This document shows positions 1-64,000 of a stretch of 64,000 nucleotides of DNA, piece by piece. Source of the stretch: an uncultured Gemmatimonadales bacterium. Lineage in GTDB: Bacteria; Gemmatimonadota; Gemmatimonadetes; Gemmatimonadales; GWC2-71-9. The translations under genes and the position numbers were made by a program. Under the pieces are notes generated by a model, which worked only from the letters and a program-made list of their open reading frames with translations, did not search any database and was not told the origin of the DNA. Within the stretch, counting starts at the first letter, position 1; each line of letters opens with the position of its first letter. Location of the stretch: the NCBI GenBank assembly GCA_963825055.1, contig CAWGSK010000013.1, positions 64,001 through 128,000 on the forward strand, written 5' to 3'.

Positions 1-30
1 GTAGCCGATCGAAGCGAGAAACGCAGTCAT
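1..30 (-). CDS. nuoM: NADH-quinone oxidoreductase subunit M, 5' end only (runs off window)
   Basis: ATG at 30 (MTAFLASIGY...) 7 nt after the nuoL stop; identity inferred from canonical nuo gene order only. Confidence 0.55.
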   Translation of the reverse strand, partial: MTAFLASIGY

Positions 31-37
31 CAGGCCT

Positions 38-2080
38 TCAGAGAACGACGGTGCGAAGGATCCACAGGGCGCCTACCAGGAACGCGACGATGTACACCCC
101 GACGTAGCCGGTCTGGAGCAGGCTGCCCATCCCGCCCAGGAACCGGGAGAAGCCCGCCGCCCCGTTCACCCCGGCGCCGTCGATGCCCCGCTGGTCCACG
201 CCCTGCCAGAGCACCCGGCGGGACAGCCACACCAGGGGCCGGACGATAGCGGCATCGTACAGTTCGTCGATGTAGTACTTGTGGTATACCACCCGCCAGA
301 AGCCATGCTCCTCCCCGGCCTCCGCGGCGGGGACGATCTTCTGCGCGAGCGTCATCCGGTAGCCGGCGATGAGGCCGGTGATCGCGACCAGGACCGCGAG
401 CCCGACCAGCAGCCACTCCGTGTTGACCGGCATCTCGTGTGGCGTGGTGAGGGCGGCGGAGCCGGCCGTGACCGGGTCGAGCCAGCCCTCCAGTGCAGGA
501 TGGAACCCGAAGAGGTGCGGCAGGTTGATCGCCCCGCCCACCAGGCTCAGGATTCCGAGCATGAGGAGCGGGCCGGTCATGATCCACGGTGCCTCGTGCA
601 GGTGCTCCCGCTCGGCCTCGCCGGTCCGGTTCCCGCCGAAGAACGTCATGGCCATGAGGCGCGCCATGTAGAACGCGGTGAGGAGCGCCGCGAGCAGCCC
701 CACGCCGTAGAAGACATAGAAGAGGGGGTGGTCCGCGCCCCGCGCGATGGTCTGCGCCAGGATCTCGTCCTTGCTGAAGAAGCCGCTGAAGGGCGGGATA
801 CCGGCAATGGCAAGCGTGGCGATGCTCATCAGCGCGAAGGTCCACGGCATGGCGCGCCGCAGGCCGCCCATGTTCCGCATGTCCTGCGGATCGGCGTCGC
901 TGTGCGTGTGGTGCAGGGCGTGGTGCATCGCGTGGATCACGCTGCCCGCACCCAGGAAGAGCAGTGCCTTGAAGAAGGCGTGCGTCACCAGGTGGAAGAT
1001 GCCCGCGGCAAACGCCCCCGCGCCGACCCCCAGGAACATGTAGCCGAGCTGGGAGATGGTGGAGTAGGCCAGGACCTTCTTGATGTCGTACTGCCGGAGC
1101 CCGATCGTTGCCGCGAAGAGCGCGGTGGCGGCGCCGATGCCCGCGGTCACCATGCTGGAGACCGGCGCCAGCGTGAACAGGATGTTCGACCGGGTCACGA
1201 GGTACACGCCCGCAGTGACCATCGTGGCGGCATGGATCAGGGCGGAGACGGGCGTCGGGCCGGCCATCGCGTCGGGCAGCCAGGTATAGAGCGGAATCTG
1301 GGCCGACTTGCCGGTGCAGCCGAGCAGCAGGAACAGCGTGATGGTGGTCACCGTGCCGCCGCCCAGCGCCAGCACCCCGGGCGCGCGGGCGAACACGTCG
1401 ACGAAGTTCAGCGACCCCACTGCCTGCCAGATCATGAACATCGCGATCAGGAACCCGAAATCGCCGATCCGGTTCACGATGAAGGCCTTCTTGCCGGCGT
1501 CGGCGTTCACCTTGCCGTTGTACCAGAACCCGATCAGCAGGTAGCTGCAGAGCCCCACCCCTTCCCAGCCGATGAACATGAGCGGGAAGCTCGAACCCAG
1601 GACGAGGATGAGCATGAAGGCCACGAAGAGGTTCAGGTACGCGAAGTAACGCGCGTAACCCGGGTCCTCGTACATGTACCCGATGCTGAAGAGGTGGATC
1701 AGGCTGCCGACGCCGGTCACGACCAGGAGCATGACTGTGGACAGCTGGTCCACCTGGAAGGCGAAGTCCACCTGGAGCGACCCGACGGGCAGCCAGTGCC
1801 ACAGCGAGACGACGTACGGCGCCTCGGGGTGTGCCCCGCGCACCGCCAGGAAGACCAGGATCGCGAGCCCGAAGGCCGCGAGCAGCACGCCCGCGCCCAC
1901 CGCCGAGACCAGCCCGCGGGCCTTCGGTTTCACGAAGGCGATCGTGCCGTTGACCAGGAAACCCGCGAAGGGCAGCAGGATGGCCAGCCAGATCCAGTCG
2001 GCGGCCGTGCCGGCAAGGCTTCCCGCGGGCGCGGCGGCACCATGCCCCGCCGCCTGCAGGGACAGCAGGATGGGTATCAT
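38..2080 (-). CDS. nuoL: NADH-quinone oxidoreductase subunit L
   Basis: GKSAQIPLYTWLPDAMAGPTPVSALIHAATMVTAG, IKKVLAYSTISQLG; ATG 2080 overlaps nuoK stop. Confidence 0.97.
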   Translation of the reverse strand: MIPILLSLQAAGHGAAAPAGSLAGTAADWIWLAILLPFAGFLVNGTIAFVKPKARGLVSAVGAGVLLAAFGLAILVFLAVRGAHPEAPYVVSLWHWLPVGSLQVDFAFQVDQLSTVMLLVVTGVGSLIHLFSIGYMYEDPGYARYFAYLNLFVAFMLILVLGSSFPLMFIGWEGVGLCSYLLIGFWYNGKVNADAGKKAFIVNRIGDFGFLIAMFMIWQAVGSLNFVDVFARAPGVLALGGGTVTTITLFLLLGCTGKSAQIPLYTWLPDAMAGPTPVSALIHAATMVTAGVYLVTRSNILFTLAPVSSMVTAGIGAATALFAATIGLRQYDIKKVLAYSTISQLGYMFLGVGAGAFAAGIFHLVTHAFFKALLFLGAGSVIHAMHHALHHTHSDADPQDMRNMGGLRRAMPWTFALMSIATLAIAGIPPFSGFFSKDEILAQTIARGADHPLFYVFYGVGLLAALLTAFYMARLMAMTFFGGNRTGEAEREHLHEAPWIMTGPLLMLGILSLVGGAINLPHLFGFHPALEGWLDPVTAGSAALTTPHEMPVNTEWLLVGLAVLVAITGLIAGYRMTLAQKIVPAAEAGEEHGFWRVVYHKYYIDELYDAAIVRPLVWLSRRVLWQGVDQRGIDGAGVNGAAGFSRFLGGMGSLLQTGYVGVYIVAFLVGALWILRTVVL

Positions 2081-2376
2081 CAGCCCTTGAGGAGGTTGAT
2101 GGTGTTCAGGTCGACCGACTCGGTGTGCCGGAAGATCGCCAGGATGATCGCGAGCCCGACCGCCGCCTCGGCGGCCGCGACAGTCATGACGAAGAAGACG
2201 ATGACCTGTCCGCTCAGGCCATGCACCTGCCCCAGCGCCACGAAGCTCAGGTTCACGGCGTTGAGCATGAGCTCGATGCACATAAAGAGCACGATGGCGT
2301 TGCGCCGGATGAGCACCCCGGCGACGCCGATGGCAAAGAGGACGGCCGAAAGCAGCAGGGCGTGACCCGTGAGCAT
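2080..2376 (-). CDS. nuoK: NADH-quinone oxidoreductase subunit K
   Basis: [31 protein letters not shown]. Confidence 0.97.
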
Positions 2377-2933
2377 CAGAGTCTCCGCTTCGCGAGGACG
2401 ACCGCGCCGACGATGGCCGCCAGCAGCAGGATCGAGGTGACTTCGAACGGAATCAGGTACTGGAGGAAGAGCGGCTGGGCCACGGCGCCCACCACACCCT
2501 GCGACTCGGTGAGCGCCTGGCCGGCCTGGGCCGCCGGGAAGATCACCGCCGGGTTGGCGAAACCCTCGGCCCGGGTGAACTCGAGCGTCAGCCGCTCAGG
2601 GCTGTATCCGGCCAGTGGCGCGAGCTGGCTCACCAGCACGCCCAGCACGATCATCGCCAGGAGCCACCAGGGCGCCCGCCGGAGGTCTGTCTTCGCGTGG
2701 TCCAGGTTGAGCAGCATGATGACGAAGAGGAACAGCACCATGATGGCGCCGGCGTATACCAGCACCTGGATCACGCCGATGAAATAGGCCTGGAGCAGCA
2801 CGTAGATGGCAGCGAGCGAGAACATGGTGCTCACCAGCCACAGCGCCGCCGAGACGGGGTTCCGCTGGGTGATGCAGAGCAGGGCCGAGCCGACGGCCAC
2901 CACGGCGAAGAGCCAGAAGACGACCTCGGTCAT
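2376..2933 (-). CDS. nuoJ: NADH-quinone oxidoreductase subunit J
   Basis: [37 protein letters not shown]. Confidence 0.96.
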
Positions 2934-3458
2934 CTATTCGCCCCTCGGATCCGTGGGGTCCCACAGGGTGGACACCGGATGCGTCTGGGCCGACAGCCGT
3001 TCCAGGTCGTACACGAACCGCTCCCGGCTGTACTCGGCGTTCTCGTAGTGCACCCCGACGTGGATCGCCTCCTCGGGACAGACCTCCTGGCAGTACCCGC
3101 AGAAGACGCAGCGGAACTCGTCGATTTCGTAGATCAGCGGATAACGGTTCCCTGCCTCGTCCTCACCCGGCACCAGCTTGATGCAGTTGGCCGGGCAGAT
3201 CTGGGGACAGAGGCCGCAGGCCACGCACTTGGAACGGCCCTGCTCGTCGGTCAGCATCCGGTGGGTGCCGCGCCAGCGCGGCGACAGGCTCCACGCCCCC
3301 GCCCCGTGGCCGGGATCGGTGGACTTCTGCTCCGGGTATTGCATCGTGACCCGGGGCTGGAACATGTGCTTGAACGTGAGCGCCATCCCCTTGAGGGTGG
3401 CGCGGACATAGCTGACCCGCGCGACGGGGCGCGGCAGCACCTTGGTACCAATCGCCAT
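2934..3458 (-). CDS. nuoI: NADH-quinone oxidoreductase subunit I
   Basis: Two CxxCxxCxxxCP motifs (CVACGLCPQICP, CVFCGYCQEVCP). Confidence 0.97.
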   Translation of the reverse strand: MAIGTKVLPRPVARVSYVRATLKGMALTFKHMFQPRVTMQYPEQKSTDPGHGAGAWSLSPRWRGTHRMLTDEQGRSKCVACGLCPQICPANCIKLVPGEDEAGNRYPLIYEIDEFRCVFCGYCQEVCPEEAIHVGVHYENAEYSRERFVYDLERLSAQTHPVSTLWDPTDPRGE

Positions 3459-4705
3459 CAGGACTCCAGCGCCGGCTTCGACGCCCGGGCGGCGGCAAGC
3501 CGCTTATCCCGGGACATGGAACCGGCGATGATCGTGTTGCGGTCCACCAGGAAGAAGACGACCCAGCCGATGATCAGGTTGAGCCCGAACAGCGCGAGGC
3601 TGGCGGGCAGGACTCCGAGGCCCAGGACCTGGTCGATCACGTAGATCGCGGTCGCAATGACCATGATGTACCCCAGCGCCATCGGCAGCATGACCTTCCA
3701 GCCCAGCGACATGAGCTGGTCGAAGCGGAACCGTGGCAGGGTCCAGCGCACCCACATGAAGAGGAAGACGAAGAACATCACCTTCAGGAAGAGGAACGCT
3801 CCCGTCGCCAGCGCCGCGAGGATGCTGCCGGAGGTCTGGTCCCACGTGATGAAGGGAATATCCCATCCGCCCAGGAAGAGGGTGCTCACCATCGCCGAGA
3901 CGGTGACCATGTTGGCGTACTCGGCAATGAAGAAGAGCGAGAACTTCATCGCGCTGTATTCGCTGTGATACCCCGCGACCAGTTCCGACTCGGCCTCCGG
4001 CAGGTCGAATGGGACACGGTTGGTTTCCGCGAAGCCCGACACGAGGAAGATGAAGAACGAGAGGAAGAGCGGCAGGATGAACCAGGTCGAACCCTGCTGT
4101 GAGGCGATGATCGCGCTGAAGGAAACGTTCCCCGCCAGCAGGAGCACCGGGATGAGCGACAGTCCCATCGCCACTTCATAGGACACCATCTGGGCGCTCG
4201 CCCGCAGGCCGCCCAGCAGGCTGTACTTGCTGTTGCTGCTCCAGCCCGCCAGCGCGATCCCGTAGACCCCGAGCGAGCTGACCGCCAGGATGAACAGGAA
4301 CCCCACCGGCAGGTCCGCCACGGCCATCGGCATCAGGCCGTGGTGGACGAAGCGGCCCACGATCGGCCAGGAAAAGTCGAAATTGACGTTGAACGGCGCC
4401 GCCCAGGGGATTACTGCCCCGAGCAGCAGGGCCGGGATGAACGCCAGCGCGGGTGCCACCGTAAAGAGGACGGGGCTCGACGCCGCCGGGTACGTCTCTT
4501 CCTTCAGGATGTTCTTGAGGCCGTCAGCCGCCGGCTGCAGCAGCCCCGCATAGCCGACCCGGTTCGGTCCGAGCCGGTTCTGCATCCAGGCGCTCACCTT
4601 CCGCTCCATCAGCGTCAGCAGGGCCACGCCCACCAGCGTCACCGTGAAGACCGCCAGCATCCGTAGCACCGCGAGCAGCAGGTACCCTTTCAGTTCGGGC
4701 GTCAC
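3458..4705 (-). CDS. nuoH: NADH-quinone oxidoreductase subunit H
   Basis: ERKVSAWMQNRLGPNRVG, AETNRVPFDLPEAESELVAGY. Confidence 0.97.
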   Translation of the reverse strand: MTPELKGYLLLAVLRMLAVFTVTLVGVALLTLMERKVSAWMQNRLGPNRVGYAGLLQPAADGLKNILKEETYPAASSPVLFTVAPALAFIPALLLGAVIPWAAPFNVNFDFSWPIVGRFVHHGLMPMAVADLPVGFLFILAVSSLGVYGIALAGWSSNSKYSLLGGLRASAQMVSYEVAMGLSLIPVLLLAGNVSFSAIIASQQGSTWFILPLFLSFFIFLVSGFAETNRVPFDLPEAESELVAGYHSEYSAMKFSLFFIAEYANMVTVSAMVSTLFLGGWDIPFITWDQTSGSILAALATGAFLFLKVMFFVFLFMWVRWTLPRFRFDQLMSLGWKVMLPMALGYIMVIATAIYVIDQVLGLGVLPASLALFGLNLIIGWVVFFLVDRNTIIAGSMSRDKRLAAARASKPALES

Positions 4706-6273
4706 CGGCTCGCTCCCGCGGTAGCCGCATCCCGCACCGTGCGGCCCGAAAAGCCGAGCGCGGCATGGGTGAGGCCGCCGAAGGCGGGCAGCGTGTCGGC
4801 CAGCACGGCGAAGGCCTGGGCGGCGTCCGAGGGCGGGTCGAACGAGGGGTCGGCGAGGGCCAGCGCCTCACCCGCCACCCACCACGCGGGCCGGGCCATG
4901 CCGGGTGCGGTGCGGGCCTGCATGTAGCGCTGTACCCGCCCGTCACGATTCACGAAGGTGCCGTTCTCCTCGACCATGTTCGCGATCGGGAGAACCACCT
5001 CGGCCCGGGCGTCCAGTTCCGACATGGCGGTCCCGAGAATCACGACCTTCGCCTGTGGGCCGATTCGCTCCCTGAGCCGCTCGTCCAGGTCCAGGTCGAG
5101 CACCACCACCAGGGCCGCGCCGTCCAGCGCATTCACGGCGGCGCCCCATTCCGCGTCCACCCCCACCAGCCGGGCCCCCGTGGCGTTGGCCGTCCGCTCG
5201 CGGCGGAGCGCCAGGTCCGGGATGCCGGCCAGCGGCGCTTCATCGCCCATGGGCACATGGACCGCGGCCGTGGTGCCGTCGCCCAGGAACCGGCGGAGCA
5301 GGCCGAGCGCCTCCGTGGAGCTTCGTCCGGACGCGAGCAGGACGGCGGACCCGCTGCCCCGGAGTGACGCAAGCCGGGCGAGCGCGGTCTCCCAGTCGGT
5401 GGCCCGGTGGCGGCCGTCCTCGAGTACCAGCGGCGCCTCAATCCGGTCGCCCCGGTTCATCCAGCGGTAGTCGGCCCGCCCCGTGTCGCACATGAAGTGT
5501 CGGTTCACCTCGAGATTCGGGCGGGGCCGGAGCCGCACGACGTTCGATTCGCGGGTGTCGACCATCATGTTGCAGCCCTGGCTGCATCCGGGACAGACAC
5601 TCGCCGTCTTGTCCAGGTCCCACGCGCGGGCCTTGTGCAGGAAGTCCTTGCTGATGAGCGAGCCGACGGGGCAGAGGTCCACCACGTTGCCCGACCACTC
5701 GTGGTCCAGCCGGTGGCCCTGGTCGATGCCGATGAAGGCGCGGTCGCCGCGCTCGGAGACGTTCAGCACCGGCTCTTCCGCCACATCCTCCATGAACCGC
5801 ACGCAGCGGGTGCAGAGGATGCAGCGGTTCGGCACGTACAGGATGTCCGGCCCGAAATCCTCCACCGGGTTGTACCGCTTGGCGTAGTCATCGTACCGGC
5901 TGCCCTTGCGGCCCTCCTGGAACACGTAATCCTGGAGCTCGCATTCGCCGGCCTGGTCGCAGATCGGGCAGTCGAGCGGGTGGTTGATGAGCAGCAGCTC
6001 GAGGACGCCCTCGCGGGCCTCCTTCGCCTTGTCGCTGTTCACCTGGACCACCTGCCCGTCGGCCACGCTGGTGACGCAGGCGGGCATGAGCTTCGGGGCC
6101 TTCTCCACTTCCACCAGGCACATGCGGCAGACCGCCGGGGCCGGCAGGGAGGGATGGTAGCAATAGTGCGGGATCAGGATGCCGGCCTGCTTGGCCGCCT
6201 CGATGATCGAGGTGCCCTTCGGCACCTGCACCTGCTGCCCGTCGATGGTGACGGTGACGAGTTCCTGGGTCAT
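4702..6273 (-). CDS. nuoG: NADH-quinone oxidoreductase subunit G (short form, 523 aa)
   Basis: IPHYCYHP..CRMCLVE, NHPLDCPICDQAGECELQD, CILCTRCVRF, CPGCSQGC. Confidence 0.95.
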   Translation of the reverse strand: MTQELVTVTIDGQQVQVPKGTSIIEAAKQAGILIPHYCYHPSLPAPAVCRMCLVEVEKAPKLMPACVTSVADGQVVQVNSDKAKEAREGVLELLLINHPLDCPICDQAGECELQDYVFQEGRKGSRYDDYAKRYNPVEDFGPDILYVPNRCILCTRCVRFMEDVAEEPVLNVSERGDRAFIGIDQGHRLDHEWSGNVVDLCPVGSLISKDFLHKARAWDLDKTASVCPGCSQGCNMMVDTRESNVVRLRPRPNLEVNRHFMCDTGRADYRWMNRGDRIEAPLVLEDGRHRATDWETALARLASLRGSGSAVLLASGRSSTEALGLLRRFLGDGTTAAVHVPMGDEAPLAGIPDLALRRERTANATGARLVGVDAEWGAAVNALDGAALVVVLDLDLDERLRERIGPQAKVVILGTAMSELDARAEVVLPIANMVEENGTFVNRDGRVQRYMQARTAPGMARPAWWVAGEALALADPSFDPPSDAAQAFAVLADTLPAFGGLTHAALGFSGRTVRDAATAGASR

Positions 6274-7583
6274 GCATGGACTCCGGCCATGACCGGGGCA
6301 CGGTCGCCCGAGACGTAGGCCTCGAATTCATTCCGGAATTTCTGGATGCCGCTCACGACGGGGGCGGCACATGAGTCGCTCAGCACGCAGATGGTCTTGC
6401 CGGTCATCTGCTCCGAGAGGTCGAGCAGGAGCTGGAGGTCCTCGTCCTTCCCTTCCCCGGCCAGGATCCGCTCCAGGATCTTGACCGTCCACGCCGTGCC
6501 CTCGCGGCACTGGGTGCACTGTGCGCAGCTTTCGTGCGCATAGAACCGGGCGAGCCGGTAGATCTGGTAGACCATGTCGGCGGAGTCATCCATGACGATC
6601 ATCCCGCCCGAGCCCAGCATGGAGCCCTGCGCAACCACCCCCTCGTAGTCCATGAGGCAGGCGTCCGCTTCGGCCACGGTCATGATCGGCACCGACGAGC
6701 CGCCCGGGATCACCGCCTTGAGCGTCCGGCCCGGGGGCGGCCCGCCGCAGAGGTCGTAGATGAGTTCCTTCATCGGGAAGCCCATCGTGATCTCGTAGTT
6801 GCCGGGCCGCTGGATGTGGCCGCAGACCGAGATCAGCTTGGTGCCGGTGCTCTTCGGGTTGCTGAGCGAAAGACCCTTGTACCACGCCGCGCCCCGCTTC
6901 AGGATGTGCGGCACCGCGGCCAGGGTCTCGACGTTGTTCACCGTGGTGGGAAGCCCGAACGCGCCGGCCTGCGCCGGGAAGGGCGGCTTGATGCGCGGGT
7001 TGCCGCGGCGCCCTTCCAGCGAGTTGAGCATCGCGGTTTCCTCGCCGCAGATGTAGGCGCCGGCCCCGCGGTGGAGAATCATGTCGATCCGTTTCCCGCT
7101 GCCGAGCGCGTTGGCGCCCAGCACGCCCTTCTCGTACGCTTCCGCCACGGCGCGGGTCATGATCCGCCACGGCTCGGTGAACTCGCCGCGGATATAGACG
7201 TAGCAGCGCTCGGCGCCGATGGCGTACGCCCCGATCGCGCACCCCTCGATGAGGCCGTGGGGGGTCCACCGCATGATCTCGCGGTCCTTGAAGGTCCCGG
7301 GCTCGGATTCGTCGGCGTTGCAGACGAGGAAGTGCGCCTTGCCGTCGTCCTTCGGCATGAAGGACCACTTGAGCCCCGTCGGGAAGCCGGCGCCGCCCCG
7401 GCCGCGCAGGCCGGATTCCTTGACCACCTCGATGATCTGGTCGGGGGTCATGCCGAGCGCCTGGCGGAGCGACTCGTAGCCGCCGAGGGCGACCCACCCG
7501 TCGTAGGTCTGGGCGGACTCGTTCCCGAAGTGCTCCGACAGGACCGGCGTTTCCTTCGGGTGGCTCGGGTGCGGGTAGCCCAT
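6270..7583 (-). CDS. nuoF: NADH-quinone oxidoreductase subunit F
   Basis: SGLRGRGGAGFPTGLKW, NADESEPGTFKDR, GAGAYICGEET, ESCAQCTQCREG; ATG 7583 overlaps nuoE stop. Confidence 0.97.
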   Translation of the reverse strand: MGYPHPSHPKETPVLSEHFGNESAQTYDGWVALGGYESLRQALGMTPDQIIEVVKESGLRGRGGAGFPTGLKWSFMPKDDGKAHFLVCNADESEPGTFKDREIMRWTPHGLIEGCAIGAYAIGAERCYVYIRGEFTEPWRIMTRAVAEAYEKGVLGANALGSGKRIDMILHRGAGAYICGEETAMLNSLEGRRGNPRIKPPFPAQAGAFGLPTTVNNVETLAAVPHILKRGAAWYKGLSLSNPKSTGTKLISVCGHIQRPGNYEITMGFPMKELIYDLCGGPPPGRTLKAVIPGGSSVPIMTVAEADACLMDYEGVVAQGSMLGSGGMIVMDDSADMVYQIYRLARFYAHESCAQCTQCREGTAWTVKILERILAGEGKDEDLQLLLDLSEQMTGKTICVLSDSCAAPVVSGIQKFRNEFEAYVSGDRAPVMAGVHA

Positions 7584-8113
7584 TACTTGTAGCCCTCCAG
7601 GATCCCCGGGACGCGCTCCGGCGTCACGTTCTCGAGGAAGTCGTCGTTCACCAGCACCGGCGTCGGGAAACCGCAGGCGCCCAGGCACTCGACCTCGATC
7701 ACCGTGAAGCGGCCGTCGGGGCTGGTCCGCCCCAGCTCGCCGCAGCCGGTCTCCCGCAGGATGGCCTTCACGGTTTCCTCGGCCCCGCAGAGGTTGCACG
7801 GGCTCGTGGTGCAGACCTGGATGAAGTGGCGGCCCACGGGATGGGTGTGGTACATCGTATAGAAGGTGACCACGCCCTTCACCTGCGCCGGCGTCAGGCC
7901 GAGCACGTCGGCCACCTCCGCGATGGCGGGCTCGGAGATCCAGCCCCGGGCCTCCTGCACCATCCAGAGGGCCGGGAGCAGCGCGGCCCGCTTCGTCGGG
8001 TACTGGTCGAACAGGCGCTCCAGCTTCGCGCGCATATCGCCCACGAAAACGGGCTCGTACGGCTCCGTCTCGTGCGCGACCGCGTCGCCGGGCGCGGCGC
8101 CCCCGGTGCTCAT
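7583..8113 (-). CDS. nuoE: NADH-quinone oxidoreductase subunit E
   Basis: VVTFYTMY, CTTSPC, ECLGAC 2Fe-2S ligands; ATG 8113. Confidence 0.95.
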   Translation of the reverse strand: MSTGGAAPGDAVAHETEPYEPVFVGDMRAKLERLFDQYPTKRAALLPALWMVQEARGWISEPAIAEVADVLGLTPAQVKGVVTFYTMYHTHPVGRHFIQVCTTSPCNLCGAEETVKAILRETGCGELGRTSPDGRFTVIEVECLGACGFPTPVLVNDDFLENVTPERVPGILEGYK

Positions 8114-9384
8114 CGGTCCACCTCTCCCATGACGATGTCGATGCTGGCGTTGATGGCGATCACGTCGGAGAGCAGCGCGCCCTCGCAGAGCGCGGGCAGC
8201 GCGGCCAGGTTGATGAAGGCCGGGGGCCGGATGCGCCACCGGACCGGCTTGGCGGTGCCGTCGGAGACGAAATAGTAGCCCAGCTCGCCCTTCGGGTTCT
8301 CGATGCCCATGTAGGCCTCGCCGATCGGCGGCTTGACCCCCTCCATGACCTGCTTGAAGTGATGGATCATCGCCTCCATGTCGCTCATCGCCCGCGACTT
8401 GGGCGGCAGGATGACCCGCGGGTCGTCCACGTTGATCGGCCCGGGCTTCAACCGGTCGAGCGCCTGCTCGATGATCCGGTTCGACTGGTACATCTCCTCC
8501 AGGCGCACGCGGTAGCGGTCGTAGATGTCGCCGTGCTCGCCCACCGGGACGTCGAAGTCGTAGGTCTCGTAGCCCAGGTACGGGCGGTCCTTCCGGACGT
8601 CGTAGTCGACCCCGCTGGCCCGGAGCATCGGGCCGGAGAGCGAGTAGTTGATGGCGTCCTCGCCGCTCATCGCCCCGACGCCCTGGGTGCGCCCGATCCA
8701 GATGGCGTTCCGGGTGAACATGGTGTCCACCTCGTCCAGCACCTTCGGAAACGTGCGGCAGAAGGAGCGCATCCCCTCGGTCCAGCCATCGGGGATGTCG
8801 GCCATGAGGCCGCCGATCCGGGTGAGGCTGGTCGTGAGCCGGGCGCCGGTCCACGCCTCCTGGAGGTTGTAGATCACCTCGCGCTGCTGGAAGGACCAGA
8901 GGAACGGCGTATAGGCGCCGAGGTCGATCCCCGTGGTCCCGAGCCAGACGAGGTGGGAGATGATGCGGCTCATCTCACACGCGATCACGCGGAGCACGCG
9001 GCAGCGCTCGGTGATCTCGATCGCCATGAGCTTCTCGGCCGCCAGCGCGAGGCAGACGTTGTTCGCCATCGGCGCCAGGTAGTCGGTCCGGTCGGTGAGG
9101 GGGATGATCTGGTTGTAATGGCGGTATTCGCCAAGCTTTTCGAACCCGCTGTGCAGGTACCCGACATGCGGGATACAGCGGATCACCACCTCCCCTTCGA
9201 GCTCGAGCACCAGCCGCAGCACGCCGTGCGTGGCCGGATGCTGGGGGCCGATGTTGATCAGCATGTGCTCGCGGCCCAGCGGGTCGACGTCTTCCGCGGC
9301 CACGCCCAGGGGCAGGCGGATGGGGTTGCCCTGCTCGTCGAGGCCGGTAGTGGCCAGTTCCAGCTCGACCGTGCGCGTGCTCAT
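8110..9384 (-). CDS. nuoD: NADH-quinone oxidoreductase subunit D
   Basis: GPQHPATHGVLRL, GYLHSGFEK, ENPKGELG, DIVMGEVDR. Confidence 0.97.
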   Translation of the reverse strand: MSTRTVELELATTGLDEQGNPIRLPLGVAAEDVDPLGREHMLINIGPQHPATHGVLRLVLELEGEVVIRCIPHVGYLHSGFEKLGEYRHYNQIIPLTDRTDYLAPMANNVCLALAAEKLMAIEITERCRVLRVIACEMSRIISHLVWLGTTGIDLGAYTPFLWSFQQREVIYNLQEAWTGARLTTSLTRIGGLMADIPDGWTEGMRSFCRTFPKVLDEVDTMFTRNAIWIGRTQGVGAMSGEDAINYSLSGPMLRASGVDYDVRKDRPYLGYETYDFDVPVGEHGDIYDRYRVRLEEMYQSNRIIEQALDRLKPGPINVDDPRVILPPKSRAMSDMEAMIHHFKQVMEGVKPPIGEAYMGIENPKGELGYYFVSDGTAKPVRWRIRPPAFINLAALPALCEGALLSDVIAINASIDIVMGEVDR

Positions 9385-9998
9385 TTGACAGCCCCGCGCT
9401 CGCCGCGCGACAGCCGTTCCCGCACGTCCTCGGGAAGCTCGTCGTATGCGTCGGCGATTGACAGTTCCTCCAGCGAGTAGTGCGCCTCGGGGTTCCCGGC
9501 CAGGGCCTGCCGCGTCTGCTCGCTCCGGCTGAAATGCCCGCGGAGCGGGAAGTCCTTCCGGAGCGGGTAGCCCTCGGAATAGGTCTCCCACATGAGGATG
9601 CGGCGGAGGTCCGGATGCCCCGCGAACGTGATGCCAAACATGTCGTACACCTCGCGCTCCATCCAGTCGGCGCCGCGCCACAGGTCCACCACCGAATCCA
9701 CCTCCAGGGGGCCTGCCTTGTCGAGTGTCGCCTTGACCCGCAGGTCCGCCCGGCGCTCGAGCGACCGGAGCTGGTAGACCACCTCCAGGTCGCGTTCACG
9801 GTCGCGGTACTCGACGGCGGTGATGTCGGTGAGGTAGTTGAACGCCTGCCCCGGCGTGTCGCGGAGCCAGGCCAGGACGTCGTGGGCCCGGTCCCGGTCC
9901 ACGAACACGATGCTGTCACCGCACGACACCTCGGCACGGCCGATGGCGTCGCCGAACGCGGCGCGGAGCGCGGCCACCGACGGGCTCGGGGCCGTCAT
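9381..9998 (-). CDS. nuoC: NADH-quinone oxidoreductase subunit C
   Basis: [31 protein letters not shown]. Confidence 0.97.
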
Positions 9999-10630
9999 GC
10001 GGAGCGGGTCTGGTGCACGGAGTTGCCGAACGGCTCGCTCAATTCGTCCACCCGCTCGGGCGGCAGGAACATGCCGCGCTCATCCACCAGCTGCTCGTCA
10101 CGCAGCGTCGGGTCCACGAAACTCTCCCCGCGGATCTTCTTCTGGAGCAGCATGATGCCGTAGAGCAGGCCCTCGGGGCGCGGCGGGCATCCCGGGACGT
10201 AGATGTCCACCGGGATGATCGTGTCGATCCCCTGCACCATGGCGTAGTTGTCGAAGATGCCGCCCGAACTGGCGCAGGCGCCCATGGAGATTGCCCACTT
10301 CGGCTGCGGCATCTGGTCCCAGATCTTCCGGATGACCGGCGCCAGCTTGAACGGCAGCCGGCCGGCACAGATCAGGACGTCGGCCTGGCGGGGCGAGAAG
10401 CTCTGGCGCTCCATGCCGAAGCGGGCAAGGTCGAAGCGGCTCGCCGCGGTCGCCATGTACTCGATGGCGCAGCAGGCGGTCCCGAACGGCATGGGCCACA
10501 GGGAGTTGGACCGGGCCCAGTTGGACAGGAAGTCCAGGGTGGTCGTGATGAAGTTGGGTGACGCCACCGAGAGCTGGGGCGAGCCATCGATGGTCTGCCG
10601 GGTCTCGGTGGCAGGGTTGACTACTCCCAT
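9995..10630 (-). CDS. nuoB: NADH-quinone oxidoreductase subunit B
   Basis: [33 protein letters not shown]. Confidence 0.97.
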
Positions 10631-10986
10631 TCCAGCGCTCCTCGCTTCCAGACATACACATACCCGACCAGCAGGATCAGTACGAACACCAGCATCTCGA
10701 CCAGGAGCAGCCCGCGGAGGTCCGTCATCTGGTTGAAGGCAGCCGCCCAGGGAATCATGAACACGGCTTCGATGTCAAACACGATGAACAGCATCGCGAT
10801 GAGGTAGAACTTCACCGAAAACCGCTCACGCGCCGTACCGAGCACGGGCATTCCCGACTCGTACGGGGCGCGCTTGACGGCGGTGGGCCGGGAATTCGAG
10901 AGGACGGCCGACATCCCGATCATCAGGATCGCGTTGGCCACGACAAAGGCGAGAACGAGCAGGATCGGGATGTAGGTGTTGAGCAT
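10621..10986 (-). CDS. nuoA: NADH-quinone oxidoreductase subunit A
   Basis: [26 protein letters not shown]. Confidence 0.97.
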
Positions 10987-10995
10987 CGGCCGGTT

Positions 10996-11013
10996 TCGTG
11001 AAAAAATTCACTT
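10996..11013. promoter_or_regulatory. Putative Rex operator upstream of nuoA
   Basis: TCGTGAAAAAATTCACTT has the perfect core GTGAA-N4-TTCAC of the Rex box TTGTGAA-N4-TTCACAA; about 10 nt upstream of the nuoA ATG. Confidence 0.65.
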
Positions 11014-11165
11014 GCTGCCCAGCGCGGTAAGGTAAGGGGACATAAGGGGATATTCAACTGGCCCCACGCACCCGCGACGGGCCCTCTGCGAGCCCGCGAT
11101 TATATTGCCCGCATTCGCGGCGGGAGACCCGCCCCGCCCCCATCGATCGCGTACCACGAGGGACC

Positions 11166-11726
11166 ATGTCCATCAAGTCCGACCGCTGGATCCGCCGGAT
11201 GGCCCACGAGCACGGGATGATCGAGCCCTTCGTGGAAAAGCAGGTCAAGGCCGGCGCCATTTCCTACGGTGTCTCGAGCTACGGCTATGACATGCGCGTG
11301 GCCCCCGAGTTCAAGATCTTCACCAACGCCCTCTCGGCGATCGTGGATCCCAAGCACTTCGACGCCAACAGCTTCGTGGAGTTCCAGGGCGACGTGTGCA
11401 TCGTACCGCCCAACAGTTTCGCACTGGCGCGGTCGGTGGAGTACTTCAGGATCCCCCGGAACGTGCTCACGATCTGCGTGGGGAAGTCCACCTACGCCCG
11501 CTGCGGGATCATCACCAACGTCACCCCCTTCGAACCGGAGTGGGAAGGCCACGTGACCCTGGAGATCAGCAACACCACCCCGCTGCCGGCCCGGATCTAT
11601 GCGAACGAGGGGATCTGCCAGGTCCTCTTCTTCGAGGCCGACGACGACGATGTCTGCGAAACGAGTTACGCGGACAAGAAGGGGAAGTACCAGGCCCAGC
11701 AGGGCATCACCCTGCCCCGCCTCTAG
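11166..11726 (+). CDS. dcd: dCTP deaminase
   Basis: [41 protein letters not shown]. Confidence 0.96.
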
Positions 11727-11838
11727 CGGCCTGACGGACCGGTCGGGGCGCGTCCCGCAGGCGCGGCGCCCCACCGGCCCGGGCGCCGGGCCCCCCCTGG
11801 CCCGGCGCGGTCCACGCGCCTGCGATGGACCATTGCCC

Positions 11839-13827
11839 ATGTCGGCGTGCCGTATCCTCGCGACCCTGGCGCTCCTCGGCGCCTCCACCCTTTCCGCCCA
11901 GCAGCCGGCCACCCCGGCACCACCTCCACCCGCCCGGCGAGCCCCGGCTCCGACCGCCGAAGTGACCCTCCGGCCGGCCACCGGCGACACCAGTATCTTC
12001 GCTGCGCTCGTCATGCGCCCCGGCGACATGGTCCGGCGCCCGACCGGCGCCCCCGGCCCCGCCTACTGGCAGCAGCGGGTCGACTACGATATCGCCGCGA
12101 CGCTCGATACCGCTACGAAGCACCTCCGGGGGGTCGTGACCGTCCGGTACACGAACAACAGCCCCGATACCCTCGCGCACCTCTGGATGCAGCTTGACCA
12201 GAACCTGTTCCGGGACAGCAGCACCGGATCGCTGCTCAATCCGCCCGACAGTCGCTTTGCGGCGGAGGGGTTCCGGGGCGGCTATGACCTGGATTCCGTG
12301 GTCCAGCTCCCGGCGGGCCGCGGGGCCGCGACCGCGATCCCGCACCACGTGGACGGGACCCAGATGCGGCTCGACCTGCCGGCGCCGGTGGCGCCGGGGG
12401 CGACGACCAGTTTCCTGATCGGCTACACGTTCATGATCCCGGAGCACGGCGCGGACCGGATGGGCCGCGACGGCGCGCTCTACGAACTGGCCCAGTGGTA
12501 TCCGCGGATGGACGTGTACGACGACATCCGCGGCTGGAACACCGACCCGTACCTCGGACAGGGCGAGTTCTACCTCGAATACGGGGACATGACCTACGCC
12601 ATCACGCTGCCGGCGGGCTACATCATGGCCGGCTCCGGTACGCTGCAGAACCCGGAGACGGTGCTCACCCGGAGCCAGCGCGCCCGTCTCGCCACCGCCA
12701 TCACCTCGGACACCACCATCGCGATCGTGACCGCGGACGAACTGGCCGCCGGCACCGCGCGCCCGCGAAGCACCGGCACGCTCACCTGGAAGTGGAAGGC
12801 GGAAAACGTCCGCGACGTCGCCTGGGCCGCCTCGCCGGAGTACCAGTGGGACGCGTCGGGCTGGGAAGGGATCCTGGCCCAGGCCTTCTACCGGCCTGCG
12901 GCCACGCTCTGGAAGGAAGCCGCACGGATGACGCGCGCCTCGATCCGGGAGTACAGCACCCGGTGGTTCAAGTATCCGTACCCGCAGATCACCTCGGTGG
13001 AAGGCCCGGTGACGGGGATGGAATACCCGATGCTGGACATGGACGGGACCGACAATACCCGGGAAGGGCTCTACAGCACGGCCACGCACGAGATCGGGCA
13101 CAACTGGTTCCCGATGATCGTGGGCTCGAACGAGCGGCGCTATGCATGGATGGACGAGGGTTTCAATACCTTCATCAATACCTTCTCGGAAGAGGATTAC
13201 TTCCAGCGGAGCGACAGCGCGCGCCGGATCGGCGAGCAGGCCTTCGTGCTCCGGAACGACCAGTCGCCAACGGCACAGCCCATCATTACGCCGGCAAACC
13301 GGTACATCAACAATGCCAACCTGGGCAGCCTGGCGTACATCAAGCCCAGTATCGGACTGCTGACCCTCCGCAACAAGATTCTGGGCCCGGCACTGTTCGA
13401 TGCGGCCTTCCAGGAGTACATCCGCCGCTGGGCCTTCCGGCACCCGACCCCGACCGACTTCTTCCGCAGCATGGAGGACGTCTCCGGACGCGACCTGTCA
13501 TGGTTCTGGCGCGGCTGGTTCCTGACCACCGCGGCGCTCGACCAGGCGGTGGAGGACGTGAGCCAGCAGTACCAGAGCGGGTACAACATCGCCAGGATCA
13601 CCATCGGCAACCACGGCCAGCAGGTCATGCCGGTGGAGATGCGGCTCACCCTGGCGGACGGCACCACGCAGAGCGTCCGCCTGCCGGTGGAGATCTGGTA
13701 TGACGGGAATCGCTACACGGCCACGGTCCGCACCAGCTCACCGGTGACCGCCGTGATGCTCGCGCCGGACAGGATGTTCCCGGATGTGGACTATTCGAAT
13801 AACGGGTGGAGCGCCGGGACGCCCTAG
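11839..13827 (+). CDS. Secreted M1-family zinc metallopeptidase
   Basis: Signal peptide; GMEYP; HEIGHNWF...WMDEG (HExxH-18x-E). Confidence 0.9.
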   Translation: MSACRILATLALLGASTLSAQQPATPAPPPPARRAPAPTAEVTLRPATGDTSIFAALVMRPGDMVRRPTGAPGPAYWQQRVDYDIAATLDTATKHLRGVVTVRYTNNSPDTLAHLWMQLDQNLFRDSSTGSLLNPPDSRFAAEGFRGGYDLDSVVQLPAGRGAATAIPHHVDGTQMRLDLPAPVAPGATTSFLIGYTFMIPEHGADRMGRDGALYELAQWYPRMDVYDDIRGWNTDPYLGQGEFYLEYGDMTYAITLPAGYIMAGSGTLQNPETVLTRSQRARLATAITSDTTIAIVTADELAAGTARPRSTGTLTWKWKAENVRDVAWAASPEYQWDASGWEGILAQAFYRPAATLWKEAARMTRASIREYSTRWFKYPYPQITSVEGPVTGMEYPMLDMDGTDNTREGLYSTATHEIGHNWFPMIVGSNERRYAWMDEGFNTFINTFSEEDYFQRSDSARRIGEQAFVLRNDQSPTAQPIITPANRYINNANLGSLAYIKPSIGLLTLRNKILGPALFDAAFQEYIRRWAFRHPTPTDFFRSMEDVSGRDLSWFWRGWFLTTAALDQAVEDVSQQYQSGYNIARITIGNHGQQVMPVEMRLTLADGTTQSVRLPVEIWYDGNRYTATVRTSSPVTAVMLAPDRMFPDVDYSNNGWSAGTP

Positions 13828-13829
13828 CC

Positions 13830-13909
13830 GGTGAACGGTGAACGGTGAACGGGCCCTGCACGACCCCGTTCACCGTTTACCGCTTACCGTTTACCACTTG
13901 CCGTTCACC
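13830..13909. repeat. Bipartite heptamer inverted-repeat element between convergent genes
   Basis: (GGTGAAC)x3, 17-nt spacer, then six complementary units (GTTCACC/GTTTACC etc.); the last unit contains the stop codon of the right-hand gene. Confidence 0.9.
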
Positions 13910-14621
13910 GCTTCCGCGTCACCTTCCGCACCCACCCCCCGTATATCGGATTCGGCAGCAGGAAGAAGCGTGACCCGAAGGCTTCGTCGCGGCCGGCGTC
14001 CGGCAGCGGCTCGCCCTCCGCGGGGAAGTCGCCCATCGCATCACCCATGTAGACCAGCACTTTGACCTGTTTTCCGGGCCAGGCGCACGCGCCCTCGCCT
14101 CTGGCGATCTGTGCCCGCCGGCCGGCCTTGGTATCCGCGCTGTCCCGCTTGAGGCAGAGCAGATCGTCGGCCTTGAAGAGGCCGAAGGTCTCCAGGTTGT
14201 CGCGGGTGGCCTCGCGGGTGATGTCGTCCCGGTTGGTCACGTAGGCCACCTTCCCGCCCAGCGCGCGAACTCCGTCCACGAAGTCACGCACCCCCGGCAC
14301 CATCCCCGCCTCACGCCGCTCCACCCACGCCGTCCACGACGGATTGTCAAACGGCAGGTCGTACGCGAGCCTTTCGAGCTCATAGACCGAGTTGTCGAGC
14401 GTCGACTCGTCCACGTCCAGTACCACCCCCCACGGGGCCTTTCCCACGCTGTCCCGCCCCCGCCGGGCCGCCACCAGGGCCTGGCGGTAGACCTGCCGGG
14501 TCAGGGTCGCGTACTCCGCGGCATCCCGGACGTACTTCACGTCGCGGCCGGTCGTCACCTGGGCGGCCAGGACGCCGGGCACGGACATGAGACAGAACAG
14601 CAGCAGGGACAGCCGGCGCAT
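13905..14621 (-). CDS. Secreted HAD acid phosphatase / 5'-nucleotidase e(P4) family
   Basis: Signal peptide; VVLDVDESTLDNS, YVTNR, MGDAMGDF, LPNPIYG. Confidence 0.88.
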   Translation of the reverse strand: MRRLSLLLFCLMSVPGVLAAQVTTGRDVKYVRDAAEYATLTRQVYRQALVAARRGRDSVGKAPWGVVLDVDESTLDNSVYELERLAYDLPFDNPSWTAWVERREAGMVPGVRDFVDGVRALGGKVAYVTNRDDITREATRDNLETFGLFKADDLLCLKRDSADTKAGRRAQIARGEGACAWPGKQVKVLVYMGDAMGDFPAEGEPLPDAGRDEAFGSRFFLLPNPIYGGWVRKVTRKR

Positions 14622-14670
14622 TGTCGGTCCTTTCTCGGAGAATCGAAACTCTTGACGGCCACCCCGCGTC

Positions 14671-14707
14671 ATGCTAAATAACCAGCATAGTGCTAGTTTT
14701 TTAGCAT
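14671..14707. promoter_or_regulatory. AT-rich near-perfect 37-bp palindrome (two TGCT-N8-AGCA sites) in a divergent intergenic region
   Basis: ATGCTAAATAACCAGCATAGTGCTAGTTTTTTAGCAT; TTGACG at 14652-14657 just upstream. Confidence 0.55.
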
Positions 14708-14851
14708 TCGCCGCGGGAGAGGCAATTCCATGGTTCTGCGCCGGCAGGTATCGCAGTGCCGGGACGGGCAGATCATGGAGGACCCCGCGATCCCTGTCAA
14801 CCTTACCCGGGTTTGCCGTGTCTTACTGGCTGACCCCGCTCCGGAGCGCCC

Positions 14852-17389
14852 GTGACTTCTGTACTAGGAATCCTGCTCGCCCTGCAGACGACGGCCGCAC
14901 CGCCACCACCGGCGGCGGCCCCAACCACCATCGTGCGCGCCACACTCGTGCAGACGGCGCCCGTCATTGACGGCCGGGACAACGACTCGATCTGGTCCAT
15001 CACCCCGCCGATTACCGGCTTCCTGGAATCGCGCCCGACCGAGGGTGCCCCGCCCCGCCTCGAAACCGAGGCGCGGGTGGCCTACGATGCCCGGAACCTG
15101 TACGTGTTCGTCCGCGCCTTCGACCCGCATCCCGACAGCATCGTGCGCCAGTTGGGGCGCCGGGACGACTACACCGCCAGCGACCGGATCATCCTGATGC
15201 TGGATTCCTACCATGATCGCAGGACCGGCTACGAGTTCGCCGTGAACCCCGCGGGCGTGAAGGCGGACTACGCCATCTTCAACGACGGCGATGAGGACCG
15301 GGCCTGGGATGCGATCTGGGATGTTTCGACCCGGGTGGATTCGCTCGGCTGGACGGCCGAGTACCGCATCCCGCTCTCCCAGTTGCGGTACAACGCCGGC
15401 GGCGACGGGACCTTCGGGATTCTCATCTGGCGGGACATCCAGCGCTATACCGCGGTGATGACGTGGCCCCTCTACCGTCCTTCACGCTCCGGGTTCACCT
15501 CGCAGTTCGGGGAGCTGACCGGCCTGACCGGCCTGGGTGGCACCGGTCGCGCGGAGTTCACGCCCTATGTCGTGACCAAGAACGTGCAGGGACCGGCGTC
15601 CAGCGGATTCGGGCGCGACCAGAAGGTTACCGCGGGCGGCGACGTCAAGTACCGGCTCGCGTCCAACCTGCTGCTCAATGCCACCATCAACCCGGATTTC
15701 GGACAGGTCGAAGCCGATCCCTCCGAATTGAACCTCGGCGCGTTCGAAACCTTCTTCTCCGAGCGCCGGCCGTTCTTCGTGGAGGGGAAAGGGCTGTTCA
15801 CCTTCAGCGTCAACTGCGTCATCGTGGTGGACTGCAATACGGGCGAGGGCCTCTTCTATTCCCGCCGGATCGGGCGCTCACCCCAGCTCGCCCCGGTCTA
15901 CGGGAACGATGCGTCGGCCAGCGCGACGCGGATCCTGGGGGCGGCGAAAGCCACCGGCCGGCTGCCGGGGGGCTTCTCCCTCGGCGTGCTCGACGCCGTA
16001 ACCGACCATATCGACGGGCCGGGCGGCACCACGCTCGAGCCCGCCGCCAACTACGGGGTCGTCCGCGCCAATCAGGACTACAACGGCGGCGACGGAAGCA
16101 TCGGCTTCATGCTGACCGCGGTGAACCGCTTCACCGATTCCAGCAGCAGCCCTTACCTGCACCGGAGCGCCTACGCGGCGGGACTCGATGCCCGCCACCG
16201 GTTCAACGGGCGCTACGAGGTCTCCAGCTCATTTGACGTGAGCCGGGTGGCCGGGAGCGCCGAGGCGATTGCCCGGACCCAGCGGACATCGGTGCACCTG
16301 TACCAGCGACCCGACGATGATCTGGCGTTCGACTCGACCCGCACTTCCCTCACCGGGACGAACATGGAGTTCCGCTTCGCGAAGGTGGGCGGCAGGGTGC
16401 TGCGCTTCGAGACGGCATACCAGCGGCGGACGCCCGGTTTCGAGATCAACGATGTCGGATTCCTCCGCCAGGCGGACTTCCAGGCCTGGACCACCTGGGC
16501 TGCCCTCGCGTTCCGGACGCCCAACCGTGTGTTCCAGCAGCTCCGCTGGAACTTCAACAACTGGGAATACTGGAACGTGGCCGGGCTGCCGACCGAACGG
16601 GCGTTCAACACGAACGTCCACACCCAGTTCAACAACCGGTGGTGGTTCCACGGCGGCGGCACACTGGGACAGCTCGGGTCGACCTACTGCGACCGGTGCG
16701 CGCGCGGCGGTCCGGCCATCCGGCAGGACCCGTACATCGCCCCGTGGATGGGCATCGAGGGCGATGACCGCCACGCACTCGTGCCCTACCTCTGGGGGAA
16801 CTACTTCCTGGGAGACGGCGGCCGGTCCGAGCGCATCAGCCTCAGCCCGGAACTGGACTTCAAGGTCTCCACCCGGTTCACTACCTCCCTGAGCGTGGAC
16901 TACTCCCACAACCGGGATGACAACCAGTACTTCGGGACGTTTACCGGCGCGGGTGGGGCTTCGCATTACACCTTCGCCCATCTCGAGCAGGAGACGCTCG
17001 GCCTGACCTGGCGCCTCGGATACACCTTCACGCCGGAGGCCACGCTCCAGGTCTATGCCTCGCCGTTCGTCTCGCGAGGCACTTATTCGAATGTGCGGGA
17101 GCTGGCCAGTCCGCGCGCAGACGACTACGACGCCCGCTACCAGCCGTACGCTGACCCGGCCGTCGCCGCTGACCCCGGCGGGTTCAACTTCCGCCAGTTC
17201 CGGTCCAACATGGTGTTCCGGTGGGAGTACCGCCCGGGCTCGACCCTGTTCCTGGTGTGGAGCCAGGGACGGCAGGCCTTCGACCCGGTGGCGGGCGATC
17301 GGAGCTTCGGCGGAGACCTGAACGACCTGCTGGGGCGCCGCGCCGACGACACCTTCCTCGTGAAGCTCTCCTGGTGGTTCGGGCAATAG
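14852..17389 (+). CDS. Outer-membrane protein with N-terminal CBM9-like domain (DUF5916-like)
   Basis: APVIDG, FAVNPAGVKAD, WTAEYRIPLSQLRY, NPDFGQVEAD, ERRPFFVEG; aromatic beta-barrel C-terminus. Confidence 0.8.
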   Translation: MTSVLGILLALQTTAAPPPPAAAPTTIVRATLVQTAPVIDGRDNDSIWSITPPITGFLESRPTEGAPPRLETEARVAYDARNLYVFVRAFDPHPDSIVRQLGRRDDYTASDRIILMLDSYHDRRTGYEFAVNPAGVKADYAIFNDGDEDRAWDAIWDVSTRVDSLGWTAEYRIPLSQLRYNAGGDGTFGILIWRDIQRYTAVMTWPLYRPSRSGFTSQFGELTGLTGLGGTGRAEFTPYVVTKNVQGPASSGFGRDQKVTAGGDVKYRLASNLLLNATINPDFGQVEADPSELNLGAFETFFSERRPFFVEGKGLFTFSVNCVIVVDCNTGEGLFYSRRIGRSPQLAPVYGNDASASATRILGAAKATGRLPGGFSLGVLDAVTDHIDGPGGTTLEPAANYGVVRANQDYNGGDGSIGFMLTAVNRFTDSSSSPYLHRSAYAAGLDARHRFNGRYEVSSSFDVSRVAGSAEAIARTQRTSVHLYQRPDDDLAFDSTRTSLTGTNMEFRFAKVGGRVLRFETAYQRRTPGFEINDVGFLRQADFQAWTTWAALAFRTPNRVFQQLRWNFNNWEYWNVAGLPTERAFNTNVHTQFNNRWWFHGGGTLGQLGSTYCDRCARGGPAIRQDPYIAPWMGIEGDDRHALVPYLWGNYFLGDGGRSERISLSPELDFKVSTRFTTSLSVDYSHNRDDNQYFGTFTGAGGASHYTFAHLEQETLGLTWRLGYTFTPEATLQVYASPFVSRGTYSNVRELASPRADDYDARYQPYADPAVAADPGGFNFRQFRSNMVFRWEYRPGSTLFLVWSQGRQAFDPVAGDRSFGGDLNDLLGRRADDTFLVKLSWWFGQ

Positions 17390-17396
17390 GGTGCGG

Positions 17397-18068
17397 TCAG
17401 CGGAAGGTGACGAACTCCTCGAGCGACTTCTTCGTGATGACGGGGACCACCGCGTCGTCGGCGGGATACCCGACGACGAGCACGAGAAAGGCCCGGTCGG
17501 TGGGCGGGCGCTCGAGCAGGTCGTTCAGGAACCCCATCGGGCTCGGGGTATGCGTGAGCGTCGCCAGGCCCGCATGGTGCAGGGCCGTGATGAGCATCCC
17601 CATGGCGATGCCCACCGACTCACTCACGTAGTAATGCGGTACACGGTACCCTGCCGGGTCCAGGCCGTAGCGCTCACCGAAGACGACGACGAGAACGGGC
17701 GCGGTTTCGAGGTAGGGCTTGTACTCGTCCGTGCCGAGGTGCGCCAGCGCGTCCAGCCAGGTCTGGGGCGCCCGGCCGTGATAGAACGCATGCTCCTCCG
17801 CCTCCGCCGCCACCCGGATCCTCCGCTTGAGTCCCGGATCCGCGACCACCACAAAGTGCCACGGCTGCAGGTTGGCACCGCTCGGCGCGGTGCCCGCCGC
17901 CCGGAGGCATTCCTCCAGCACCTCCCGCGGGACCGGCCGGTCACTGAACTGGCGCACGCTCCGTCGCCGCTCCAGCTCCTCACGGAAGCCCTCCGCCCTG
18001 CGTCGCATCTCCTCCTCGGGGTACTCGCGCCAGGTGTCCAGCGGCCGGAACTTCGGTGCTGCGCTCAC
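17397..18068 (-). CDS. Nitroreductase-family flavoprotein, iodotyrosine deiodinase-like
   Basis: [59 protein letters not shown] overlaps the M28 peptidase stop. Confidence 0.85.
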
Positions 18069-20170
18069 CGGCCTGGCTCCAGGAGCGCGATCGCCGCCCG
18101 GACCCGCTCCGCCGCCCTGGACACGCCACGCGCCAGGTCGGTGACCTCGTCCCGCGCACGCGCCTGGTCCCGGTCCTCCTGGGCTTCGGCGATGCCCGGC
18201 AAGGCAATGTCCGCGTAGCCATTGTTCCGGTCTGACGCGTACAGCAGGTTGCGCCGCCAGGGCCGGCCGACCAGGCCCTCCGGACGGGACATCGCCGGCT
18301 CCACCTGGCGAAGCGTACCATTCACCCGGGCCAGCAACCCGCGAGGGACGCCAGCGGTAGCCAGTCGGGCGAGACGCGCCCGGTTGAGGGACTCCCCTGC
18401 GTCGGTAAGCAAGGTGATCGCGGCATCCAGCGAGTCGTACGGCAACGCCCACCCGAGGCTGTCGGCCGCACGGCGGGATGTCGCGGCCAGGTCCGCCAGG
18501 CGCCGGCCCAGGACCGCATAGTCGAAGGGCTCCACGTCCGCATTGGCCAGCCGGGACATTGCCACGGCGACCAGGCGACCGGCGGCAGCATGACTCAGGT
18601 AGCCGGGGTCGCCGAAACGCTCCATCCAGGTCCATGTGTCATAGGCCGCATGGTACACCCCGATCGGCCCTCCGAAGCCCATCTCCAGCGCCGGCATCCC
18701 CAGGTGGCTGTAGAACCCGCCGAAATCGCTCCCGCCTCCCATCACGCCGGGAGTGACGTCCGAACTGTCTCCGGGCTGGCGCGCGTCGCGCCAGGCCTGG
18801 TATACCGACATGGTATCGTCCGGCTGGCGCACCGCCCGCGTCACCTCGCGGATGAATGGATAGAGGGATGGGGTCCCGGCGGCCCCGAACCGGCGCCCGA
18901 ACGCGGACATGTCCTGGTTCAGGTAGGCTACCAGATGCTGCAGCAGGTCGTCCTCACGCGACTCCACCCATTCCGTGCTGCCCACCAGTCCCCACTCCTC
19001 CGCATCCCAGGTCGCGAAGATCACGGTCCGCCGCGGACGCCGGCCCTGGCGTGCCGCGGTTCCCATTGCGCGCGCAGCCTCGAGCAGGCTCACCGTGCCG
19101 CTGATGTTGTCCGCGGCGCCGGGACCCCAGGCATCGCGGTGCCCGCCGGCGATGACGATCTCGTCCGGCCAGTCGGTGCCCCGAAGCCGCCCGAAAGTGT
19201 TGGTGATGGTCTTCCAGCGTCGCTCCTCGGGCTCGAGCCACACCGCAACACGGACGCGTGTCGCCGAGTCACCGACGTGATACCGGAAGGGGAGTGCGCC
19301 CTGCCAGGGCTGCGGCACCGAGGGACCGCCAAGCTGCCCGAGAATGCGCGCGGCATTGCCGTATCCCAGCGGGATCACCGGGATGTGCGCGACGTCGAGG
19401 CTGTCCGGGGGGAGCCGGCGCGCGCCGGACACGGAGGACCACCCCGGTGTGGTCGGGTCCCCATCGGCGTTCAGGATGCTCCCGCGCTGTACCGCGTCGG
19501 GGCCGCGCATGGGGCCGTCGGGATAGACATCCCCACGGAAGTAGCCGTCATCCTGCGGGTCCGAGTAGAGTATCAGCCCAGCCGCCCCATGCGCTTCGGC
19601 CTCGCGCGCCTTGATGCCGCGGAAGCTGCGCCCGTAGCGCGCGATGACCACCCGGCCCTCCACCGGTACCCCGAGCCGCTCGAGTGCCTCGTAATCCTCC
19701 GCCAGTCCGTAGTTCACGTACACCACCGGCGCCGTCACGTCGCCTTCCCCGCTGGACCCGTTCATCGCCGGCCAGATTCCCGACTGCGTGGTGGGATCAT
19801 CCGGCAGCGCAGGCTCATCCAGGCGGAACCGCCTCGGGGCCGCCCCTTCGAGTTCCACCAGCTGCGAATCCGGATAGGGAAGCCAGACCCGGAACGACAC
19901 CCGACTGGTGTCGAGTCCCCAGGAGGCCATCTGCCGCAGCACGTATTCGGCCGTCCGCTGCTGCGCAGGGGTGCCGGCCACGTGCGCCTCGGCCGAGAGG
20001 GCGTGCGAGTGCGTCCGTGCGCTCGACGGATCGGGAACGGAGGTAAGCAGCGCTTCAATCTTCGACTGCTGCGCCCAGGTGGCAGGGGTGAATCCCGCCG
20101 GGCGGTCCTGCGCGACGGCGGGGACGGAGGACAGCACGAAGGCGGCAGCCAGCAGGCCGTACATGCGCAT
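18065..20170 (-). CDS. M28 peptidase, glutamate carboxypeptidase II-like (PA and TfR dimerisation domains)
   Basis: Signal peptide; [40 protein letters not shown]. Confidence 0.92.
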
Positions 20171-20229
20171 GCGTTGGTATCCTGTGGTGAGGGCGAAGCT
20201 GGAAGGAAATCAGGCCGGGGCCGAAATCG

Positions 20230-21312
20230 CTACCCCTCCGACTGCCGGGGGCGCCGCCCGAAGGTCATGAGTCGACGCAGTCGCCACGTATGGCGCCCGA
20301 CTGGATGCTCGGCGAGCTCACGCCAGCGCGCTGACGGGCGCGCCGGCCAGAACCGGGACGCGACACCATGCATCCACGCCGAGGGCGCATGCTGGAGCGC
20401 GAGTTGCGCGGCGATCGGTGCCCGTGCCCGGCGACGCTCGAGCCAGGTGCGGGTGCCCATCCATCGGCGAAGCGGGGCCTGGGTCCAGCCGCCCGGGCCG
20501 CGGATCCGTTCCGGGAGGCCGAGGCGCCGGAGATCGTCAGCGAGAATGGCGCCGAGGGGATGGTCGATCTCGGTGTCGCCGAGATGCAGGAGTACGTCGA
20601 GGAGGAGGATGGCCTGCCAGCCCCCGTGGCGGATGTAGTGCCGGATCAGCAGCTCGAGCTCGTGCGCCGGCGACGGAATCCACATCCCTTCGCCCCACGC
20701 CCGCCGGTGGGCGAGCATTTCGGCGGTCCCGGGAGACCCGGCCGAGGGCGGCTCGATCCGCCAGTGCACTTCGAGGATGTCATCCCAGCCGGGGATATAC
20801 GGACGCTGGAACCTGACATGGAACAACTCGCGCGACGGGGACGACCACGGCGAGTAGCCCCGGTCGGTCAGGAAGCGGGTGACCTCCTCCACCGATGCCC
20901 ACGGGACGAGAACATCGAGGTCGCGCGAAGGACGGATGGCACCGGAGCCGTACAGGCGCTCGGCCATCGGCGGGCCCTTCATGACCAGCCACGGAACTCC
21001 GGCGCCCTCGAGCAGGTCACGCATCTCGGTGAGCTGCGCGGCCCCGCGCTCCGCGGCGAACCCCGCCAGCCCGACCGCCCGGGCGATGTTGCGGTACGGT
21101 GTCTCCGGGAGGGAACGCAGGTCGGGACCGAGCAGTTGCGCGGCCAGGGGCGCCAGGCGGCTCACCTCGACGTCCACCGCGCCCGCTGCCCACTCCGCCG
21201 GTTCGGGCGAAGCAGCCGGGAGGCCCAGGGCGCGGTGAAGCGTCCAGACGAGGAACGGGTGTTCCCTCTTCAGTGGGCGGCGGCGGCCAGGCAACGTGCG
21301 ATCTCCTCCCAT
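20230..21312 (-). CDS. Nucleotidyltransferase family protein of the lasso cluster (start uncertain, possibly about 21273)
   Basis: KGPPMAERLY..RPSRDLDVLV, LEVHW. Confidence 0.8.
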   Translation of the reverse strand: MGGDRTLPGRRRPLKREHPFLVWTLHRALGLPAASPEPAEWAAGAVDVEVSRLAPLAAQLLGPDLRSLPETPYRNIARAVGLAGFAAERGAAQLTEMRDLLEGAGVPWLVMKGPPMAERLYGSGAIRPSRDLDVLVPWASVEEVTRFLTDRGYSPWSSPSRELFHVRFQRPYIPGWDDILEVHWRIEPPSAGSPGTAEMLAHRRAWGEGMWIPSPAHELELLIRHYIRHGGWQAILLLDVLLHLGDTEIDHPLGAILADDLRRLGLPERIRGPGGWTQAPLRRWMGTRTWLERRRARAPIAAQLALQHAPSAWMHGVASRFWPARPSARWRELAEHPVGRHTWRLRRLMTFGRRPRQSEG

Positions 21313-22136
21313 GCGTTCGACATCTGCTCCAGGTTCCCGGGCACGGTCAATCGCCAGACGGGCACGGCGGCGGCGAGCCCCCCGACCAGGTCGTGCCAGG
21401 CCGGGGTGGGCTCGGACTCCAGCCAGGAGAGGAATCCAGCATCAACCATGCCGGGGAGACGTGCAACCCCGCGCAGGGCTTCACACTGGACCTTCGAGCC
21501 CCTCTGGAGCAGGAACAGGCCGCGGAGGAGGCCCGGTTCCCCGGCCGGGAGGTCGTACCATCCCCGGCCGTCGGGAAGGACGAGCCTGGGCGACCAGTCC
21601 TGCGGGGCGAGCTCGGGGGGAACCCGCAGCGACCCCGGCAGAGGCAGGATCCCCGCTTTTCCGTCCAGGGCAAGGAGGTCATCCCCCCGGACAGGCCAGC
21701 CGTGTCTCGTGGCCAGCCCCGCGAGGGAGGACTTCCCACGCCCGGACGGGCCGGCGATCGCCACTGTCCCTCCCGGGGTTTCGAGCCCAGCCGCATGGAG
21801 CGGGTAGCATCCAGCGGTGGCGATGGTGAACGCCGTCAGCGGCCCGGTGAGCCGGGTCAGGTGCGCCGGCGAATGTGGATCATGGCCGGGGTCAATACTG
21901 AACCGGAGTCCGCCATCGAGACGGACCTGGTATCCGCACCCGTCCGGGTACCGCAGACCCCATCCATCCGGAAGGCGCCAGACCGCGGAGCGCCCCTGCG
22001 GCGTATCCGCATGGCGAACCGCCCGAGGATCCGGTGCGACGGCAGAACGCTCGATGATCGGAAGGGGGAGCCCAAGCGCCGCGGAAAGCGCGCACCACGC
22101 CGCCGACGGATCGGGCGGCGACGGGGCGAGAGGCAC
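21270..22136 (-). CDS. HPr-kinase-like lasso peptide kinase
   Basis: PLHAAG, Walker A GPSGRGKS, GDDLLAL; immediately downstream of the precursor. Confidence 0.8.
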   Translation of the reverse strand: MPLAPSPPDPSAAWCALSAALGLPLPIIERSAVAPDPRAVRHADTPQGRSAVWRLPDGWGLRYPDGCGYQVRLDGGLRFSIDPGHDPHSPAHLTRLTGPLTAFTIATAGCYPLHAAGLETPGGTVAIAGPSGRGKSSLAGLATRHGWPVRGDDLLALDGKAGILPLPGSLRVPPELAPQDWSPRLVLPDGRGWYDLPAGEPGLLRGLFLLQRGSKVQCEALRGVARLPGMVDAGFLSWLESEPTPAWHDLVGGLAAAVPVWRLTVPGNLEQMSNAWEEIARCLAAAAH

Positions 22137-22144
22137 GGAGGAAA

Positions 22145-22291
22145 TCAGCTGCCGAACGCTCCGTCGCTCACGTTGAGCCCGGCCCCACGGGTCAGGTCCT
22201 GGACCCGGCCCAGCGTTTCGAGCCGGGGGGGCTCGAACTCACGGCGGGGTTCGGGACGTTTGCTGTCAGGAGGACGGGACGTGTCTGTCAT
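22145..22291 (-). CDS. Lasso peptide precursor, 48 aa; predicted core GAGLNVSDGAFGS
   Basis: SD GGTGAGG before ATG; leader FEPPRLETLGRVQDLT fits (Y/F)xxPxLxxxGxxxxxT; Thr at -2; core G1...D8. Confidence 0.85.
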   Translation of the reverse strand: MTDTSRPPDSKRPEPRREFEPPRLETLGRVQDLTRGAGLNVSDGAFGS

Positions 22292-23696
22292 GGGCGACCT
22301 CACCAGGGGAATGGTGCACTTCCACGAAGTGTAGTATGCCGAGTCCACTCCATTGGGTCAAGAAATCGTCGTGCAGGTCAGCCGGCGTGATCCGCCGCGG
22401 AAGCCACGGGATCTCCAGCTGTTCCTGCAGCCGTTCCCAGTCATCCACCATCGCCTGCGCCTCGGACATCACCCGCTCCCTGATCCAGAGGGAAAGATCC
22501 GCCTTGTCCACCCGACGGACAACCGGCGAGGGTAGGTGCGGTGCGACGGCCTCGCGGAGCAGGGCGCGTGGGAGCCAGCGCGAACCTACCCGAGGACACC
22601 GGAACCCGGCGACGGCTTCGATGACCCCTCGATCCAGCATCGGCAGGGCGAGCTCGAGGCCCGCCCGGCGAACGGTGGCCGCGGCCATCCGGGTCCGCCA
22701 CGCCAGACGGGGATCAGCAAGCGTGTGACGGAGCGCCGCGTGCCGCCAGCTCCCCGCAGAGGCGGCGGCCCCTCCGTCGAGCCCGAGCCGGGACGGCCGC
22801 ATCGCGCTCAGGACACCCCGGCCGAGCGTGCGGAGTGCGCCGGCCCGCCGGCGGGCGAGACGGGCCCGGAGCGCGACGGCCGTACCGGCCAGGATCCGGC
22901 CACTCCTGAACAGGTCCACCTCCAGGCCCCGTTCCGCGAACACCTCATCGCCCCCGACACCCCACGCCATGCCCTGGCACCCCGCGCGCCGGGCCAGCGC
23001 GCCGGTGGCGGCGTGCACGGCCTCCATGGCGTCCACCAGGGGCGAATCTCCCCGGGCCATGGCTGCTGCGGACGCCGGCCAGAGCAGCAGCCCGGCGGCA
23101 TTCACGGTTGCGAGTTCAAGGCCGAGGTGCGCGGCGACGGCGTCCTGCCACTCGGACTCGTCGCAAGCCAGGCCGGGAAATCGTGCCGAGACGAGCAACG
23201 GAAGCGGCGCGGCCTCACGCCTCGCGGCCTCCGCCGCCGCGGCCGCGAGCGCTGACGAATCCAGGCCGCCGCTCAGTGAAACGGCCATCCGGCCCGTCGC
23301 AATCACGTGCCGCTGCATCGCCCCCACGAGCGCCTCCCATACCGATTCCGTTGCATCGCCGGGAACGGGAACGGACCACCACGTCATCGGGGAGCCGTGG
23401 GGCTGGCATTCACGCCCGCCTGGGACACAGGTCACGTCGCGGAAGGGGGACAGCCCGGTGAAGCGTAACGCGGCGAGATCCTCGAGCACGTCGAGGTCGG
23501 GAACGGCGCATGGGGTGAGTCGCGCGAGTCGTGCCGGGTCGAGCGCCAGATGGAGGTGGGGGCCGATGCTGCGCAGGCATGCGAGGGGATATACCGGGGC
23601 GGAACGCACGACCGGCCCCAGGGAACCATCGAGCCATCCGGGGTCCGCGCCTGACGCGAGCCCGGGGTCGTGGAGAACGATCCGGGCGGAGGTCAA
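22266..23696 (-). CDS. Asparagine-synthetase-like lasso cyclase (C protein)
   Basis: SLSGGLDSS PP-loop, GVGGDEVF, PMLDR, LLREAV..LP..VVRR.DK; degenerate N-terminal amidotransferase part; TTG overlaps the RRE stop. Confidence 0.85.
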   Translation of the reverse strand: MTSARIVLHDPGLASGADPGWLDGSLGPVVRSAPVYPLACLRSIGPHLHLALDPARLARLTPCAVPDLDVLEDLAALRFTGLSPFRDVTCVPGGRECQPHGSPMTWWSVPVPGDATESVWEALVGAMQRHVIATGRMAVSLSGGLDSSALAAAAAEAARREAAPLPLLVSARFPGLACDESEWQDAVAAHLGLELATVNAAGLLLWPASAAAMARGDSPLVDAMEAVHAATGALARRAGCQGMAWGVGGDEVFAERGLEVDLFRSGRILAGTAVALRARLARRRAGALRTLGRGVLSAMRPSRLGLDGGAAASAGSWRHAALRHTLADPRLAWRTRMAAATVRRAGLELALPMLDRGVIEAVAGFRCPRVGSRWLPRALLREAVAPHLPSPVVRRVDKADLSLWIRERVMSEAQAMVDDWERLQEQLEIPWLPRRITPADLHDDFLTQWSGLGILHFVEVHHSPGEVAHDRHVPSS

Positions 23697-23983
23697 CGGG
23701 GCGCCGCCCGGTGGAGAAGCCCCTGCTCCACCAGGCTACGGACAATGCCGGTCAGCATCTCCCAGCGGGCGTGGCCGTCGACCGGCCACGCCGCCAGGCC
23801 CCGGTCCACCTCGCCCAGGTCCTCGCCACGCGCGAGCGCGGCCCAGACTTCTGCGCCGGACCGGTTCAGGCTGTAGTAGGTCCCGGCATCGAGATCGAGG
23901 AGGACCAGCTCGTCGTCCAGTTCCCGGCTGCGCACCGCGGGAGCCGGCACGAACCGGTCCCCGCGCGCAAGGGGTTCCGGCAT
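23693..23983 (-). CDS. PqqD-family RiPP recognition element (lasso B1)
   Basis: SRELDDELVLLDLDAGTYYSLNRSGAEVW, 96 aa. Confidence 0.9.
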   Translation of the reverse strand: MPEPLARGDRFVPAPAVRSRELDDELVLLDLDAGTYYSLNRSGAEVWAALARGEDLGEVDRGLAAWPVDGHARWEMLTGIVRSLVEQGLLHRAAPR

Positions 23984-23987
23984 GATG

Positions 23988-25490
23988 TCAGGGAATCTGG
24001 CCGGTGACGTCCCAGATCATCAAGGCCGGGCTGGAGGGATTCTTCGCGCCGAACACATACACCCGCCCCCCGATGTACCCGAAGGTGGCCGTGTGAATCC
24101 CTGTCGGGACCATGTAGGACGTGATCCGCGTCGGGCGGAGCGGATCGGCCAGGTCATACAGGTAGATCCCCGAGCCGGTGCCGTTTTCACCGCTGAAGAG
24201 CAGCATCCGGCCATCACGCGACACCTCGACATCGCTGATGGTGATGATGCCGGAGGTGAGGATCGAGTCCGCAAGGGTCGGCGCGCCGGTGGCATCCAGC
24301 TGCCAGATCTTGAGTGCGTTGCCCGAATTCGATGGCCCGCCCGACGCGCGCAGTCTCCAGGTCCCCGTGTAGGCCACTCCGCCGTGCACCCAGAGGTCGG
24401 ACGTGAACCGCTCGGGCACGTTGCCACCGCCAGCCACCCTGGAGAGCACCCCGCCGTTCGACGACAGCTGGTAGAGTCCGTTCAGCATGTCCGTGGCGTA
24501 GACCGAGCCGTTGTATTCCTGCACGCCCCAGACGTAGGTGCTGTCAGGATTCGGGGGGAAAAAGCTCAGTACCCTGCTGTTCAGGCTCCCACTCAGGACG
24601 CCGGAGATATCCAGCGCGAGCACCCCGCCATTGTAGTAGGCGGCATAGAGGATTTCCGCCTGCTCGTCCACCCAGAAGTTGTGCGTGCCGAATCCGCTGC
24701 GATGGAACGTCGCGACCTGGACCGGCTTCCGCAGGTCGGTCACGTCCAGGACGAAAATGTCACCCGACGCCGCGGTACCGATGACGCCCGGACCCTCCTG
24801 TCCGAGGAAGAGGTACTTCTTCTCCCCGGTGTTGGGATTGTGGAACCACCACGAATTGTGCACCGCGCCGCCGCTCACCCCGACCGTACCCGCGAGCACG
24901 GGGGTCGAGGGACTTCCGCCCACGATACCGTTGCCGACGTCGTAGATCCGCATGCCGCTGTTCCACGCGCTCACGAACGCGAGGCCATCGCGCACGAAGG
25001 TGTCGTGGATGCCGTAGTTGGGCGGGATGGCGACCTGTGCGACAAGGACAGGCCCGGTGGTCCCCACCGACGTGACCGTGAAGCTCACGGCGGTCATGGT
25101 GGCATCGGTATTCGCCAGCGACGGCGCGCTCGCCTGGACCTTGCTGGTCAGGGTTCCCGTGCCAAGGCGCACCGTCATGTATGCCTTCCCGTCGGCCCCG
25201 GTGCTGGACTGGCTCGAGTCGACCGTCGCGTTCCCCGAGGTCACGCTCCACTGGACCGGTACACCGGCGAGCGGCGTGCCGGAGGTGTCGCGCGCCAGTG
25301 CGGCCAGCGGGGTGGGAAGCACTGCTGCTTCCGGACCCTTCTGGTGGTTTCCTCCTCCGATCGACAGCACCTGGCCGCTTCCGGCCGGGGACGGCGGTTG
25401 CGAGGGGTCGTTCGGGCCGGTGGCTGGTGCATCCGACCTGCACGCGGTGACAACCCCGAGCAGGACGAGCGGAAGGAAGGCATGTCGCAT
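23988..25490 (-). CDS. Lipoprotein with Ig-like domain and LVIVD-type beta-propeller repeats
   Basis: Lipobox VTAC; GGNHQ Ig-like segment; repeated MRIYDV/IFVLDV/VLALDI/IYLYDL motifs. Confidence 0.8.
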   Translation of the reverse strand: MRHAFLPLVLLGVVTACRSDAPATGPNDPSQPPSPAGSGQVLSIGGGNHQKGPEAAVLPTPLAALARDTSGTPLAGVPVQWSVTSGNATVDSSQSSTGADGKAYMTVRLGTGTLTSKVQASAPSLANTDATMTAVSFTVTSVGTTGPVLVAQVAIPPNYGIHDTFVRDGLAFVSAWNSGMRIYDVGNGIVGGSPSTPVLAGTVGVSGGAVHNSWWFHNPNTGEKKYLFLGQEGPGVIGTAASGDIFVLDVTDLRKPVQVATFHRSGFGTHNFWVDEQAEILYAAYYNGGVLALDISGVLSGSLNSRVLSFFPPNPDSTYVWGVQEYNGSVYATDMLNGLYQLSSNGGVLSRVAGGGNVPERFTSDLWVHGGVAYTGTWRLRASGGPSNSGNALKIWQLDATGAPTLADSILTSGIITISDVEVSRDGRMLLFSGENGTGSGIYLYDLADPLRPTRITSYMVPTGIHTATFGYIGGRVYVFGAKNPSSPALMIWDVTGQIP

Positions 25491-25509
25491 TCGTGGCACG
25501 GAAGCCCCG

Positions 25510-26754
25510 TCAGTGGTGAGTCGGTGAGGGCGAGAGCAGGCCGTAACGACCCATGCGGTGCATCGGGCCGCCGGCGGTCAGGCGGACGCCAAGCGTGAGC
25601 GCCTCGAACGACTCCCGGCCATACAGCCCCTCAACCGTAAAGACGCCGCCCCCGACCTTCCGTGCACGCCCGAGGGAGACCTCGCCGAACGGCTCCGCCG
25701 CGAGCCAGGACAGCGGTTCGAAACGAAAGCCATAGCCGACCGTGTGGATGGTCCACCGGCTGGTCCCGAGAATGGAGTTCTCCCGGTGGGGGCGGAGCGA
25801 GCGGAACAGGTCGGCGGTCCGCTCCTCCTCGGGACGCGAGGTACGCTCAAACCGGTACCAGGCCTGGTGCCGGCCCGGGCTCACCGCCGCCTCGACCAGC
25901 ACCGTGTGAAAGACGAAGAAGCCGTTGAGCTCCGAGTTGCGGGCCCACTCGGCCATGGCGTACACCGGCACGCCGAGCGCCGGACCCTTCCAGCGCCCCG
26001 AGAGGCTCCACTTGCCCTGGGTGCTGCCCGCCCCCGGGCGATGCTCGGGAGACTTCACCTCCGCGTGCGATCCCTGCAGCTCCAGGCCCGTGACCGGTTG
26101 CACCAGCAGCCTGGCGGACCAGGAGTCCCCGAATCGCTCCAAGCTGGGCCATTGCCCGGGCCGCTCCGGTTCATCGCCGTTGAACAGCCCCGCCTCGAGC
26201 GACAGCGGTCCCAGGCCGACGGCCGCAATCGCGACCGCACGCTCCAGAATCTGGCTCCAGTGGTGGTTCACCGGATACCGGAGCACGGGGCGGTTCATCG
26301 GGTCGTCCGTCCCGTACGGCGCGAACCCTTTCCCCACCGTAACGGAAGTGTGGAAGGGGCCCTGGCGGTTGCCGAACGGGTCCACGAGGCTCGCCAGCAG
26401 TTCGTGCACGTAGGTGTGCGGGTGGCGGCGGTCGACGAATCCCTCGCCCCAGATGCCGGGATCGAGCTCGCCGCCGGGCATGGTCCAGCCCTCGGCGTTC
26501 CCGGTGGCGGTGAAGCGGAGCCGCCCCCCGAGGACCCCGGCGTGCAGCATGAGGACGGGCTGCACGACCCTGATCTCGTCCAGCGCGCGGCCACCGGGTA
26601 TCGGATTGACCCGGGTCCAGGACGGCACGGCCTGGGCCCGCACGCGAAACCAGGCGTCAGGCGCCTGGGCGCTCGCCGGAGGCGACGTCAGGACCAGGGC
26701 CAGAAGTGCGACTGGCAGGCCGGCCGGGTGGGGGCGCGGCAGGAGGGGGGGCAT
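25510..26754 (-). CDS. Hypothetical outer-membrane beta-barrel protein
   Basis: Signal peptide (ASAQ); amphipathic strands; His-rich DRRHPHTYVHE and VNHHWSQ. Confidence 0.65.
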   Translation of the reverse strand: MPPLLPRPHPAGLPVALLALVLTSPPASAQAPDAWFRVRAQAVPSWTRVNPIPGGRALDEIRVVQPVLMLHAGVLGGRLRFTATGNAEGWTMPGGELDPGIWGEGFVDRRHPHTYVHELLASLVDPFGNRQGPFHTSVTVGKGFAPYGTDDPMNRPVLRYPVNHHWSQILERAVAIAAVGLGPLSLEAGLFNGDEPERPGQWPSLERFGDSWSARLLVQPVTGLELQGSHAEVKSPEHRPGAGSTQGKWSLSGRWKGPALGVPVYAMAEWARNSELNGFFVFHTVLVEAAVSPGRHQAWYRFERTSRPEEERTADLFRSLRPHRENSILGTSRWTIHTVGYGFRFEPLSWLAAEPFGEVSLGRARKVGGGVFTVEGLYGRESFEALTLGVRLTAGGPMHRMGRYGLLSPSPTHH

Positions 26755-26830
26755 CGTGACTCCGGAGTCCGGGAGGGGCGACATTCCCTCGTTCGGACGC
26801 CGCGCCGGCCCCGGGTTGCACAGGGCGACG

Positions 26831-27577
26831 TTACCTGGTGGTCACCGACGCCTTGAGGTAGTCCCGGTTCATCCGCGCGATGACGTCCAGCGGGATCACT
26901 TTCGGACAGGCCGCTGTGCATTCACCATGGTTGGTGCATCCGCCGAAATGTTCCAGGTCCATCCGGGTGATCATCTCCAGGGCACGCCGGTCCCGCTCCG
27001 CCTGGCCGTGGGGCAGCCGGCCGAGGTGCGAGATCTTGGCGCCGGTGAAGAGCATCGCGGAGGCGTTGGGGCAAGCGGCCACGCAGGCACCGCAGCCGAT
27101 GCAGGCCGCGGCGTCCATCGCCTCCTCGGCCACGTCCTTGGGCACCGGGATGGTGTTGGCGTCCGGGGCCGACCCGGTGGAGATGCTGACATAGCCGCCG
27201 GCCTCGATGATCCGGTCCAGCGCGCTCCGGTTCACGACCAGGTCCCGGACGACCGGGAAGGCGCGCGCCCGCCACGGCTCGATGACGATCCGGTCGCCGT
27301 CCCTGAAGCTTCGCATGTGCAGCTGGCAGGTTGCGGTGCCGGGCATCGGGCCATGGGCCATGCCGTTGATCATCATGCCGCAGGAGCCGCAGATCCCCTC
27401 GCGGCAATCGTGGTCGAACGCAATGGGCTCCTCGCCACGCTCGATCAGCCCCTCGTTCACGACGTCGAGCATCTCGAGGAATGACATCTCGGGACTGATG
27501 TCAGTGGCCTCGTACGTGACCATGCGGCCCTGGTCGCCCGGGCCGGCCTGTCGCCAGACGTGCAGCGTGAGCTTCAT
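26831..27577 (-). CDS. sdhB: Succinate dehydrogenase/fumarate reductase iron-sulfur subunit
   Basis: [33 protein letters not shown]. Confidence 0.96.
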
Positions 27578-27586
27578 GCGTCCGCC

Positions 27587-29500
27587 CTACTTGTAGCTGC
27601 GCTGGGCGAGGGGCACGTACTCGAAGTCGAGCGGCTCCTTTTCCAGCATCGGTTCGCGGTCGTCGCCCTGGTACATCCAGGCGGCGACGTAGGAAAACTC
27701 GTCGTCCTTCCGTTTGGCCTCCCCGTCGGGAGTCTGGCTCTCGACGCGGAAGTGGCCACCGGCCGACTCGGTCCGGTGCAGCGCGTCCCGGCACATCAAC
27801 TCGCCCAGTTCGAGGAAGTCCGCGACCCGCCCGGCCTTCTCCAGCGACTGGTTGAGGGTCTCGCCACTCCCGAGCACTCGCACGTCGCGCCAGAACTCGG
27901 CGCGGAGGGCCGGGATCTTCTCGAGCGCGGTCCGGAGGCCCGCCTCCGAGCGCGCCATGCCGCAGTACTCCCACATGACGTGCCCGAGTTCGCGGTGGAA
28001 GGCGTCCACCGTCCGGGAGCCGTTGACGTCGAGCAGGCGGTGGACGCGGCCCTCGACGTCCCGCACCGCAGCCGCCGCGGCGTCAGTCTCGGGCCCCAGG
28101 TTGTCCGGCCGGTGCGCAGCGAGGAAGTTGCCGATGGTGTACGGCAGGATGAAGTAGCCGTCGGCCAGTCCCTGCATGAGGGCGCTGGCGCCGAGCCGGT
28201 TGGCGCCGTGGTCGGAGAAGTTTGCCTCGCCGATCACGAACAGGCCGGGAATGGTGCTCTGGAGGTTGTAGTCGACCCAGAGCCCGCCCATGGTGTAGTG
28301 CACCGCGGGGTAGATCCGCATGGGCACTGCGTAGGGGTTTTCCGCGGTGATCCGCTCGTACATCTCGAACAGGTTGCCGTAGCGCTCGGCGATCACGTCG
28401 CGGCCGACCCGGCGGATCGCGTCGCCGAAGTCGAGGTACACGCCCCGCCCGGTCTCCCCCACCCCGCGCCCCTCGTCGCAGACTTCCTTCGCCGCGCGCG
28501 ACGCGATGTCCCGCGGCGCGAGGTTCCCGAAGCTGGGGTACTTCCGCTCCAGGTAGTAATCGCGGTCGGACTCCGGGATGGCGGTGGGCGGACGGTGATC
28601 GTCTGCGCGCTTCGGCACCCAGACCCGGCCGTCGTTCCGGAGCGACTCGCTCATCAGCGTCAGCTTCGACTGGTATTCGCCGGACACCGGGATGCAGGTG
28701 GGATGGATCTGGGTGTAGCACGGGTTCGCGAAGGCGGCGCCGCGCTTGTAGGCGCGCCAGATGGCCGTGGCGTTGCTGCCCTTGGCGTTGGTCGAGAGGT
28801 AGAAGACGTTGCCGTAGCCGCCGGTGCCCAGCACCACGGCGTCGGCCATGTGCACGTCCACCGCCCCCGTCACCAGATTCCGCGTGACAATGCCGCGCGC
28901 CCGGCCGTCCACCACGACCAGGTCCAGCATCTCCGTGCGGGGGAACATCGTCACCTTGCCCGCCCGGATCTGGCGTTCCAGCGCCTGGTAGGCGCCCAGC
29001 AGGAGCTGCTGGCCCGTCTGCCCGCGCGCGTAGAACGTGCGGGAAACCTGGGCGCCGCCGAAGGACCGGTTGGCCAGGGTCCCACCGTACTCGCGGGCGA
29101 ACGGCACGCCCTGCGCCACGCACTGGTCGATGATGTTGACGCTGACCTGGGCGAGACGGTACACGTTGGCCTCACGGCTCCGGAAATCCCCCCCCTTCAC
29201 CGTGTCGTAGAACAGGCGGTAGATGCTGTCCCCGTCGTTCTGGTAGTTCTTGGCGGCGTTGATCCCGCCCTGGGCCGCAATGCTGTGGGCGCGACGGGGG
29301 GAGTCCTGGAAGCAGAAGCACTTGACGTTGTAGCCCAGCTCCCCGAGCGTGGCGGCGGCGGACCCGCCCGCCAGCCCGGACCCGACCATGATCACGGTGT
29401 ATTTCCGCTTGTTCGCCGGGTTCACCAGCTTCATGTCGAAGCGGTGCTGGTCCCACTTCTCCTGGATCGGGCCTGCGGGAACGTTGCTCTTCAGTGCCAT
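27587..29500 (-). CDS. sdhA: Succinate dehydrogenase/fumarate reductase flavoprotein subunit
   Basis: [38 protein letters not shown]. Confidence 0.96.
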
Positions 29501-29538
29501 GGATCAGCAGCCTCTCTGCGACAACCGGCCGTCCGGCA

Positions 29539-30204
29539 TCACTGGACGACCCCGAGCCAGACGGCGATGGGTATGCTCATGAACGCGAGCCCGATCAGCA
29601 GCCCGACCACCAGCGCGAGGGGGCGGCGCACCGCGTTCCAGCGCGGATGGTTGAGCCCCAGGGTCTGGAACCCGCTCCAGATACCGTGGATGAGGTGGAG
29701 GGTGAGCGCGGCCATGGCCAGGATGTAGAACAACGCCACCCACCAGACCTGGAGCCCGGTCACGAGGTTCCGGTAGACGGTGTGAACGTCGAAGTCCGGC
29801 CAGGTGGGGTGCAGGACGCCGACAGTGAAATGGAGGATATGGTAGATGATGAAGACGAAGAGGAGGATGCCGCCGTACCGCATGGTGCGGGAGGCGAAGG
29901 TCGATCGCTCCGGCTCCCACTCGCGGTAGCTCCGCCCGCGGGCGCGCCGGTTGAGGGCAATCAGCCGGAAGGCGCTGTCGGCGTGGAGGATCACCGCCAC
30001 GAGCAGGATCGCCCGCACAGACCAGACCAGCAGCGGCGCACTCTTGAGCAACGCCGCATACCCGTCCATGGCCTCCGCCCCGCCGTACACCAGCATGTTG
30101 CCCGCCACGTGAACCACCAGGTACCCGAGCAGGATAATCCCGGTCACGGCCATCACGATCTTCTTGCCGATCGTGGATCGGTAGAACCGGGTCACCCAGC
30201 GCAT
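29539..30204 (-). CDS. sdhC: Succinate dehydrogenase cytochrome b subunit
   Basis: STIGKKIVMAVTG, heme-ligand His residues in TM helices, HGIWSGFQTLG. Confidence 0.93.
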   Translation of the reverse strand: MRWVTRFYRSTIGKKIVMAVTGIILLGYLVVHVAGNMLVYGGAEAMDGYAALLKSAPLLVWSVRAILLVAVILHADSAFRLIALNRRARGRSYREWEPERSTFASRTMRYGGILLFVFIIYHILHFTVGVLHPTWPDFDVHTVYRNLVTGLQVWWVALFYILAMAALTLHLIHGIWSGFQTLGLNHPRWNAVRRPLALVVGLLIGLAFMSIPIAVWLGVVQ

Positions 30205-30207
30205 GGC

Positions 30208-31137
30208 TCAGGCCCCCATGGCCTGCATCGTCTCGCGCACCGCATCGGCGGACTGGCGGAGCGCGGTCCGTTCCTCCTCCGTCAGTTCCACCTCGATCAC
30301 CTGCTCGAGCCCGGCGCGGCCCAGCTTGCACGGCACCCCGCAGAAAACCCCGTCCAGCCCGTACTCCCCGGTGAGCCACGCGGCGCAGGGCAGGATCCGC
30401 TTCTTGTCCAGCGCGATCGCCTCCACCATCTGCACCGCCGCGGCGCTCGGTGCGTAGTAGGCCGACCCGGTCTTGAGCAGGCCCACGATCTCGGCCCCGC
30501 CCTTGCGGGTCCGGTCGACGATGGCGTCGAGCCGGTCCTGGTCGATCAGCTGGGTGACGGGAATGCCACTCACCGTGGTGTAACTGATCAGCGGCACCAT
30601 CGTGTCCCCGTGCCCGCCCAGCACCATCGCCTGGATGTCCTCCACCGAGACGCCGATCGCCTCCGCGAGGAAGCTCCGGTAGCGGGCAGTGTCCAGGACG
30701 CCGGCCATCCCGATCACCCGCTCGCGGGGAAAGCCGGAGGCCTGCATGGCCACGTAGCACATCACGTCGAGCGGGTTGGACACCATGATGATGATCGACG
30801 CCGGCGCCACGCGCGCGATTTCCTTCGCCACGCTCGAGACGATACCGGCGTTCGTCTTGACCAGGTCGTCCCGGCTCATCCCCGGCTTGCGGGCGATGCC
30901 GGCCGTCACCACGAAGACGTCGCTGTCCCGGGCCTCGTCGTAGGCGTTGGACCCGACCAGGCTGGTATCGAAACCCTCGATGGGGGCCGACTCCCACTGG
31001 TCGAGCCCCTTGCCCTGGGGCACACCCTCCACGACATCCACCATGACCACGGTCCGTGCGAGCGACTTTTCGGCCAGCCGCTGCGCCACGGTGGCGCCCA
31101 CGTTCCCGGCTCCGACTACGGTCACCTTGTTCAGCAT
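30208..31137 (-). CDS. mdh: Malate dehydrogenase (LDH-like)
   Basis: [35 protein letters not shown]. Confidence 0.96.
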
Positions 31138-31200
31138 GCCCCGGCTCTCACTGTCAGGTAAGGAAGGACGGCTGCCGGGACGGGCCCGGCGGGGCGGAAG

Positions 31201-31683
31201 TTAACCGGGTCGGGTTGAGCGGGCCAAGTTGGCCAGCGCGCCCGTGGCGCGCAGCGCTTCGTACAGCACGATGCCCGCCGCAGTCGCGAGGTTGAGACTC
31301 CGGATGTTGCCGTTCATCGGGATGGTGAAACAGCGCTCGGGGTACTTGTCCAGGATCCGGGGCGGCATGCCCTCCGTCTCGCTTCCAAGGACCAGGCAGC
31401 CATTCGGCTGCCACGGCGCCTCGAGATAACTCCGCGTCGCGTTGGCCGAGAAGTAGAGGCAGCGCTCGGGCGCCATGACATGCCGGAATTCCCGCCAGTG
31501 GCGGTGCACCCACAGGTCCACGTGGCGCCAGTAGTCGAGCCCCGCGCGCTTCAGGTCCGCGTCCTCAAGGGTGAATCCGAGCGGCTCGATGAGGTGCAGG
31601 CTGGTCCCGGTCGCCGCACAGAGCCGGGCGATGTTGCCGGTGTTGGGAGGGATCCGGGGCTCGATGAGGGCGAGGTGGGGCAT
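31201..31683 (-). CDS. trmL: tRNA (cytidine/uridine34-2'-O)-methyltransferase
   Basis: PRIPPNTGNIARLCA, LKRAGLDYW, RSLNLA. Confidence 0.95.
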   Translation of the reverse strand: MPHLALIEPRIPPNTGNIARLCAATGTSLHLIEPLGFTLEDADLKRAGLDYWRHVDLWVHRHWREFRHVMAPERCLYFSANATRSYLEAPWQPNGCLVLGSETEGMPPRILDKYPERCFTIPMNGNIRSLNLATAAGIVLYEALRATGALANLARSTRPG

Positions 31684-31686
31684 GCC

Positions 31687-31775
31687 GGGAATCGTGAATC
31701 GGGAGGTAGTGGAATAGGGAATCGGCCGTGCAATGCGTAAGGTAATCCCCAGCTCACGACCCCCGATACCCGATC
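31687..31775. repeat. Degenerate bipartite heptamer repeat element
   Basis: Left arm GGGAATC/GTGAATC...GGGAATC; right arm CCCAGCT CACGACC CCCGATA CCCGATC. Confidence 0.6.
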
Positions 31776-31803
31776 AACGCAGGGACGATCGGCCGGCGGG
31801 TCG

Positions 31804-32834
31804 TCAGCCCCCCCGCGTATGCATCTCCCGGTGCGGGTCGGCGCGCAGCCCGTCGAGCTGGTAGAGGGCGCCACGGTCCGCGAGGGCGGCGCGCTCCTCG
31901 GCGCCGCGGTCGGTGCGGGCCGACCAGGTGCGGTGGATGAGTTCGGTGAGCTCGGCGTCGCTGGCGCCGGCGCGCAGCGGCTCGCGCAGGTCCACGCCGG
32001 ACTGCGCGTACAGGCAGAGATACCACGTCCCGTCGGCGGTCAGGCGGCTCCGGTCGCAGTCGCGGCAGAACGGCGCCGTGGTGCTGGCGATGATGCCGAA
32101 ACGGGTGCCGTCGGGGAGGGTCCAGGTGTCGGCCGGCGCACGCGGGTCGCCCGCCTCCGCCGTGATCTCCCCGAACCGTGCGCGGATCGCCGCAAGCATC
32201 TGCTCCCGGCTCACCACCTGGTCCATCGACCATCCGGTGGCGCCCCCCACGTCCATGTACTCGATGAAGCGGACCTCGATCGCCGCGATCCCTGCCGAAC
32301 TCGAGGAGCGGGATGATCTCGTCCTCGTTGAAGCCGCGGATGATCACGGCGTTGAGCTTGGTGCCGGTAAACCCCGCCTCCCGGGCGGCGTCCAGCCCGC
32401 GCAGGACATCCGCGTGCCTGCCGCTTCTCGCGAAGCGGGCGAAGCGTCCGGGGTCGAGCGTGTCGAGGCTGACGGTGAGGCGACGGAGCCCGGCCTCGCG
32501 GAGCGCCACGGCGTGACGCGCGAGGAGGACCCCGTTGGTGGTGAGCGCCAGGTCATCCGCGCGAGGGACCGCCGCCAGCATCCCCACCAGCGTGGGCAGC
32601 TCGTTGCGGAGCAGCGGTTCGCCGCCCGTGAGGCGCAGCTTCCGCGCGCCGAGGGCGGTGAAGAGGCCGGCCAGGCGGGTGGTCTCCTCGAAGGAGAGGA
32701 TGGAATCGCGCGGGAGCCAGACATAGCTCTCCTCCGGCATGCAGTAGCGGCAACGGAGGTTGCACCGGTCGGTCACCGAGATGCGGAGGCTCCCGAGCGG
32801 GCGGCTCGAAGCGATCCCTCCGGGGAGCCGTCAC
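31804..32834 (-). pseudogene. moaA: GTP 3',8-cyclase MoaA with two frameshifts (about 32803 and 32285); may be sequencing errors
   Basis: DRF/RPLGSLRISVTDRCNLRCRYCMP, LTGGEPLLR, FCRDCDRSRLTADG, C-terminal MHTRGG, spread over three ORF segments. Confidence 0.85.
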
Positions 32835-33275
32835 GATGCGGACCTTCCCTTCCGCCGGTCCCGCCGGGAGCGGTCGGGTCCACCCACGCGACCGACCCGT
32901 CGGCGTAGTGCTCGCGCTTCCAGACGGGAAGGCGGGACTTTACTTCCTCGATGACCCATCGGCAGGCGTCGAACGCCTCGGCGCGATGGGGCCCGCCCAC
33001 CGCCACCGCGACCGCGACGTCACCGATGGCGAGCACGCCCGTCCGGTGCCGAAGCGCAACCGTCACGGGCCAGCGGCGCCGGCTTCCTCCAGGATCTCCT
33101 GCGCAACCGACTCGGCCATCTCGGGATAGGCACTGTATTCGAGGCGTTCCACCGCGCGTCCCTGGTGATGATCCCGCACGATGCCGGTGAAGGTCGCCAC
33201 CGCTCCGTGGGCGGCGTCGGCCACGTCGGCCGCAAGGGCGGCCACGTCGATCGGGTCCGCAGTCAGGCAGGCCAT
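32773..33275 (-). pseudogene. moaE: Molybdopterin synthase catalytic subunit with a frameshift near 33075
   Basis: GAVATFTGIVR..LEYSAYPEMA in one frame; HRTG.LAIGD, PHRAEAF, PVWKREHY in another. Confidence 0.85.
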
Positions 33276-33277
33276 GG

Positions 33278-33540
33278 TCAGCCGCCCGCCACCGGAGGCA
33301 GGATGGCCAGTTCGTCTCCCTCGTGGACGATCTCGTCGCCCCGAGCCTGGACGGCATTGAGCGCGCAGAGCGGCCGGGGCGGGATCACCTCGGCCCCGGG
33401 AACGGTGGAGCGGATGCGCTGAGCAGGTCCCGAACGGTCACCGGGCCGTCGAAGGGGAGCGCAAGGCGTTCCACCCCCACGAGTTCCGCGTACCGGGCGA
33501 AGAACCGAACCTCAATCGTTGCCGTGCGGGTCTGTGTCAT
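33278..33540 (-). pseudogene. moaD: Molybdopterin synthase sulfur carrier with a frameshift near 33415
   Basis: VRFFARYAELVG at the N-terminus; GDELAILPPVAGG-stop in another frame; span of 263 nt is not a multiple of 3. Confidence 0.85.
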
Positions 33541-33621
33541 CTGGTCCGTTCGAAACAAAATGGGCCGCGATGGGTGAACCATCGGGCGAGACGTGGTGTT
33601 CCCGAAATCCCGGTGGAACGC

Positions 33622-33650
33622 AAAAGGGGAGCCGGACACCCGGCTCCCCT
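33622..33650 (-). terminator. Intrinsic terminator after HU gene
   Basis: Stem AGGGGAGCCGG/CCGGCTCCCCT with 4-nt loop, followed by a short T run on the minus strand. Confidence 0.75.
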
Positions 33651-33672
33651 CTGTGCCCCCGTGTCCAGCGCC

Positions 33673-34011
33673 TCAGGAGGAGGAAGCGGCGGCCTCTCCC
33701 GGCCCGGAGGACTGGTCCTCCTCCGCAACCATTGTCCGTAACTCCTTGCTGGGCTTGAACACCGGGACGGGACGCGCCGCCACTTCCACCGGCTCACCCG
33801 TCCTGGGGTTCCGCGCCATCCTGGTCTTCCGCCGCCGGATCTTGAACGTTCCGAATCCGCGGACTTCGATGTTCTGCTGGTTGCTCAATGCCAGCTTGAT
33901 CGCGTCAAGAAACGCGTCCACCACCCGGGCACAATCCTTCTTGGAGATCATGGGGCCGGAGGTGCGGGCGATCGAGGCCGTGACCTGCTCCACGAGATCA
34001 GCTTTGGTCAT
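33673..34011 (-). CDS. HU/IHF family DNA-binding protein
   Basis: MTKADLV, IEVRGFGTF, ARNPRTGE, FKPSKEL. Confidence 0.95.
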   Translation of the reverse strand: MTKADLVEQVTASIARTSGPMISKKDCARVVDAFLDAIKLALSNQQNIEVRGFGTFKIRRRKTRMARNPRTGEPVEVAARPVPVFKPSKELRTMVAEEDQSSGPGEAAASSS

Positions 34012-34068
34012 TCATCCCCCTGGAAGACACGCCAAAAGGGTTCCTCGCGGAGAGGGCACCCAGAGGCG

Positions 34069-34097
34069 ATAGTACGGGCTTACCTGTTGACTGTCAA
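34069..34097 (-). promoter_or_regulatory. Sigma70-type promoter for the HU gene
   Basis: Minus strand TTGACA-17 nt-TACTAT. Confidence 0.8.
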
Positions 34098-34111
34098 GGG
34101 GTTGGGGCGCC

Positions 34112-35209
34112 TCAGGCGCCCCGATCCCGGATCAGGCGCAGGAATTGGCCAAAATGGGGGTAGGCATCGTGGGGTCCCGGAGAGGCCTCCGGGTGATACT
34201 GAACGGCGAAAATCGGTAAGTCCTTGTGTCGCAATCCCTCAACCGTTCCATCGTTCAGGTTGAGATGCGTAACCTCGAGATCCGGGGCCCCGGGCACGCC
34301 GGATTCGTCTCCCTCAACGGCGAAACCGTGGTTCTGCGAGGTGATCAGGACCTTCCCGGTGGCAAGATCCTTGACGGGGTGGTTTCCGCCCCGGTGCCCG
34401 TACGGCATCTTCGTGGTCCGCCCGCCAAAGCTCAAGGCCAGGAGCTGGTGCCCCAGGCAAATCCCGAAGGTGGGGACACCCGATTCGGCGACCGCCCGGA
34501 TGGGGCCGAAGGCGTAATCGACAGCGGCGGGATCGCCCGGGCCATTGCTGAGGAAGAGACCGTCCGGCTTGAGGTCCATGATCTCCTGTGCCGTAGCCCT
34601 CGCGGGAACGACCGTCACCCGAAAGCCCCGTCCCACCAGCATTTCCACGATATTCCGCTTCATGCCGAAGTCGCAGGCCACCACGTGCGGGCCTTCACCC
34701 TCGCTGTAGGCCGCCTCGACGGTCGCCCGCGAGGCGAGGTCCAGGCCGTCCATGGAGGGGGACGCCGCGAGCCGGCTCTCGAGGTCCCGCGATGGAGCGG
34801 TTCCCTCGGCGATCACCCCGCGCATGGCGCCGCGTTCCCGGATGTGCCGGGTGAGCCGGCGGGTGTCGACCTGCGCGATCACCGGGATGCCGTGCTCGCC
34901 CAGCCATTCACCGAGGTCCTGGGTTGCACGCCAGTTGCTCGCCCGACGTGCCAGTTCCCGGACGACGACGCCCGAGACCTGGGGCGATTTCGACTCCATG
35001 TCCTCCGGATTGACGCCGTAGTTGCCGATCATGGGCGCTGTCATGACGACGATCTGCCCCATGTAACTGGGGTCCGTGAACGTCTCCTGGTAGCCGCTCA
35101 TGCTGGTGGTGAAGACCACCTCGCCGAAGACCGGCCCACCAGGGGACGTCAGTTCCCCGGCATACCAGGTGCCGTCTTCGAGCAACACGAATGCGGGGCG
35201 GCCGGTCAT
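34112..35209 (-). CDS. carA: Carbamoyl-phosphate synthase small subunit
   Basis: GEVVFTTSMSGYQE.FTDPSY, SNGPGDP, GICLGHQ, QYHPEASPGP. Confidence 0.97.
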   Translation of the reverse strand: MTGRPAFVLLEDGTWYAGELTSPGGPVFGEVVFTTSMSGYQETFTDPSYMGQIVVMTAPMIGNYGVNPEDMESKSPQVSGVVVRELARRASNWRATQDLGEWLGEHGIPVIAQVDTRRLTRHIRERGAMRGVIAEGTAPSRDLESRLAASPSMDGLDLASRATVEAAYSEGEGPHVVACDFGMKRNIVEMLVGRGFRVTVVPARATAQEIMDLKPDGLFLSNGPGDPAAVDYAFGPIRAVAESGVPTFGICLGHQLLALSFGGRTTKMPYGHRGGNHPVKDLATGKVLITSQNHGFAVEGDESGVPGAPDLEVTHLNLNDGTVEGLRHKDLPIFAVQYHPEASPGPHDAYPHFGQFLRLIRDRGA

Positions 35210-35243
35210 CCGGCAGCCCCGCGACGTACGCATGCCGCCATGA

Positions 35244-35612
35244 TCAATTCGTGGAGTCCGGCGCCCCGGTTACCGGCGCCTGTGGCACCGCCGGGGTCGT
35301 GTTGTCGAGCGGGAGCGGCGCCGTCTGCGTGGGTGCGCCGGTCCCCTGCTGAAGCCGCTGCTGCAGTTCCGTGGTGCCCGCACTGCGGTTGGCCAGCATC
35401 ACCGACATCAGGAGCGACAGGAAGAGGAAGATCCCCCCGCCCCACCATGTGGCGCGGGTCAGGACGGTCACCGCCTGCCGGCCGCCGACGACCATGTCGG
35501 TCGAGCCGCCGCCCAGCGCGGCCAGGCCGCCGCCCTGTCCGGCCTGGAGCAGGATCGCGGTCGCGAGGACAATCGCGTCGATGATGAGCAGAATGAGCAG
35601 AAAAGTGTACAT
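35244..35612 (-). CDS. secG: Preprotein translocase subunit SecG
   Basis: ILLQAGQGGGLAALGGG, LTRAT; two TM helices; follows tpiA. Confidence 0.92.
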   Translation of the reverse strand: MYTFLLILLIIDAIVLATAILLQAGQGGGLAALGGGSTDMVVGGRQAVTVLTRATWWGGGIFLFLSLLMSVMLANRSAGTTELQQRLQQGTGAPTQTAPLPLDNTTPAVPQAPVTGAPDSTN

Positions 35613-35650
35613 GGGTCCCGGGTTCTGGTTTAGCCGGAAAATATAAGCGG

Positions 35651-35823
35651 GAGGGGTCGAGGGGTCGAGGGGTCGAGGGGTCGAGGGGTCGAGGGGTCGG
35701 CAGGCGGCAGGCGGCAGGCGGCAGGCGGCAGGCGGCAGGCGGCAGGCAGCGGCGGCAGCCCGGAAGGTACTCACCGCCCATTCACTACTCACTACTCACT
35801 ACTCACTACCCACTACTCACTGC
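35651..35823. repeat. Composite tandem arrays: (GAGGGGTC)x6, (GGCAGGC)x7, (TCACTAC)x6
   Basis: 35651-35698, 35699-35747 and 35782-35823; the last array contains the tpiA stop codon. Confidence 0.95.
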
Positions 35824-36563
35824 TCACCATCAACAACCTCCACCCAGATCCCCACCTCCAGGCTCGCCCCGCCCACCAGCACGCCGTCGAGTTCCTCCTC
35901 CGCCAGCAGGGCCTCGATGTTCTTCTGGTTGACGCTGCCGCCATAGAGGATGCGTGGCCCGGTGTGGCCCCGGGAGGTGAGTTCGGCCCGGAGCACCCGA
36001 TGGACCGCTGCGGCGTCCTCCGGCGTGGCGTTCCGCCCGGTGCCGATGGCCCAGACCGGCTCGTAGGCCACGACCACGCGGGAGATCTCGTCCGGCGAGA
36101 GGGTCGAGCAGGCCGTGCCCAGCTGGCGCACGACCACCTTCCCGGTCTCGCCCTCCTCACGCTCCTCCAGCTTCTCGCCCACGCAGAGCAGCGGGGTCAT
36201 GCCCGCACCGAGCAGCGCGCGAACCTTCCTGGCGGTGTCGGCCTCGGACTCGCCGAACAGGTGGCGGCGCTCCGAGTGCCCCACCAGCGCCACGGTGGCG
36301 CCGGCGCCCTGTGCCAGCGGAATGGAGGTGGCACCGGTGAAGGCGCCTTTCGGCTCCCAGTGCACGTCCTGCGCGCCCACCCGGATGTCGGGGCGGCCGG
36401 CGAAGGCCTGCGACGCGGCCTCGATGCTTACCGCGCTCGGGAAGAACCAGATGTCCCGGCCATCCACCGGCTGTACCCGGGCGAGAAAGTCTTTCGCAAA
36501 CGCGCGGACTTCTCCGGGCGCGAGGTGCATTTTCCAGTTAGCGGCAAAGAGCAGGGGTCGCAT
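35817..36563 (-). CDS. tpiA: Triosephosphate isomerase
   Basis: AANWKM, VGHSERR, AYEPVWAIGTG, LYGGSV, LVGGASL. Confidence 0.98.
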   Translation of the reverse strand: MRPLLFAANWKMHLAPGEVRAFAKDFLARVQPVDGRDIWFFPSAVSIEAASQAFAGRPDIRVGAQDVHWEPKGAFTGATSIPLAQGAGATVALVGHSERRHLFGESEADTARKVRALLGAGMTPLLCVGEKLEEREEGETGKVVVRQLGTACSTLSPDEISRVVVAYEPVWAIGTGRNATPEDAAAVHRVLRAELTSRGHTGPRILYGGSVNQKNIEALLAEEELDGVLVGGASLEVGIWVEVVDGEQ

Positions 36564-36566
36564 CAG

Positions 36567-37753
36567 TCAGGCCTCGTCGAGGGCGGCGACGCCGGGGAGG
36601 GTCCTGCCCTCGAGAAACTCGAGGGATGCCCCTCCGCCGGTGGACACGTGGGTCATGCGGTCCGACAACCCGGCCTCCGCCACCGCCGCCGCGGAGTCGC
36701 CTCCGCCGACGATGGTCACGGCTCCCGCGTCGGCCGCCTCCGCCATGGCCGTGGCCACGGCGCGCGTGCCATGATCGAACGGCGGGGTTTCGAACACGCC
36801 CATGGGGCCGTTCCAGATGACGGTGCCGGCGCCACGGATTCGTGACGCGAAGGCCTGCTCGGTCTCCGGATCGATGTCGAAGACCGCCCAGCCCGCCGGG
36901 ATGCTGTCCCGGGCGACGGTCCGGGTCTTCGCTGCCTTCTCCAGCCTCTCGGCGATCACGCCGCCGGAGGGCAGGACGAGCGTGTCACCCGCCTTCCCGA
37001 TCAGCTCGCGGGCCATCTCCACCCGGTCCTCTTCCACGAGCGAGGTGCCGGTCTCGATCCCCATCGCCCGGAAGAAGGTGCACGCCATCGCCCCGCCGAT
37101 CAGGATCCCGTCAACTTTCGGCAACAGCGCCTCGACCAGGTCGATCTTGCCGGAGATCTTGGCGCCGCCCAGCACGGCGACGAATGGACGCTTCGGGTCC
37201 CGGAGGGCCTCACCCAGGTAGTGGAGTTCTTTCTCCATCAGGAACCCGGACACCGCCGGCTTCAGCAGGTGGGCCACGGCCTCGGTGCTTGCATGCGCCC
37301 GATGGGCCGACCCGAACGCATCGTTCACGTACAGATCGCCCAGCGCGGCGAACGCCTTCGCCAGTTCAGGGTCGTTCTTCTCTTCCCCTGTCTGGAAGCG
37401 GGTGTTCTCCAGCAGGGCCACGGCCCCGCGCGGCAGCCGCTTCGTGGCGGCGATCGTCTCGGGGCTCAGCGGATCGTCGAGAAACTTTACCGGCTCGCCG
37501 AGGAGCGACTCGAGCGCCCGCGCGACGGGATGCAGGCTGAACTGCGGGTCGGCCTTGCCCTTCGGACGGCCCAGGTGGGAGAGCAGGATGACGCGGGCGC
37601 CGTGTTCGCGCAGGTAGTTGATGGTCGGAAGCGCCGCACGGATACGCGTGTCGTCCGTCACGCGCCCGTCGGCCAGCGGGGTGTTGAAGTCCACCCGCAC
37701 GAGCGCGCGCTGGCCCTCGAGCGTTGAGGCGGGGAGCGACTGCAGGCTCCGCT

Positions 37754-37757
<4 letters not shown>
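36567..37757 (-). CDS. pgk: Phosphoglycerate kinase
   Basis: [53 protein letters not shown] overlaps gap stop. Confidence 0.98.
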
Positions 37758-38761
<1,004 letters not shown>

Positions 38762-38791
38762 GCCGTTCTCCTGTGTCGGTAAGGTCCTGCC

Positions 38792-39523
38792 CTAGTGTCT
38801 CCGGTCCACCTGCAATCTAGCCCGGGCGAAGGTGACGGCGTCGACCGCGGACGCACCAGCCGCACGCAGCGCCATCGCGGCCGAGACGAGGGTCGCGCCG
38901 GTGGTGCAGACATCGTCCACCAGGACCGGCCGCCCGAGGGGAGGCACGGCTGCCCGGAAGGCGCCCGCCACGTTGGCCAGCCGGGCCTCCGGCGGCAGCG
39001 AGGTCTGGGTCGGCGTCTCCCTCGCTCGCGCCAGCACGTCCTCCCGGACCGGCAGCCCCAGCAGGCGCCCGAGTGCGTGGGCCAGACACGCGCTCTGGTT
39101 GTAGCCGCGCTCGCGACGGCGCCGGATGCCCAGCGGTACCGGCACCAGGAATACTGGCCCGGTCAACGGAGTTAAACCCGTCATCACCCGGGCCATCGAT
39201 TCCGTCACGCGCCACCAGCCTTCATACTTCGCCTGGTGCACCGCGTCACGCGCGCCACCGTCGAGCCACACCGCGCTCCGGACCCGACCCGGCACCGTGG
39301 GCCAGTCGGCGCAGAGCCGGCAGCCCACCTCCGGCAGGAGCCGGGGCTGGCCACACCGCTCGCAGGAGGGTTCGGGAAGCCGCTCCCACCGGGAACGGCA
39401 CAGCGCGCAGACGAGCGGGTCGCCCTGCCCCGCCCCGATCGGCTCCTGGCACAGCAGGCACTCGGCAGGCAGCAGCCACCGCTCCGCTCCCGCCAGCACA
39501 CCGGCGAGTTCAGCCAAGCGCAC
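38792..39523 (-). CDS. comF: ComF family protein (zinc ribbon plus PRTase domain)
   Basis: CxxC pairs, RGYNQ, LVDDVCTTGAT. Confidence 0.9.
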   Translation of the reverse strand: MRLAELAGVLAGAERWLLPAECLLCQEPIGAGQGDPLVCALCRSRWERLPEPSCERCGQPRLLPEVGCRLCADWPTVPGRVRSAVWLDGGARDAVHQAKYEGWWRVTESMARVMTGLTPLTGPVFLVPVPLGIRRRRERGYNQSACLAHALGRLLGLPVREDVLARARETPTQTSLPPEARLANVAGAFRAAVPPLGRPVLVDDVCTTGATLVSAAMALRAAGASAVDAVTFARARLQVDRRH

Positions 39524-40313
39524 GATGCACCGCCGCCCGCATGACCTCCACCGGCGCCGCCACGCCGGGAAACCACCGCTCGAACGCCTCGGCGCCCTGC
39601 GCGACCAGCATGAGACGGCCGTCGGAGGCTCGCGCTCCCGCCCGGCGCATGGCACGGATCCAGGCGGTCTCGCCGCGATGATAGACGAGGTCCAGCGCCA
39701 CCTCCACCCCCGACAGGGACGTGGGCTCTGCGGGCAGTGGATCGTCATCGCGATGGCCCAGGGGCGTGGCATTGATGGCGACGCGGCAGGCGGCCTCGTC
39801 CGCCCGTGCTCCGCCTTCCTGCTCGACCCATGAGAGAAAGGCGTCCCGGCGCTCCGCCGACCGCGACCGGGCCGCGACCGGCACCCCCTGCTCGATGGCC
39901 GCGAGGGCCGACGCGCGCGCGGCGCTCCCCGTGCCGAGCACGAGCCATCCGCCCCCGGGAGCCCCAAGCTCGTGGAGGGAGCCCAGCACCCCGGTGACAT
40001 CGGTGTTCTCACCGTGGAGCGTCCCGCCACGTCCGAAGAACGTGTTGCAGGCACCCGTGCGCTCGACCCTTCCCGAGGCATGACTGACCGCCGCACGGGC
40101 CCGCGCCTTGAACGGGGCGGTCACGTTGCCGCCGCCGCCATCGGCGGCCAGGGTGCGCATGAGGGAGGGAACGTCCTCAGGGGCAGGACGAAGGGCGACA
40201 TACACCGCGTCCAGACCCAGGGCCAGGAAAGCGGCGTTCTGCATCACGGGCGAGAGCGAGTGGGCCACGGGATCGCCAATCACGGCGAACACGCGGGTGC
40301 TACCCCTGATCAC
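39510..40313 (-). CDS. aroE: Shikimate dehydrogenase
   Basis: GDPVAHSLSP, NVTAPFK, ENTD, NATPLG, DG..MLVAQG. Confidence 0.93.
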   Translation of the reverse strand: MIRGSTRVFAVIGDPVAHSLSPVMQNAAFLALGLDAVYVALRPAPEDVPSLMRTLAADGGGGNVTAPFKARARAAVSHASGRVERTGACNTFFGRGGTLHGENTDVTGVLGSLHELGAPGGGWLVLGTGSAARASALAAIEQGVPVAARSRSAERRDAFLSWVEQEGGARADEAACRVAINATPLGHRDDDPLPAEPTSLSGVEVALDLVYHRGETAWIRAMRRAGARASDGRLMLVAQGAEAFERWFPGVAAPVEVMRAAVHRALG

Positions 40314-40770
40314 GTCCCGCCTCCCGCTCCATCCGTTCGAGCGTGTCCTCGATCAGGGCACGCAGCTCGATCCCGGTTTCGCGGTACATCTCCAGGTCGG
40401 CGCCGAACGGGTCCAGCACCTCCGCGTCCTCCGTATTCCGCCCGGCATACTCGCCGAGCAGGTGCACGCGATCGCCACCGCCGAGCGCGCGGGCGGCCTC
40501 CGCGTGATGGGGAGACATGGTCAGGATGAGGTCGGCCGACTCGACCAGGCCCTGGTCCAGCGGGCGCGAGCGGTGGGTGGAAAGATCGATCCCCTGCTCC
40601 AGCGCCACGAGATACGACCCCTCCGAGGCAGGCTCGCCGCCCGGGGCACTGGTACCCGCCGAGCTCACGGCAATGCCGACCATGCCACGTTCGGCCAGCA
40701 TCGCGCGCATGATGCCTTCGGCGAGCGGGCTGCGGCAGGTGTTGCCGGTGCAGACGAAGAGCACGTGCAT
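40300..40770 (-). CDS. Low molecular weight protein tyrosine/arginine phosphatase
   Basis: CTGNTCRSPLAE, SAGT, DPFG. Confidence 0.93.
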   Translation of the reverse strand: MHVLFVCTGNTCRSPLAEGIMRAMLAERGMVGIAVSSAGTSAPGGEPASEGSYLVALEQGIDLSTHRSRPLDQGLVESADLILTMSPHHAEAARALGGGDRVHLLGEYAGRNTEDAEVLDPFGADLEMYRETGIELRALIEDTLERMEREAGRDQG

Positions 40771-40781
40771 GCGCGCAGTCC

Positions 40782-41432
40782 TCAGGGAGCGAGGCGCCCG
40801 ACGGCGCGACGGAGTTCTTCACGGGGAATGGCCCCCGCGCGGACGAGTGCCGGGATGCGCGCGGTGCAGTCCACCAGGGTGGATGCAGGAACGTTGCCGA
40901 GGGCACCACCATCCAGCACCAGGAGCTGTCCGCTGTCGACCGCCTCGCGGAACAGCTCCGCCAGGGCCGTCGCCCCGGGAGCCGGCCGGCCCCCCGGGCG
41001 GTTCGCCGAGGTCGAGGTGATCGGGTAGCCCAGCTCGGACACCATCCGCGCGATCCCGGGATGCGAGGTATACCGCACCGCGATGCCGCCCTCGGGACCA
41101 CGCAGCCGGTCGGGCAGCTTCCCTTCCGCGCCGCGAAGCACGAGCGTGAGAGGCCCGGGCCAGAATACGTCGGCCATCGCCGCGGCCGATGGCGTAAACA
41201 CGAGGCCGTGCTCCTCCGCCATCCGCCTGCTCGACACGAGGAGCAGGAAGGGTTTCCCCTTCGGCCGGCCCTTGAGTTCGGCGAGCGCGCTGGTGCCGGC
41301 ATCGTCAGCGGAGCTGCCGAGCCCGTAGACCGTCTCCGTGGGGTAGCCCAGCAGGCCGCCGGACCGGAGATGCCGGTCCACCCCGGGAATGGCGGCGGTC
41401 ACGTCCTCCGGCGTCACGAACGGGAGGATCAT
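40782..41432 (-). CDS. tsaC: L-threonylcarbamoyladenylate synthase (TsaC/Sua5)
   Basis: YPTETVYGL, KGRP, FWPGPLT, STSAN. Confidence 0.93.
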   Translation of the reverse strand: MILPFVTPEDVTAAIPGVDRHLRSGGLLGYPTETVYGLGSSADDAGTSALAELKGRPKGKPFLLLVSSRRMAEEHGLVFTPSAAAMADVFWPGPLTLVLRGAEGKLPDRLRGPEGGIAVRYTSHPGIARMVSELGYPITSTSANRPGGRPAPGATALAELFREAVDSGQLLVLDGGALGNVPASTLVDCTARIPALVRAGAIPREELRRAVGRLAP

Positions 41433-42127
41433 GTCGCCACCCCGAGCAGGGCCTCGGCGATGGCGAGGTCGTCCGGCGACGTGATCTTGAGGTTCCGCGG
41501 GGAGTCCGGCACGATGTGCACCGGCCGGCCGAGGCGCTCGACCAGTTCGGCATCGTCGGTGGGGGGGCCGGAGCCATCGTCCCGGGCGGCGTGCGCCGCC
41601 TCCAGCGTATCCCGGAGGAATCCCTGCGGGGTCTGGGCGCGCCAGAGTCCGCGACGCGAGACGGTCTCCGCAATCCGGCGGCCATCGCTCCGGTCGTCCA
41701 CCCGCTTGAGCGTGTCGGCGAGGGGGATGGCGGCAATGGCGGCGCCGTGGGCCCGCGCCGCATCGATCACGCGGTCGATGGTGCCGTGATCGACCAGCGG
41801 GCGGGCGCCGTCGTGCACCAGCACCACGCGACAGGCACCGGAGAGCGCGCTGAGTCCGGCAGCCACCGAGTCGGCGCGCTCCTCCCCGCCAGGTACCAGG
41901 GTAAGCGTGCCGGCACGAAGCTCTGCGAGCCACGAAGGCGGTGCCGCGATGGCATCGGACGGGAGAACGACGACCGTCTCCACCACGTCCGCGTGCGCGA
42001 CAAACGGCCGCAGCGCGCGCAGGAGCACCGGTACGCCACCGAGCAGGAGGAATTGCTTCGGCATCTCCTCCCCCATACGCCGTCCGCGACCGCCGGCGAC
42101 CATGATCACCCCGACGTCACGCGGCAA
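41429..42127 (-). CDS. ispD: 2-C-methyl-D-erythritol 4-phosphate cytidylyltransferase
   Basis: AGGRGRRMG..PKQF, VHDGARP, AQTPQGF, TDD, NLKIT. Confidence 0.95.
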   Translation of the reverse strand: MPRDVGVIMVAGGRGRRMGEEMPKQFLLLGGVPVLLRALRPFVAHADVVETVVVLPSDAIAAPPSWLAELRAGTLTLVPGGEERADSVAAGLSALSGACRVVLVHDGARPLVDHGTIDRVIDAARAHGAAIAAIPLADTLKRVDDRSDGRRIAETVSRRGLWRAQTPQGFLRDTLEAAHAARDDGSGPPTDDAELVERLGRPVHIVPDSPRNLKITSPDDLAIAEALLGVAT

Positions 42128-43472
42128 GCGACCGCACCAGCTCGTCCACCCGGCCAAGCCCGATGAGTTCGATGCCGCCCGTCTGGGTACTGCTCCGGTC
42201 CGAGACGTACACGCGGCGGAATCCGAGGCGCGCCGCCTCGGCGAGTCGACGGTCGAGCCCCGCGATCGGCCGCACCTCACCACCCAGGCCGATCTCGCCC
42301 AGGAAAAGCGCGTCCACCGGGGCGGCGCGGTCCTGCAGGCTGGACACCAGGGCCGCGGCCACGGCAAGATCGGCACCCGGCTCGGTGATGCGCACGCCCG
42401 CGCTGGCCTGCACGAAGACGTCCAGCGCGCTGAATGACATGTTCGCGCGCCGCTCCAGCACCGCGAGGAGCACGGCAAGCCGTTTCTGGTCGAGCCCGGT
42501 CGCCACGCGCTGCGGCGTGCCGTATCCGGAGTGCGCGGCCAGGGCCTGGATCTCCACCAGCACCGGGCGGGTGCCTTCCATGAGGGCCGTGACGGCGCTG
42601 CCGCTGATGCCGGGGGCGCGCGCGCCCAGGAAGAGCGCGCTTGGGTTGGCCACCGGAACGAGACCCTGCTGCCCCATCGCGAACACGCCGAGCTCGTCCA
42701 CGCTGCCGAAGCGGTTCTTGGTGGCGCGGAGCAGGCGGTAGTCGTGACCGCCCTCGCCCTCGAAGTAGAGCACCGTGTCCACGATGTGCTCGAGCGTCTT
42801 CGGACCCGCGATCCCGCCGCCCTTGGTCACGTGCCCGACTGTCACGACCGCGGTGCCGGTCTCCTTGGCGAAGCGCATGAGGCGGGCGGCACACTCCCGT
42901 ACCTGGCCCACGTTGCCGGGGGCGCCCTCGAGCGTCTCGGTGTAGACGGTCTGGATGGAGTCGAGCACGAGCACGTCGGCGGGGAGCTGGGCCGCGGCAT
43001 CCAGGATGGCCTCGAGACGGGTCTCGCCCATCACGTGCACGGCGCCCGCGTCCTCGGCGAGGCGCGCGCCGCGCAGGCGCAGCTGGTCGGGCGACTCCTC
43101 CCCGCTGGCATAGAGCATCCGGCGGCCGGCGGCCTCCAGCCGCGCCGAGGTCTGAAGCAGCAGCGTGGACTTGCCGATGCCAGGTTCGCCGCCCACCAGG
43201 ATCATCGAGCCGGGCACGATCCCGCCGCCGAGGACGAAGTCGAATTCGTCCAACCCGGTCTTCCACCGCTCGAGTGCCGGCTCGGCGATGTCCCGCAGCC
43301 GGTTGACCGGGGCGCCCTCACGCCCGCGCGAGGCCCGGCGCGCCGGCTGCAGTGCCAGCGGCTCCTCGGCCACGGTGTTCCAGGCCCCGCATCCTTCGCA
43401 GCGGCCGGCCCACTTGGGATGGTCATGGCCGCACTCCGTGCACCGGTAGACCGAGCGGGCCCGTGCCATCAC
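42117..43472 (-). CDS. radA: DNA repair protein RadA/Sms
   Basis: CTECG..KWAGRCEGC, GEPGIGKSTLL, KNRFG. Confidence 0.97.
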   Translation of the reverse strand: MMARARSVYRCTECGHDHPKWAGRCEGCGAWNTVAEEPLALQPARRASRGREGAPVNRLRDIAEPALERWKTGLDEFDFVLGGGIVPGSMILVGGEPGIGKSTLLLQTSARLEAAGRRMLYASGEESPDQLRLRGARLAEDAGAVHVMGETRLEAILDAAAQLPADVLVLDSIQTVYTETLEGAPGNVGQVRECAARLMRFAKETGTAVVTVGHVTKGGGIAGPKTLEHIVDTVLYFEGEGGHDYRLLRATKNRFGSVDELGVFAMGQQGLVPVANPSALFLGARAPGISGSAVTALMEGTRPVLVEIQALAAHSGYGTPQRVATGLDQKRLAVLLAVLERRANMSFSALDVFVQASAGVRITEPGADLAVAAALVSSLQDRAAPVDALFLGEIGLGGEVRPIAGLDRRLAEAARLGFRRVYVSDRSSTQTGGIELIGLGRVDELVRSLAA

Positions 43473-44857
43473 TCCTCCGCCCGGTCGGTGAAGTTGTCGA
43501 ACCGGGTGAACGCCTTGTGGAAGAAAAGCTCGACCGTGCCGGTGGGCCCGTTCCGCTGCTTGCTGATAATCACCTCTGCCTTCCCCTCAAGGCCTTCCTG
43601 CCGGACCTCCTCAGGGGGCTTGTACATCTCGGGCCGGTGAATGAAGAGCACGAGGTCCGCGTCCTGCTCGATCGCGCCGGAGTCGCGCAGGTCGGAGAGG
43701 ATCGGCCGCCGGTCGCCCCCGCGCTGCTCCGTCGCGCGGGACAGCTGGGAGAGCGCGACCACGGGCAACGCGAGCTCCCGCGCGAGCGCCTTGAGGCTCC
43801 GGGAGATCTCGGAGATCTCCTGCACCCGGTTCTCCGCCTTCTCCGGGCTCCGCATCAGCTGGAGGTAGTCCACGATCACGAGGCCGATGTCATTCTGCGC
43901 CCGCAGGCGCCGTGCCTTGGATCGCATCTCGAGCAGCGTGAGCGCCGGCGTGTCATCGATCCAGATGGGACAGCGGTGCAGGATGCCCGCGGCGCGCGCG
44001 AGGTTGGTGAAGTCGCTGTCCCGCAGGCCGCCCCGGCGCACCTTCTGGCCGTCCACCCGCGCCTCGGAGGCGAGGAGCCGCTGCACCAGGCTTTCCTTGG
44101 ACATTTCGAGGCTGAAGAGGGCGACACCGAGGTCGGCCTCGATGGCCGCGTGCGCGGCCACGTTGAGGCAGAATGCGGTCTTGCCCATGGACGGACGCGC
44201 GGCAACGATGATCAGTTCGGACTTCTGGAACCCGGACGTCATTTCATCCAAGTCTACAAAACCGGTCGGGACGCCCGTGACCGTTTTCCCGCTCTTCTGG
44301 AGCGTTTCGATGCGCTCGATCGTATCCGAAAGCATCTCCTTGATCCGGGTGAAGCCCTGCTCGTGCCGCGTCTCCGCAATCTGGAACACGCGCGATTCGG
44401 CCACGTCCAGCAGCTCGTTGGCCGTGCTGCGCTGTGCGTACGCCTCGCCGATGATATTGGTGGCGGTCTCGATCAGCCGGCGCACGACAGCCTTGTCGCG
44501 GATGATCTTGGCGTGCGCCTCGAGGTGTGCCGTGGACGTGACGGCGTCCATGATCTCGGCCAGGTACTCCACGCCGCCCGCGTGGTCCAGCTCGCCCTGG
44601 CGCTGCAACTCGTCCCGCAGCGTGACCGGGTCGATCACGACGCTCTGCTGCACCAGCCGGGACATGGCGCGGAACAGCCGCCGGTGCCCCTCGTGGTAGA
44701 ACATGCTCTGGTCGAGCAGTTCCGCCGCGCGAAGCGCCGCGTTCTGGTCCAGCATCATCGCCCCGAGGACCGCCTGTTCCGCGGCGTTGTCCCAGGGGGG
44801 CGTGCGGCCCGGGAGGCTGTCAGGCCTCGAGGAGCTGACGGGCGATACGGACGTCAT
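43469..44857 (-). CDS. dnaB: Replicative DNA helicase
   Basis: AEQAVLG, AARPSMGKT, DYLQL, SDLRDSGAIEQDAD, KQRNGP. Confidence 0.97.
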   Translation of the reverse strand: MTSVSPVSSSRPDSLPGRTPPWDNAAEQAVLGAMMLDQNAALRAAELLDQSMFYHEGHRRLFRAMSRLVQQSVVIDPVTLRDELQRQGELDHAGGVEYLAEIMDAVTSTAHLEAHAKIIRDKAVVRRLIETATNIIGEAYAQRSTANELLDVAESRVFQIAETRHEQGFTRIKEMLSDTIERIETLQKSGKTVTGVPTGFVDLDEMTSGFQKSELIIVAARPSMGKTAFCLNVAAHAAIEADLGVALFSLEMSKESLVQRLLASEARVDGQKVRRGGLRDSDFTNLARAAGILHRCPIWIDDTPALTLLEMRSKARRLRAQNDIGLVIVDYLQLMRSPEKAENRVQEISEISRSLKALARELALPVVALSQLSRATEQRGGDRRPILSDLRDSGAIEQDADLVLFIHRPEMYKPPEEVRQEGLEGKAEVIISKQRNGPTGTVELFFHKAFTRFDNFTDRAEE

Positions 44858-45596
44858 CCCAGGTGGGCTTCTTCCAGTGCGGGTTGCGAAGGAGGGCCGC
44901 CGGATGGTAGGTGACCACCAGCGGTATGGCCCCGTAATGGTGAACCTTGCCCCGGAGCTTGCCGAGCGAGGTGTTGATGCTCAAGAGGTGCCGGGCCGCC
45001 ACCGACCCGAGCGCGACCAGCACCTTCGGCCGGACCAGCGCGACCTGGCGGTGCAGGTACGCCAGGCAGGTCGAGGCTTCCTCGGGCAGGGGGTTCCGGT
45101 TCCGGGGAGGGCGGCATTTGACGATGTTCGCGATGTAGACTGACTCGCGCGGGAGGTCGATCGAGAGCAGGATCCGGTCGAGCAGCTCGCCGGCGCGGCC
45201 CACGAACGGCCGCCCGGTCTCGTCCTCGGTCTGGCCGGGCCCCTCGCCCACGAGCATGAGGTCCGCCTCGGGGTCGCCCTCGCCGGGCACCGCGTTGGTC
45301 CGGGTGCGGCCCAGGGGACAGAGACCGCACTGCCGCACCATGTTGCCCAGTGCCTCGAGCGAGTCGAGGGCGGCGACGGCCGCGGGAAGGGCCGGGGGCG
45401 GCTCCACCCGGATGCCGTCGCCCGGAATGGGCGGAGCCCCCTCGCGCCAGGCGCTGCCGTCCACCTTCGCCGCAGGGCCCGCCTCCCGCGACGCCGCCGC
45501 GCGAGTCGCGGGGGTGGCACCGGGTTCCCGGAGCACCAGCTCCGCGCCACCCAGTTCCACCTGCTGGCGGAGGTATCGTCGCAGGCTATCGGTCAA
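44820..45596 (-). CDS. Uracil-DNA glycosylase family 4
   Basis: C..C.L, GEGPG.TEDETGRPFVG.AG, KCRPP.NR, YHPAALLR. Confidence 0.93.
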   Translation of the reverse strand: MTDSLRRYLRQQVELGGAELVLREPGATPATRAAASREAGPAAKVDGSAWREGAPPIPGDGIRVEPPPALPAAVAALDSLEALGNMVRQCGLCPLGRTRTNAVPGEGDPEADLMLVGEGPGQTEDETGRPFVGRAGELLDRILLSIDLPRESVYIANIVKCRPPRNRNPLPEEASTCLAYLHRQVALVRPKVLVALGSVAARHLLSINTSLGKLRGKVHHYGAIPLVVTYHPAALLRNPHWKKPTWDDVRIARQLLEA

Positions 45597-46785
45597 GGCG
45601 TTCCTCGATAAGGTCGAACAGGACCCCGGCAACGTCCCGCTTCGACTGCAGCGGAAGGTCGCGCTCGCTCCCGTCGGGAAACAGGACGGTTACACGGTTC
45701 GTGTCGCCCTCGAAGCCCGCCCCCGGCTCCAGGGCATCATTGAAGACGATGAGGTCGAGCGACTTCTTCCTGAGCTTCTCCCGGGCCCGTTCCAGGCCGC
45801 CGCCGGTCTCCAGGGCAAAGCCCGCGGTGAACGCGCCCGCTTTCCGCCGGTCCCGGGTCATCTGCAAGATATCAGGGGTGGGGCCGAGCGTGAGGCTGAG
45901 GTCTCCGGCGGCGCGGGGCTGCTTGGCGGCGGCGGGATTGACCGGCCGGTAGTCGGCAGGCGCGGCTGCCATGACCGTCACATCCGCCGACCCGATCGCG
46001 GCCGCCACCGCGTGTGCCATCTCCTCCGTCGTCTCCACCCGGACCAGCTCGACCCCGACGGGCGGCGTCAGTTCCACGGGGCCGCTCACCAGTACCACGT
46101 CGGCGCCACGCCGCCAGGCTTCCTCAGCCAGCGCATAGCCCATCCGCCCGCTGGAGCGATTGGTGAAGATCCGGACCGGGTCCATCGCCTCGCGGGTCGG
46201 GCCGGCGGTGACCAGCACCCGCCGGCCCGCCAGGGCCCCCGGCGTTGTCATGAGCCGCGCCGCGTGCGCCAGGATCGTCCCGGGCTCGCTCATCCGGCCG
46301 GGCCGTTCCGAGGGCCCTTCGGCGAGCGCCCCGACCTCGGGCCCCACCACCGCCATGCCCAGCTGCCCAAGCCGTCGCAGGTTGGCCTGGGTGGCGGGGT
46401 GTGCGAACATGTCGTCATTCATGGCCGGGGCCAGGAGGACCGGGGCAGTCCGGGCGAGCAGGAGCGTCGTAAGGAAATCGTCGGCCAGGCCCTGGGCCGC
46501 GCGCGCCAGGAGGTGCGCGGTCGCGGGGGCGACGATAATCAGGTCAGGGTCGCGGGCGAGGCGGATGTGGTCGAGGGCGCGCCCGGGGCTCCAGAGGGAA
46601 TCGGCTACCGGCCGACCCGTCAGGGCCTCGAACGTGAGGGGCCGCACGAACTCGGCGGCCCCACGGGTAAGGATGACGTCCACGCGCGCCCCGGCCTCCG
46701 TAAGCCGGCGGGCGAGATGGCAACTCTTGTAGCTCGCGATCCCGCCCGACACGCCGAGGACGACGTGGCGGCCGGCCCAGGTCAC
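45586..46785 (-). CDS. coaBC: Bifunctional phosphopantothenoylcysteine decarboxylase/synthetase
   Basis: GGIASYK, APAMN, TAGPTRE..DPVR..NRSSG.MG, GFALET. Confidence 0.96.
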   Translation of the reverse strand: MTWAGRHVVLGVSGGIASYKSCHLARRLTEAGARVDVILTRGAAEFVRPLTFEALTGRPVADSLWSPGRALDHIRLARDPDLIIVAPATAHLLARAAQGLADDFLTTLLLARTAPVLLAPAMNDDMFAHPATQANLRRLGQLGMAVVGPEVGALAEGPSERPGRMSEPGTILAHAARLMTTPGALAGRRVLVTAGPTREAMDPVRIFTNRSSGRMGYALAEEAWRRGADVVLVSGPVELTPPVGVELVRVETTEEMAHAVAAAIGSADVTVMAAAPADYRPVNPAAAKQPRAAGDLSLTLGPTPDILQMTRDRRKAGAFTAGFALETGGGLERAREKLRKKSLDLIVFNDALEPGAGFEGDTNRVTVLFPDGSERDLPLQSKRDVAGVLFDLIEERLDR

Positions 46786-46988
46786 GCGTCCGTGCGCCGC
46801 CGCCGGATCAGCTTGTACGACAGATCGCCGGAGCAGAGCGCGTCCAGCGCGGTCGTGGTGAGCTTCTCCTCTGCCGCGTGGTCGTGGGGCAGCTCGTTCA
46901 GGTACCGGGCAAACCGGCCGGCAACCAGAACCGCGAGATACTTGTTGCCCGCCTCCTCGGCGGCTTCCATGGGCGTGTAGATGTGCAT
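46782..46988 (-). CDS. rpoZ: RNA polymerase omega subunit
   Basis: NKYLAVLVAG..AR; lies between gmk and coaBC. Confidence 0.85.
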   Translation of the reverse strand: MHIYTPMEAAEEAGNKYLAVLVAGRFARYLNELPHDHAAEEKLTTTALDALCSGDLSYKLIRRRRTDA

Positions 46989-47018
46989 GACTTCTCCCTC
47001 AGGGTGAACCGCCGTCGT

Positions 47019-47663
47019 TCAGGACGCCGGCAGGTGCTCCAGTTCCGTCTCCACTTCCTCGCGCAGCCGCGCGAGCGAAGCGGCCAGGTGCCGCTGCCGT
47101 GACGTCCGGAACGCCTCGGCGTCGATGATGGCGCCGGCGTGGGCGACGGCCAGCGTCAGGTCCTCGTTCACGAGCGTGTAGTCGTAGGCCATGGCCTCGG
47201 CCAGCTCCTCCCCGGCCCGCGCCAGTCGGCGGCGTACGGTCCCGGGGTGCTCGGTGTTCCGCGACAGCAACCGCCGCGCCAGTACCTTGCCCGTCGGCGG
47301 CAGCACGAAGATCCGCACGGCATCGGGATACTGCTCGCGCACCTGCCGCGCCCCGTGGATCTCGATGTCCAGGATCGGGTGATGCCCGCTTTCCATCACC
47401 CGGTCCAGCTCACTCCGCAGCGTGCCATAGAGGTGGCCGCCGTAGTCGGCCCACTCCACGAACTCTCCCGCGTCGCGACGACGCTCGAAGGCGTCCCGGT
47501 CCAGGAAGAAGTAGTCCCGGCCGTCCTGCTCGTACTCGCGGCGCGGCCGCGTCGTGGCGGAGACCGAGTACCCGAGGTCGCTGCGAACCTCCAGCAGTCG
47601 CCGGGCGATCGAGGTCTTGCCCCCGCCTGACGGGGAGGAGAGCACGACCAGGAACGGGCTCAC
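47019..47663 (-). CDS. gmk: Guanylate kinase
   Basis: SSPSGGGKT, SVSATTR.RR..E.DGRDYFF, YGT; GTG overlaps yicC stop. Confidence 0.96.
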   Translation of the reverse strand: MSPFLVVLSSPSGGGKTSIARRLLEVRSDLGYSVSATTRPRREYEQDGRDYFFLDRDAFERRRDAGEFVEWADYGGHLYGTLRSELDRVMESGHHPILDIEIHGARQVREQYPDAVRIFVLPPTGKVLARRLLSRNTEHPGTVRRRLARAGEELAEAMAYDYTLVNEDLTLAVAHAGAIIDAEAFRTSRQRHLAASLARLREEVETELEHLPAS

Positions 47664-48520
47664 TCCAGGTTTTCCAGCTGTTCCCGGAATTTTTCCAGTT
47701 CCCCTTTCATGACGATCACCTGGGCGGTGATACCGGCGTCGTTCGCCTTGGACCCCATCGTGTTCACCTCGCGCCCCATCTCCTGCGCCAGGAACCCGAG
47801 CTGCTTGCCGACCGGCCCCTTCCCCGCCAGGGCTTCCCGTGCCGCCGAGATGTGCGCGCCGAAGCGGACCAGTTCCTCGGTGATGTCCAGCTTGTCGGCC
47901 AGGAACGCGATCTCCTGTGCCACCCGGGTCTCGTCCGGACTCGCGCCATCCAGCAGTTCGCTCACCGCGGTGCGGAGCCGGTCCCGTTCGCGCACCACGC
48001 GATCCGGCGCCAGCCGCGCAATTTCCCCGGCCGCGCTCTCCAGCAGGTCCAGGCGCAGCCGAAGCTCCCCGGCCAGGGCGGCACCCTCCCGCTCCCGCAT
48101 CGCCTGACAGCCTGCCGCCGCCTCGCGCGCGGCCGGCTCCACGGCCTCCCAGGACACCTCGGGCGCTTCGGTCGGCGGCCCGGCCATCTCGGATTGCCGA
48201 AGGACCAGGGAAAGGTCGATGTCCCCGTCCAGCCGCAGCGCCTGCCGCAGTTCCCGGAGCCGGGCCACCACCGGGCGGGCACGCTCCACGTCCATGCCCA
48301 TCGCCACCCCGGTCTCCGGTGTCGAGGCCCAACGCCCCGAGACCGCGATATGGCCCCGCTCGAAGGCCCCCTTCAGGAACTCCCGGAACGGCGCCTCGAG
48401 GGCAGCCAGGTCCTGCGGGAGCTTGAGGGACAGGTTGAAGTACCGGTGGTTGACGGTCCGTATCTCGATCCGGATCCGCCCCCCGGCCACTTCCGCCTCC
48501 CCGGCCCCGAAGCCGGTCAT
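47660..48520 (-). CDS. yicC: YicC/YloC family endoribonuclease
   Basis: SMTGFG, VNHRY, DITEELVR, GKQLGFLAQEMGREVNTMGSK. Confidence 0.95.
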   Translation of the reverse strand: MTGFGAGEAEVAGGRIRIEIRTVNHRYFNLSLKLPQDLAALEAPFREFLKGAFERGHIAVSGRWASTPETGVAMGMDVERARPVVARLRELRQALRLDGDIDLSLVLRQSEMAGPPTEAPEVSWEAVEPAAREAAAGCQAMREREGAALAGELRLRLDLLESAAGEIARLAPDRVVRERDRLRTAVSELLDGASPDETRVAQEIAFLADKLDITEELVRFGAHISAAREALAGKGPVGKQLGFLAQEMGREVNTMGSKANDAGITAQVIVMKGELEKFREQLENLE

Positions 48521-48599
48521 GCTGGTGGGCAGAATCCCTCCATCCAGAAGTAGCCGTGGAAGTTAGCTGGCTTGGGGGGTGGGAGCAAATGGGAGATGG

Positions 48600-48637
48600 G
48601 TGACTAGTGACTAGTGACTGGTGACTAGTGACTAGTG
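48600..48637. repeat. Left heptamer array (GTGACTA)x5
   Basis: Directly visible; reverse complement of the 49128-49162 array with 1 mismatch over 35 bp. Confidence 0.95.
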
Positions 48638-48731
48638 CTTGAGTAGAGCGGGTCTGGTCAATATTCACTATTTGACACGACTCGCACCAAAAGGCCACGC
48701 CTGCGCTGCCCGGTTGGAACTATCCTCGACA

Positions 48732-49133
48732 ATGGTGCTGAAGCGAGTCAGGGACTTCCGGGATCTCGTTGTCTGGGACAGGTCCGTGGACTTTGCCGTC
48801 GCATGCTATCAGGCGACCCGGGGTTTCCCTCCGGAGGAAAGGTTTGGTCTCGTGGGGCAGATCAGGAGGTCAACGGCATCCGTGGCGGCGAATATCGCCG
48901 AGGGTTCGGGGAGGAGGACCACACGCGAACTCATCAACGCGCTGGGCATAGCCAATGGAGAATTGAAGGAAGCGGAGTCCCACCTGGAGATCGCCTGGCG
49001 GTTGGGGTATCTGGACAAAGCGCGTCTCGGACAGCTGCGGGAGATGGCCAGGGAAATCGGCAGGATGCTCACCGCACTTCGCCGTTCCCTCAATGGACGC
49101 TGCGGTCGCCAGTCCCACGTCACCGGCCACTAG
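48732..49133 (+). CDS. Four-helix-bundle protein (23S rRNA IVS-protein-like), 133 aa
   Basis: FRDLVVW, FPPEERFGLVGQIRRSTASVAANIAEGSGR, IANGELKE. Confidence 0.92.
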   Translation: MVLKRVRDFRDLVVWDRSVDFAVACYQATRGFPPEERFGLVGQIRRSTASVAANIAEGSGRRTTRELINALGIANGELKEAESHLEIAWRLGYLDKARLGQLREMAREIGRMLTALRRSLNGRCGRQSHVTGH

Positions 49134-49162
49134 TCACTAGTCACTAGTCACTAGTCACTAGT
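49128..49162. repeat. Right heptamer array (CACTAGT)x5
   Basis: Directly visible; contains the stop codons of both convergent genes; three degenerate units extend left to 49107. Confidence 0.95.
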
Positions 49163-50960
49163 TCCTGAACTCCCACCGTGCCCCGAACACGCTCCCGAAC
49201 CTGGGCAATGCGTACTCCGGGACGTAGGCGCGCTTTTCGCCCGACATGTTGAGACGGTCGTAGTAGAGCGAGAGGCTGCCGAGCTGGATCTCGATCAGGC
49301 CCCGGAAGTATGTGGCCCCTCCCAGGACGATGGGGCTCCCGGACGCCGTGCCGATGGTGCCGGTTCCCCAGGCCTCCATGCCAAGCTGGAGCTTGAGGTC
49401 GAAGATGCCGCTCGGGAAACTCCGCAGGAACTTCGAGCGGATGGTGGCCGTGGTGAAGGAGTGGGTGGGAGGGATGCCGTCCACCGTTGCACCAAGCGGG
49501 TCGCTGTACCAGCCCTCGAGAGTTATCCAGCTGAGCGGCGTGATCCGGGCGCGGACGGTGAGCCAGTCGGTCTCGGCGGCGGGACGCAGGGAGTCAACCA
49601 GGAGGTACGGGGTGAAGGGCCGCGCCTGGTAGGCGTGCGTCCGGCTGAGACCGGCCTCCAGCCCCAGGGGGCCGCTCTCCCAGGCGACCAGTGCCTGCAG
49701 GTCGCGCAGCGTCTGGCTGGTGTCGGACACGAGGGAGGGCTGGGCCACGACCTTCCCGATCCGCGCGTTGCCCGCCAGCACGACCCCGAACGGGAGGTTG
49801 AACCCGGCCCGCGCGCCGACCCACTGGCTGGTGCGGTCTCCGTCGTGACGCTGGTATCCGACTTCGCCACTCACGGTAAAACCCGCCACCCCGACGAGGC
49901 CGGCCCGCCCCCGCACGTCCCAGGGTGTCCAGCGCGAGCGGTGAAAGGCGGACCCGCCCACATGGAATCGCGGGGTGCGCCAGTCCGCCATCGCCCCCAC
50001 CTGGGTGACGGACTGCTCCACGCCCTCACCATCCCAGTGGCTCCGGCCGACCAGCAGTTCGAGTCGGGGGGCGGCCGGCGCAGCACGCCAGGAGACCCGC
50101 AGCTGGTTATCGCTCCGGGTGCCATCCAGCGGGAGGCCGATGGTGTCGCCCGCCGCCCGCTCGAACGCCTTTCGCTCCGGCCGCTGGCGGAGGCTCTGCA
50201 CCTGCACGCCGAACCCGTCCGATGGCACCCAGCTCCCCTGCAGCCAGTAGTTGGTCACGGTGGAGCCGCTGCTGAAGCCGCTCCCGGTAGGCGCGTCGAA
50301 GTAGTCGCCCGCGATGGCAAAGCCGAGCCCGTGCTCGAACCGGCGTTCAAGCCCGCCGGAGTACCGGGTGATGCTCCGGTCACCGCTCGCCACGCCCACC
50401 CACGAGCGCGCCGCACGGCGGTCATTCTGCCTGGTAAAGAGGTGTACACGCAGGAAGCCGGGCCACCGCTCCACCTCGATCCGCTCGATCAGGGAGAGCG
50501 CGAACAGCGATGGGTCGACGGCCAGCGTGTCCGTCCCGAGCGGGACGAACGGCAGGCCATCCACGACGTACTCGACCGACGAGGCCCCCCGCCCCTGATA
50601 GTCCGGATACTCCGGCCGGCCGAACCAGCCGCCGCGCCACAGGTAGACGCCGGGCACCCGCTGGAGGAGGTCACCCACGGTCTGGGCCATGGCCCAGTCG
50701 ATGGAATCACGGTTGATGACGATGCGGGAAAGTGGCGCGCGAGGACCCTCGATGCCGGATTGCGGCAGCACCGGCAGGACCATCGTCTCGGCTTTCTGCG
50801 CCTCGAGAAAGAGTGCCGTGCGGTCGACCGTGTCGGCGGGGATGGAATCGGCGGGAAGTGAATCGACGACCTGCGCGCCGGCGGACGACGCGGCCAGGCC
50901 GAGCAGCAGAAGGGCGAGGCCGGGGCCCCGCGCGCGATCAGCCCTGGCGCGCGAGGACAA
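49158..50960 (-). CDS. TonB-dependent-receptor-like outer-membrane protein (plug plus barrel); start uncertain
   Basis: Signal peptide; TVGDLLQRVPGV, YVVDG, IERIEV plug motifs; ends RWEFRN. Confidence 0.75.
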   Translation of the reverse strand: MSSRARADRARGPGLALLLLGLAASSAGAQVVDSLPADSIPADTVDRTALFLEAQKAETMVLPVLPQSGIEGPRAPLSRIVINRDSIDWAMAQTVGDLLQRVPGVYLWRGGWFGRPEYPDYQGRGASSVEYVVDGLPFVPLGTDTLAVDPSLFALSLIERIEVERWPGFLRVHLFTRQNDRRAARSWVGVASGDRSITRYSGGLERRFEHGLGFAIAGDYFDAPTGSGFSSGSTVTNYWLQGSWVPSDGFGVQVQSLRQRPERKAFERAAGDTIGLPLDGTRSDNQLRVSWRAAPAAPRLELLVGRSHWDGEGVEQSVTQVGAMADWRTPRFHVGGSAFHRSRWTPWDVRGRAGLVGVAGFTVSGEVGYQRHDGDRTSQWVGARAGFNLPFGVVLAGNARIGKVVAQPSLVSDTSQTLRDLQALVAWESGPLGLEAGLSRTHAYQARPFTPYLLVDSLRPAAETDWLTVRARITPLSWITLEGWYSDPLGATVDGIPPTHSFTTATIRSKFLRSFPSGIFDLKLQLGMEAWGTGTIGTASGSPIVLGGATYFRGLIEIQLGSLSLYYDRLNMSGEKRAYVPEYALPRFGSVFGARWEFRN

Positions 50961-52422
50961 ATTCGGTGAACAGGCGGACACCGCTCGCCGTGGGCCCCTT
51001 GACCATGCCGCCGCGTTCCCGGTCGGAATACGCCGTGCCGGCGATATCCAGGTGCGCCCACGGCATGTCTCCCACGAACTCGCGCAGGAACCACCCGGCC
51101 GTGATGGTGCCGGCCGGCCGGCCGCCGCTGTTCTTGATGTCGGCAATGTCGGACTTGATGAGTTCGCGGTAGTCGTCCCACAGGGGCAGTTGCCAGGCCC
51201 GCTCTCCCGCGCGCTCCCCCGCGGCCAGCACCTGGTCCACGACCGACTGGTCCGTCCCCATGACGCCGATGGCCGAGTGACCGAGCGCGATCACCACCGC
51301 GCCGGTGAGCGTCGCGGCGTCCAGCACGCAGGCAGGCTTGTACCGGCTGGCCCACGAGAGCGCATCCGCGAGGAGGAGGCGCCCCTCGGCATCCGTGTTG
51401 ACCACCTCGATGGTCTTGCCCGAATGCGCCCGGACGACGTCACCCGGCTTGTAGGCCGTGGCGGATGGCATGTTCTCGGCCGACGGCACGAGGCCGATCA
51501 CGTGCACCTTCGGCTTGAGCCGGCCCAGCGCCTCGAACGTGCCAAGCACGGCGGCGGCGCCGGACATGTCGAACTTCATCTCCTCCATGTTCGGCGCCGG
51601 CTTGATGGAGATGCCGCCTGTGTCGAAGGTGACACCCTTCCCCACCAGGACGACCGGCGCGCCCTTTGCGCCCCTGTATTCCAGCGCGATGAACCGCGGC
51701 TCGTTGGCACTCCCCTGCGCCACGGCCAGCAGCGCCCCCATCCCCTCCTTCTTCATGGCATCACGATCCAGCACCGTGACCTTGAATCCGTGCCGCTTTG
51801 CCAGGTCCCTGGCCGTGTCCGCCAGGAAAGCCGGCGTGCACATGTTGCCGGGCAGCATCTGCAGCCCCCGCGCGAACACGTGGCCCTCGCCGATGGCGGC
51901 CCCGCGCTCGAGCCCGGCCTCCACCTTCTTGTTCCCCTTCGGGACCAGGACCGCGAACCTCTCGAGGTCCACCGGCTTCTCCTCGGGTGGCTGCTTGAGC
52001 GCGTCGTACGCCCACGCGCCCTGCGCCAGCCCCTCGGCCATGGCCTGTCCGGCGCGCATCGGGCCGACCTGCTCCAGCAGTGCCGGATCCGGACAGAACA
52101 CCGCCTCCGCGACACCGGCCTTTGCCGCACGGCGGGACGCGACACTGGCGGCGGTCCGGAGTCGGGCGACGTCCACTTCCTCCACCTTGCCCATCCCCAC
52201 AACCAGAATCCGCTCGGCAGGACCGGGCGGATAGAGAATGGCAACGTCGTCCTTCCGACCCCGGAAGTCACGCGATCCAAGCAGCCGCGTCAGGGAACCG
52301 TCCGCCGCCTTGTCCAGTGCGGTGAAGGCCTTCGGCAACTCGCCCTCGGTGACGGCGAGGGCGAGGAAAGGAGTCTTGTGGCTCTCGGGGGTTCCGAACA
52401 CGATACGGCTGGCAAGGGACAT
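50938..52422 (-). CDS. pepA: Leucyl aminopeptidase (M17)
   Basis: GKGVTFDTGG.SIK, MKFDMSGAA, NTDAEGRL, ATLTGA, HLDIAG. Confidence 0.97.
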   Translation of the reverse strand: MSLASRIVFGTPESHKTPFLALAVTEGELPKAFTALDKAADGSLTRLLGSRDFRGRKDDVAILYPPGPAERILVVGMGKVEEVDVARLRTAASVASRRAAKAGVAEAVFCPDPALLEQVGPMRAGQAMAEGLAQGAWAYDALKQPPEEKPVDLERFAVLVPKGNKKVEAGLERGAAIGEGHVFARGLQMLPGNMCTPAFLADTARDLAKRHGFKVTVLDRDAMKKEGMGALLAVAQGSANEPRFIALEYRGAKGAPVVLVGKGVTFDTGGISIKPAPNMEEMKFDMSGAAAVLGTFEALGRLKPKVHVIGLVPSAENMPSATAYKPGDVVRAHSGKTIEVVNTDAEGRLLLADALSWASRYKPACVLDAATLTGAVVIALGHSAIGVMGTDQSVVDQVLAAGERAGERAWQLPLWDDYRELIKSDIADIKNSGGRPAGTITAGWFLREFVGDMPWAHLDIAGTAYSDRERGGMVKGPTASGVRLFTEFVLARQG

Positions 52423-52493
52423 GGGGACAGGCCGGCAGCTGGGGAGCGGATGGATGGCACCTCGGGACGGCACAAGCTAACGCCGCTCACCGG

Positions 52494-52517
52494 AAAAGAA
52501 AACGCCGCAAAGCGGCG
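52494..52517 (-). terminator. Intrinsic terminator after the ECF/CBM48 operon
   Basis: Minus strand CGCCGC-TTT-GCGGCG-TTTTCTTTT. Confidence 0.7.
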
Positions 52518-52550
52518 CCCCCAACCACTTTCGCCCATGCGGGCGGGCGG

Positions 52551-53726
52551 TTACTCCGTCATGAAGACGCCTGCCGCACCGCCGAAACCATCATCCACGG
52601 CGGGCAGTCCCGGCGGAACGTCCCAGGGACCGTCGTCCACCTGGATGTTCACCTCGTGCCGGCCGGGTGGGATCCGGAGGCGTGCAGTCCAGGTCCCCGA
52701 CGGACCAGGCATGAGATCGACGATCCGCCACGCGGTGAAGTCCCCCATTATCCGCACCCGGTCCGCGCCCGGAAGGCGAACCCGGAGCAGCACCTGGTCG
52801 TCGGGAAGACGCGCCGCGGTGAACGCGAGGCCCCCGCGTGAGGGCCGCACGCGGGACCCGGGCCCCGCGTCGGTGGCAACCTTACCCGGCAGGGCCAGCC
52901 GCAGGCCCAGCGTGTGGTAGTCGCCACTCGGGCGTCCGGAGATGAGGTCCGCAGGGTAGCGTCCGATCGACCCGACGATGCCGACCCCCGGCTGGATCCA
53001 CCACGTCGCGTGTGCCTGCCATGACATGGCGCCGGCATCGCGCCCGAAACGCCGCCCCAGCCCGGTGCCCACATCGAAAAGCCGGCCGTGCCAGTCGGCG
53101 GAGATGAGGGCGTCGGCGAAGTCGCCAGGAAAGCCCCGGGTGGAGGTGTCGGGCGCCACCTGGTCGATGGTGCCCGGCAGGCGCGGCCTCGATCCCGCCG
53201 CCCGCCCGCCGGTGATCGTCGTCCAGACCACGCCAAGGCCGAAGGACAGCGAGCCGAAGCGCCGGCTGGCGGCGCCCTCGACGCGGCCGACAGGAAAGGC
53301 CACGGTGCCATCCGTCCCGGCGCCACCCCGAACGTCGGCGGACCAGGCGATGTCACCCGCGTCACCTTCCAGCCCAAGGCCGAGCAGCGCGGACCCCCCG
53401 CTGGTGCGGGTCGGGGCCCGCTCCCACGACCCACGGAGGCCCGGTACCATACGGATGCCGCTGCCGAGCGGTATCCGGTAGCGCGCGGAGAATCCCGCAC
53501 CGCCTCCCCAGAACGGGCCGGCCCAGTCGGCCCAGCGCGCGTGGGCCTGGAGGTCCCACGCCGCGCGGCGAAACGCAAGTGAAGGCGCGAGGGAGACCAC
53601 GCCCCGATCGCTGACCGCTCCGCTGCTTCCCTGCCCCACACCGACATCCATCCAGCCGGTGACCTGCGCGCCGGCCGCCGGTGCCACTGCCAGCGAGAAG
53701 CCGAGGATCATGACGCGCCGTATCAT
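52551..53726 (-). CDS. Secreted/outer-membrane beta-rich protein with C-terminal CBM48-like domain
   Basis: Signal peptide AGAQ; amphipathic strands; ADRVRIMGDFTAW...W...IPPGRH..VD. Confidence 0.75.
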   Translation of the reverse strand: MIRRVMILGFSLAVAPAAGAQVTGWMDVGVGQGSSGAVSDRGVVSLAPSLAFRRAAWDLQAHARWADWAGPFWGGGAGFSARYRIPLGSGIRMVPGLRGSWERAPTRTSGGSALLGLGLEGDAGDIAWSADVRGGAGTDGTVAFPVGRVEGAASRRFGSLSFGLGVVWTTITGGRAAGSRPRLPGTIDQVAPDTSTRGFPGDFADALISADWHGRLFDVGTGLGRRFGRDAGAMSWQAHATWWIQPGVGIVGSIGRYPADLISGRPSGDYHTLGLRLALPGKVATDAGPGSRVRPSRGGLAFTAARLPDDQVLLRVRLPGADRVRIMGDFTAWRIVDLMPGPSGTWTARLRIPPGRHEVNIQVDDGPWDVPPGLPAVDDGFGGAAGVFMTE

Positions 53727-54256
53727 GGCCGCGGCCCCGCTGGCGAGTCCGCAAACTCGCGACCCATCGAGACGAAATCGGCATCGCTCGCCCCTGTCCG
53801 GGCGAGATCGATCACGCGCTGCTCGGCCGCACCGGGCGACATGCCGCCCGATACGAGGTCAGTGAGGATACCCAGCGGCACCACGAGCGCCCCGGGCGGG
53901 CGGGTATCGCGAAGCCGCCCCAGGGCGGGCACACTCACACCAGCCCGCAGTGCCGCTGCTCCCGCGGTCACATCGGCCTCCGGGCTGTCCGGACCCAGCA
54001 CTGCGCGCGACGCACGGAGCGAGGCAAGTACCTGCCCCACTACGACGATGATGCGGGGCTCCGGTGCGCCCTTGCTCACCCCTTCCAGCGTCTTGAGCAG
54101 GAGAGGCCGCGTGGGCAGCGCCTCTTCCCGCGCCGAATCCACCATCGCGTCGATCGCCCGGGCCAGCGTGGGAGACAGCTTGCCCTCGAGTCGGGCCTCC
54201 TGGGCGTGCGCGGAGGCAGTGGCGAAGAGGAGGAGAACGAAGGGGAGCCCTTTCAT
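53723..54256 (-). CDS. Hypothetical secreted helical protein
   Basis: Signal peptide AHAQ; 4-nt overlaps with both neighbours. Confidence 0.75.
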   Translation of the reverse strand: MKGLPFVLLLFATASAHAQEARLEGKLSPTLARAIDAMVDSAREEALPTRPLLLKTLEGVSKGAPEPRIIVVVGQVLASLRASRAVLGPDSPEADVTAGAAALRAGVSVPALGRLRDTRPPGALVVPLGILTDLVSGGMSPGAAEQRVIDLARTGASDADFVSMGREFADSPAGPRP

Positions 54257-54756
54257 GAGCTGCGCGCGACCGTGATGACGGAGGTGGGCGTGCCGTAGTC
54301 GTCGAGGGCGGCTGGCTCCGAGGGATCGCCTACCCAGCGGCTGCCGTCGACCACGAACGTGTAGTGGTAGCGGCCGGGCGGCAGGGGCACCACCAGCACC
54401 CAGCGGCCATCGCTCTCCTCGCGGAGCGGTGTGCCGGCCGGGTCCCAGTCATTGAAGTCCCCCACCAGCGCCACCCGCGCCGCCTCGGGAGCGCGAAGTT
54501 CGAAATGCACGGCGGTCGTGCCCGGCGTCGTACCTGGCGTGGAAATCGATCGCAGCAGCAGCCAGCCGCCGAGGAGCAGCACGACGGCCGCCGCCAGGCG
54601 CAGGAAGGCCGGAGGAAGCCAGGCCAGGCGCGCGGTGGGTCGATGCGCCCGGACCTGCGACATGACGCGGTGATCGAGCCCGGGATTGAGCTCCACCGGC
54701 TGCCGCAGCGCCTCGATCGCACGTTTCAGGGTGTCCTGGTCGTCCGCAGCGCTCAT
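54253..54756 (-). CDS. Putative anti-sigma factor: single TM plus CBM48-like (isoamylase early set) domain
   Basis: Short N-terminal helix, TM, then ARVALVGDFNDWD...LPPGRYHYTFVVDG..W..DP. Confidence 0.8.
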   Translation of the reverse strand: MSAADDQDTLKRAIEALRQPVELNPGLDHRVMSQVRAHRPTARLAWLPPAFLRLAAAVVLLLGGWLLLRSISTPGTTPGTTAVHFELRAPEAARVALVGDFNDWDPAGTPLREESDGRWVLVVPLPPGRYHYTFVVDGSRWVGDPSEPAALDDYGTPTSVITVARSS

Positions 54757-55319
54757 GACATTTCCCCCGCCAGCAGTTCGCGCAGCCGCTCGCAGGCCCG
54801 CATCACGCGCATCTTGAGCGCGGACACGCCGGCGCCGGTCAACTCCGCCATCTCCTCATAGTTCATCCCTTCCACGTGCCGGAGCAGGAACGCCTGCCGG
54901 TGCGCCGGGGGCACACGATCGAGCGCGTCACCGATCGCCTCGCGCCACGCGAAGGACTCCGCCTGGTCCGGGGCCAGCCCGGGGACGTCAGGCGGGAGGT
55001 CCGAACCTTCGACCTGGTCGGTCCGGATCCGCCGTCGGCGCCGCGTCCGGCAGCGGTTGGCCAGGATGCGGAAGAACCACGCCCCGAACCGGTCCGGGTT
55101 CTCGCAGCGGGGGAGCGCCCGGTAGGCCCGGACGAGGGCGTCCTGCAGGGCCTCCTCAGCGTCCTCCGGGTTCCCGATCATGTGCGTGGCGTACCGGCCG
55201 TAGCGCACCCGGTAGCGCGCCACCAGGTGCCGATAGGCCTCGACCTCCCCTGCCAGCACGCGGCGTACGAGGTCGCCGTCGCTGGTGTCCACGTGAGAAA
55301 GACCTTCAAGGCGGGGCAT
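54753..55319 (-). CDS. ECF RNA polymerase sigma factor (start may be slightly downstream)
   Basis: DAEEALQDALVRAY, FGAWFFRILANRC, LRHVEGMNYEEMAELTG..ALKMRVMRA. Confidence 0.93.
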   Translation of the reverse strand: MPRLEGLSHVDTSDGDLVRRVLAGEVEAYRHLVARYRVRYGRYATHMIGNPEDAEEALQDALVRAYRALPRCENPDRFGAWFFRILANRCRTRRRRRIRTDQVEGSDLPPDVPGLAPDQAESFAWREAIGDALDRVPPAHRQAFLLRHVEGMNYEEMAELTGAGVSALKMRVMRACERLRELLAGEMS

Positions 55320-55401
55320 CGGTCACAGGGCTCCGGGGGCGGGATGCCTGGGAGACGCCGGACCCTGCCCCTCCCAACACCGCCCCGCCGGGCGGTCGGG
55401 G

Positions 55402-55461
55402 ACAGGCGGGAACAGGGCGGACGGGAAGAGGGCGGACGTGAATAGGACGGACGGGATGTCG
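55402..55461. repeat. Four degenerate 15-bp tandem repeats
   Basis: ACAGGCGGGAACAGG/GCGGACGGGAAGAGG/GCGGACGTGAATAGG/ACGGACGGGATGTCG. Confidence 0.55.
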
Positions 55462-55574
55462 GGTGTCGCCGAAGCTCGATCGTCCCGGAGCGGACGTCAG
55501 TGAGCGGTGGCATGCTCGCGATCTGGCCGTTGGACGCGTACGGGGGCCGCGGAGGGACGAGCGAGCAAGGCGGG

Positions 55575-58073
55575 CTAGAACTCCTTCTGAAGCAGCTCCA
55601 GGGCGCGTACCAGATCCGGCACCTCGTCCAGCACCGGGAGCAGAGGGTCTTCCTTCATACCGGTCAGGCGTTCGGGCATGGTTTCTATCGTGAATGCGGC
55701 AATCGAAAGGTCGGGGTTGACTTCGTCCCAGGTCAGCGGCGTTGAGACCGGGGCGCCGGGGAGCGGTCGGACGCTGTAGGGGGCCACCAGGAGCCGCCCG
55801 TGGCCGTTCTGGAGGAAGTCCACGTAGACCTTTCCCTTCCGGCGGGAGACCTGGCGGGTAATGGTCGCAATTTCCGGCAGGCGCTTCACGATCGCCCGGG
55901 CCAGCACCTCGCCGAGGGCGCGGGTCTGCTCGAACGTGAACTGGCGGCCAACCGGCACCAGGACGTGCAGGCCGCTCGAGCCGCTGGTCTTGATGTAGTT
56001 GGGCAGCGCGCACCGCTCGCAGAGGGCGTGCAGTTCGTTCGCGATGGCCACGACATCCCCGAAGGGCGCCTCCTTCGGGTCCAGGTCCAGGATGCACCAG
56101 TCGGGCCGCTCGAGCGTGCTGATCCGGCTACCCCAGACATGCAGCGGAATCGCCGCGCTGTTGGCGAGGTAGATGAGCGACGCGATGTCGTCACAGACGA
56201 AGTAGTCGATCTCGCGCTCGGCGTGTTCGCTCCACATCCGCTCGGTGCGAAGCCACTCCGGGATGTACTCCGGCGCGTCCTTCTGGAAGAAGCTCTTGCC
56301 GTCGATCCCGTCCGGATATCGCGTCAGGACCACCAGCCGGTCCTTGAGGAACGGCAGGACCCAGTCGGCCACGCCGCGGTAGTACGCGATGAGGTCGCCC
56401 TTGGTGTAGCCCTCCTCCGGCCAGAAGACCTTGTCCACGTTGGACAGCGGCACCTGGTCGGGGTCCATGGGCGGGATCTCCACGACGGGCAGTGGCGGCG
56501 GCTCGCCCTCCGACTCATCGTGCAGTTCGGCGATTTCCTTGTCATCCCGGAAGCGCTCGAACACCGGGTGGCGCAGCAGCCCTTCCTTCGTCCGCTCCTT
56601 GAAGCGGACCTGCGCCACGAATTCGGGTTCCACCCACGTCGTGTCCTTGAGCTTCGGCGCGCCCTCGCAGGGCGGATCCTTCCGGGCCGAGGCCTCGAGG
56701 CTGGCCCGGATCTCGCCGAGCCTCGCCGGGTCCAGCCCGCTGCCCGCCCGTCCCGCGTACACGAGCCGGCCGTCTCGGCGCTCAGCCAGGTGGAGGGCAC
56801 CAATGCCGTCCCGGCTCCCTTTCGGCTCGGTGAACCCGACCACCGCGAAGTCCCCGTTCTGGTCAGCCCGGATCTTGACCCAGTCGGCGCTCCGGCCCAT
56901 GTGGTACGGGCTGTCGGCCTTCTTCCCGACGATACCCTCCAGCCCGAGGGCCGTCACCTTCTCGTACAGGGCCTCCCCCAGTTCCTCGAAGTCCTCGACA
57001 TACCGGAGCGGCCCGACCGGCGGGAGTACGCGTCGGAGCAGCGCCTTCCGCTCGCGCAGGGGCATGCGTCGAAGGTCCCGCCCCTCCAGGGAGAGCAGGT
57101 CGAAGGCGAAATAGGTAACGGGGTTGCCCGCCGAGGCGACCGCGACGTCCCGCGGGCGGGAGAGGCGGGCGCGCTCCTGCAGCCGGTCGAAGCTCGGCAT
57201 GCCATCGGCGCCGAGTGCCACGACCTCGCCGTCCATCAGGAAATCGTGGAACGGCAGCGACTTCACGGCGAGCGCGACTTCGGGAAAGTTGGTGGCGGCG
57301 TCGTTTCCGTTCCGGGTGCGTACCACCACCTCGCCATCGCGGCGGCCGGCCAGGATCCGGTAGCCGTCCAGCTTGAGCTCGAAGAGCCACCCCTTCCGGG
57401 TGAAGGGGCTGTCGCGCTGCTCGGCCAGCATCGGGCTCACCTCGTCGGGAGCGGGCGCGGGGTCGGTCACGCCGTCGGCATCGAGTTCCTGCCGGAGGGC
57501 CTCGCCGGGATGCACGCCGTCCCGCAGCTCCTCCACGGTGAGGCCCGACAGGATGGACTGCGGCGGCACCGTACTGTCGTCCTGTTCGGTCCCCTCGGCT
57601 TTCTCCCGTATCAGGAGCCACTCGTTCTCGCCCTTCTTGAGCTTCACCAGCGTCCAGATGCCGCGCATCTTGTAGCCCCGCAGCTCGAACAGCAGCTTGC
57701 CCTTCTTCCATCCCTCCTCGATGTCCTCGAGCGGGAGCCACACCCCGCGGTCCCAGAGGATCACCGCGCCCGCGCCATAATTTCCCTCCGGGATCAGGCC
57801 CTCGAAGTCGCCGTAGTCGAGCGGGTGGTCCTCCACATGGACCGCCAGGCGCTTCTCCTTCGGGTCCAGGCTGGGCCCCTTCGGGACCGCCCACGACTTG
57901 AGCACCCCGTCCATCTCCAGCCGGAGGTCGTAGTGCAGCCGGCGGGCGGCGTGCTGCTGGATGACGAAGCGCTGGCCGCCCGGCCGGATGGCCTTGCCGG
58001 CGGGCTCCGGTGTGCGGCTGGGGGTGCGTTTCTCCCGGTAACGCTTGAGGGGGTCGGGTCCGGTTGCGGGCAT
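55575..58073 (-). CDS. ligD: DNA ligase D (phosphoesterase-ligase-polymerase)
   Basis: HAARRLHYDLRLE..SWAVPKGPS, ELKLDGYR, EGIVGK, RYPDG..FFQK, DLDP, KTSGSSGLH. Confidence 0.97.
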   Translation of the reverse strand: MPATGPDPLKRYREKRTPSRTPEPAGKAIRPGGQRFVIQQHAARRLHYDLRLEMDGVLKSWAVPKGPSLDPKEKRLAVHVEDHPLDYGDFEGLIPEGNYGAGAVILWDRGVWLPLEDIEEGWKKGKLLFELRGYKMRGIWTLVKLKKGENEWLLIREKAEGTEQDDSTVPPQSILSGLTVEELRDGVHPGEALRQELDADGVTDPAPAPDEVSPMLAEQRDSPFTRKGWLFELKLDGYRILAGRRDGEVVVRTRNGNDAATNFPEVALAVKSLPFHDFLMDGEVVALGADGMPSFDRLQERARLSRPRDVAVASAGNPVTYFAFDLLSLEGRDLRRMPLRERKALLRRVLPPVGPLRYVEDFEELGEALYEKVTALGLEGIVGKKADSPYHMGRSADWVKIRADQNGDFAVVGFTEPKGSRDGIGALHLAERRDGRLVYAGRAGSGLDPARLGEIRASLEASARKDPPCEGAPKLKDTTWVEPEFVAQVRFKERTKEGLLRHPVFERFRDDKEIAELHDESEGEPPPLPVVEIPPMDPDQVPLSNVDKVFWPEEGYTKGDLIAYYRGVADWVLPFLKDRLVVLTRYPDGIDGKSFFQKDAPEYIPEWLRTERMWSEHAEREIDYFVCDDIASLIYLANSAAIPLHVWGSRISTLERPDWCILDLDPKEAPFGDVVAIANELHALCERCALPNYIKTSGSSGLHVLVPVGRQFTFEQTRALGEVLARAIVKRLPEIATITRQVSRRKGKVYVDFLQNGHGRLLVAPYSVRPLPGAPVSTPLTWDEVNPDLSIAAFTIETMPERLTGMKEDPLLPVLDEVPDLVRALELLQKEF

Positions 58074-58099
58074 ACCGGCAATATCATACTGTACAGTCC

Positions 58100-58942
58100 A
58101 TGAGCGCACGTCCCATCGCCGCGGCCAACATCTCCTTCGGCCTGGTCTCGGTGCCGGTCAAGCTGTACTCCTCCTCGGAGTCCTCGGCCAGCATCTCGTT
58201 CAACTGGCTGCACAAGGAGTGCAGCTCGCGGCTCAAGCAGCAGTACATCTGCACCAATGACGACCAGGTCGTCAGCCGTGACGACATGGTCAAGGGCTAC
58301 GAGTTCGCCAAGGGTCAGTACGTCACCTTCACGCCCGAAGAGCTGAAGACCCTGGACGAAAAGGCCACCAACAGCATCGATGTCAGCGAGTTCGTCCCGC
58401 TCGAGGAGGTCGAGCGGCTCTATCTCGACAAGACCTACTATCTGGGGCCCGACAAGGGCGGCGACCGGGCCTACCGGCTGCTGGCGAAGGCGCTGGAGGA
58501 AACCGGCCGCGCGGCGGTGGGCCAGTACGCGGCCCGCGGGCGGCAGTACCTCATCCTCATCCGTCCGAAGAACGGCATGCTGGTGCTCGAGCAGTTGCAC
58601 TACGCCGACGAGATGCGCCCCGCCACCGAGGTCCCGCTGGAGGAGGGCGAGGTCAAGCCGACCGAGCTCGAACTCGCCAAGCAGCTCATCGAGCAGACCG
58701 CCACCGACGAGTTCCACCCGGAGCGTTACAAGGACACCGTGCGCGACCGCGTCATGGAAGCGATCCAGGGCAAGGTGGAGGGCGAGGAGATCACCGCCGC
58801 GCCCGCCGAGGAACCGCAGGCCAAGATCATCGACCTCATGGCCGCCCTCAAGGCCAGCCTCGCGAAGAAGGGCGAGGGAGCCGGCGAGGATGCTGAAGAG
58901 AAGCCGGCGAAGAAGAAGGCCGCGAAGAAGAAGGCGGGATGA
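58100..58942 (+). CDS. ku: Non-homologous end joining protein Ku
   Basis: ISFGLVSVPVKLY, VKGYE, YYLGP, AYRLL, IIDLMAALKASL, Lys-rich tail. Confidence 0.97.
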   Translation: MSARPIAAANISFGLVSVPVKLYSSSESSASISFNWLHKECSSRLKQQYICTNDDQVVSRDDMVKGYEFAKGQYVTFTPEELKTLDEKATNSIDVSEFVPLEEVERLYLDKTYYLGPDKGGDRAYRLLAKALEETGRAAVGQYAARGRQYLILIRPKNGMLVLEQLHYADEMRPATEVPLEEGEVKPTELELAKQLIEQTATDEFHPERYKDTVRDRVMEAIQGKVEGEEITAAPAEEPQAKIIDLMAALKASLAKKGEGAGEDAEEKPAKKKAAKKKAG

Positions 58943-58946
58943 CGGC

Positions 58947-59047
58947 AGTGAGTAGTGAGTAGTGAGTAGTGAGTAGTGTTTCGGAAGGTAGTTCCTCTCG
59001 CGCCGGCCTCACCGTAAAGCACTATTCACTAATCACCACTCACTCAT
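58947..59047. repeat. Bipartite heptamer element after ku
   Basis: (AGTGAGT)x4 at 58947-58974; degenerate complement CACTATT CACTAAT CACCACT CACTCAT at 59020-59047. Confidence 0.85.
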
Positions 59048-59061
59048 CCCCGGACCTGCTC

Positions 59062-60367
59062 TTGCACCGCTGCCTCTTCGTTATCGCGTTCCTCGCCGCC
59101 GCACCGTCCCTCCAGGCGCAGTCCCTGTCACCCGTAGAGCAGCGCATCACGGCGTCCGTCGATGCCGGCGTTCCGGCGTCGCTGGCGCTGCTGGAACGGG
59201 TCGTCAACATCAACAGCGGAACCATGAACCAGGACGGCGTGCGCAAGGTCGGCGCCGTGTTCCAGTCGGCCTTCGATTCGCTGGGGTTCGCGACGGAATG
59301 GAAGGACGGCGCGCGATGGGGACGGGCCGGTCACCTGGTGGCGACACGCACGGGAGACGGCCGTGGACCGAAGGTTCTCTTCATCGGGCACCTCGACACC
59401 GTCTTCGAACCCGACTCGCCGTTCCAGCGGTTCGAGCGCCTGGGGGCGGACAGCGCCCGCGGCCCGGGCACCACGGACATGAAGGGCGGCAACGTCGTCA
59501 TGCTGCTCGCGCTGCGGGCACTGCAGGACGCGAAGCTGCTGGATCGCATCCAGGTCACCGTGGTGCTCATGGGCGATGAAGAGGACAGCGGCGAGCCGCT
59601 CTCCCTCGCGCGGGCGGACCTGGTCAATGCCGCGAAATGGGCCGACGTTGCCATCGGGTTCGAGGATGGTGACGACGACCCGCGCACCGCCGTCATCGGG
59701 CGCCGGGGCGTGGCCGGCTGGACGCTCAGGACCTCGGGGACACCGTACCACAGCTCACAGATCTTCCAGCCCGAAGTCGGAAGCGGGGCCATCTTCGAGG
59801 CCGCCAGGATCCTGTCGGCGTTCCGTGACTCCCTCGCCGGCGAACCCAACCTCACGTTCAACCCCGGCGTGATTGTCGGCGGCACCACCATCACAGCTCG
59901 ATCCGGTCACCCAGCGCGGCACCGCGTTCGGCAAGAGCAACGTCGTCGCGGAGAGCACCGTCGTCACCGGCGACATCCGGACGCTGGCTCCCGCCCAGCT
60001 TGCCCGCGCCCGGGCGAGGATGCAGGCCATCGTCGCGCGACATTACCCGCGGACGGGGGCCACGATCGAGTTCGGCGAGGGCTATCCTCCCATGGCCCCG
60101 ACCGACGGCAACCGCCGGCTGCTGGCGATGATCGACCAGGCCAGCCGGGACCTCGGCGCCGGTCCCGTCACCGCGGTCGACCCGGCCCGGGCCGGCGCGG
60201 CTGACGTCTCCTTCGCCGCGGATTACGTCGACATGGCGGTGGACGGCATGGGGCTCCTCGGACGAGGCGGCCACACCGTGGAGGAAACAGCCGACCTCAC
60301 GACACTGCCTTTGCAGGCGAAGCGGGTGGCGGTGGCGCTGGCGAGGATAGCGAAGGACACGCGGTAG
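59062..60367 (+). pseudogene. Secreted M20 peptidase (carboxypeptidase G2-like) with a frameshift near 59896; possibly a sequencing error
   Basis: GHLDTVF, GPGTTDMKGG, GDEE; continues in another frame as GTAFGKSNVV...DGMG..GGHT. Confidence 0.85.
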
Positions 60368-60408
60368 GCAACAGGCAGTCGCACGCATACTCGAACAGGG
60401 GAGTTCCC

Positions 60409-60996
60409 ATGTTGAGCCGCACTCTCGCCGTGACGGTCCTTCTCGTGAGCGCGGCCGCGCCCATCCGCGCCCAGGACGCCTCCCCGACGCTGTCCGGGAC
60501 CGACACCGAGTTGCTCGACAATACCCTGGAACTCCGTTTCGGGTGCGACCCGATGGAACTGGCGGCGGCCGAAGGCTCGTCGTTCTCCGCCAGTATCGGC
60601 GGGGAGTCGGTCGAGGGGCACGCCGTCTGGGGCGTCGAGCGCGACGGCGACCTGATCCTGATACTGGGGAAGTTCGAGGGCACCGGCGGCCAGTGCCTGA
60701 TCTTGGCCAGCCACGACGGCCCGCCGGAAGTCGGCGCCTGGCCCGTGATCGCCCTCTCCCCCGCGCTCATGAACGGGGAACTCGAGGGACGCCACTTCGC
60801 CGGCGGCTGGTTCGCCAAGGTGGACACGATCGGTCACACGCTGGTTCCCGACTCGGGGACTCTCGTGTTCACATCCCTGGAAAGCGGGAAGCTCACGGGC
60901 TCGTTCATGCTGGATGGATGGACCGTCACCGAGGGGGAGCCGGAGACGGGGCGGCTCAGGATCGAGGGAACCTTCGTGGCGGTGGAGCCGAAGTAG
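60409..60996 (+). CDS. Hypothetical secreted beta-rich protein
   Basis: SD GGGGAG, signal peptide (IRAQ), typical codon bias. Confidence 0.7.
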   Translation: MLSRTLAVTVLLVSAAAPIRAQDASPTLSGTDTELLDNTLELRFGCDPMELAAAEGSSFSASIGGESVEGHAVWGVERDGDLILILGKFEGTGGQCLILASHDGPPEVGAWPVIALSPALMNGELEGRHFAGGWFAKVDTIGHTLVPDSGTLVFTSLESGKLTGSFMLDGWTVTEGEPETGRLRIEGTFVAVEPK

Positions 60997-61161
60997 GGCG
61001 GACAGCCGGACAGGCGGACAGGCGGACAGGCGGACAGGCGGACAGGCGGACAGGCGGACAGGCGGACAGGCGGACAGGCGGACAGGCGGACGATAAACTT
61101 TCCTTCCCGATACCCGATACCCGATACCCGATACCCGATCCCCGATCCCCGATCCCCGACT
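60997..61161. repeat. Composite arrays (GGCGGACA)x12 and (CCCGATA/C)x8 between convergent genes
   Basis: 60997-61092 begins immediately after a stop codon; 61106-61161 overlaps the TMEM175 stop. Confidence 0.95.
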
Positions 61162-61742
61162 ACCTCTCCGTCGCAACCGCCTCGATCCGCCGATCCGGCA
61201 CCAGCCATATCAGCGCTACGGCAATGTAGATCCCGCCCGCGATCGCGTGATGCACGAACGCAAGGGGGATCGCCACTACGTAGAGCCCGAGTGATAGCTT
61301 CCCCTTCACGTCCCCCCTGACCGCCCGCGCCAGCCGGGAATCCGGCCCCTGGTCATTCCGGATGATCGCGGTCTGGAGGATGGGGTAGGAGATCGCCGCG
61401 CAGAGCAGCACTACCCCGTATGCCGCCATCGGCAGGACTTGCGAAATGACTCTCCCCCATCCAGGTCGTCACGAACGGCACCAGCGAAAGCCAGAACAGC
61501 AGGTGCAGGTTGCTCCACAGGATCGGGCCGTTCACCCGCTCGGTGATCCGGAGCATGTGATGATGGTTGTTCCAGTAGATGCCGAGGAAGACGAAGCTCA
61601 GGACATAGATGAAGAGGCTGGGCCAGGACTCCCGGAAGTCCGCCCAGGCCGCCCCGTGGGGAATGTGCAGTTCCAGCACCATGATGGTGATGATGATGGC
61701 GATGACGCCGTCACTGAAGGCTTCGAGCCGTTCCTTGGTCAT
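61160..61742 (-). pseudogene. TMEM175-family potassium channel (DUF1211) with a frameshift near 61438; possibly a sequencing error
   Basis: RLEAFSDGVIAIIITIMVLEL, YWNNHHH; C-terminal half ends WLVPDRRIE in another frame. Confidence 0.88.
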
Positions 61743-61793
61743 GGGAGATGGAACATGATGCGCGGAAGCCCGTGAAGCAATGGAGAACGCCGG

Positions 61794-62282
61794 CTAGCGC
61801 CGGGCGGGGCAACTCCAGGAGGCGAAGACGGCGGCGTACCCGACCCTGGGAAGCACCCGCTCCGCCGTCATGGCGAGTCCGGCCAGGATCACCAGGAGCG
61901 CGAGCACGTGAGTCCACCAGATGCGTTGGGCCCACGAGGCGGTGGCCGCCCAGGTACCGGCCACGATCACCGACAGCACGGCCGCCAGATATCCGGCCAG
62001 CGGCCAGCCGCAGGCGCGGGCGTAGGGCCACTGCGTCATCGCGATGGCCAGCGTGCAGGCGAGCACGACGCGAAGCGCCAGCAGCCAGCGCTCGGAACGG
62101 GCGGGGGCGGTTCCGGCAACCGCGCCACGGTGTCCGCCGCCCCCGACTTTGGGCGTCGAGAGCCGGCGAGGCGCCGGGGTCGCGAAGATCATGTCGTCGG
62201 CGCCGGGATCACGCGAATCGCCCAGCTGCGCGAGCAGCCGGTCGACTTCATGCGACATCGGATCGTGGTGGGCATTGGCCAC
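61794..62282 (-). CDS. Hypothetical membrane protein (3 TM); start uncertain
   Basis: EVDRLLAQL, WPYARACG, VLPRVGYA..W.C; hydrophobic segments. Confidence 0.65.
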   Translation of the reverse strand: MANAHHDPMSHEVDRLLAQLGDSRDPGADDMIFATPAPRRLSTPKVGGGGHRGAVAGTAPARSERWLLALRVVLACTLAIAMTQWPYARACGWPLAGYLAAVLSVIVAGTWAATASWAQRIWWTHVLALLVILAGLAMTAERVLPRVGYAAVFASWSCPARR

Positions 62283-62476
62283 GGGGCCCCCGGAGAAGAA
62301 CTCGGCAAGGCGATGGTCGGTTATGGTGCGCATCCACCGTGCCAGCCGGCCTTCCCGCGCATAACCCGTGGTATCGACGTGGGATAGACATGCCAGACCC
62401 CGCGGGACGACTGACTCAGCCTTCGCAGTTCGCGCGGCCGGTCAGGTAATTCCTTCTGCAATCCAGTGCATGTGCC

Positions 62477-62555
62477 GGAACAAAAGGGAAGAGAGAACGA
62501 AGTGCGGCAGCCGCACCCGATTCCTCTTCCCTGTTGCCGCTTCCCTGTTCCCTGG
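62477..62555. repeat. Degenerate heptamer hairpin downstream of the tRNA 3' fragment
   Basis: Purine arm GGAACAA/AAGGGAA/GAGAGAA, inner stem GTGCGG-CAG-CCGCAC, pyrimidine arm of TTCCCTG units. Confidence 0.6.
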
Positions 62556-62562
62556 GTGTTCA

Positions 62563-62619
62563 TGCCCGAGGCGAGAGTCGAACTCGCATGGGGTTGCCCC
62601 CGGTGGATTTTGAGTCCAC
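62563..62619 (-). tRNA. Partial tRNA-Leu(CAA): anticodon arm to 3' end only (att-site remnant)
   Basis: Minus strand GTGGA-CTCAAAA-TCCAC, long variable arm GGGG-CAA-CCCC, GCGAG-TTCGACT-CTCGC, CTCGGGCA; D-arm and 5' acceptor strand absent. Confidence 0.9.
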
Positions 62620-64000
62620 GAAGGTGAGGAAACAAGGGACTCTCCAGACCACTAGAGCCCTCTGGGTGAAGGACTTGTGCCACAATCTGTGGTCGCCTGG
62701 AGTCTACAATGGTCCCCCGTTCAGCCAAAGGTTCCGCCATAGGCCCCCCCCTTGAACAAGGCACCCGGGTGCCCTTGGAATAGGCCCGGTCAGGGGCTGG
62801 AGTCGAGTCCTGCCCCAAGAACCGTGCCCGACATGCTTCAAAAAAAAATCACAAATGAAGGTAGAGGATATTCTGGCCGCGAATCCAACACCTGCCCTCC
62901 GACGTAGACATACAGGCTCCGATCCTGACATGGCCCACTTCGGCGGAAGGTCAGACTCATCACGGTGCCACTGGAAGATCAGCCGGCTCTCCGATCTCGA
63001 GCAACAAACCTCGGCGTTGTTCCCGCCGAAGCCGTCTGCCGGCTGCTCGTCATCAACGGCGACGGCGTGAAGGTCTTGACCTCGACATCAGCGGAAGAGG
63101 CGGAGAAACCCCGGGTCCGGCGCCCTCGCCAGACGCCAGGAGGTGAAAGACGGGGCACTTTTGGTAAGCGAGAATGCAGCAAGTCGCATTAGGAAAGGGG
63201 CCCATAGAAATACGGACCCCCCTCCGGCTGAGCGTGTCGTCCCGGGCCAACTCTGCGGGAGCGACTCTACCTGCCTTCCCGCATCTATCGTGGCGGACTC
63301 CCCCAGATAGAGTATTCCCAGAATGTCAGGAGAATCTCCCGGGCCAGGGCCTTGAAAACTGATGTCGGACTTCTCGAACGAAAACTTCCAACGCCACTGC
63401 AGAATCGTGTCGAGCGGAACCAGAAGGGAGTCTGACCCTGCGATGACCAGGATTTGAGATGCATCGGGGTTTAACCTGTGTCGCTCGTCCAATACGGCAT
63501 TCAAGCTCTCCACTGACATTCGGTTAAAGAGTCCCTCAACCTGAGAGGGGGGTCGGCACGCAACCACGAATTTCGAATCGAGTTCGTAGCCCACGCAACG
63601 GATAAGCGTTTCGATCTCGGGAGGGTCTCCGTCATCGACAGTATATATCGGCACAAAATCGCCGCTGTGAGCAAAGGCAGGCGAAACAGGCACCATCCGA
63701 AGCATCATGATAGTGAGTCTCCACAATATGTCCATTTCGTAGCCTCAGCTGGGTCAAGATCCTTCGGGGATATCATGGCCGCCCTCGAGAAGCTCTCCGA
63801 CTCTAATAGTCACCGTTCCCACACGTGTATTAACTGCTGCGGTTATAGAATACAAGTTTCCTTGGTTAATCATCACCCCTGAGTACCTAAGAGCGCCCCG
63901 CGCTGTTCTGTAGGGATTACTAGGGTAGTGCCCTTGATTCGGATCAATCCGTAGTTGGAAGAACGTTGGGCCAATACTGACCGAATTATAATGCGGAACT
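62620..64000. mobile_element. End of a lower-GC integrated element inserted in tRNA-Leu; continues beyond the window
   Basis: Abrupt GC drop and loss of codon bias exactly at the tRNA fragment; no integrase inside the window. Confidence 0.75.
63088..63735 (-). CDS. Hypothetical island protein
   Basis: Longest ORF in the low-GC region (215 aa); no recognisable motif. Confidence 0.35.
   Translation of the reverse strand: MDILWRLTIMMLRMVPVSPAFAHSGDFVPIYTVDDGDPPEIETLIRCVGYELDSKFVVACRPPSQVEGLFNRMSVESLNAVLDERHRLNPDASQILVIAGSDSLLVPLDTILQWRWKFSFEKSDISFQGPGPGDSPDILGILYLGESATIDAGRQVESLPQSWPGTTRSAGGGSVFLWAPFLMRLAAFSLTKSAPSFTSWRLARAPDPGFLRLFR

Follow-up and report, generated by a model that had tools for sequence, protein, structure and literature searches.

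A lasso-type RiPP gene cluster with kinase and nucleotidyltransferase genes in a Gemmatimonadales genome, and a leader peptidase B2 that likely acts from another locus

Gene content and organisation

Five genes, B1, C, A, K and N, overlap or abut on the minus strand between positions 23983 and 20230 of the window, the whole 64,000-nucleotide stretch of DNA that was analysed (Table 1). Their reading as a lasso cluster is largely supported by the sequence comparisons given below. The explanation considered probable is a split lasso pathway in which the leader peptidase B2 acts in trans, and in which the product is a macrolactam ring of 8 residues carrying a tail of 5, with Ser13 phosphorylated and perhaps also glycosylated. 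That B2 acts in trans from another locus is itself likely, judging from gene content and conservation.

Table 1. Predicted features of the cluster, with positions in the window.
Feature	Positions	Strand	Basis
B1, PqqD-type RiPP recognition element (RRE), 96 aa	23693..23983	-	PF05402
C, short Asn-synthetase-like macrolactam synthetase (predicted lasso cyclase), 476 aa, TTG start	22266..23696	-	PF00733
A, precursor peptide, 48 aa	22145..22291	-	lasso leader motif
K, HprK/PEPCK-fold P-loop kinase, 288 aa (predicted Ser13 kinase)	21270..22136	-	AlphaFold model, Foldseek
N, NTP_transf_5 nucleotidyltransferase-fold enzyme, 360 aa (predicted phosphate decoration)	20230..21312	-	PF14907
Promoter-like site (weak), in 3' end of C, upstream of precursor	22333..22361	-	consensus match only

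An earlier note on this DNA, made from the letters alone, had proposed the five-gene set, its tight coupling and a Gemmatimonadota host, and all three hold. The genes lie at the positions given in the note, on the minus strand, B1 and C overlapping by 4 nt (TTGA, in which the TTG start of C overlaps the stop of B1), C and A by 26 nt and K and N by 43 nt, with a gap of 8 nt between A and K; the host is a member of the Gemmatimonadota, as are its same-family relatives (Gemmatimonadales). The source of the host genome is soil. GGTGAGG is found 6 nt 5' of the precursor ATG, and the promoter-like site is the sole sigma-70-like match in 17300-27700, where shuffled sequence averages 0.4. The cluster occupies the same site in five other genomes, after sdhB, a porin-like gene and a Big_1 gene, with the gene order kept, and because this order recurs at the same genome site the gene set is more than a chance assembly.

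B1 is a PqqD-like RRE as expected of a lasso cluster (PF05402, 30.5 bits, cut-off 23.4). It is the sole PqqD match of the genome and shares 47-54% identity with its counterparts in three relatives. The lasso_PqqD models NF033530 and NF033536 matched it with E-values of 2.4e-8 and 9.4e-6, both under cut-off, the curated lasso PqqD score of 34.1 bits being far under the cut-off of 70.

The short cyclase

C matched Asn_synthase PF00733 (E 9.5e-23), carries the PP-loop SGGLDS at residue 142, and its structural model (pLDDT 82.1) matches the AsnB / beta-lactam synthetase fold. Its N-terminus, MTSARIV, lacks the Cys2 nucleophile, and the Pfam profile search found no GATase domain in C, which is thus an Asn-synthetase-like macrolactam synthetase without the glutaminase Cys, as in lasso clusters, and is N-terminally short. 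The tree sets it in a separate clade (SH-aLRT 100), apart from that of AsnB (SH-aLRT 99; 11 rows kept, all starting MCG, one of them after a 35-residue trim). Grouping with true asparagine synthetases, which the earlier note had named as a check on its reading, was accordingly not seen. C is nearer to the cyclases of B1-B2-C clusters than to AsnB, with hhalign scores of 303.9 against canonical-context cyclases and 220.3 against AsnB, and its distant relatives are found in B1-B2-C...K-N clusters with lasso-type precursors. In the hhalign alignment residue ~30 of C pairs with residue ~134-144 of the canonical-context cyclases, and C is shorter by about 105-110 residues at the N-terminus. It is the only lasso-type cyclase match in the genome. 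The curated lasso cyclase model gave 35.6 bits, far under its cut-off of 525, and the best NCBIfam match was asn_synth_AEB TIGR01536 with 54.5 bits (cut-off 267.1). A true asparagine synthetase (AsnB) was rejected as an identity for C on this sub-threshold score, the missing Cys2 and GATase domain and the separate clade.

The precursor and the predicted product

The predicted core consists of the 13 C-terminal residues of the precursor, GAGLNVSDGAFGS, and is among the smallest predicted lasso-type cores. The model lasso_leader_L3 NF033521 gave 18.1 bits, slightly under its cut-off of 19. In four aligned precursors F19, P21, P22, L24, L27, G28, T34, D43 and S48 are invariant, and these include F-17, P-14, L-12, T-2, the ring Asp and the tail Ser. 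The canonical leader motif, taken here to be numbered Y/F(-17)-x-x-P(-14)-x-L(-12)...T(-2), is represented by F19, P22, L24 and T34. Two further homologues are present in the relatives G414 and G412, and the conservation of the precursor beside homologous clusters on which the earlier note had staked its reading extends to 5/5 relatives. The window core combines a small first residue, Gly1, with an Asp at position 8, within the usual Asp/Glu range of 7-9, while the cores of the five relatives have Gly, Ala or Ser at position 1 and Asp9. The C-terminal Ser noted earlier is confirmed as Ser13, the end of the tail GAFGS; across the clade 4/6 precursors end in Ser and 2/6 in Ser-Phe, and the tail Phe is kept in all six. 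Recomputation gave 1132.515 Da for the cyclised and 1212.481 Da for the phosphorylated core, in agreement with the earlier hand calculation, and 1374.53 Da with one hexose added. To our knowledge, a 5-residue tail is shorter than that of any characterised lasso peptide.

Kinase and nucleotidyltransferase

K had no match in the Pfam profile search. HprK_rel_A/B (TIGR04352, TIGR04355) matched it weakly in the P-loop region with 18.4 and 20.9 bits, and with cut-offs of 200 K was not accepted as a member of the HPr-rel-A / HprK-related kinase family. Its AlphaFold model (pLDDT 92.8) was matched by Foldseek to PEP carboxykinase (E 1.2e-5) and to HprK/P (1kkl_B, E 6.1e-5, TMt 0.53). H114, K135, D152 and D153 do not vary among 14 homologues and form the His-Lys-Asp-Asp motif that PMC9266682 reports for lasso kinases, D152/D153 being the counterpart of the Asp-Asp metal site D158/D159 described for PsmK (PMC6993621). 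The genome has exactly one HprK-like kinase match. N is the only match to NTP_transf_5 PF14907 in the genome (E 1.1e-24) and has DLD at residues 131-133, a DxD motif at the position where the D134A/D136A mutant of PsmN is reported to be inactive (PMC6993621). Orthologues of N were found in the clusters of G365, G451 and G414, and none was found in that of G412. The proposal that an HprK-fold kinase and a PsmN-like nucleotidyltransferase belong to a lasso-type RiPP cluster is supported.

A B2 gene outside the cluster

Neither a B2 leader peptidase nor an ABC exporter was found among the open reading frames of 17000-28000 or elsewhere in the window, and no PF13471 / B2 match was obtained in the window cluster or in those of the relatives. 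The transglutaminase-like B2 of a canonical lasso cluster, and the B2 plus exporter D of the paeninodin/pseudomycoidin type, are therefore missing from the cluster. The genome, which is 87% complete, has one B2 on another contig (G000:C9:103464-103871), its sole PF13471 match over cut-off. It matched lasso_biosyn_B2 NF033537 with 68.9 bits (cut-off 33), and over this gene and three orthologues the range is 68.9-81.8 bits, with Cys64 and His98 invariant in all four. The short cyclase occurs in 6/171 genomes of the family, and all six have a B2 homologue unlinked from the cluster. In five of the six, B2 is flanked by genes for an M48 peptidase and a uracil-DNA glycosylase (UDG), one on either side; in G412 it lies at a different site. 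Two genomes with the UDG-M48 synteny but without B2 there are also without the short cyclase. Homologues of B2 were however found in 51/165 family genomes lacking the short cyclase, so the presence of B2 alone is not specific. The window genome (G000) and G365 each have a single B2 and no other lasso-type cyclase. A preprint (10.64898/2026.07.03.736388) describes Thr(-2) as important when the leader is recognised and processed, and the conservation of this residue argues that B2 is still in use. The literature search, as far as its sources extend, returned no report of an unclustered lasso B2. In the window genome the B2 gene overlaps the M48 peptidase gene and is translationally coupled to it.

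Proposed pathway and alternatives

In the proposed split pathway B1 would bind the leader through F-17, P-14 and L-12, and K would phosphorylate the C-terminal Ser13 on the still linear precursor, after which N may add a hexose or a nucleotide to the Ser13 phosphate. The remote B2 would, with B1, cut after Thr(-2)-Arg(-1), and C would adenylate the side chain of Asp8 and join it to the amine of Gly1, giving an 8-residue ring with a 5-residue tail, threaded or unthreaded. Several observations count against this split-pathway reading: the curated lasso cyclase and PqqD models are far under cut-off and the leader model slightly so, G412 has its B2 at another site and a cluster without N, the coupling of the remote B2 to M48 in the window genome is unexplained, 2/6 precursors end in Ser-Phe, and B2 homologues also occur in the genomes without the short cyclase mentioned above. 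The 5-residue tail, shorter than in the characterised lasso peptides known to us, also counts against it, as does the reported heterologous production of pseudomycoidin without B1 and B2 (PMC6993621), by which B2 may be dispensable.

Quite possibly, though this is not the expected outcome, the gene roles are as proposed but the tail stays unthreaded and the peptide is a branched-cyclic lariat, not a true lasso, since an 8-residue ring could not hold a 5-residue Gly/Ala-rich tail. The 13-residue core with the tail GAFGS favours this, as does the report that the pseudomycoidin formed in the absence of K and N is unthreaded, from which the authors speculate that bulky C-terminal groups keep the thread (PMC6993621). 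Phe11 and a phosphorylated or phosphoglycosylated Ser13 could on the other hand plug the ring, the tail Phe being kept in 6/6 precursors; topology, moreover, cannot be given by sequence.

Tentatively, the short-cyclase clade may be seen as an intermediate between canonical and B-less, triculamin-like pathways, an unlikely reading. Loss of the N-terminal domain of the cyclase would have freed B2 from the cluster, leader cleavage by B1 with the trans B2 would be uncoupled from ring closure by the short C, and a phospho-sugar built by K and N would plug a 13-residue mini-lasso. The 5-residue tail would then stay threaded only through the bulky phospho-sugar on the last Ser.

A pathway with no dedicated B2, in which housekeeping proteases remove the leader or the short cyclase takes whatever free core it meets, is judged rather unlikely. 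It draws on the report that PsmC makes pseudomycoidin without PsmB1 and PsmB2 in E. coli and B. subtilis (PMC6993621), so that B2 may be dispensable, and on triculamin-type clusters, described as having a truncated cyclase with the B proteins absent (preprint 10.64898/2026.07.03.736388). The overlap of the remote B2 with the M48 peptidase gene and its other location in G412 also fit. Against it, 6/6 clusters retain B1 and a leader of canonical form whose Thr(-2) is invariant, and all six short-cyclase genomes keep a B2. The remote B2 is intact, with Cys and His conserved and the curated B2 model passed in 4/4 tested, and it is the sole B2 in G000 and G365, neither of which has a second lasso-type cyclase. 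Should there be no dedicated B2, the remote gene could be a relic or have another role, for example with the adjacent M48 peptidase.

It is very unlikely that a canonical lasso cluster has decayed here to a remnant that makes nothing. The absence of B2 and the exporter D, the shortness of the cyclase and the loss of N in G412 would fit, but the five frames B1, C, A, K and N are all open with SGGLDS, H-K-D-D and DxD intact, the short cyclase is kept at 476-496 aa across four genera and metagenome representatives, and a fixed leader with variable cores is expected of a working RiPP family. Hardly credible is a division into an ordinary amidotransferase, C, and a separate HPr-rel-type system of PqqD, kinase and nucleotidyltransferase acting on another substrate; the weak HprK_rel_A/B scores of K (18-21 bits, cut-off 200), the asn_synth_AEB match of C and the commonness of kinase and NTP_transf_5 pairs in the phylum (an N match within ~1.5 kb at 11/29 non-own kinase loci) would suit it, but C is without Cys2 and GATase domain and outside the AsnB clade, a lasso-type precursor lies between C and K in 6/6 clusters, the genes overlap, and distant relatives of C are found in B1-B2-C...K-N clusters with precursors of this type.

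Relation to known systems

Pseudomycoidin (psm, Bacillus pseudomycoides) and paeninodin (pade, Paenibacillus dendritiformis) share with the window a precursor with C-terminal Ser, a split B1, an Asn-synthetase-like cyclase and an HprK-family kinase with an Asp-Asp metal site, and psm also has an uncharacterised nucleotidyltransferase with a DxD motif. The earlier interpretation was right in these respects, that is in the lasso-type RiPP cluster, the kinase, the nucleotidyltransferase, the Ser end and the host. Its statement that such a set defines paeninodin/pseudomycoidin-type clusters fails, since in these, as described in PMC6993621, B2 and the ABC exporter D are also part of the cluster, while the window has neither and its cyclase departs from theirs in the N-terminal shortening given above. 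The absence of B2 and exporter, the short N-terminus and the B2 on another contig had been overlooked. Pseudomycoidin is moreover given as ~2.6 kDa (PMC6993621), over twice the 1.13 kDa predicted for the 13-residue core of the window, and psm and pade belong to the Firmicutes, not the Gemmatimonadota.

The triculamin type of Streptomyces is described as having a truncated macrocyclase without part of the inactive N-terminal GATase-like domain, like the short C of the window, and no B2 in the cluster (preprint 10.64898/2026.07.03.736388). Triculamin is however reported to lack both B1 and a leader and to have a C-terminal follower peptide, whereas the window keeps B1 and an N-terminal leader that includes Thr(-2), and the genome encodes a bona fide B2 elsewhere. 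The window was not classed as a triculamin-type non-canonical cluster, as it has B1 and its precursor carries an N-terminal leader ahead of a C-terminal core; the truncated cyclase is the only part shared. According to the same preprint, rule-based lasso mining expects B2 adjoining the cyclase and B-less clusters escape it. With B2 encoded elsewhere and a shortened cyclase, the pathway of the window would likely be missed by standard cluster-mining rules too.

The lineage had been put forward as one without a characterised example. This stands for compounds, no characterised lasso peptide from Gemmatimonadota having been found in the literature as far as the search reached, but the literature already has predicted lasso clusters from MAGs of Gemmatimonadota (PMC11316326), and the lineage is thus new only for a characterised compound. 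In this clade nature provides a way to test if B2 needs physical coupling to the cyclase, and what part the inactive N-terminal domain of the cyclase plays. The 13-residue core with its predicted C-terminal phospho-decoration is a compact case for the thread-locking idea.

Among RiPPs, the proteases of lanthipeptide leaders can, like the remote B2, be encoded away from the biosynthetic genes (PMC8960859), though lanthipeptides are another RiPP class and these proteases another family. Uncharacterised canonical B1-B2-C...K-N clusters in Nitrospira, Burkholderiales, Acidobacteriota, Planctomycetota and other Gemmatimonadales have the five protein families and the leader motif of the window. They differ in that B2 lies between B1 and C, the cyclases are 610-650 aa and start MSGIAG, and the C-terminus of many precursors is Cys-Leu or Lys-Thr-x instead of Ser.

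Gene content and setting of the cluster

The five genes in 20230-23983 all lie on the minus strand, with overlaps of 4 nt between B1 (the PqqD-type RRE) and C (the short Asn-synthetase-like cyclase), 26 nt between C and A (the precursor) and 43 nt between K (the HprK-fold kinase) and N (the NTP_transf_5 nucleotidyltransferase), and a gap of 8 nt between A and K. Neither a gene for the transglutaminase-like leader peptidase B2 (PF13471) nor an ABC exporter gene was found within or adjoining the cluster. It is flanked on one side by M28 peptidase and nitroreductase genes and on the other by genes for a Big_1/choice-of-anchor-B protein, a porin-like protein and sdhB.

Coordinates of the cluster genes, their neighbours and related features outside the window
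Feature	Sequence	Coordinates	Strand	Product
B1	window	23983..23693	minus	96 aa; PF05402 PqqD, 30.5 bits vs cut-off 23.4
C	window	23696..22266	minus	476 aa; PF00733, E 9.5e-23
A	window	22291..22145	minus	48 aa
K	window	22136..21270	minus	288 aa
N	window	21312..20230	minus	360 aa; PF14907, E 1.1e-24
Big_1/choice-of-anchor-B gene	window	25499..23988	minus	
M28/PA/TFR-dimer peptidase gene	window	18065-20170		
Remote B2	window genome, contig C9	103464-103871		136 aa
M48 gene with remote B2	window genome, contig C9 (outside window)	103464-105326 (locus L003, 6462-8326)		
PF00884 sulfatase-family genes	G365, locus L034	8500-10778		
PF00884 sulfatase-family genes	G451, locus L102	7968-11383		
PF00884 sulfatase-family genes	G414, locus L160	3850-5526		

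The end of the Big_1 gene lies 4 nt upstream of the B1 start (window 23983-23990), and the adjacency of the two is common to all six genomes carrying the short cyclase, with a DUF6174 gene between them in G477. Since this adjacency is kept in 6/6 genomes, B1 may share a transcript with the Big_1 gene. A search for sequencing runs containing the stretch yielded five of soil-metagenome DNA and no RNA run. The M28 peptidase gene comes next after N; in G365 its place is taken by an ORF of 668 aa encoded on the other strand, which reads like an M1-type peptidase.

A short cyclase distinct from asparagine synthetases

The cyclase carries the PP-loop SGGLDS, lacks Cys2, and no GATase domain was found in it by Pfam search. 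The earlier note had proposed a lasso-type RiPP cluster and named grouping of the cyclase with true asparagine synthetases (AsnB) as evidence against this. In a quick IQ-TREE search of 39 rows, in which the deeper branches are weak, the six short cyclases instead formed a single clade (SH-aLRT 100), and 11 AsnB starting with MCG from the relatives' genomes together with P0010 formed a separate one (SH-aLRT 99); the AsnB row of the window's own genome, cut by a contig end, was left out, and one AsnB row was trimmed to its MCG start. The short-cyclase profile was also nearer to cyclases encoded beside B1-B2, scoring 303.9 in hhalign against 12 of these and 220.3 against 11 AsnB. Residue ~30 of the short cyclase aligns there with residue ~134-144 of the B1-B2-side cyclases, so that ~105-110 N-terminal residues are absent from the short form.

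The structural matches of the cyclase model (pLDDT 82.1) were AsnB, beta-lactam synthetase and carbapenam synthetase. A PDB sequence search gave zero matches at E ≤ 0.01 and the profile matched only AsnB and beta-lactam synthetase in the PDB; none of the PDB sequence, profile and structure matches carried the name of a lasso cyclase. The subfamily is rare: against 1.84 billion representative proteins the profile gave 13,686 matches at E ≤ 1e-3 and only 15 at E ≤ 1e-30, the full-length proteins among these 15 being 476-496 aa long. Within the family of the window genome it was found in 6/171 sampled genomes, representing 4/78 genera (profile search, E ≤ 1e-40).

Conservation of the cluster and a remote B2 gene

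In all six genomes the cluster lies after sdhB, the porin-like gene and the Big_1 gene, and has the order B1-C-A-K. N follows directly in the window, G451 and G414, comes after two inserted genes in G365 and is absent from G412, presence being scored for these five clusters only as the G477 contig ends inside K. Where N has been lost in G412, K is followed directly by the M28 gene after a gap of just 285 nt (locus L167, 9311-9596); the precursor there retains its Ser end despite the loss. PF00884 membrane sulfatase-family genes occur inside or just after the clusters of G365, G451 and G414, but were set aside as cluster members, the window genome having eight matches to the family elsewhere and none in the cluster. 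The family is multi-copy in that genome, where contig C34 carries five to six of its genes in tandem. In G365 there is, besides, an ORF of 162 aa similar to the kinase's C-terminal half.

B2 was found in 0/6 of the short-cyclase clusters, whereas a homologue was present elsewhere in 6/6 of these genomes. The window genome (35 contigs, 87% complete) has a single PF13471 match over the cut-off, which scores 76.9 bits, and 68.9 bits with the curated lasso_biosyn_B2 model (cut-off 33). PqqD, NTP_transf_5 and the HprK-like kinase each have exactly one match in the same genome, which also encodes only one lasso-type cyclase in addition to one AsnB; the assembly thus has one set of lasso parts, divided between two loci. 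Cys64 and His98 are kept in the four remote B2 proteins aligned (window genome, G365, G451 and G477).

The remote B2 gene lies between an M48 peptidase gene and a uracil-DNA glycosylase (UDG) gene in the window genome, and this arrangement is seen again in four relatives (G365, G451, G477 and G414). The stop of the M48 gene, which is lipoprotein-like, and the start of the stand-alone B2 overlap. The prediction that B2 of G412 would be placed likewise failed, the gene being found at a different site with neither an M48 nor a UDG gene within the 7.5 kb fetched. At the UDG loci of 29 other genera an M48 match within ~1.5 kb was found in three, G414, G023 and G409, and B2 lay between the two genes in G414 but not in G023 or G409. 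The latter two are without the short cyclase, G409 giving zero matches and G023 a best match of 58.9 bits. Homologues of B2 are not specific to the short-cyclase clade, since they occur in 57/171 family genomes at E ≤ 1e-5; seven of the best nine matches outside the window's own genome lie in ordinary B1-B2-N or K contexts.

Precursor and predicted core

The leader of the 48-aa product reached 18.1 bits on the NCBIfam lasso leader model, against a cut-off of 19, and its final 13 residues are GAGLNVSDGAFGS. Homologues occupy the position between the C and K genes of five further genomes (G365, G451, G477, G414 and G412), and F19, P21, P22, L24, L27, G28, T34, D43 and S48 are invariant across four aligned precursors. 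Relative to the predicted cut these include F-17, P-14, L-12 and T-2, which we take to be the canonical spacing of a lasso leader. The triculamin preprint (10.64898/2026.07.03.736388) gives a role for the penultimate leader Thr.

The core reads G-x-(G/S)-...-D9-(G/A)-x-F-G-S in three relatives and x-F-x-P-G-...-T-D9-F-T-x-x-S-F in two, variation that would be as expected of a RiPP family. The window peptide would have a ring from Gly1 to Asp8 and the tail GAFGS. Recomputed masses of 1132.515 Da for the cyclised and 1212.481 Da for the phosphorylated core bear out those calculated earlier by hand; one further hexose gives 1374.534 Da.

Kinase and nucleotidyltransferase

K gave zero Pfam matches, only weak matches to HprK_rel_A/B and, by sequence against the PDB, P-loop noise only. 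Its model (pLDDT 92.8, pTM 0.90) matched PEP carboxykinases (E 1.2e-5) and HprK/P (1kkl_B, E 6.1e-5, TMt 0.53). H114, G134, K135, S136, D152 and D153 are invariant in 14 homologues; lasso-tailoring kinases are described with a catalytic His-Lys-Asp-Asp motif (review PMC9266682), and the D158A/D159A mutant of PsmK, the pseudomycoidin kinase, is inactive (PMC6993621). Residues 131-133 of N are DLD. The D134A/D136A mutant of PsmN is likewise inactive, and PsmN is required for modification of the phosphate with one or two hexoses (PMC6993621).

HprK-like kinases were found in 77/401 sampled genomes of the phylum. At other Gemmatimonadota kinase loci (L009-L023) precursor-like peptides have Lys-Thr-x-type ends (for example …NLKT, …SKTS, …RKTR), which hint that the modified residue there may be a Thr close to the C-terminus. 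A C-terminal Ser is not universal where such kinases occur, as lasso-type precursors of canonical B1-B2-C...K-N clusters from several phyla end in Cys-Leu (…MCL, …VCL, …TCL; loci L076, L079, L083, L085, L086, L088, L094 (Nitrospira), L091, L092, L093, L096 and L077).

Proposed pathway and relation to known systems

From homology and gene context we infer a split lasso pathway with B2 encoded in trans, predicted to work like the pseudomycoidin and paeninodin systems, although clusters of that type have B2 and the exporter inside. B1 would bind the leader and K would phosphorylate Ser13 while the precursor is still linear, a stage chosen because the substrate of the paeninodin kinase is the precursor rather than the threaded peptide (reviews including PMC9266682). 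N would then decorate the Ser13 phosphate, B1 and the trans-encoded B2 would remove the leader, and the short C would close the Gly1-Asp8 isopeptide ring. The B2 step is weakened by the precedent that pseudomycoidin synthesis can be B-independent (PMC6993621), by the different site of B2 in G412 and by the coupling of B2 to the M48 gene. Threading of the five-residue tail is doubtful; the speculation of the pseudomycoidin authors that the thread is kept in place by bulky groups at the C-terminus (PMC6993621) would fit the window peptide.

According to the preprint 10.64898/2026.07.03.736388, triculamin-type clusters share with the window cluster a truncated cyclase and invisibility to mining rules, but are without B1 and leader, both of which the window cluster keeps.

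Wider distribution

No report of an unclustered lasso B2 was found in the texts covered by a limited literature search. A published study already predicts lasso clusters in 29 marine Gemmatimonadota MAGs (PMC11316326). The guess of a Gemmatimonadota host gains support from the two loci nearest to C, which come from Gemmatimonadales/Gemmatimonadota, one of them in the family of the window genome. In a search of 185,579 species' genomes, the more distant relatives of C were located in clusters of the type B1-B2-C...K-N, from Nitrospira, Burkholderiales, Acidobacteriota, Planctomycetota and others; a small B2 profile finds B2 at 26 of the 42 loci.

Follow-up and report, generated by a model that had tools for sequence, protein, structure and literature searches.

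The window, meaning the whole 64,000-nucleotide stretch of DNA that was analysed, contains a single-gene cassette in which a four-helix-bundle (FHB) gene is enclosed by two inverted arrays of tandem heptamers. It sits between two host genes of the minus strand, and its features are as follows, in window coordinates.

47660..48520, minus strand: yicC (YicC/YloC endoribonuclease), host gene
48590..48637, plus strand: left arm, a G-rich heptamer array (48600-48637; in-register unit ACTAGTG) with its outer inverted-repeat extension
48635..48643, plus strand: inner-edge motif, GTG then CTT, also found in gene-less arrays of the cassette's class
48638..48731, plus strand: internal leader of 94 nt, with TATCCT as predicted -10 box of a putatively leaderless transcript
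48732..49133, plus strand: FHB gene (TIGR02436 / PF05635), 133 aa, Xcc0516/Avd fold
48906..48935, plus strand: codons 59-68, helix 2-3 loop, a candidate specificity region, suggested only
49105..49175, plus strand: right arm, with three degenerate units in the ORF end, five exact C-rich units (49128-49162) and the outer extension
49158..51146, minus strand: 662-aa host gene with weak TonB-receptor matches below the cut-off

From the letters alone, the cassette had been described as a 563-bp unit with almost fully complementary arms, and the array coordinates together with in-register pairing confirm this. The left array (48600-48637) comprises 5.4 copies of GTGACTA, one unit having a final G, and the right array (49128-49162) comprises 5.0 copies of CACTAGT, all exact. 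When 48603-48637 is set against 49128-49162 in register, 34 of the 35 positions pair, and the remaining one would be a G-U on the plus strand. With the outer extension, the inverted repeat spans 48 nt at 88% (48590-48637 / 49128-49175), while the 3' end of the ORF (49105-49127) holds three further degenerate right-arm units. These repeats are not a product of chance, because period 7 has 215 runs of at least three exact copies in this genome and period 8 has 81, far exceeding the 12, 6, 1 and 0 found at the same copy threshold for control periods 5, 6, 10 and 11 (periods 4 and 9 gave 103 and 42).

The composition of the cassette also sets it apart. Its GC content is 57-62% against 65-77% in the flanking DNA, as had been visible by eye, and the FHB gene has a GC3 of 0.75 against a median of 0.86 for called genes, a set itself filtered for high GC3. 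The observation that this is the sole plus-strand gene in about 40 kb likewise stands, since ORF calls over 17389-58064, an interval with a few uncalled gaps, show no other. Both stop codons, that of the FHB gene and that of its convergent neighbour, lie inside the right arm. The earlier proposal that the arm supplies both holds for their position and fails for the neighbour's stop, which is native: the TonB-like gene ends AAC-TAG in 11 of the 24 relatives where it adjoins yicC. Because the neighbour natively ends Asn-stop, the arm overlaps the native gene end by 5 nt and brings no new stop.

Comparison with related genomes identifies the cassette as an insertion. From 40 relatives searched, 29 yicC loci were obtained, and the FHB gene is absent from all 29, giving the empty sites upstream of yicC that the sequence-only reading had proposed to look for. 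The TonB-receptor-like gene lies directly upstream of yicC in 24 of them, with a gap of about 40-200 nt; another gene lies there in 4 and a contig edge in 1. Because no relative carries the gene and the two neighbours are kept adjacent, the cassette is an insertion that separates the neighbour's stop codon from the DNA 5' of yicC; about 70 nt of that native DNA still lies between yicC and the left arm. Against the relatives' alleles, none of them close, only the 5-nt overlap with the native gene end is seen. YicC points to a Gemmatimonadales host, being 61% identical to that of one genome of this order, 46% to that of another Gemmatimonadota genome and 33-40% to those of three other phyla. Both neighbours are protein-coding genes, not rRNA, and the FHB gene is antisense to both. 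One relative (L015) has, between the same two host genes, an inverted pair that encloses no gene and is built of another heptamer, and another has a heptamer run 5' of yicC.

The FHB protein and its loci in other genomes

The encoded protein belongs firmly to its family, with profile scores of 116.9 bits against a cut-off of 24 and 115.3 bits against a cut-off of 33.8 (TIGR02436 / PF05635). Sequence comparison matches it to Xcc0516 (2GSC; E 4e-18) and BT_0352 (2RLD; E 3e-10). An AlphaFold model built from a 40-sequence alignment has four helices (pLDDT 89.7) and superposes on 2GSC with Z 20.0, rmsd 0.7-0.8 over 113 aligned residues and TM 0.83. The same model matches the Avd protein of diversity-generating retroelements (DGR; 4DWL) with Z 14.2 and rmsd 1.5 over 106 aligned residues, so the predicted fold agrees with the kinship to Avd claimed earlier. 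Structural neighbours beyond 2GSC, 2RLD and Avd are not clear, and no enzyme or catalytic fold is among them.

By analogy with 2GSC and 2RLD, which have five chains each, and with Avd, the FHB protein is likely a five-subunit ring. The two pentamers Xcc0516 and BT_0352 resemble it in sequence and predicted fold, and the parts of the literature examined describe no link between them and repeats. Avd (4DWL, 8UB7), whose fold it shares (Z about 14), is pentameric and binds RNA: flipped-out bases are inserted in crevices between its five protomers, and the FHB protein has the same residues as Avd uses for this insertion (bioRxiv 10.1101/2023.10.23.563531). Unlike DGR Avd, the cassette protein scores below the Avd cut-off (NF033474, 30.5 bits against 80), its neighbours are yicC and the TonB-like gene, and the genome, 87% complete, has no match to the reverse transcriptase profile PF00078. 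A retro-mechanism with a local reverse transcriptase was rejected on this last result.

Repeat arms are a general property of FHB genes. All eight FHB paralogues in this genome (G000) lie between their own matched inverted 7- or 8-mer arrays by inspection, and the automatic arm threshold passes six of them; the flanking arrays expected at paralogues are thus present in 8/8. Vertical conservation at the yicC locus (0/29) and paralogues lacking repeats (none of eight), the two outcomes that would speak against the sequence-only reading, were not found. Elsewhere, a first set of 217 loci includes 209 with full flanks, and inverted arms occur in 135 of these, against 6 with direct arms and 8 in a swapped-flank control. 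A second set of 116 loci, 96 of them usable, gives inverted arms in 66, direct in 11 and swapped in 4. About two thirds of the 305 FHB loci in both sets together are armed, parts of this sample being biased to one peptide word and many Rhizobiales sharing a single site. The upstream unit is G-rich in 166/202 loci, and the heptamers can be aligned loosely, having T in 77-80% at position 3 and G at position 5. Within one family, genomes carry 0 to 13 FHB genes, and two loci lie on viral contigs. The cassette is an ordinary member of a widespread family, and no description of the class was found in the openly accessible main texts searched. A chance or assembly origin of the architecture has negligible probability: the assembly does mix strain variants, yet hundreds of loci in different phyla show the same arrangement, and the controls are low.

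Cyanobacterial plasmids provide a further group, in which arms occur in 11 of 16 loci taken from 41 matches. Three of these plasmid loci (L362, L368, L371) hold a repeat-armed FHB gene between cas6 and cas4 or between cas10 and cmr3. At three others on Nostoc plasmids (L360, L363, L364), the FHB gene lies 3' of an ISL3-type sequence with no clear upstream arm, and among these an identical FHB protein occurs on two PCC 7120 plasmids. Within this genome, matched pairs that bear an ORF and are spaced by at least 400 nt enclose an FHB gene in 4 of 5 cases. At G000:C12:673068-674035, matched 8-mer arms surround a membrane-protein-like ORF, with no FHB gene.

Full cassettes change position slowly. 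Both flanks are shared in 43/44 pairs at 80% identity or more, in 21/35 at 70-80% and in 297/632 at 60-70%, these pairs not being independent; the most similar pair of paralogues in this genome has 76% amino-acid identity. Because 43 of the 44 close pairs keep both flanks, 'mobile' applies to the full cassette only on long timescales. The repeat unit, in turn, follows the protein. Among pairs with 70-80% protein identity, 86% have units that differ by at most one mismatch, against 2-3% at 30-50%, and the clades with TT-AGC and AGTCAG units retain them in hosts of different phyla and GC content.

A residue-to-base code, with the helix 2-3 loop as specificity region, is only suggested by these alignments. 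Its signal gathers at residues 59-68, 72, 75 and 79 and in helix 4. Column 62 ranks first in 66 disjoint close pairs, its partial r of 0.36 being below the 95% null maximum of 0.39, and a Mantel scan places columns 59, 64 and 75 at z 4-6, yet below the family-wise null. A mutual-information signal faded on dereplication. The leave-distant-neighbour test favours columns 59-68, 72, 75 and 79, which were chosen on the same data (2.79 versus 3.09 +/- 0.08 for random sets); in a held-out test on 11 cyanobacterial loci, the 13 candidate columns gave a mean unit distance of 2.58 against 2.55 for the whole protein, inside the random-set range. Failing the family-wise and held-out tests, the code was not accepted as established.

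Orientation, leader and RNase III

The leader between the left arm and the FHB gene has a recurrent design in this lineage. TATCCT occupies 48721-48726 and ends 5 nt 5' of the FHB ATG, which had suggested a leaderless mRNA. A -10-like motif 5-7 nt 5' of the start is found in 80/140 lineage loci against 9/140 at a control offset, in 2/63 loci elsewhere and in 107/1284 cases genome-wide, a pattern consistent with the leaderless reading. The upstream arm stands at least 70 nt from the core in 90/95 loci of this lineage against 4/62 elsewhere. No full promoter came out of a sigma-70 scan of 48400-48800, a scan of the left part of the cassette found no intrinsic terminator, and Rfam gave no match over 46000-49100.

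Orientation differs between lineages as well. Among 148 loci tallied in host families f1-f8, 110 have both flanks called: in 47 the FHB gene is antisense to each of its neighbours, in 37 it is convergent with the downstream gene, in 10 divergent from the upstream gene, and in 16 co-directional. The named other phyla have 50 co-directional loci of 60, out of 79 tallied; for f10, the downstream gene runs in the direction of the FHB gene in 8/8 called. The strand caller was right in 174/182 calls, as validated in G000 only. A leaderless promoter of its own is predicted to drive transcription of the cassette, which in this lineage mostly faces against a neighbouring host gene.

With the profiles TIGR02191 and PF14622, RNase III was found in 0/100 genomes of f1-f8 and not in G000 (87% complete), against 19/20 genomes of f9-f12. 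In the four relatives with RNase III that were examined, the gene follows fabF. The fab operon of G000 is assembled mid-contig without it (fabF at G000:C13:47644-48885), other genes occupying the place expected for RNase III, and an unfiltered profile search of G000 for RNase III returned nothing. A report of RNase III loss in Gemmatimonadetes was not found in the openly accessible main texts searched. The loss may have caused the switch in orientation and leader, a proposal held as a hypothesis because it concerns one host lineage and because the protein tree, with 7 host-class changes, has 1 supported independent pair for the switch.

These results bear on the idea, also raised by the sequence-only reading, that the cassette is an excisable RNA element. 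In this explanation the stem formed by the arms would be cut by a double-strand RNase and the cassette removed from the host transcript like a 23S rRNA intervening sequence (IVS). The S23p IVS of Coxiella burnetii is 428-444 nt long, with complementary ends and variable-copy tandem heptamers before the ORF, and is excised by RNase III in vitro; the same source cites ORF-bearing IVSs in Leptospira 23S rRNA (PMC4990558). The cassette (about 570 nt) shares with these IVSs the protein family, a similar size and a terminal stem, here of 35-48 bp, enclosing an S23p ORF, and such removal would suit the co-directional cassettes of other phyla (50/60). Unlike them, it lies between protein-coding genes, is antisense to both, belongs to a host lineage without detectable RNase III, carries an internal leaderless-type promoter motif and resides in a genome with hundreds of gene-less derivatives. 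Because RNase III was not found in the lineage, excision of the IVS type is unlikely here; G-U pairs among the mismatches of the arms favour neither strand (279 vs 243, p 0.13), and exact-run units differ by at least 3 bases or in period in 32/59 close pairs. An mRNA intervening sequence is thus highly improbable, and the RNase III-excised element proposed from the sequence is not supported. What is new here is a variant without RNase III, antisense and with a leaderless-type promoter motif.

Gene-less arrays and their turnover

Abundant arrays depend on the FHB gene. Defined as at least 15 matches of a four-unit pattern, which misses 8-mers, they occur among 157 genomes in 42/108 that bear FHB genes and in 1/49 that do not; within the host family the counts are 33/75 and 0/15, and in family f2 alone the difference (6/23 vs 0/5) is not significant. 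The p-values are overstated because the genomes are kin. A backward-pattern control was dropped, being unusable as a null because real arrays also match it, and a local control gave 1-3 matches against 180. The FHB gene is not sufficient for arrays, because 66/108 FHB-bearing genomes have few pattern matches. Seven f10 genomes (G084, G086, G088, G092, G094, G096, G097) have 1-6 FHB genes and at most 1 array match each, and RNase III is present in six of the seven.

This genome holds 420 exact 7/8-mer runs in 279 sites, or 370 arrays in 254 sites once 14 contigs duplicating others and the cassette arms are removed. The arrays match the units of the genome's own cassettes: at most one mismatch separates 239/370 (65%) from one of its 8 cassette units, whereas 500 random sets drawn from other cassettes averaged 24% and never exceeded 52%. 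The other 131/370 have no own cassette within one mismatch in a genome that is 87% complete. They are also polar. In the 254 de-duplicated sites, a G-arm followed by a C-arm is found 53 times and the reverse order 0 times; G-arms follow stop codons in 161 cases against 18, and C-arms precede starts in 73 against 21. Convergent spacers make up 75/247 intergenic sites, compared with 338/2387 adjacent gene pairs. The exact runs showed no fixed offset from stop codons: in 146 cases, with genes called crudely, they begin anywhere between -24 and +69 nt. Arrays of this cassette's class often share its inner edge, 44 of the 119 A-N-T-R-G-T-G runs listed being continued by CTT. Intergenic 7/8-mer arrays of this system in the window include:

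13829..13913: gene-less inverted GGTGAAC-class pair, directly 3' of a stop codon
35651..35827: compound gene-less element with an 8-mer, a 7-mer and an opposite 7-mer arm; copy numbers differ in the variant copy of this region on contig C27
58947..59048: gene-less inverted pair of the cassette's heptamer class (AGTAGTG / ATTAGTG units)
60997..61164: gene-less hybrid of an 8-mer arm and an unrelated 7-mer arm, between two stop codons; missing on contig C28
62523-62554: further intergenic 7/8-mer array

Beside the last of these, 62560-62625 resembles part of a tRNA by eye and adjoins lower-GC DNA; it is possibly an attachment-site remnant, and ARAGORN called no tRNA in 55000-64000.

Gene-less elements turn over fast. 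In strain-variant copies of one region, they differ in copy number, type or presence, and the 158-nt element at 60997, present on C13, is missing from the variant copy on C28, with no target duplication in this one pair examined. Two short-spacer families each recur at 5 separate loci, and in one family the spacer lies between arms that do not match. The strain variants in the assembly amount to about 343 kb of duplicated-region alignments at 72-100% identity, in contig groups that include C12/C6/C21/C24/C25/C26, C13/C27/C28, C9/C31/C32/C33 and C8/C14. The earlier description of a mobile cassette without a transposase is therefore right as to an inserted, repeat-armed element with no transposase, and needs amending as to tempo, in that full cassettes mostly stay and their gene-less derivatives change fast.

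One alternative, which appears somewhat unlikely, makes the FHB protein a domesticated host RNA-binding regulator and the arrays its operator sites at gene ends, serving autoregulation and a regulon. Sites would arise by slippage and gene conversion and be kept by selection, and the protein would move no DNA. Mostly intact ORFs that have long resided at their sites fit this view, as do arrays that match own paralogues and adjoin stop and start codons, and heptamers before start codons have been proposed as translational control (MacGregor 2015, PMC4679880). It accounts poorly for an FHB gene number of 0 to 13 within one family, for strain variants that differ in element presence or type at one site, for arms polar towards the spacer regardless of gene direction, and for short spacers that recur at separate loci like copied units.

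Other repeat systems offer a second comparison. In REP/BIME sequences with their RAYT, and in MITEs, a gene is flanked by its own repeats and many gene-less repeats lie between genes. Unlike these, the cassette has no HUH or DDE enzyme, its single ORF being FHB, and its arms are tandem 7/8-mers. No target duplication accompanies the one gene-less empty/filled pair examined. Near-identical copies exist for short gene-less spacers and not for full cassettes (closest 76% aa). The genome does contain two Y1 (HUH) transposase-like ORFs, at G000:C3:21452-21799 and C20:60213-60473, with no exact 7/8-mer array beside either.

That the FHB gene is passive cargo of such arrays, moved in trans by an HUH transposase or by recombination between arrays, with deletion leaving the arms behind, is unlikely. 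The Y1 ORFs, the lack of a catalytic fold among FHB structural neighbours, the one non-FHB ORF between matched arms and the three Nostoc plasmid loci following ISL3-type sequence are on its side. Against it, FHB is the enclosed gene in 4/5 ORF-bearing matched pairs spaced by at least 400 nt, arrays are scarce in FHB-less genomes, units follow protein clades, and neither Y1 ORF adjoins a listed exact array. A protein that binds or propagates the repeats, as first suggested from the sequence, may be inferred from the way arrays track FHB presence, own units and protein lineage.

Comparable arrays without an assigned gene are known from other bacteria. They include GGGAATC in Xanthomonas and GGGGA(C/T)T in Nostoc, with 70 convergent inverted heptamer pairs in Xcc (Rehm 2015, PMC4692102), and the TAACTGA arrays of Beggiatoaceae, for which it was suggested that a repeat-binding protein might be the mobile element (MacGregor 2015, PMC4679880). 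They resemble the gene-less arrays here as intergenic heptamer runs with convergent inverted pairs, and those of Beggiatoa are oriented towards start codons as in this genome. The main texts of these two papers name no FHB gene; their supplements list repeat neighbours and could show one.

A candidate mechanism and its implications

The reading preferred here, held tentatively and at slightly less than an even chance, is that the cassette is an inserted selfish module of a gene and its cognate repeat, in which the FHB protein reads its heptamer and drives slow copying of the cassette and faster gene-less spread. A pentameric ring would recognise its own tandem heptamer, with one unit per subunit crevice; Avd-like base binding between protomers in five crevices would give a geometry suited to tandem units. 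Binding would be sequence-specific and directed to the single-stranded array. The protein would then drive slow copying of the full cassette and a much faster spread of gene-less repeat pairs to intergenic sites beside stop codons. Because the FHB protein has no known catalytic fold, host enzymes are invoked for integration, and the insertion chemistry would be borrowed from host repair or recombination. An 844-aa ORF at 55575-58109 (minus strand) looks like a DNA ligase D, and the divergent gene at 58064-58942 (plus strand), with a lysine-rich tail, may be Ku; such end-joining enzymes could be host helpers of insertion.

A more general form of this proposal is doubtful. It would make PF05635 proteins the specificity and mobility factors of transposase-free selfish elements, with a pentamer that reads its cognate 7-/8-mer through the helix 2-3 loop and seeds polar pairs beside stops, which would explain the bacterial excess of heptamers. 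In Gemmatimonadetes, RNase III loss would have freed antisense insertion of elements with their own leaderless promoters.

The selfish-module reading links the FHB family, whose function is unknown and whose pentameric structures are solved, with the unexplained polar heptamer arrays of Xanthomonas, Nostoc and Beggiatoaceae. Each FHB protein gains a predicted ligand, its own flanking unit, which makes the idea testable on the eight paralogues of this genome. If it is true, small rings with different 7-8-nt specificities would serve as a scaffold for programmable nucleic-acid binding. RNase III appears to be missing from an entire class of bacteria abundant in soil, which bears independently on rRNA maturation and antisense tolerance. 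The reading may also explain the FHB genes reported inside cas operons (PMC3936711) as insertions, not Cas components.
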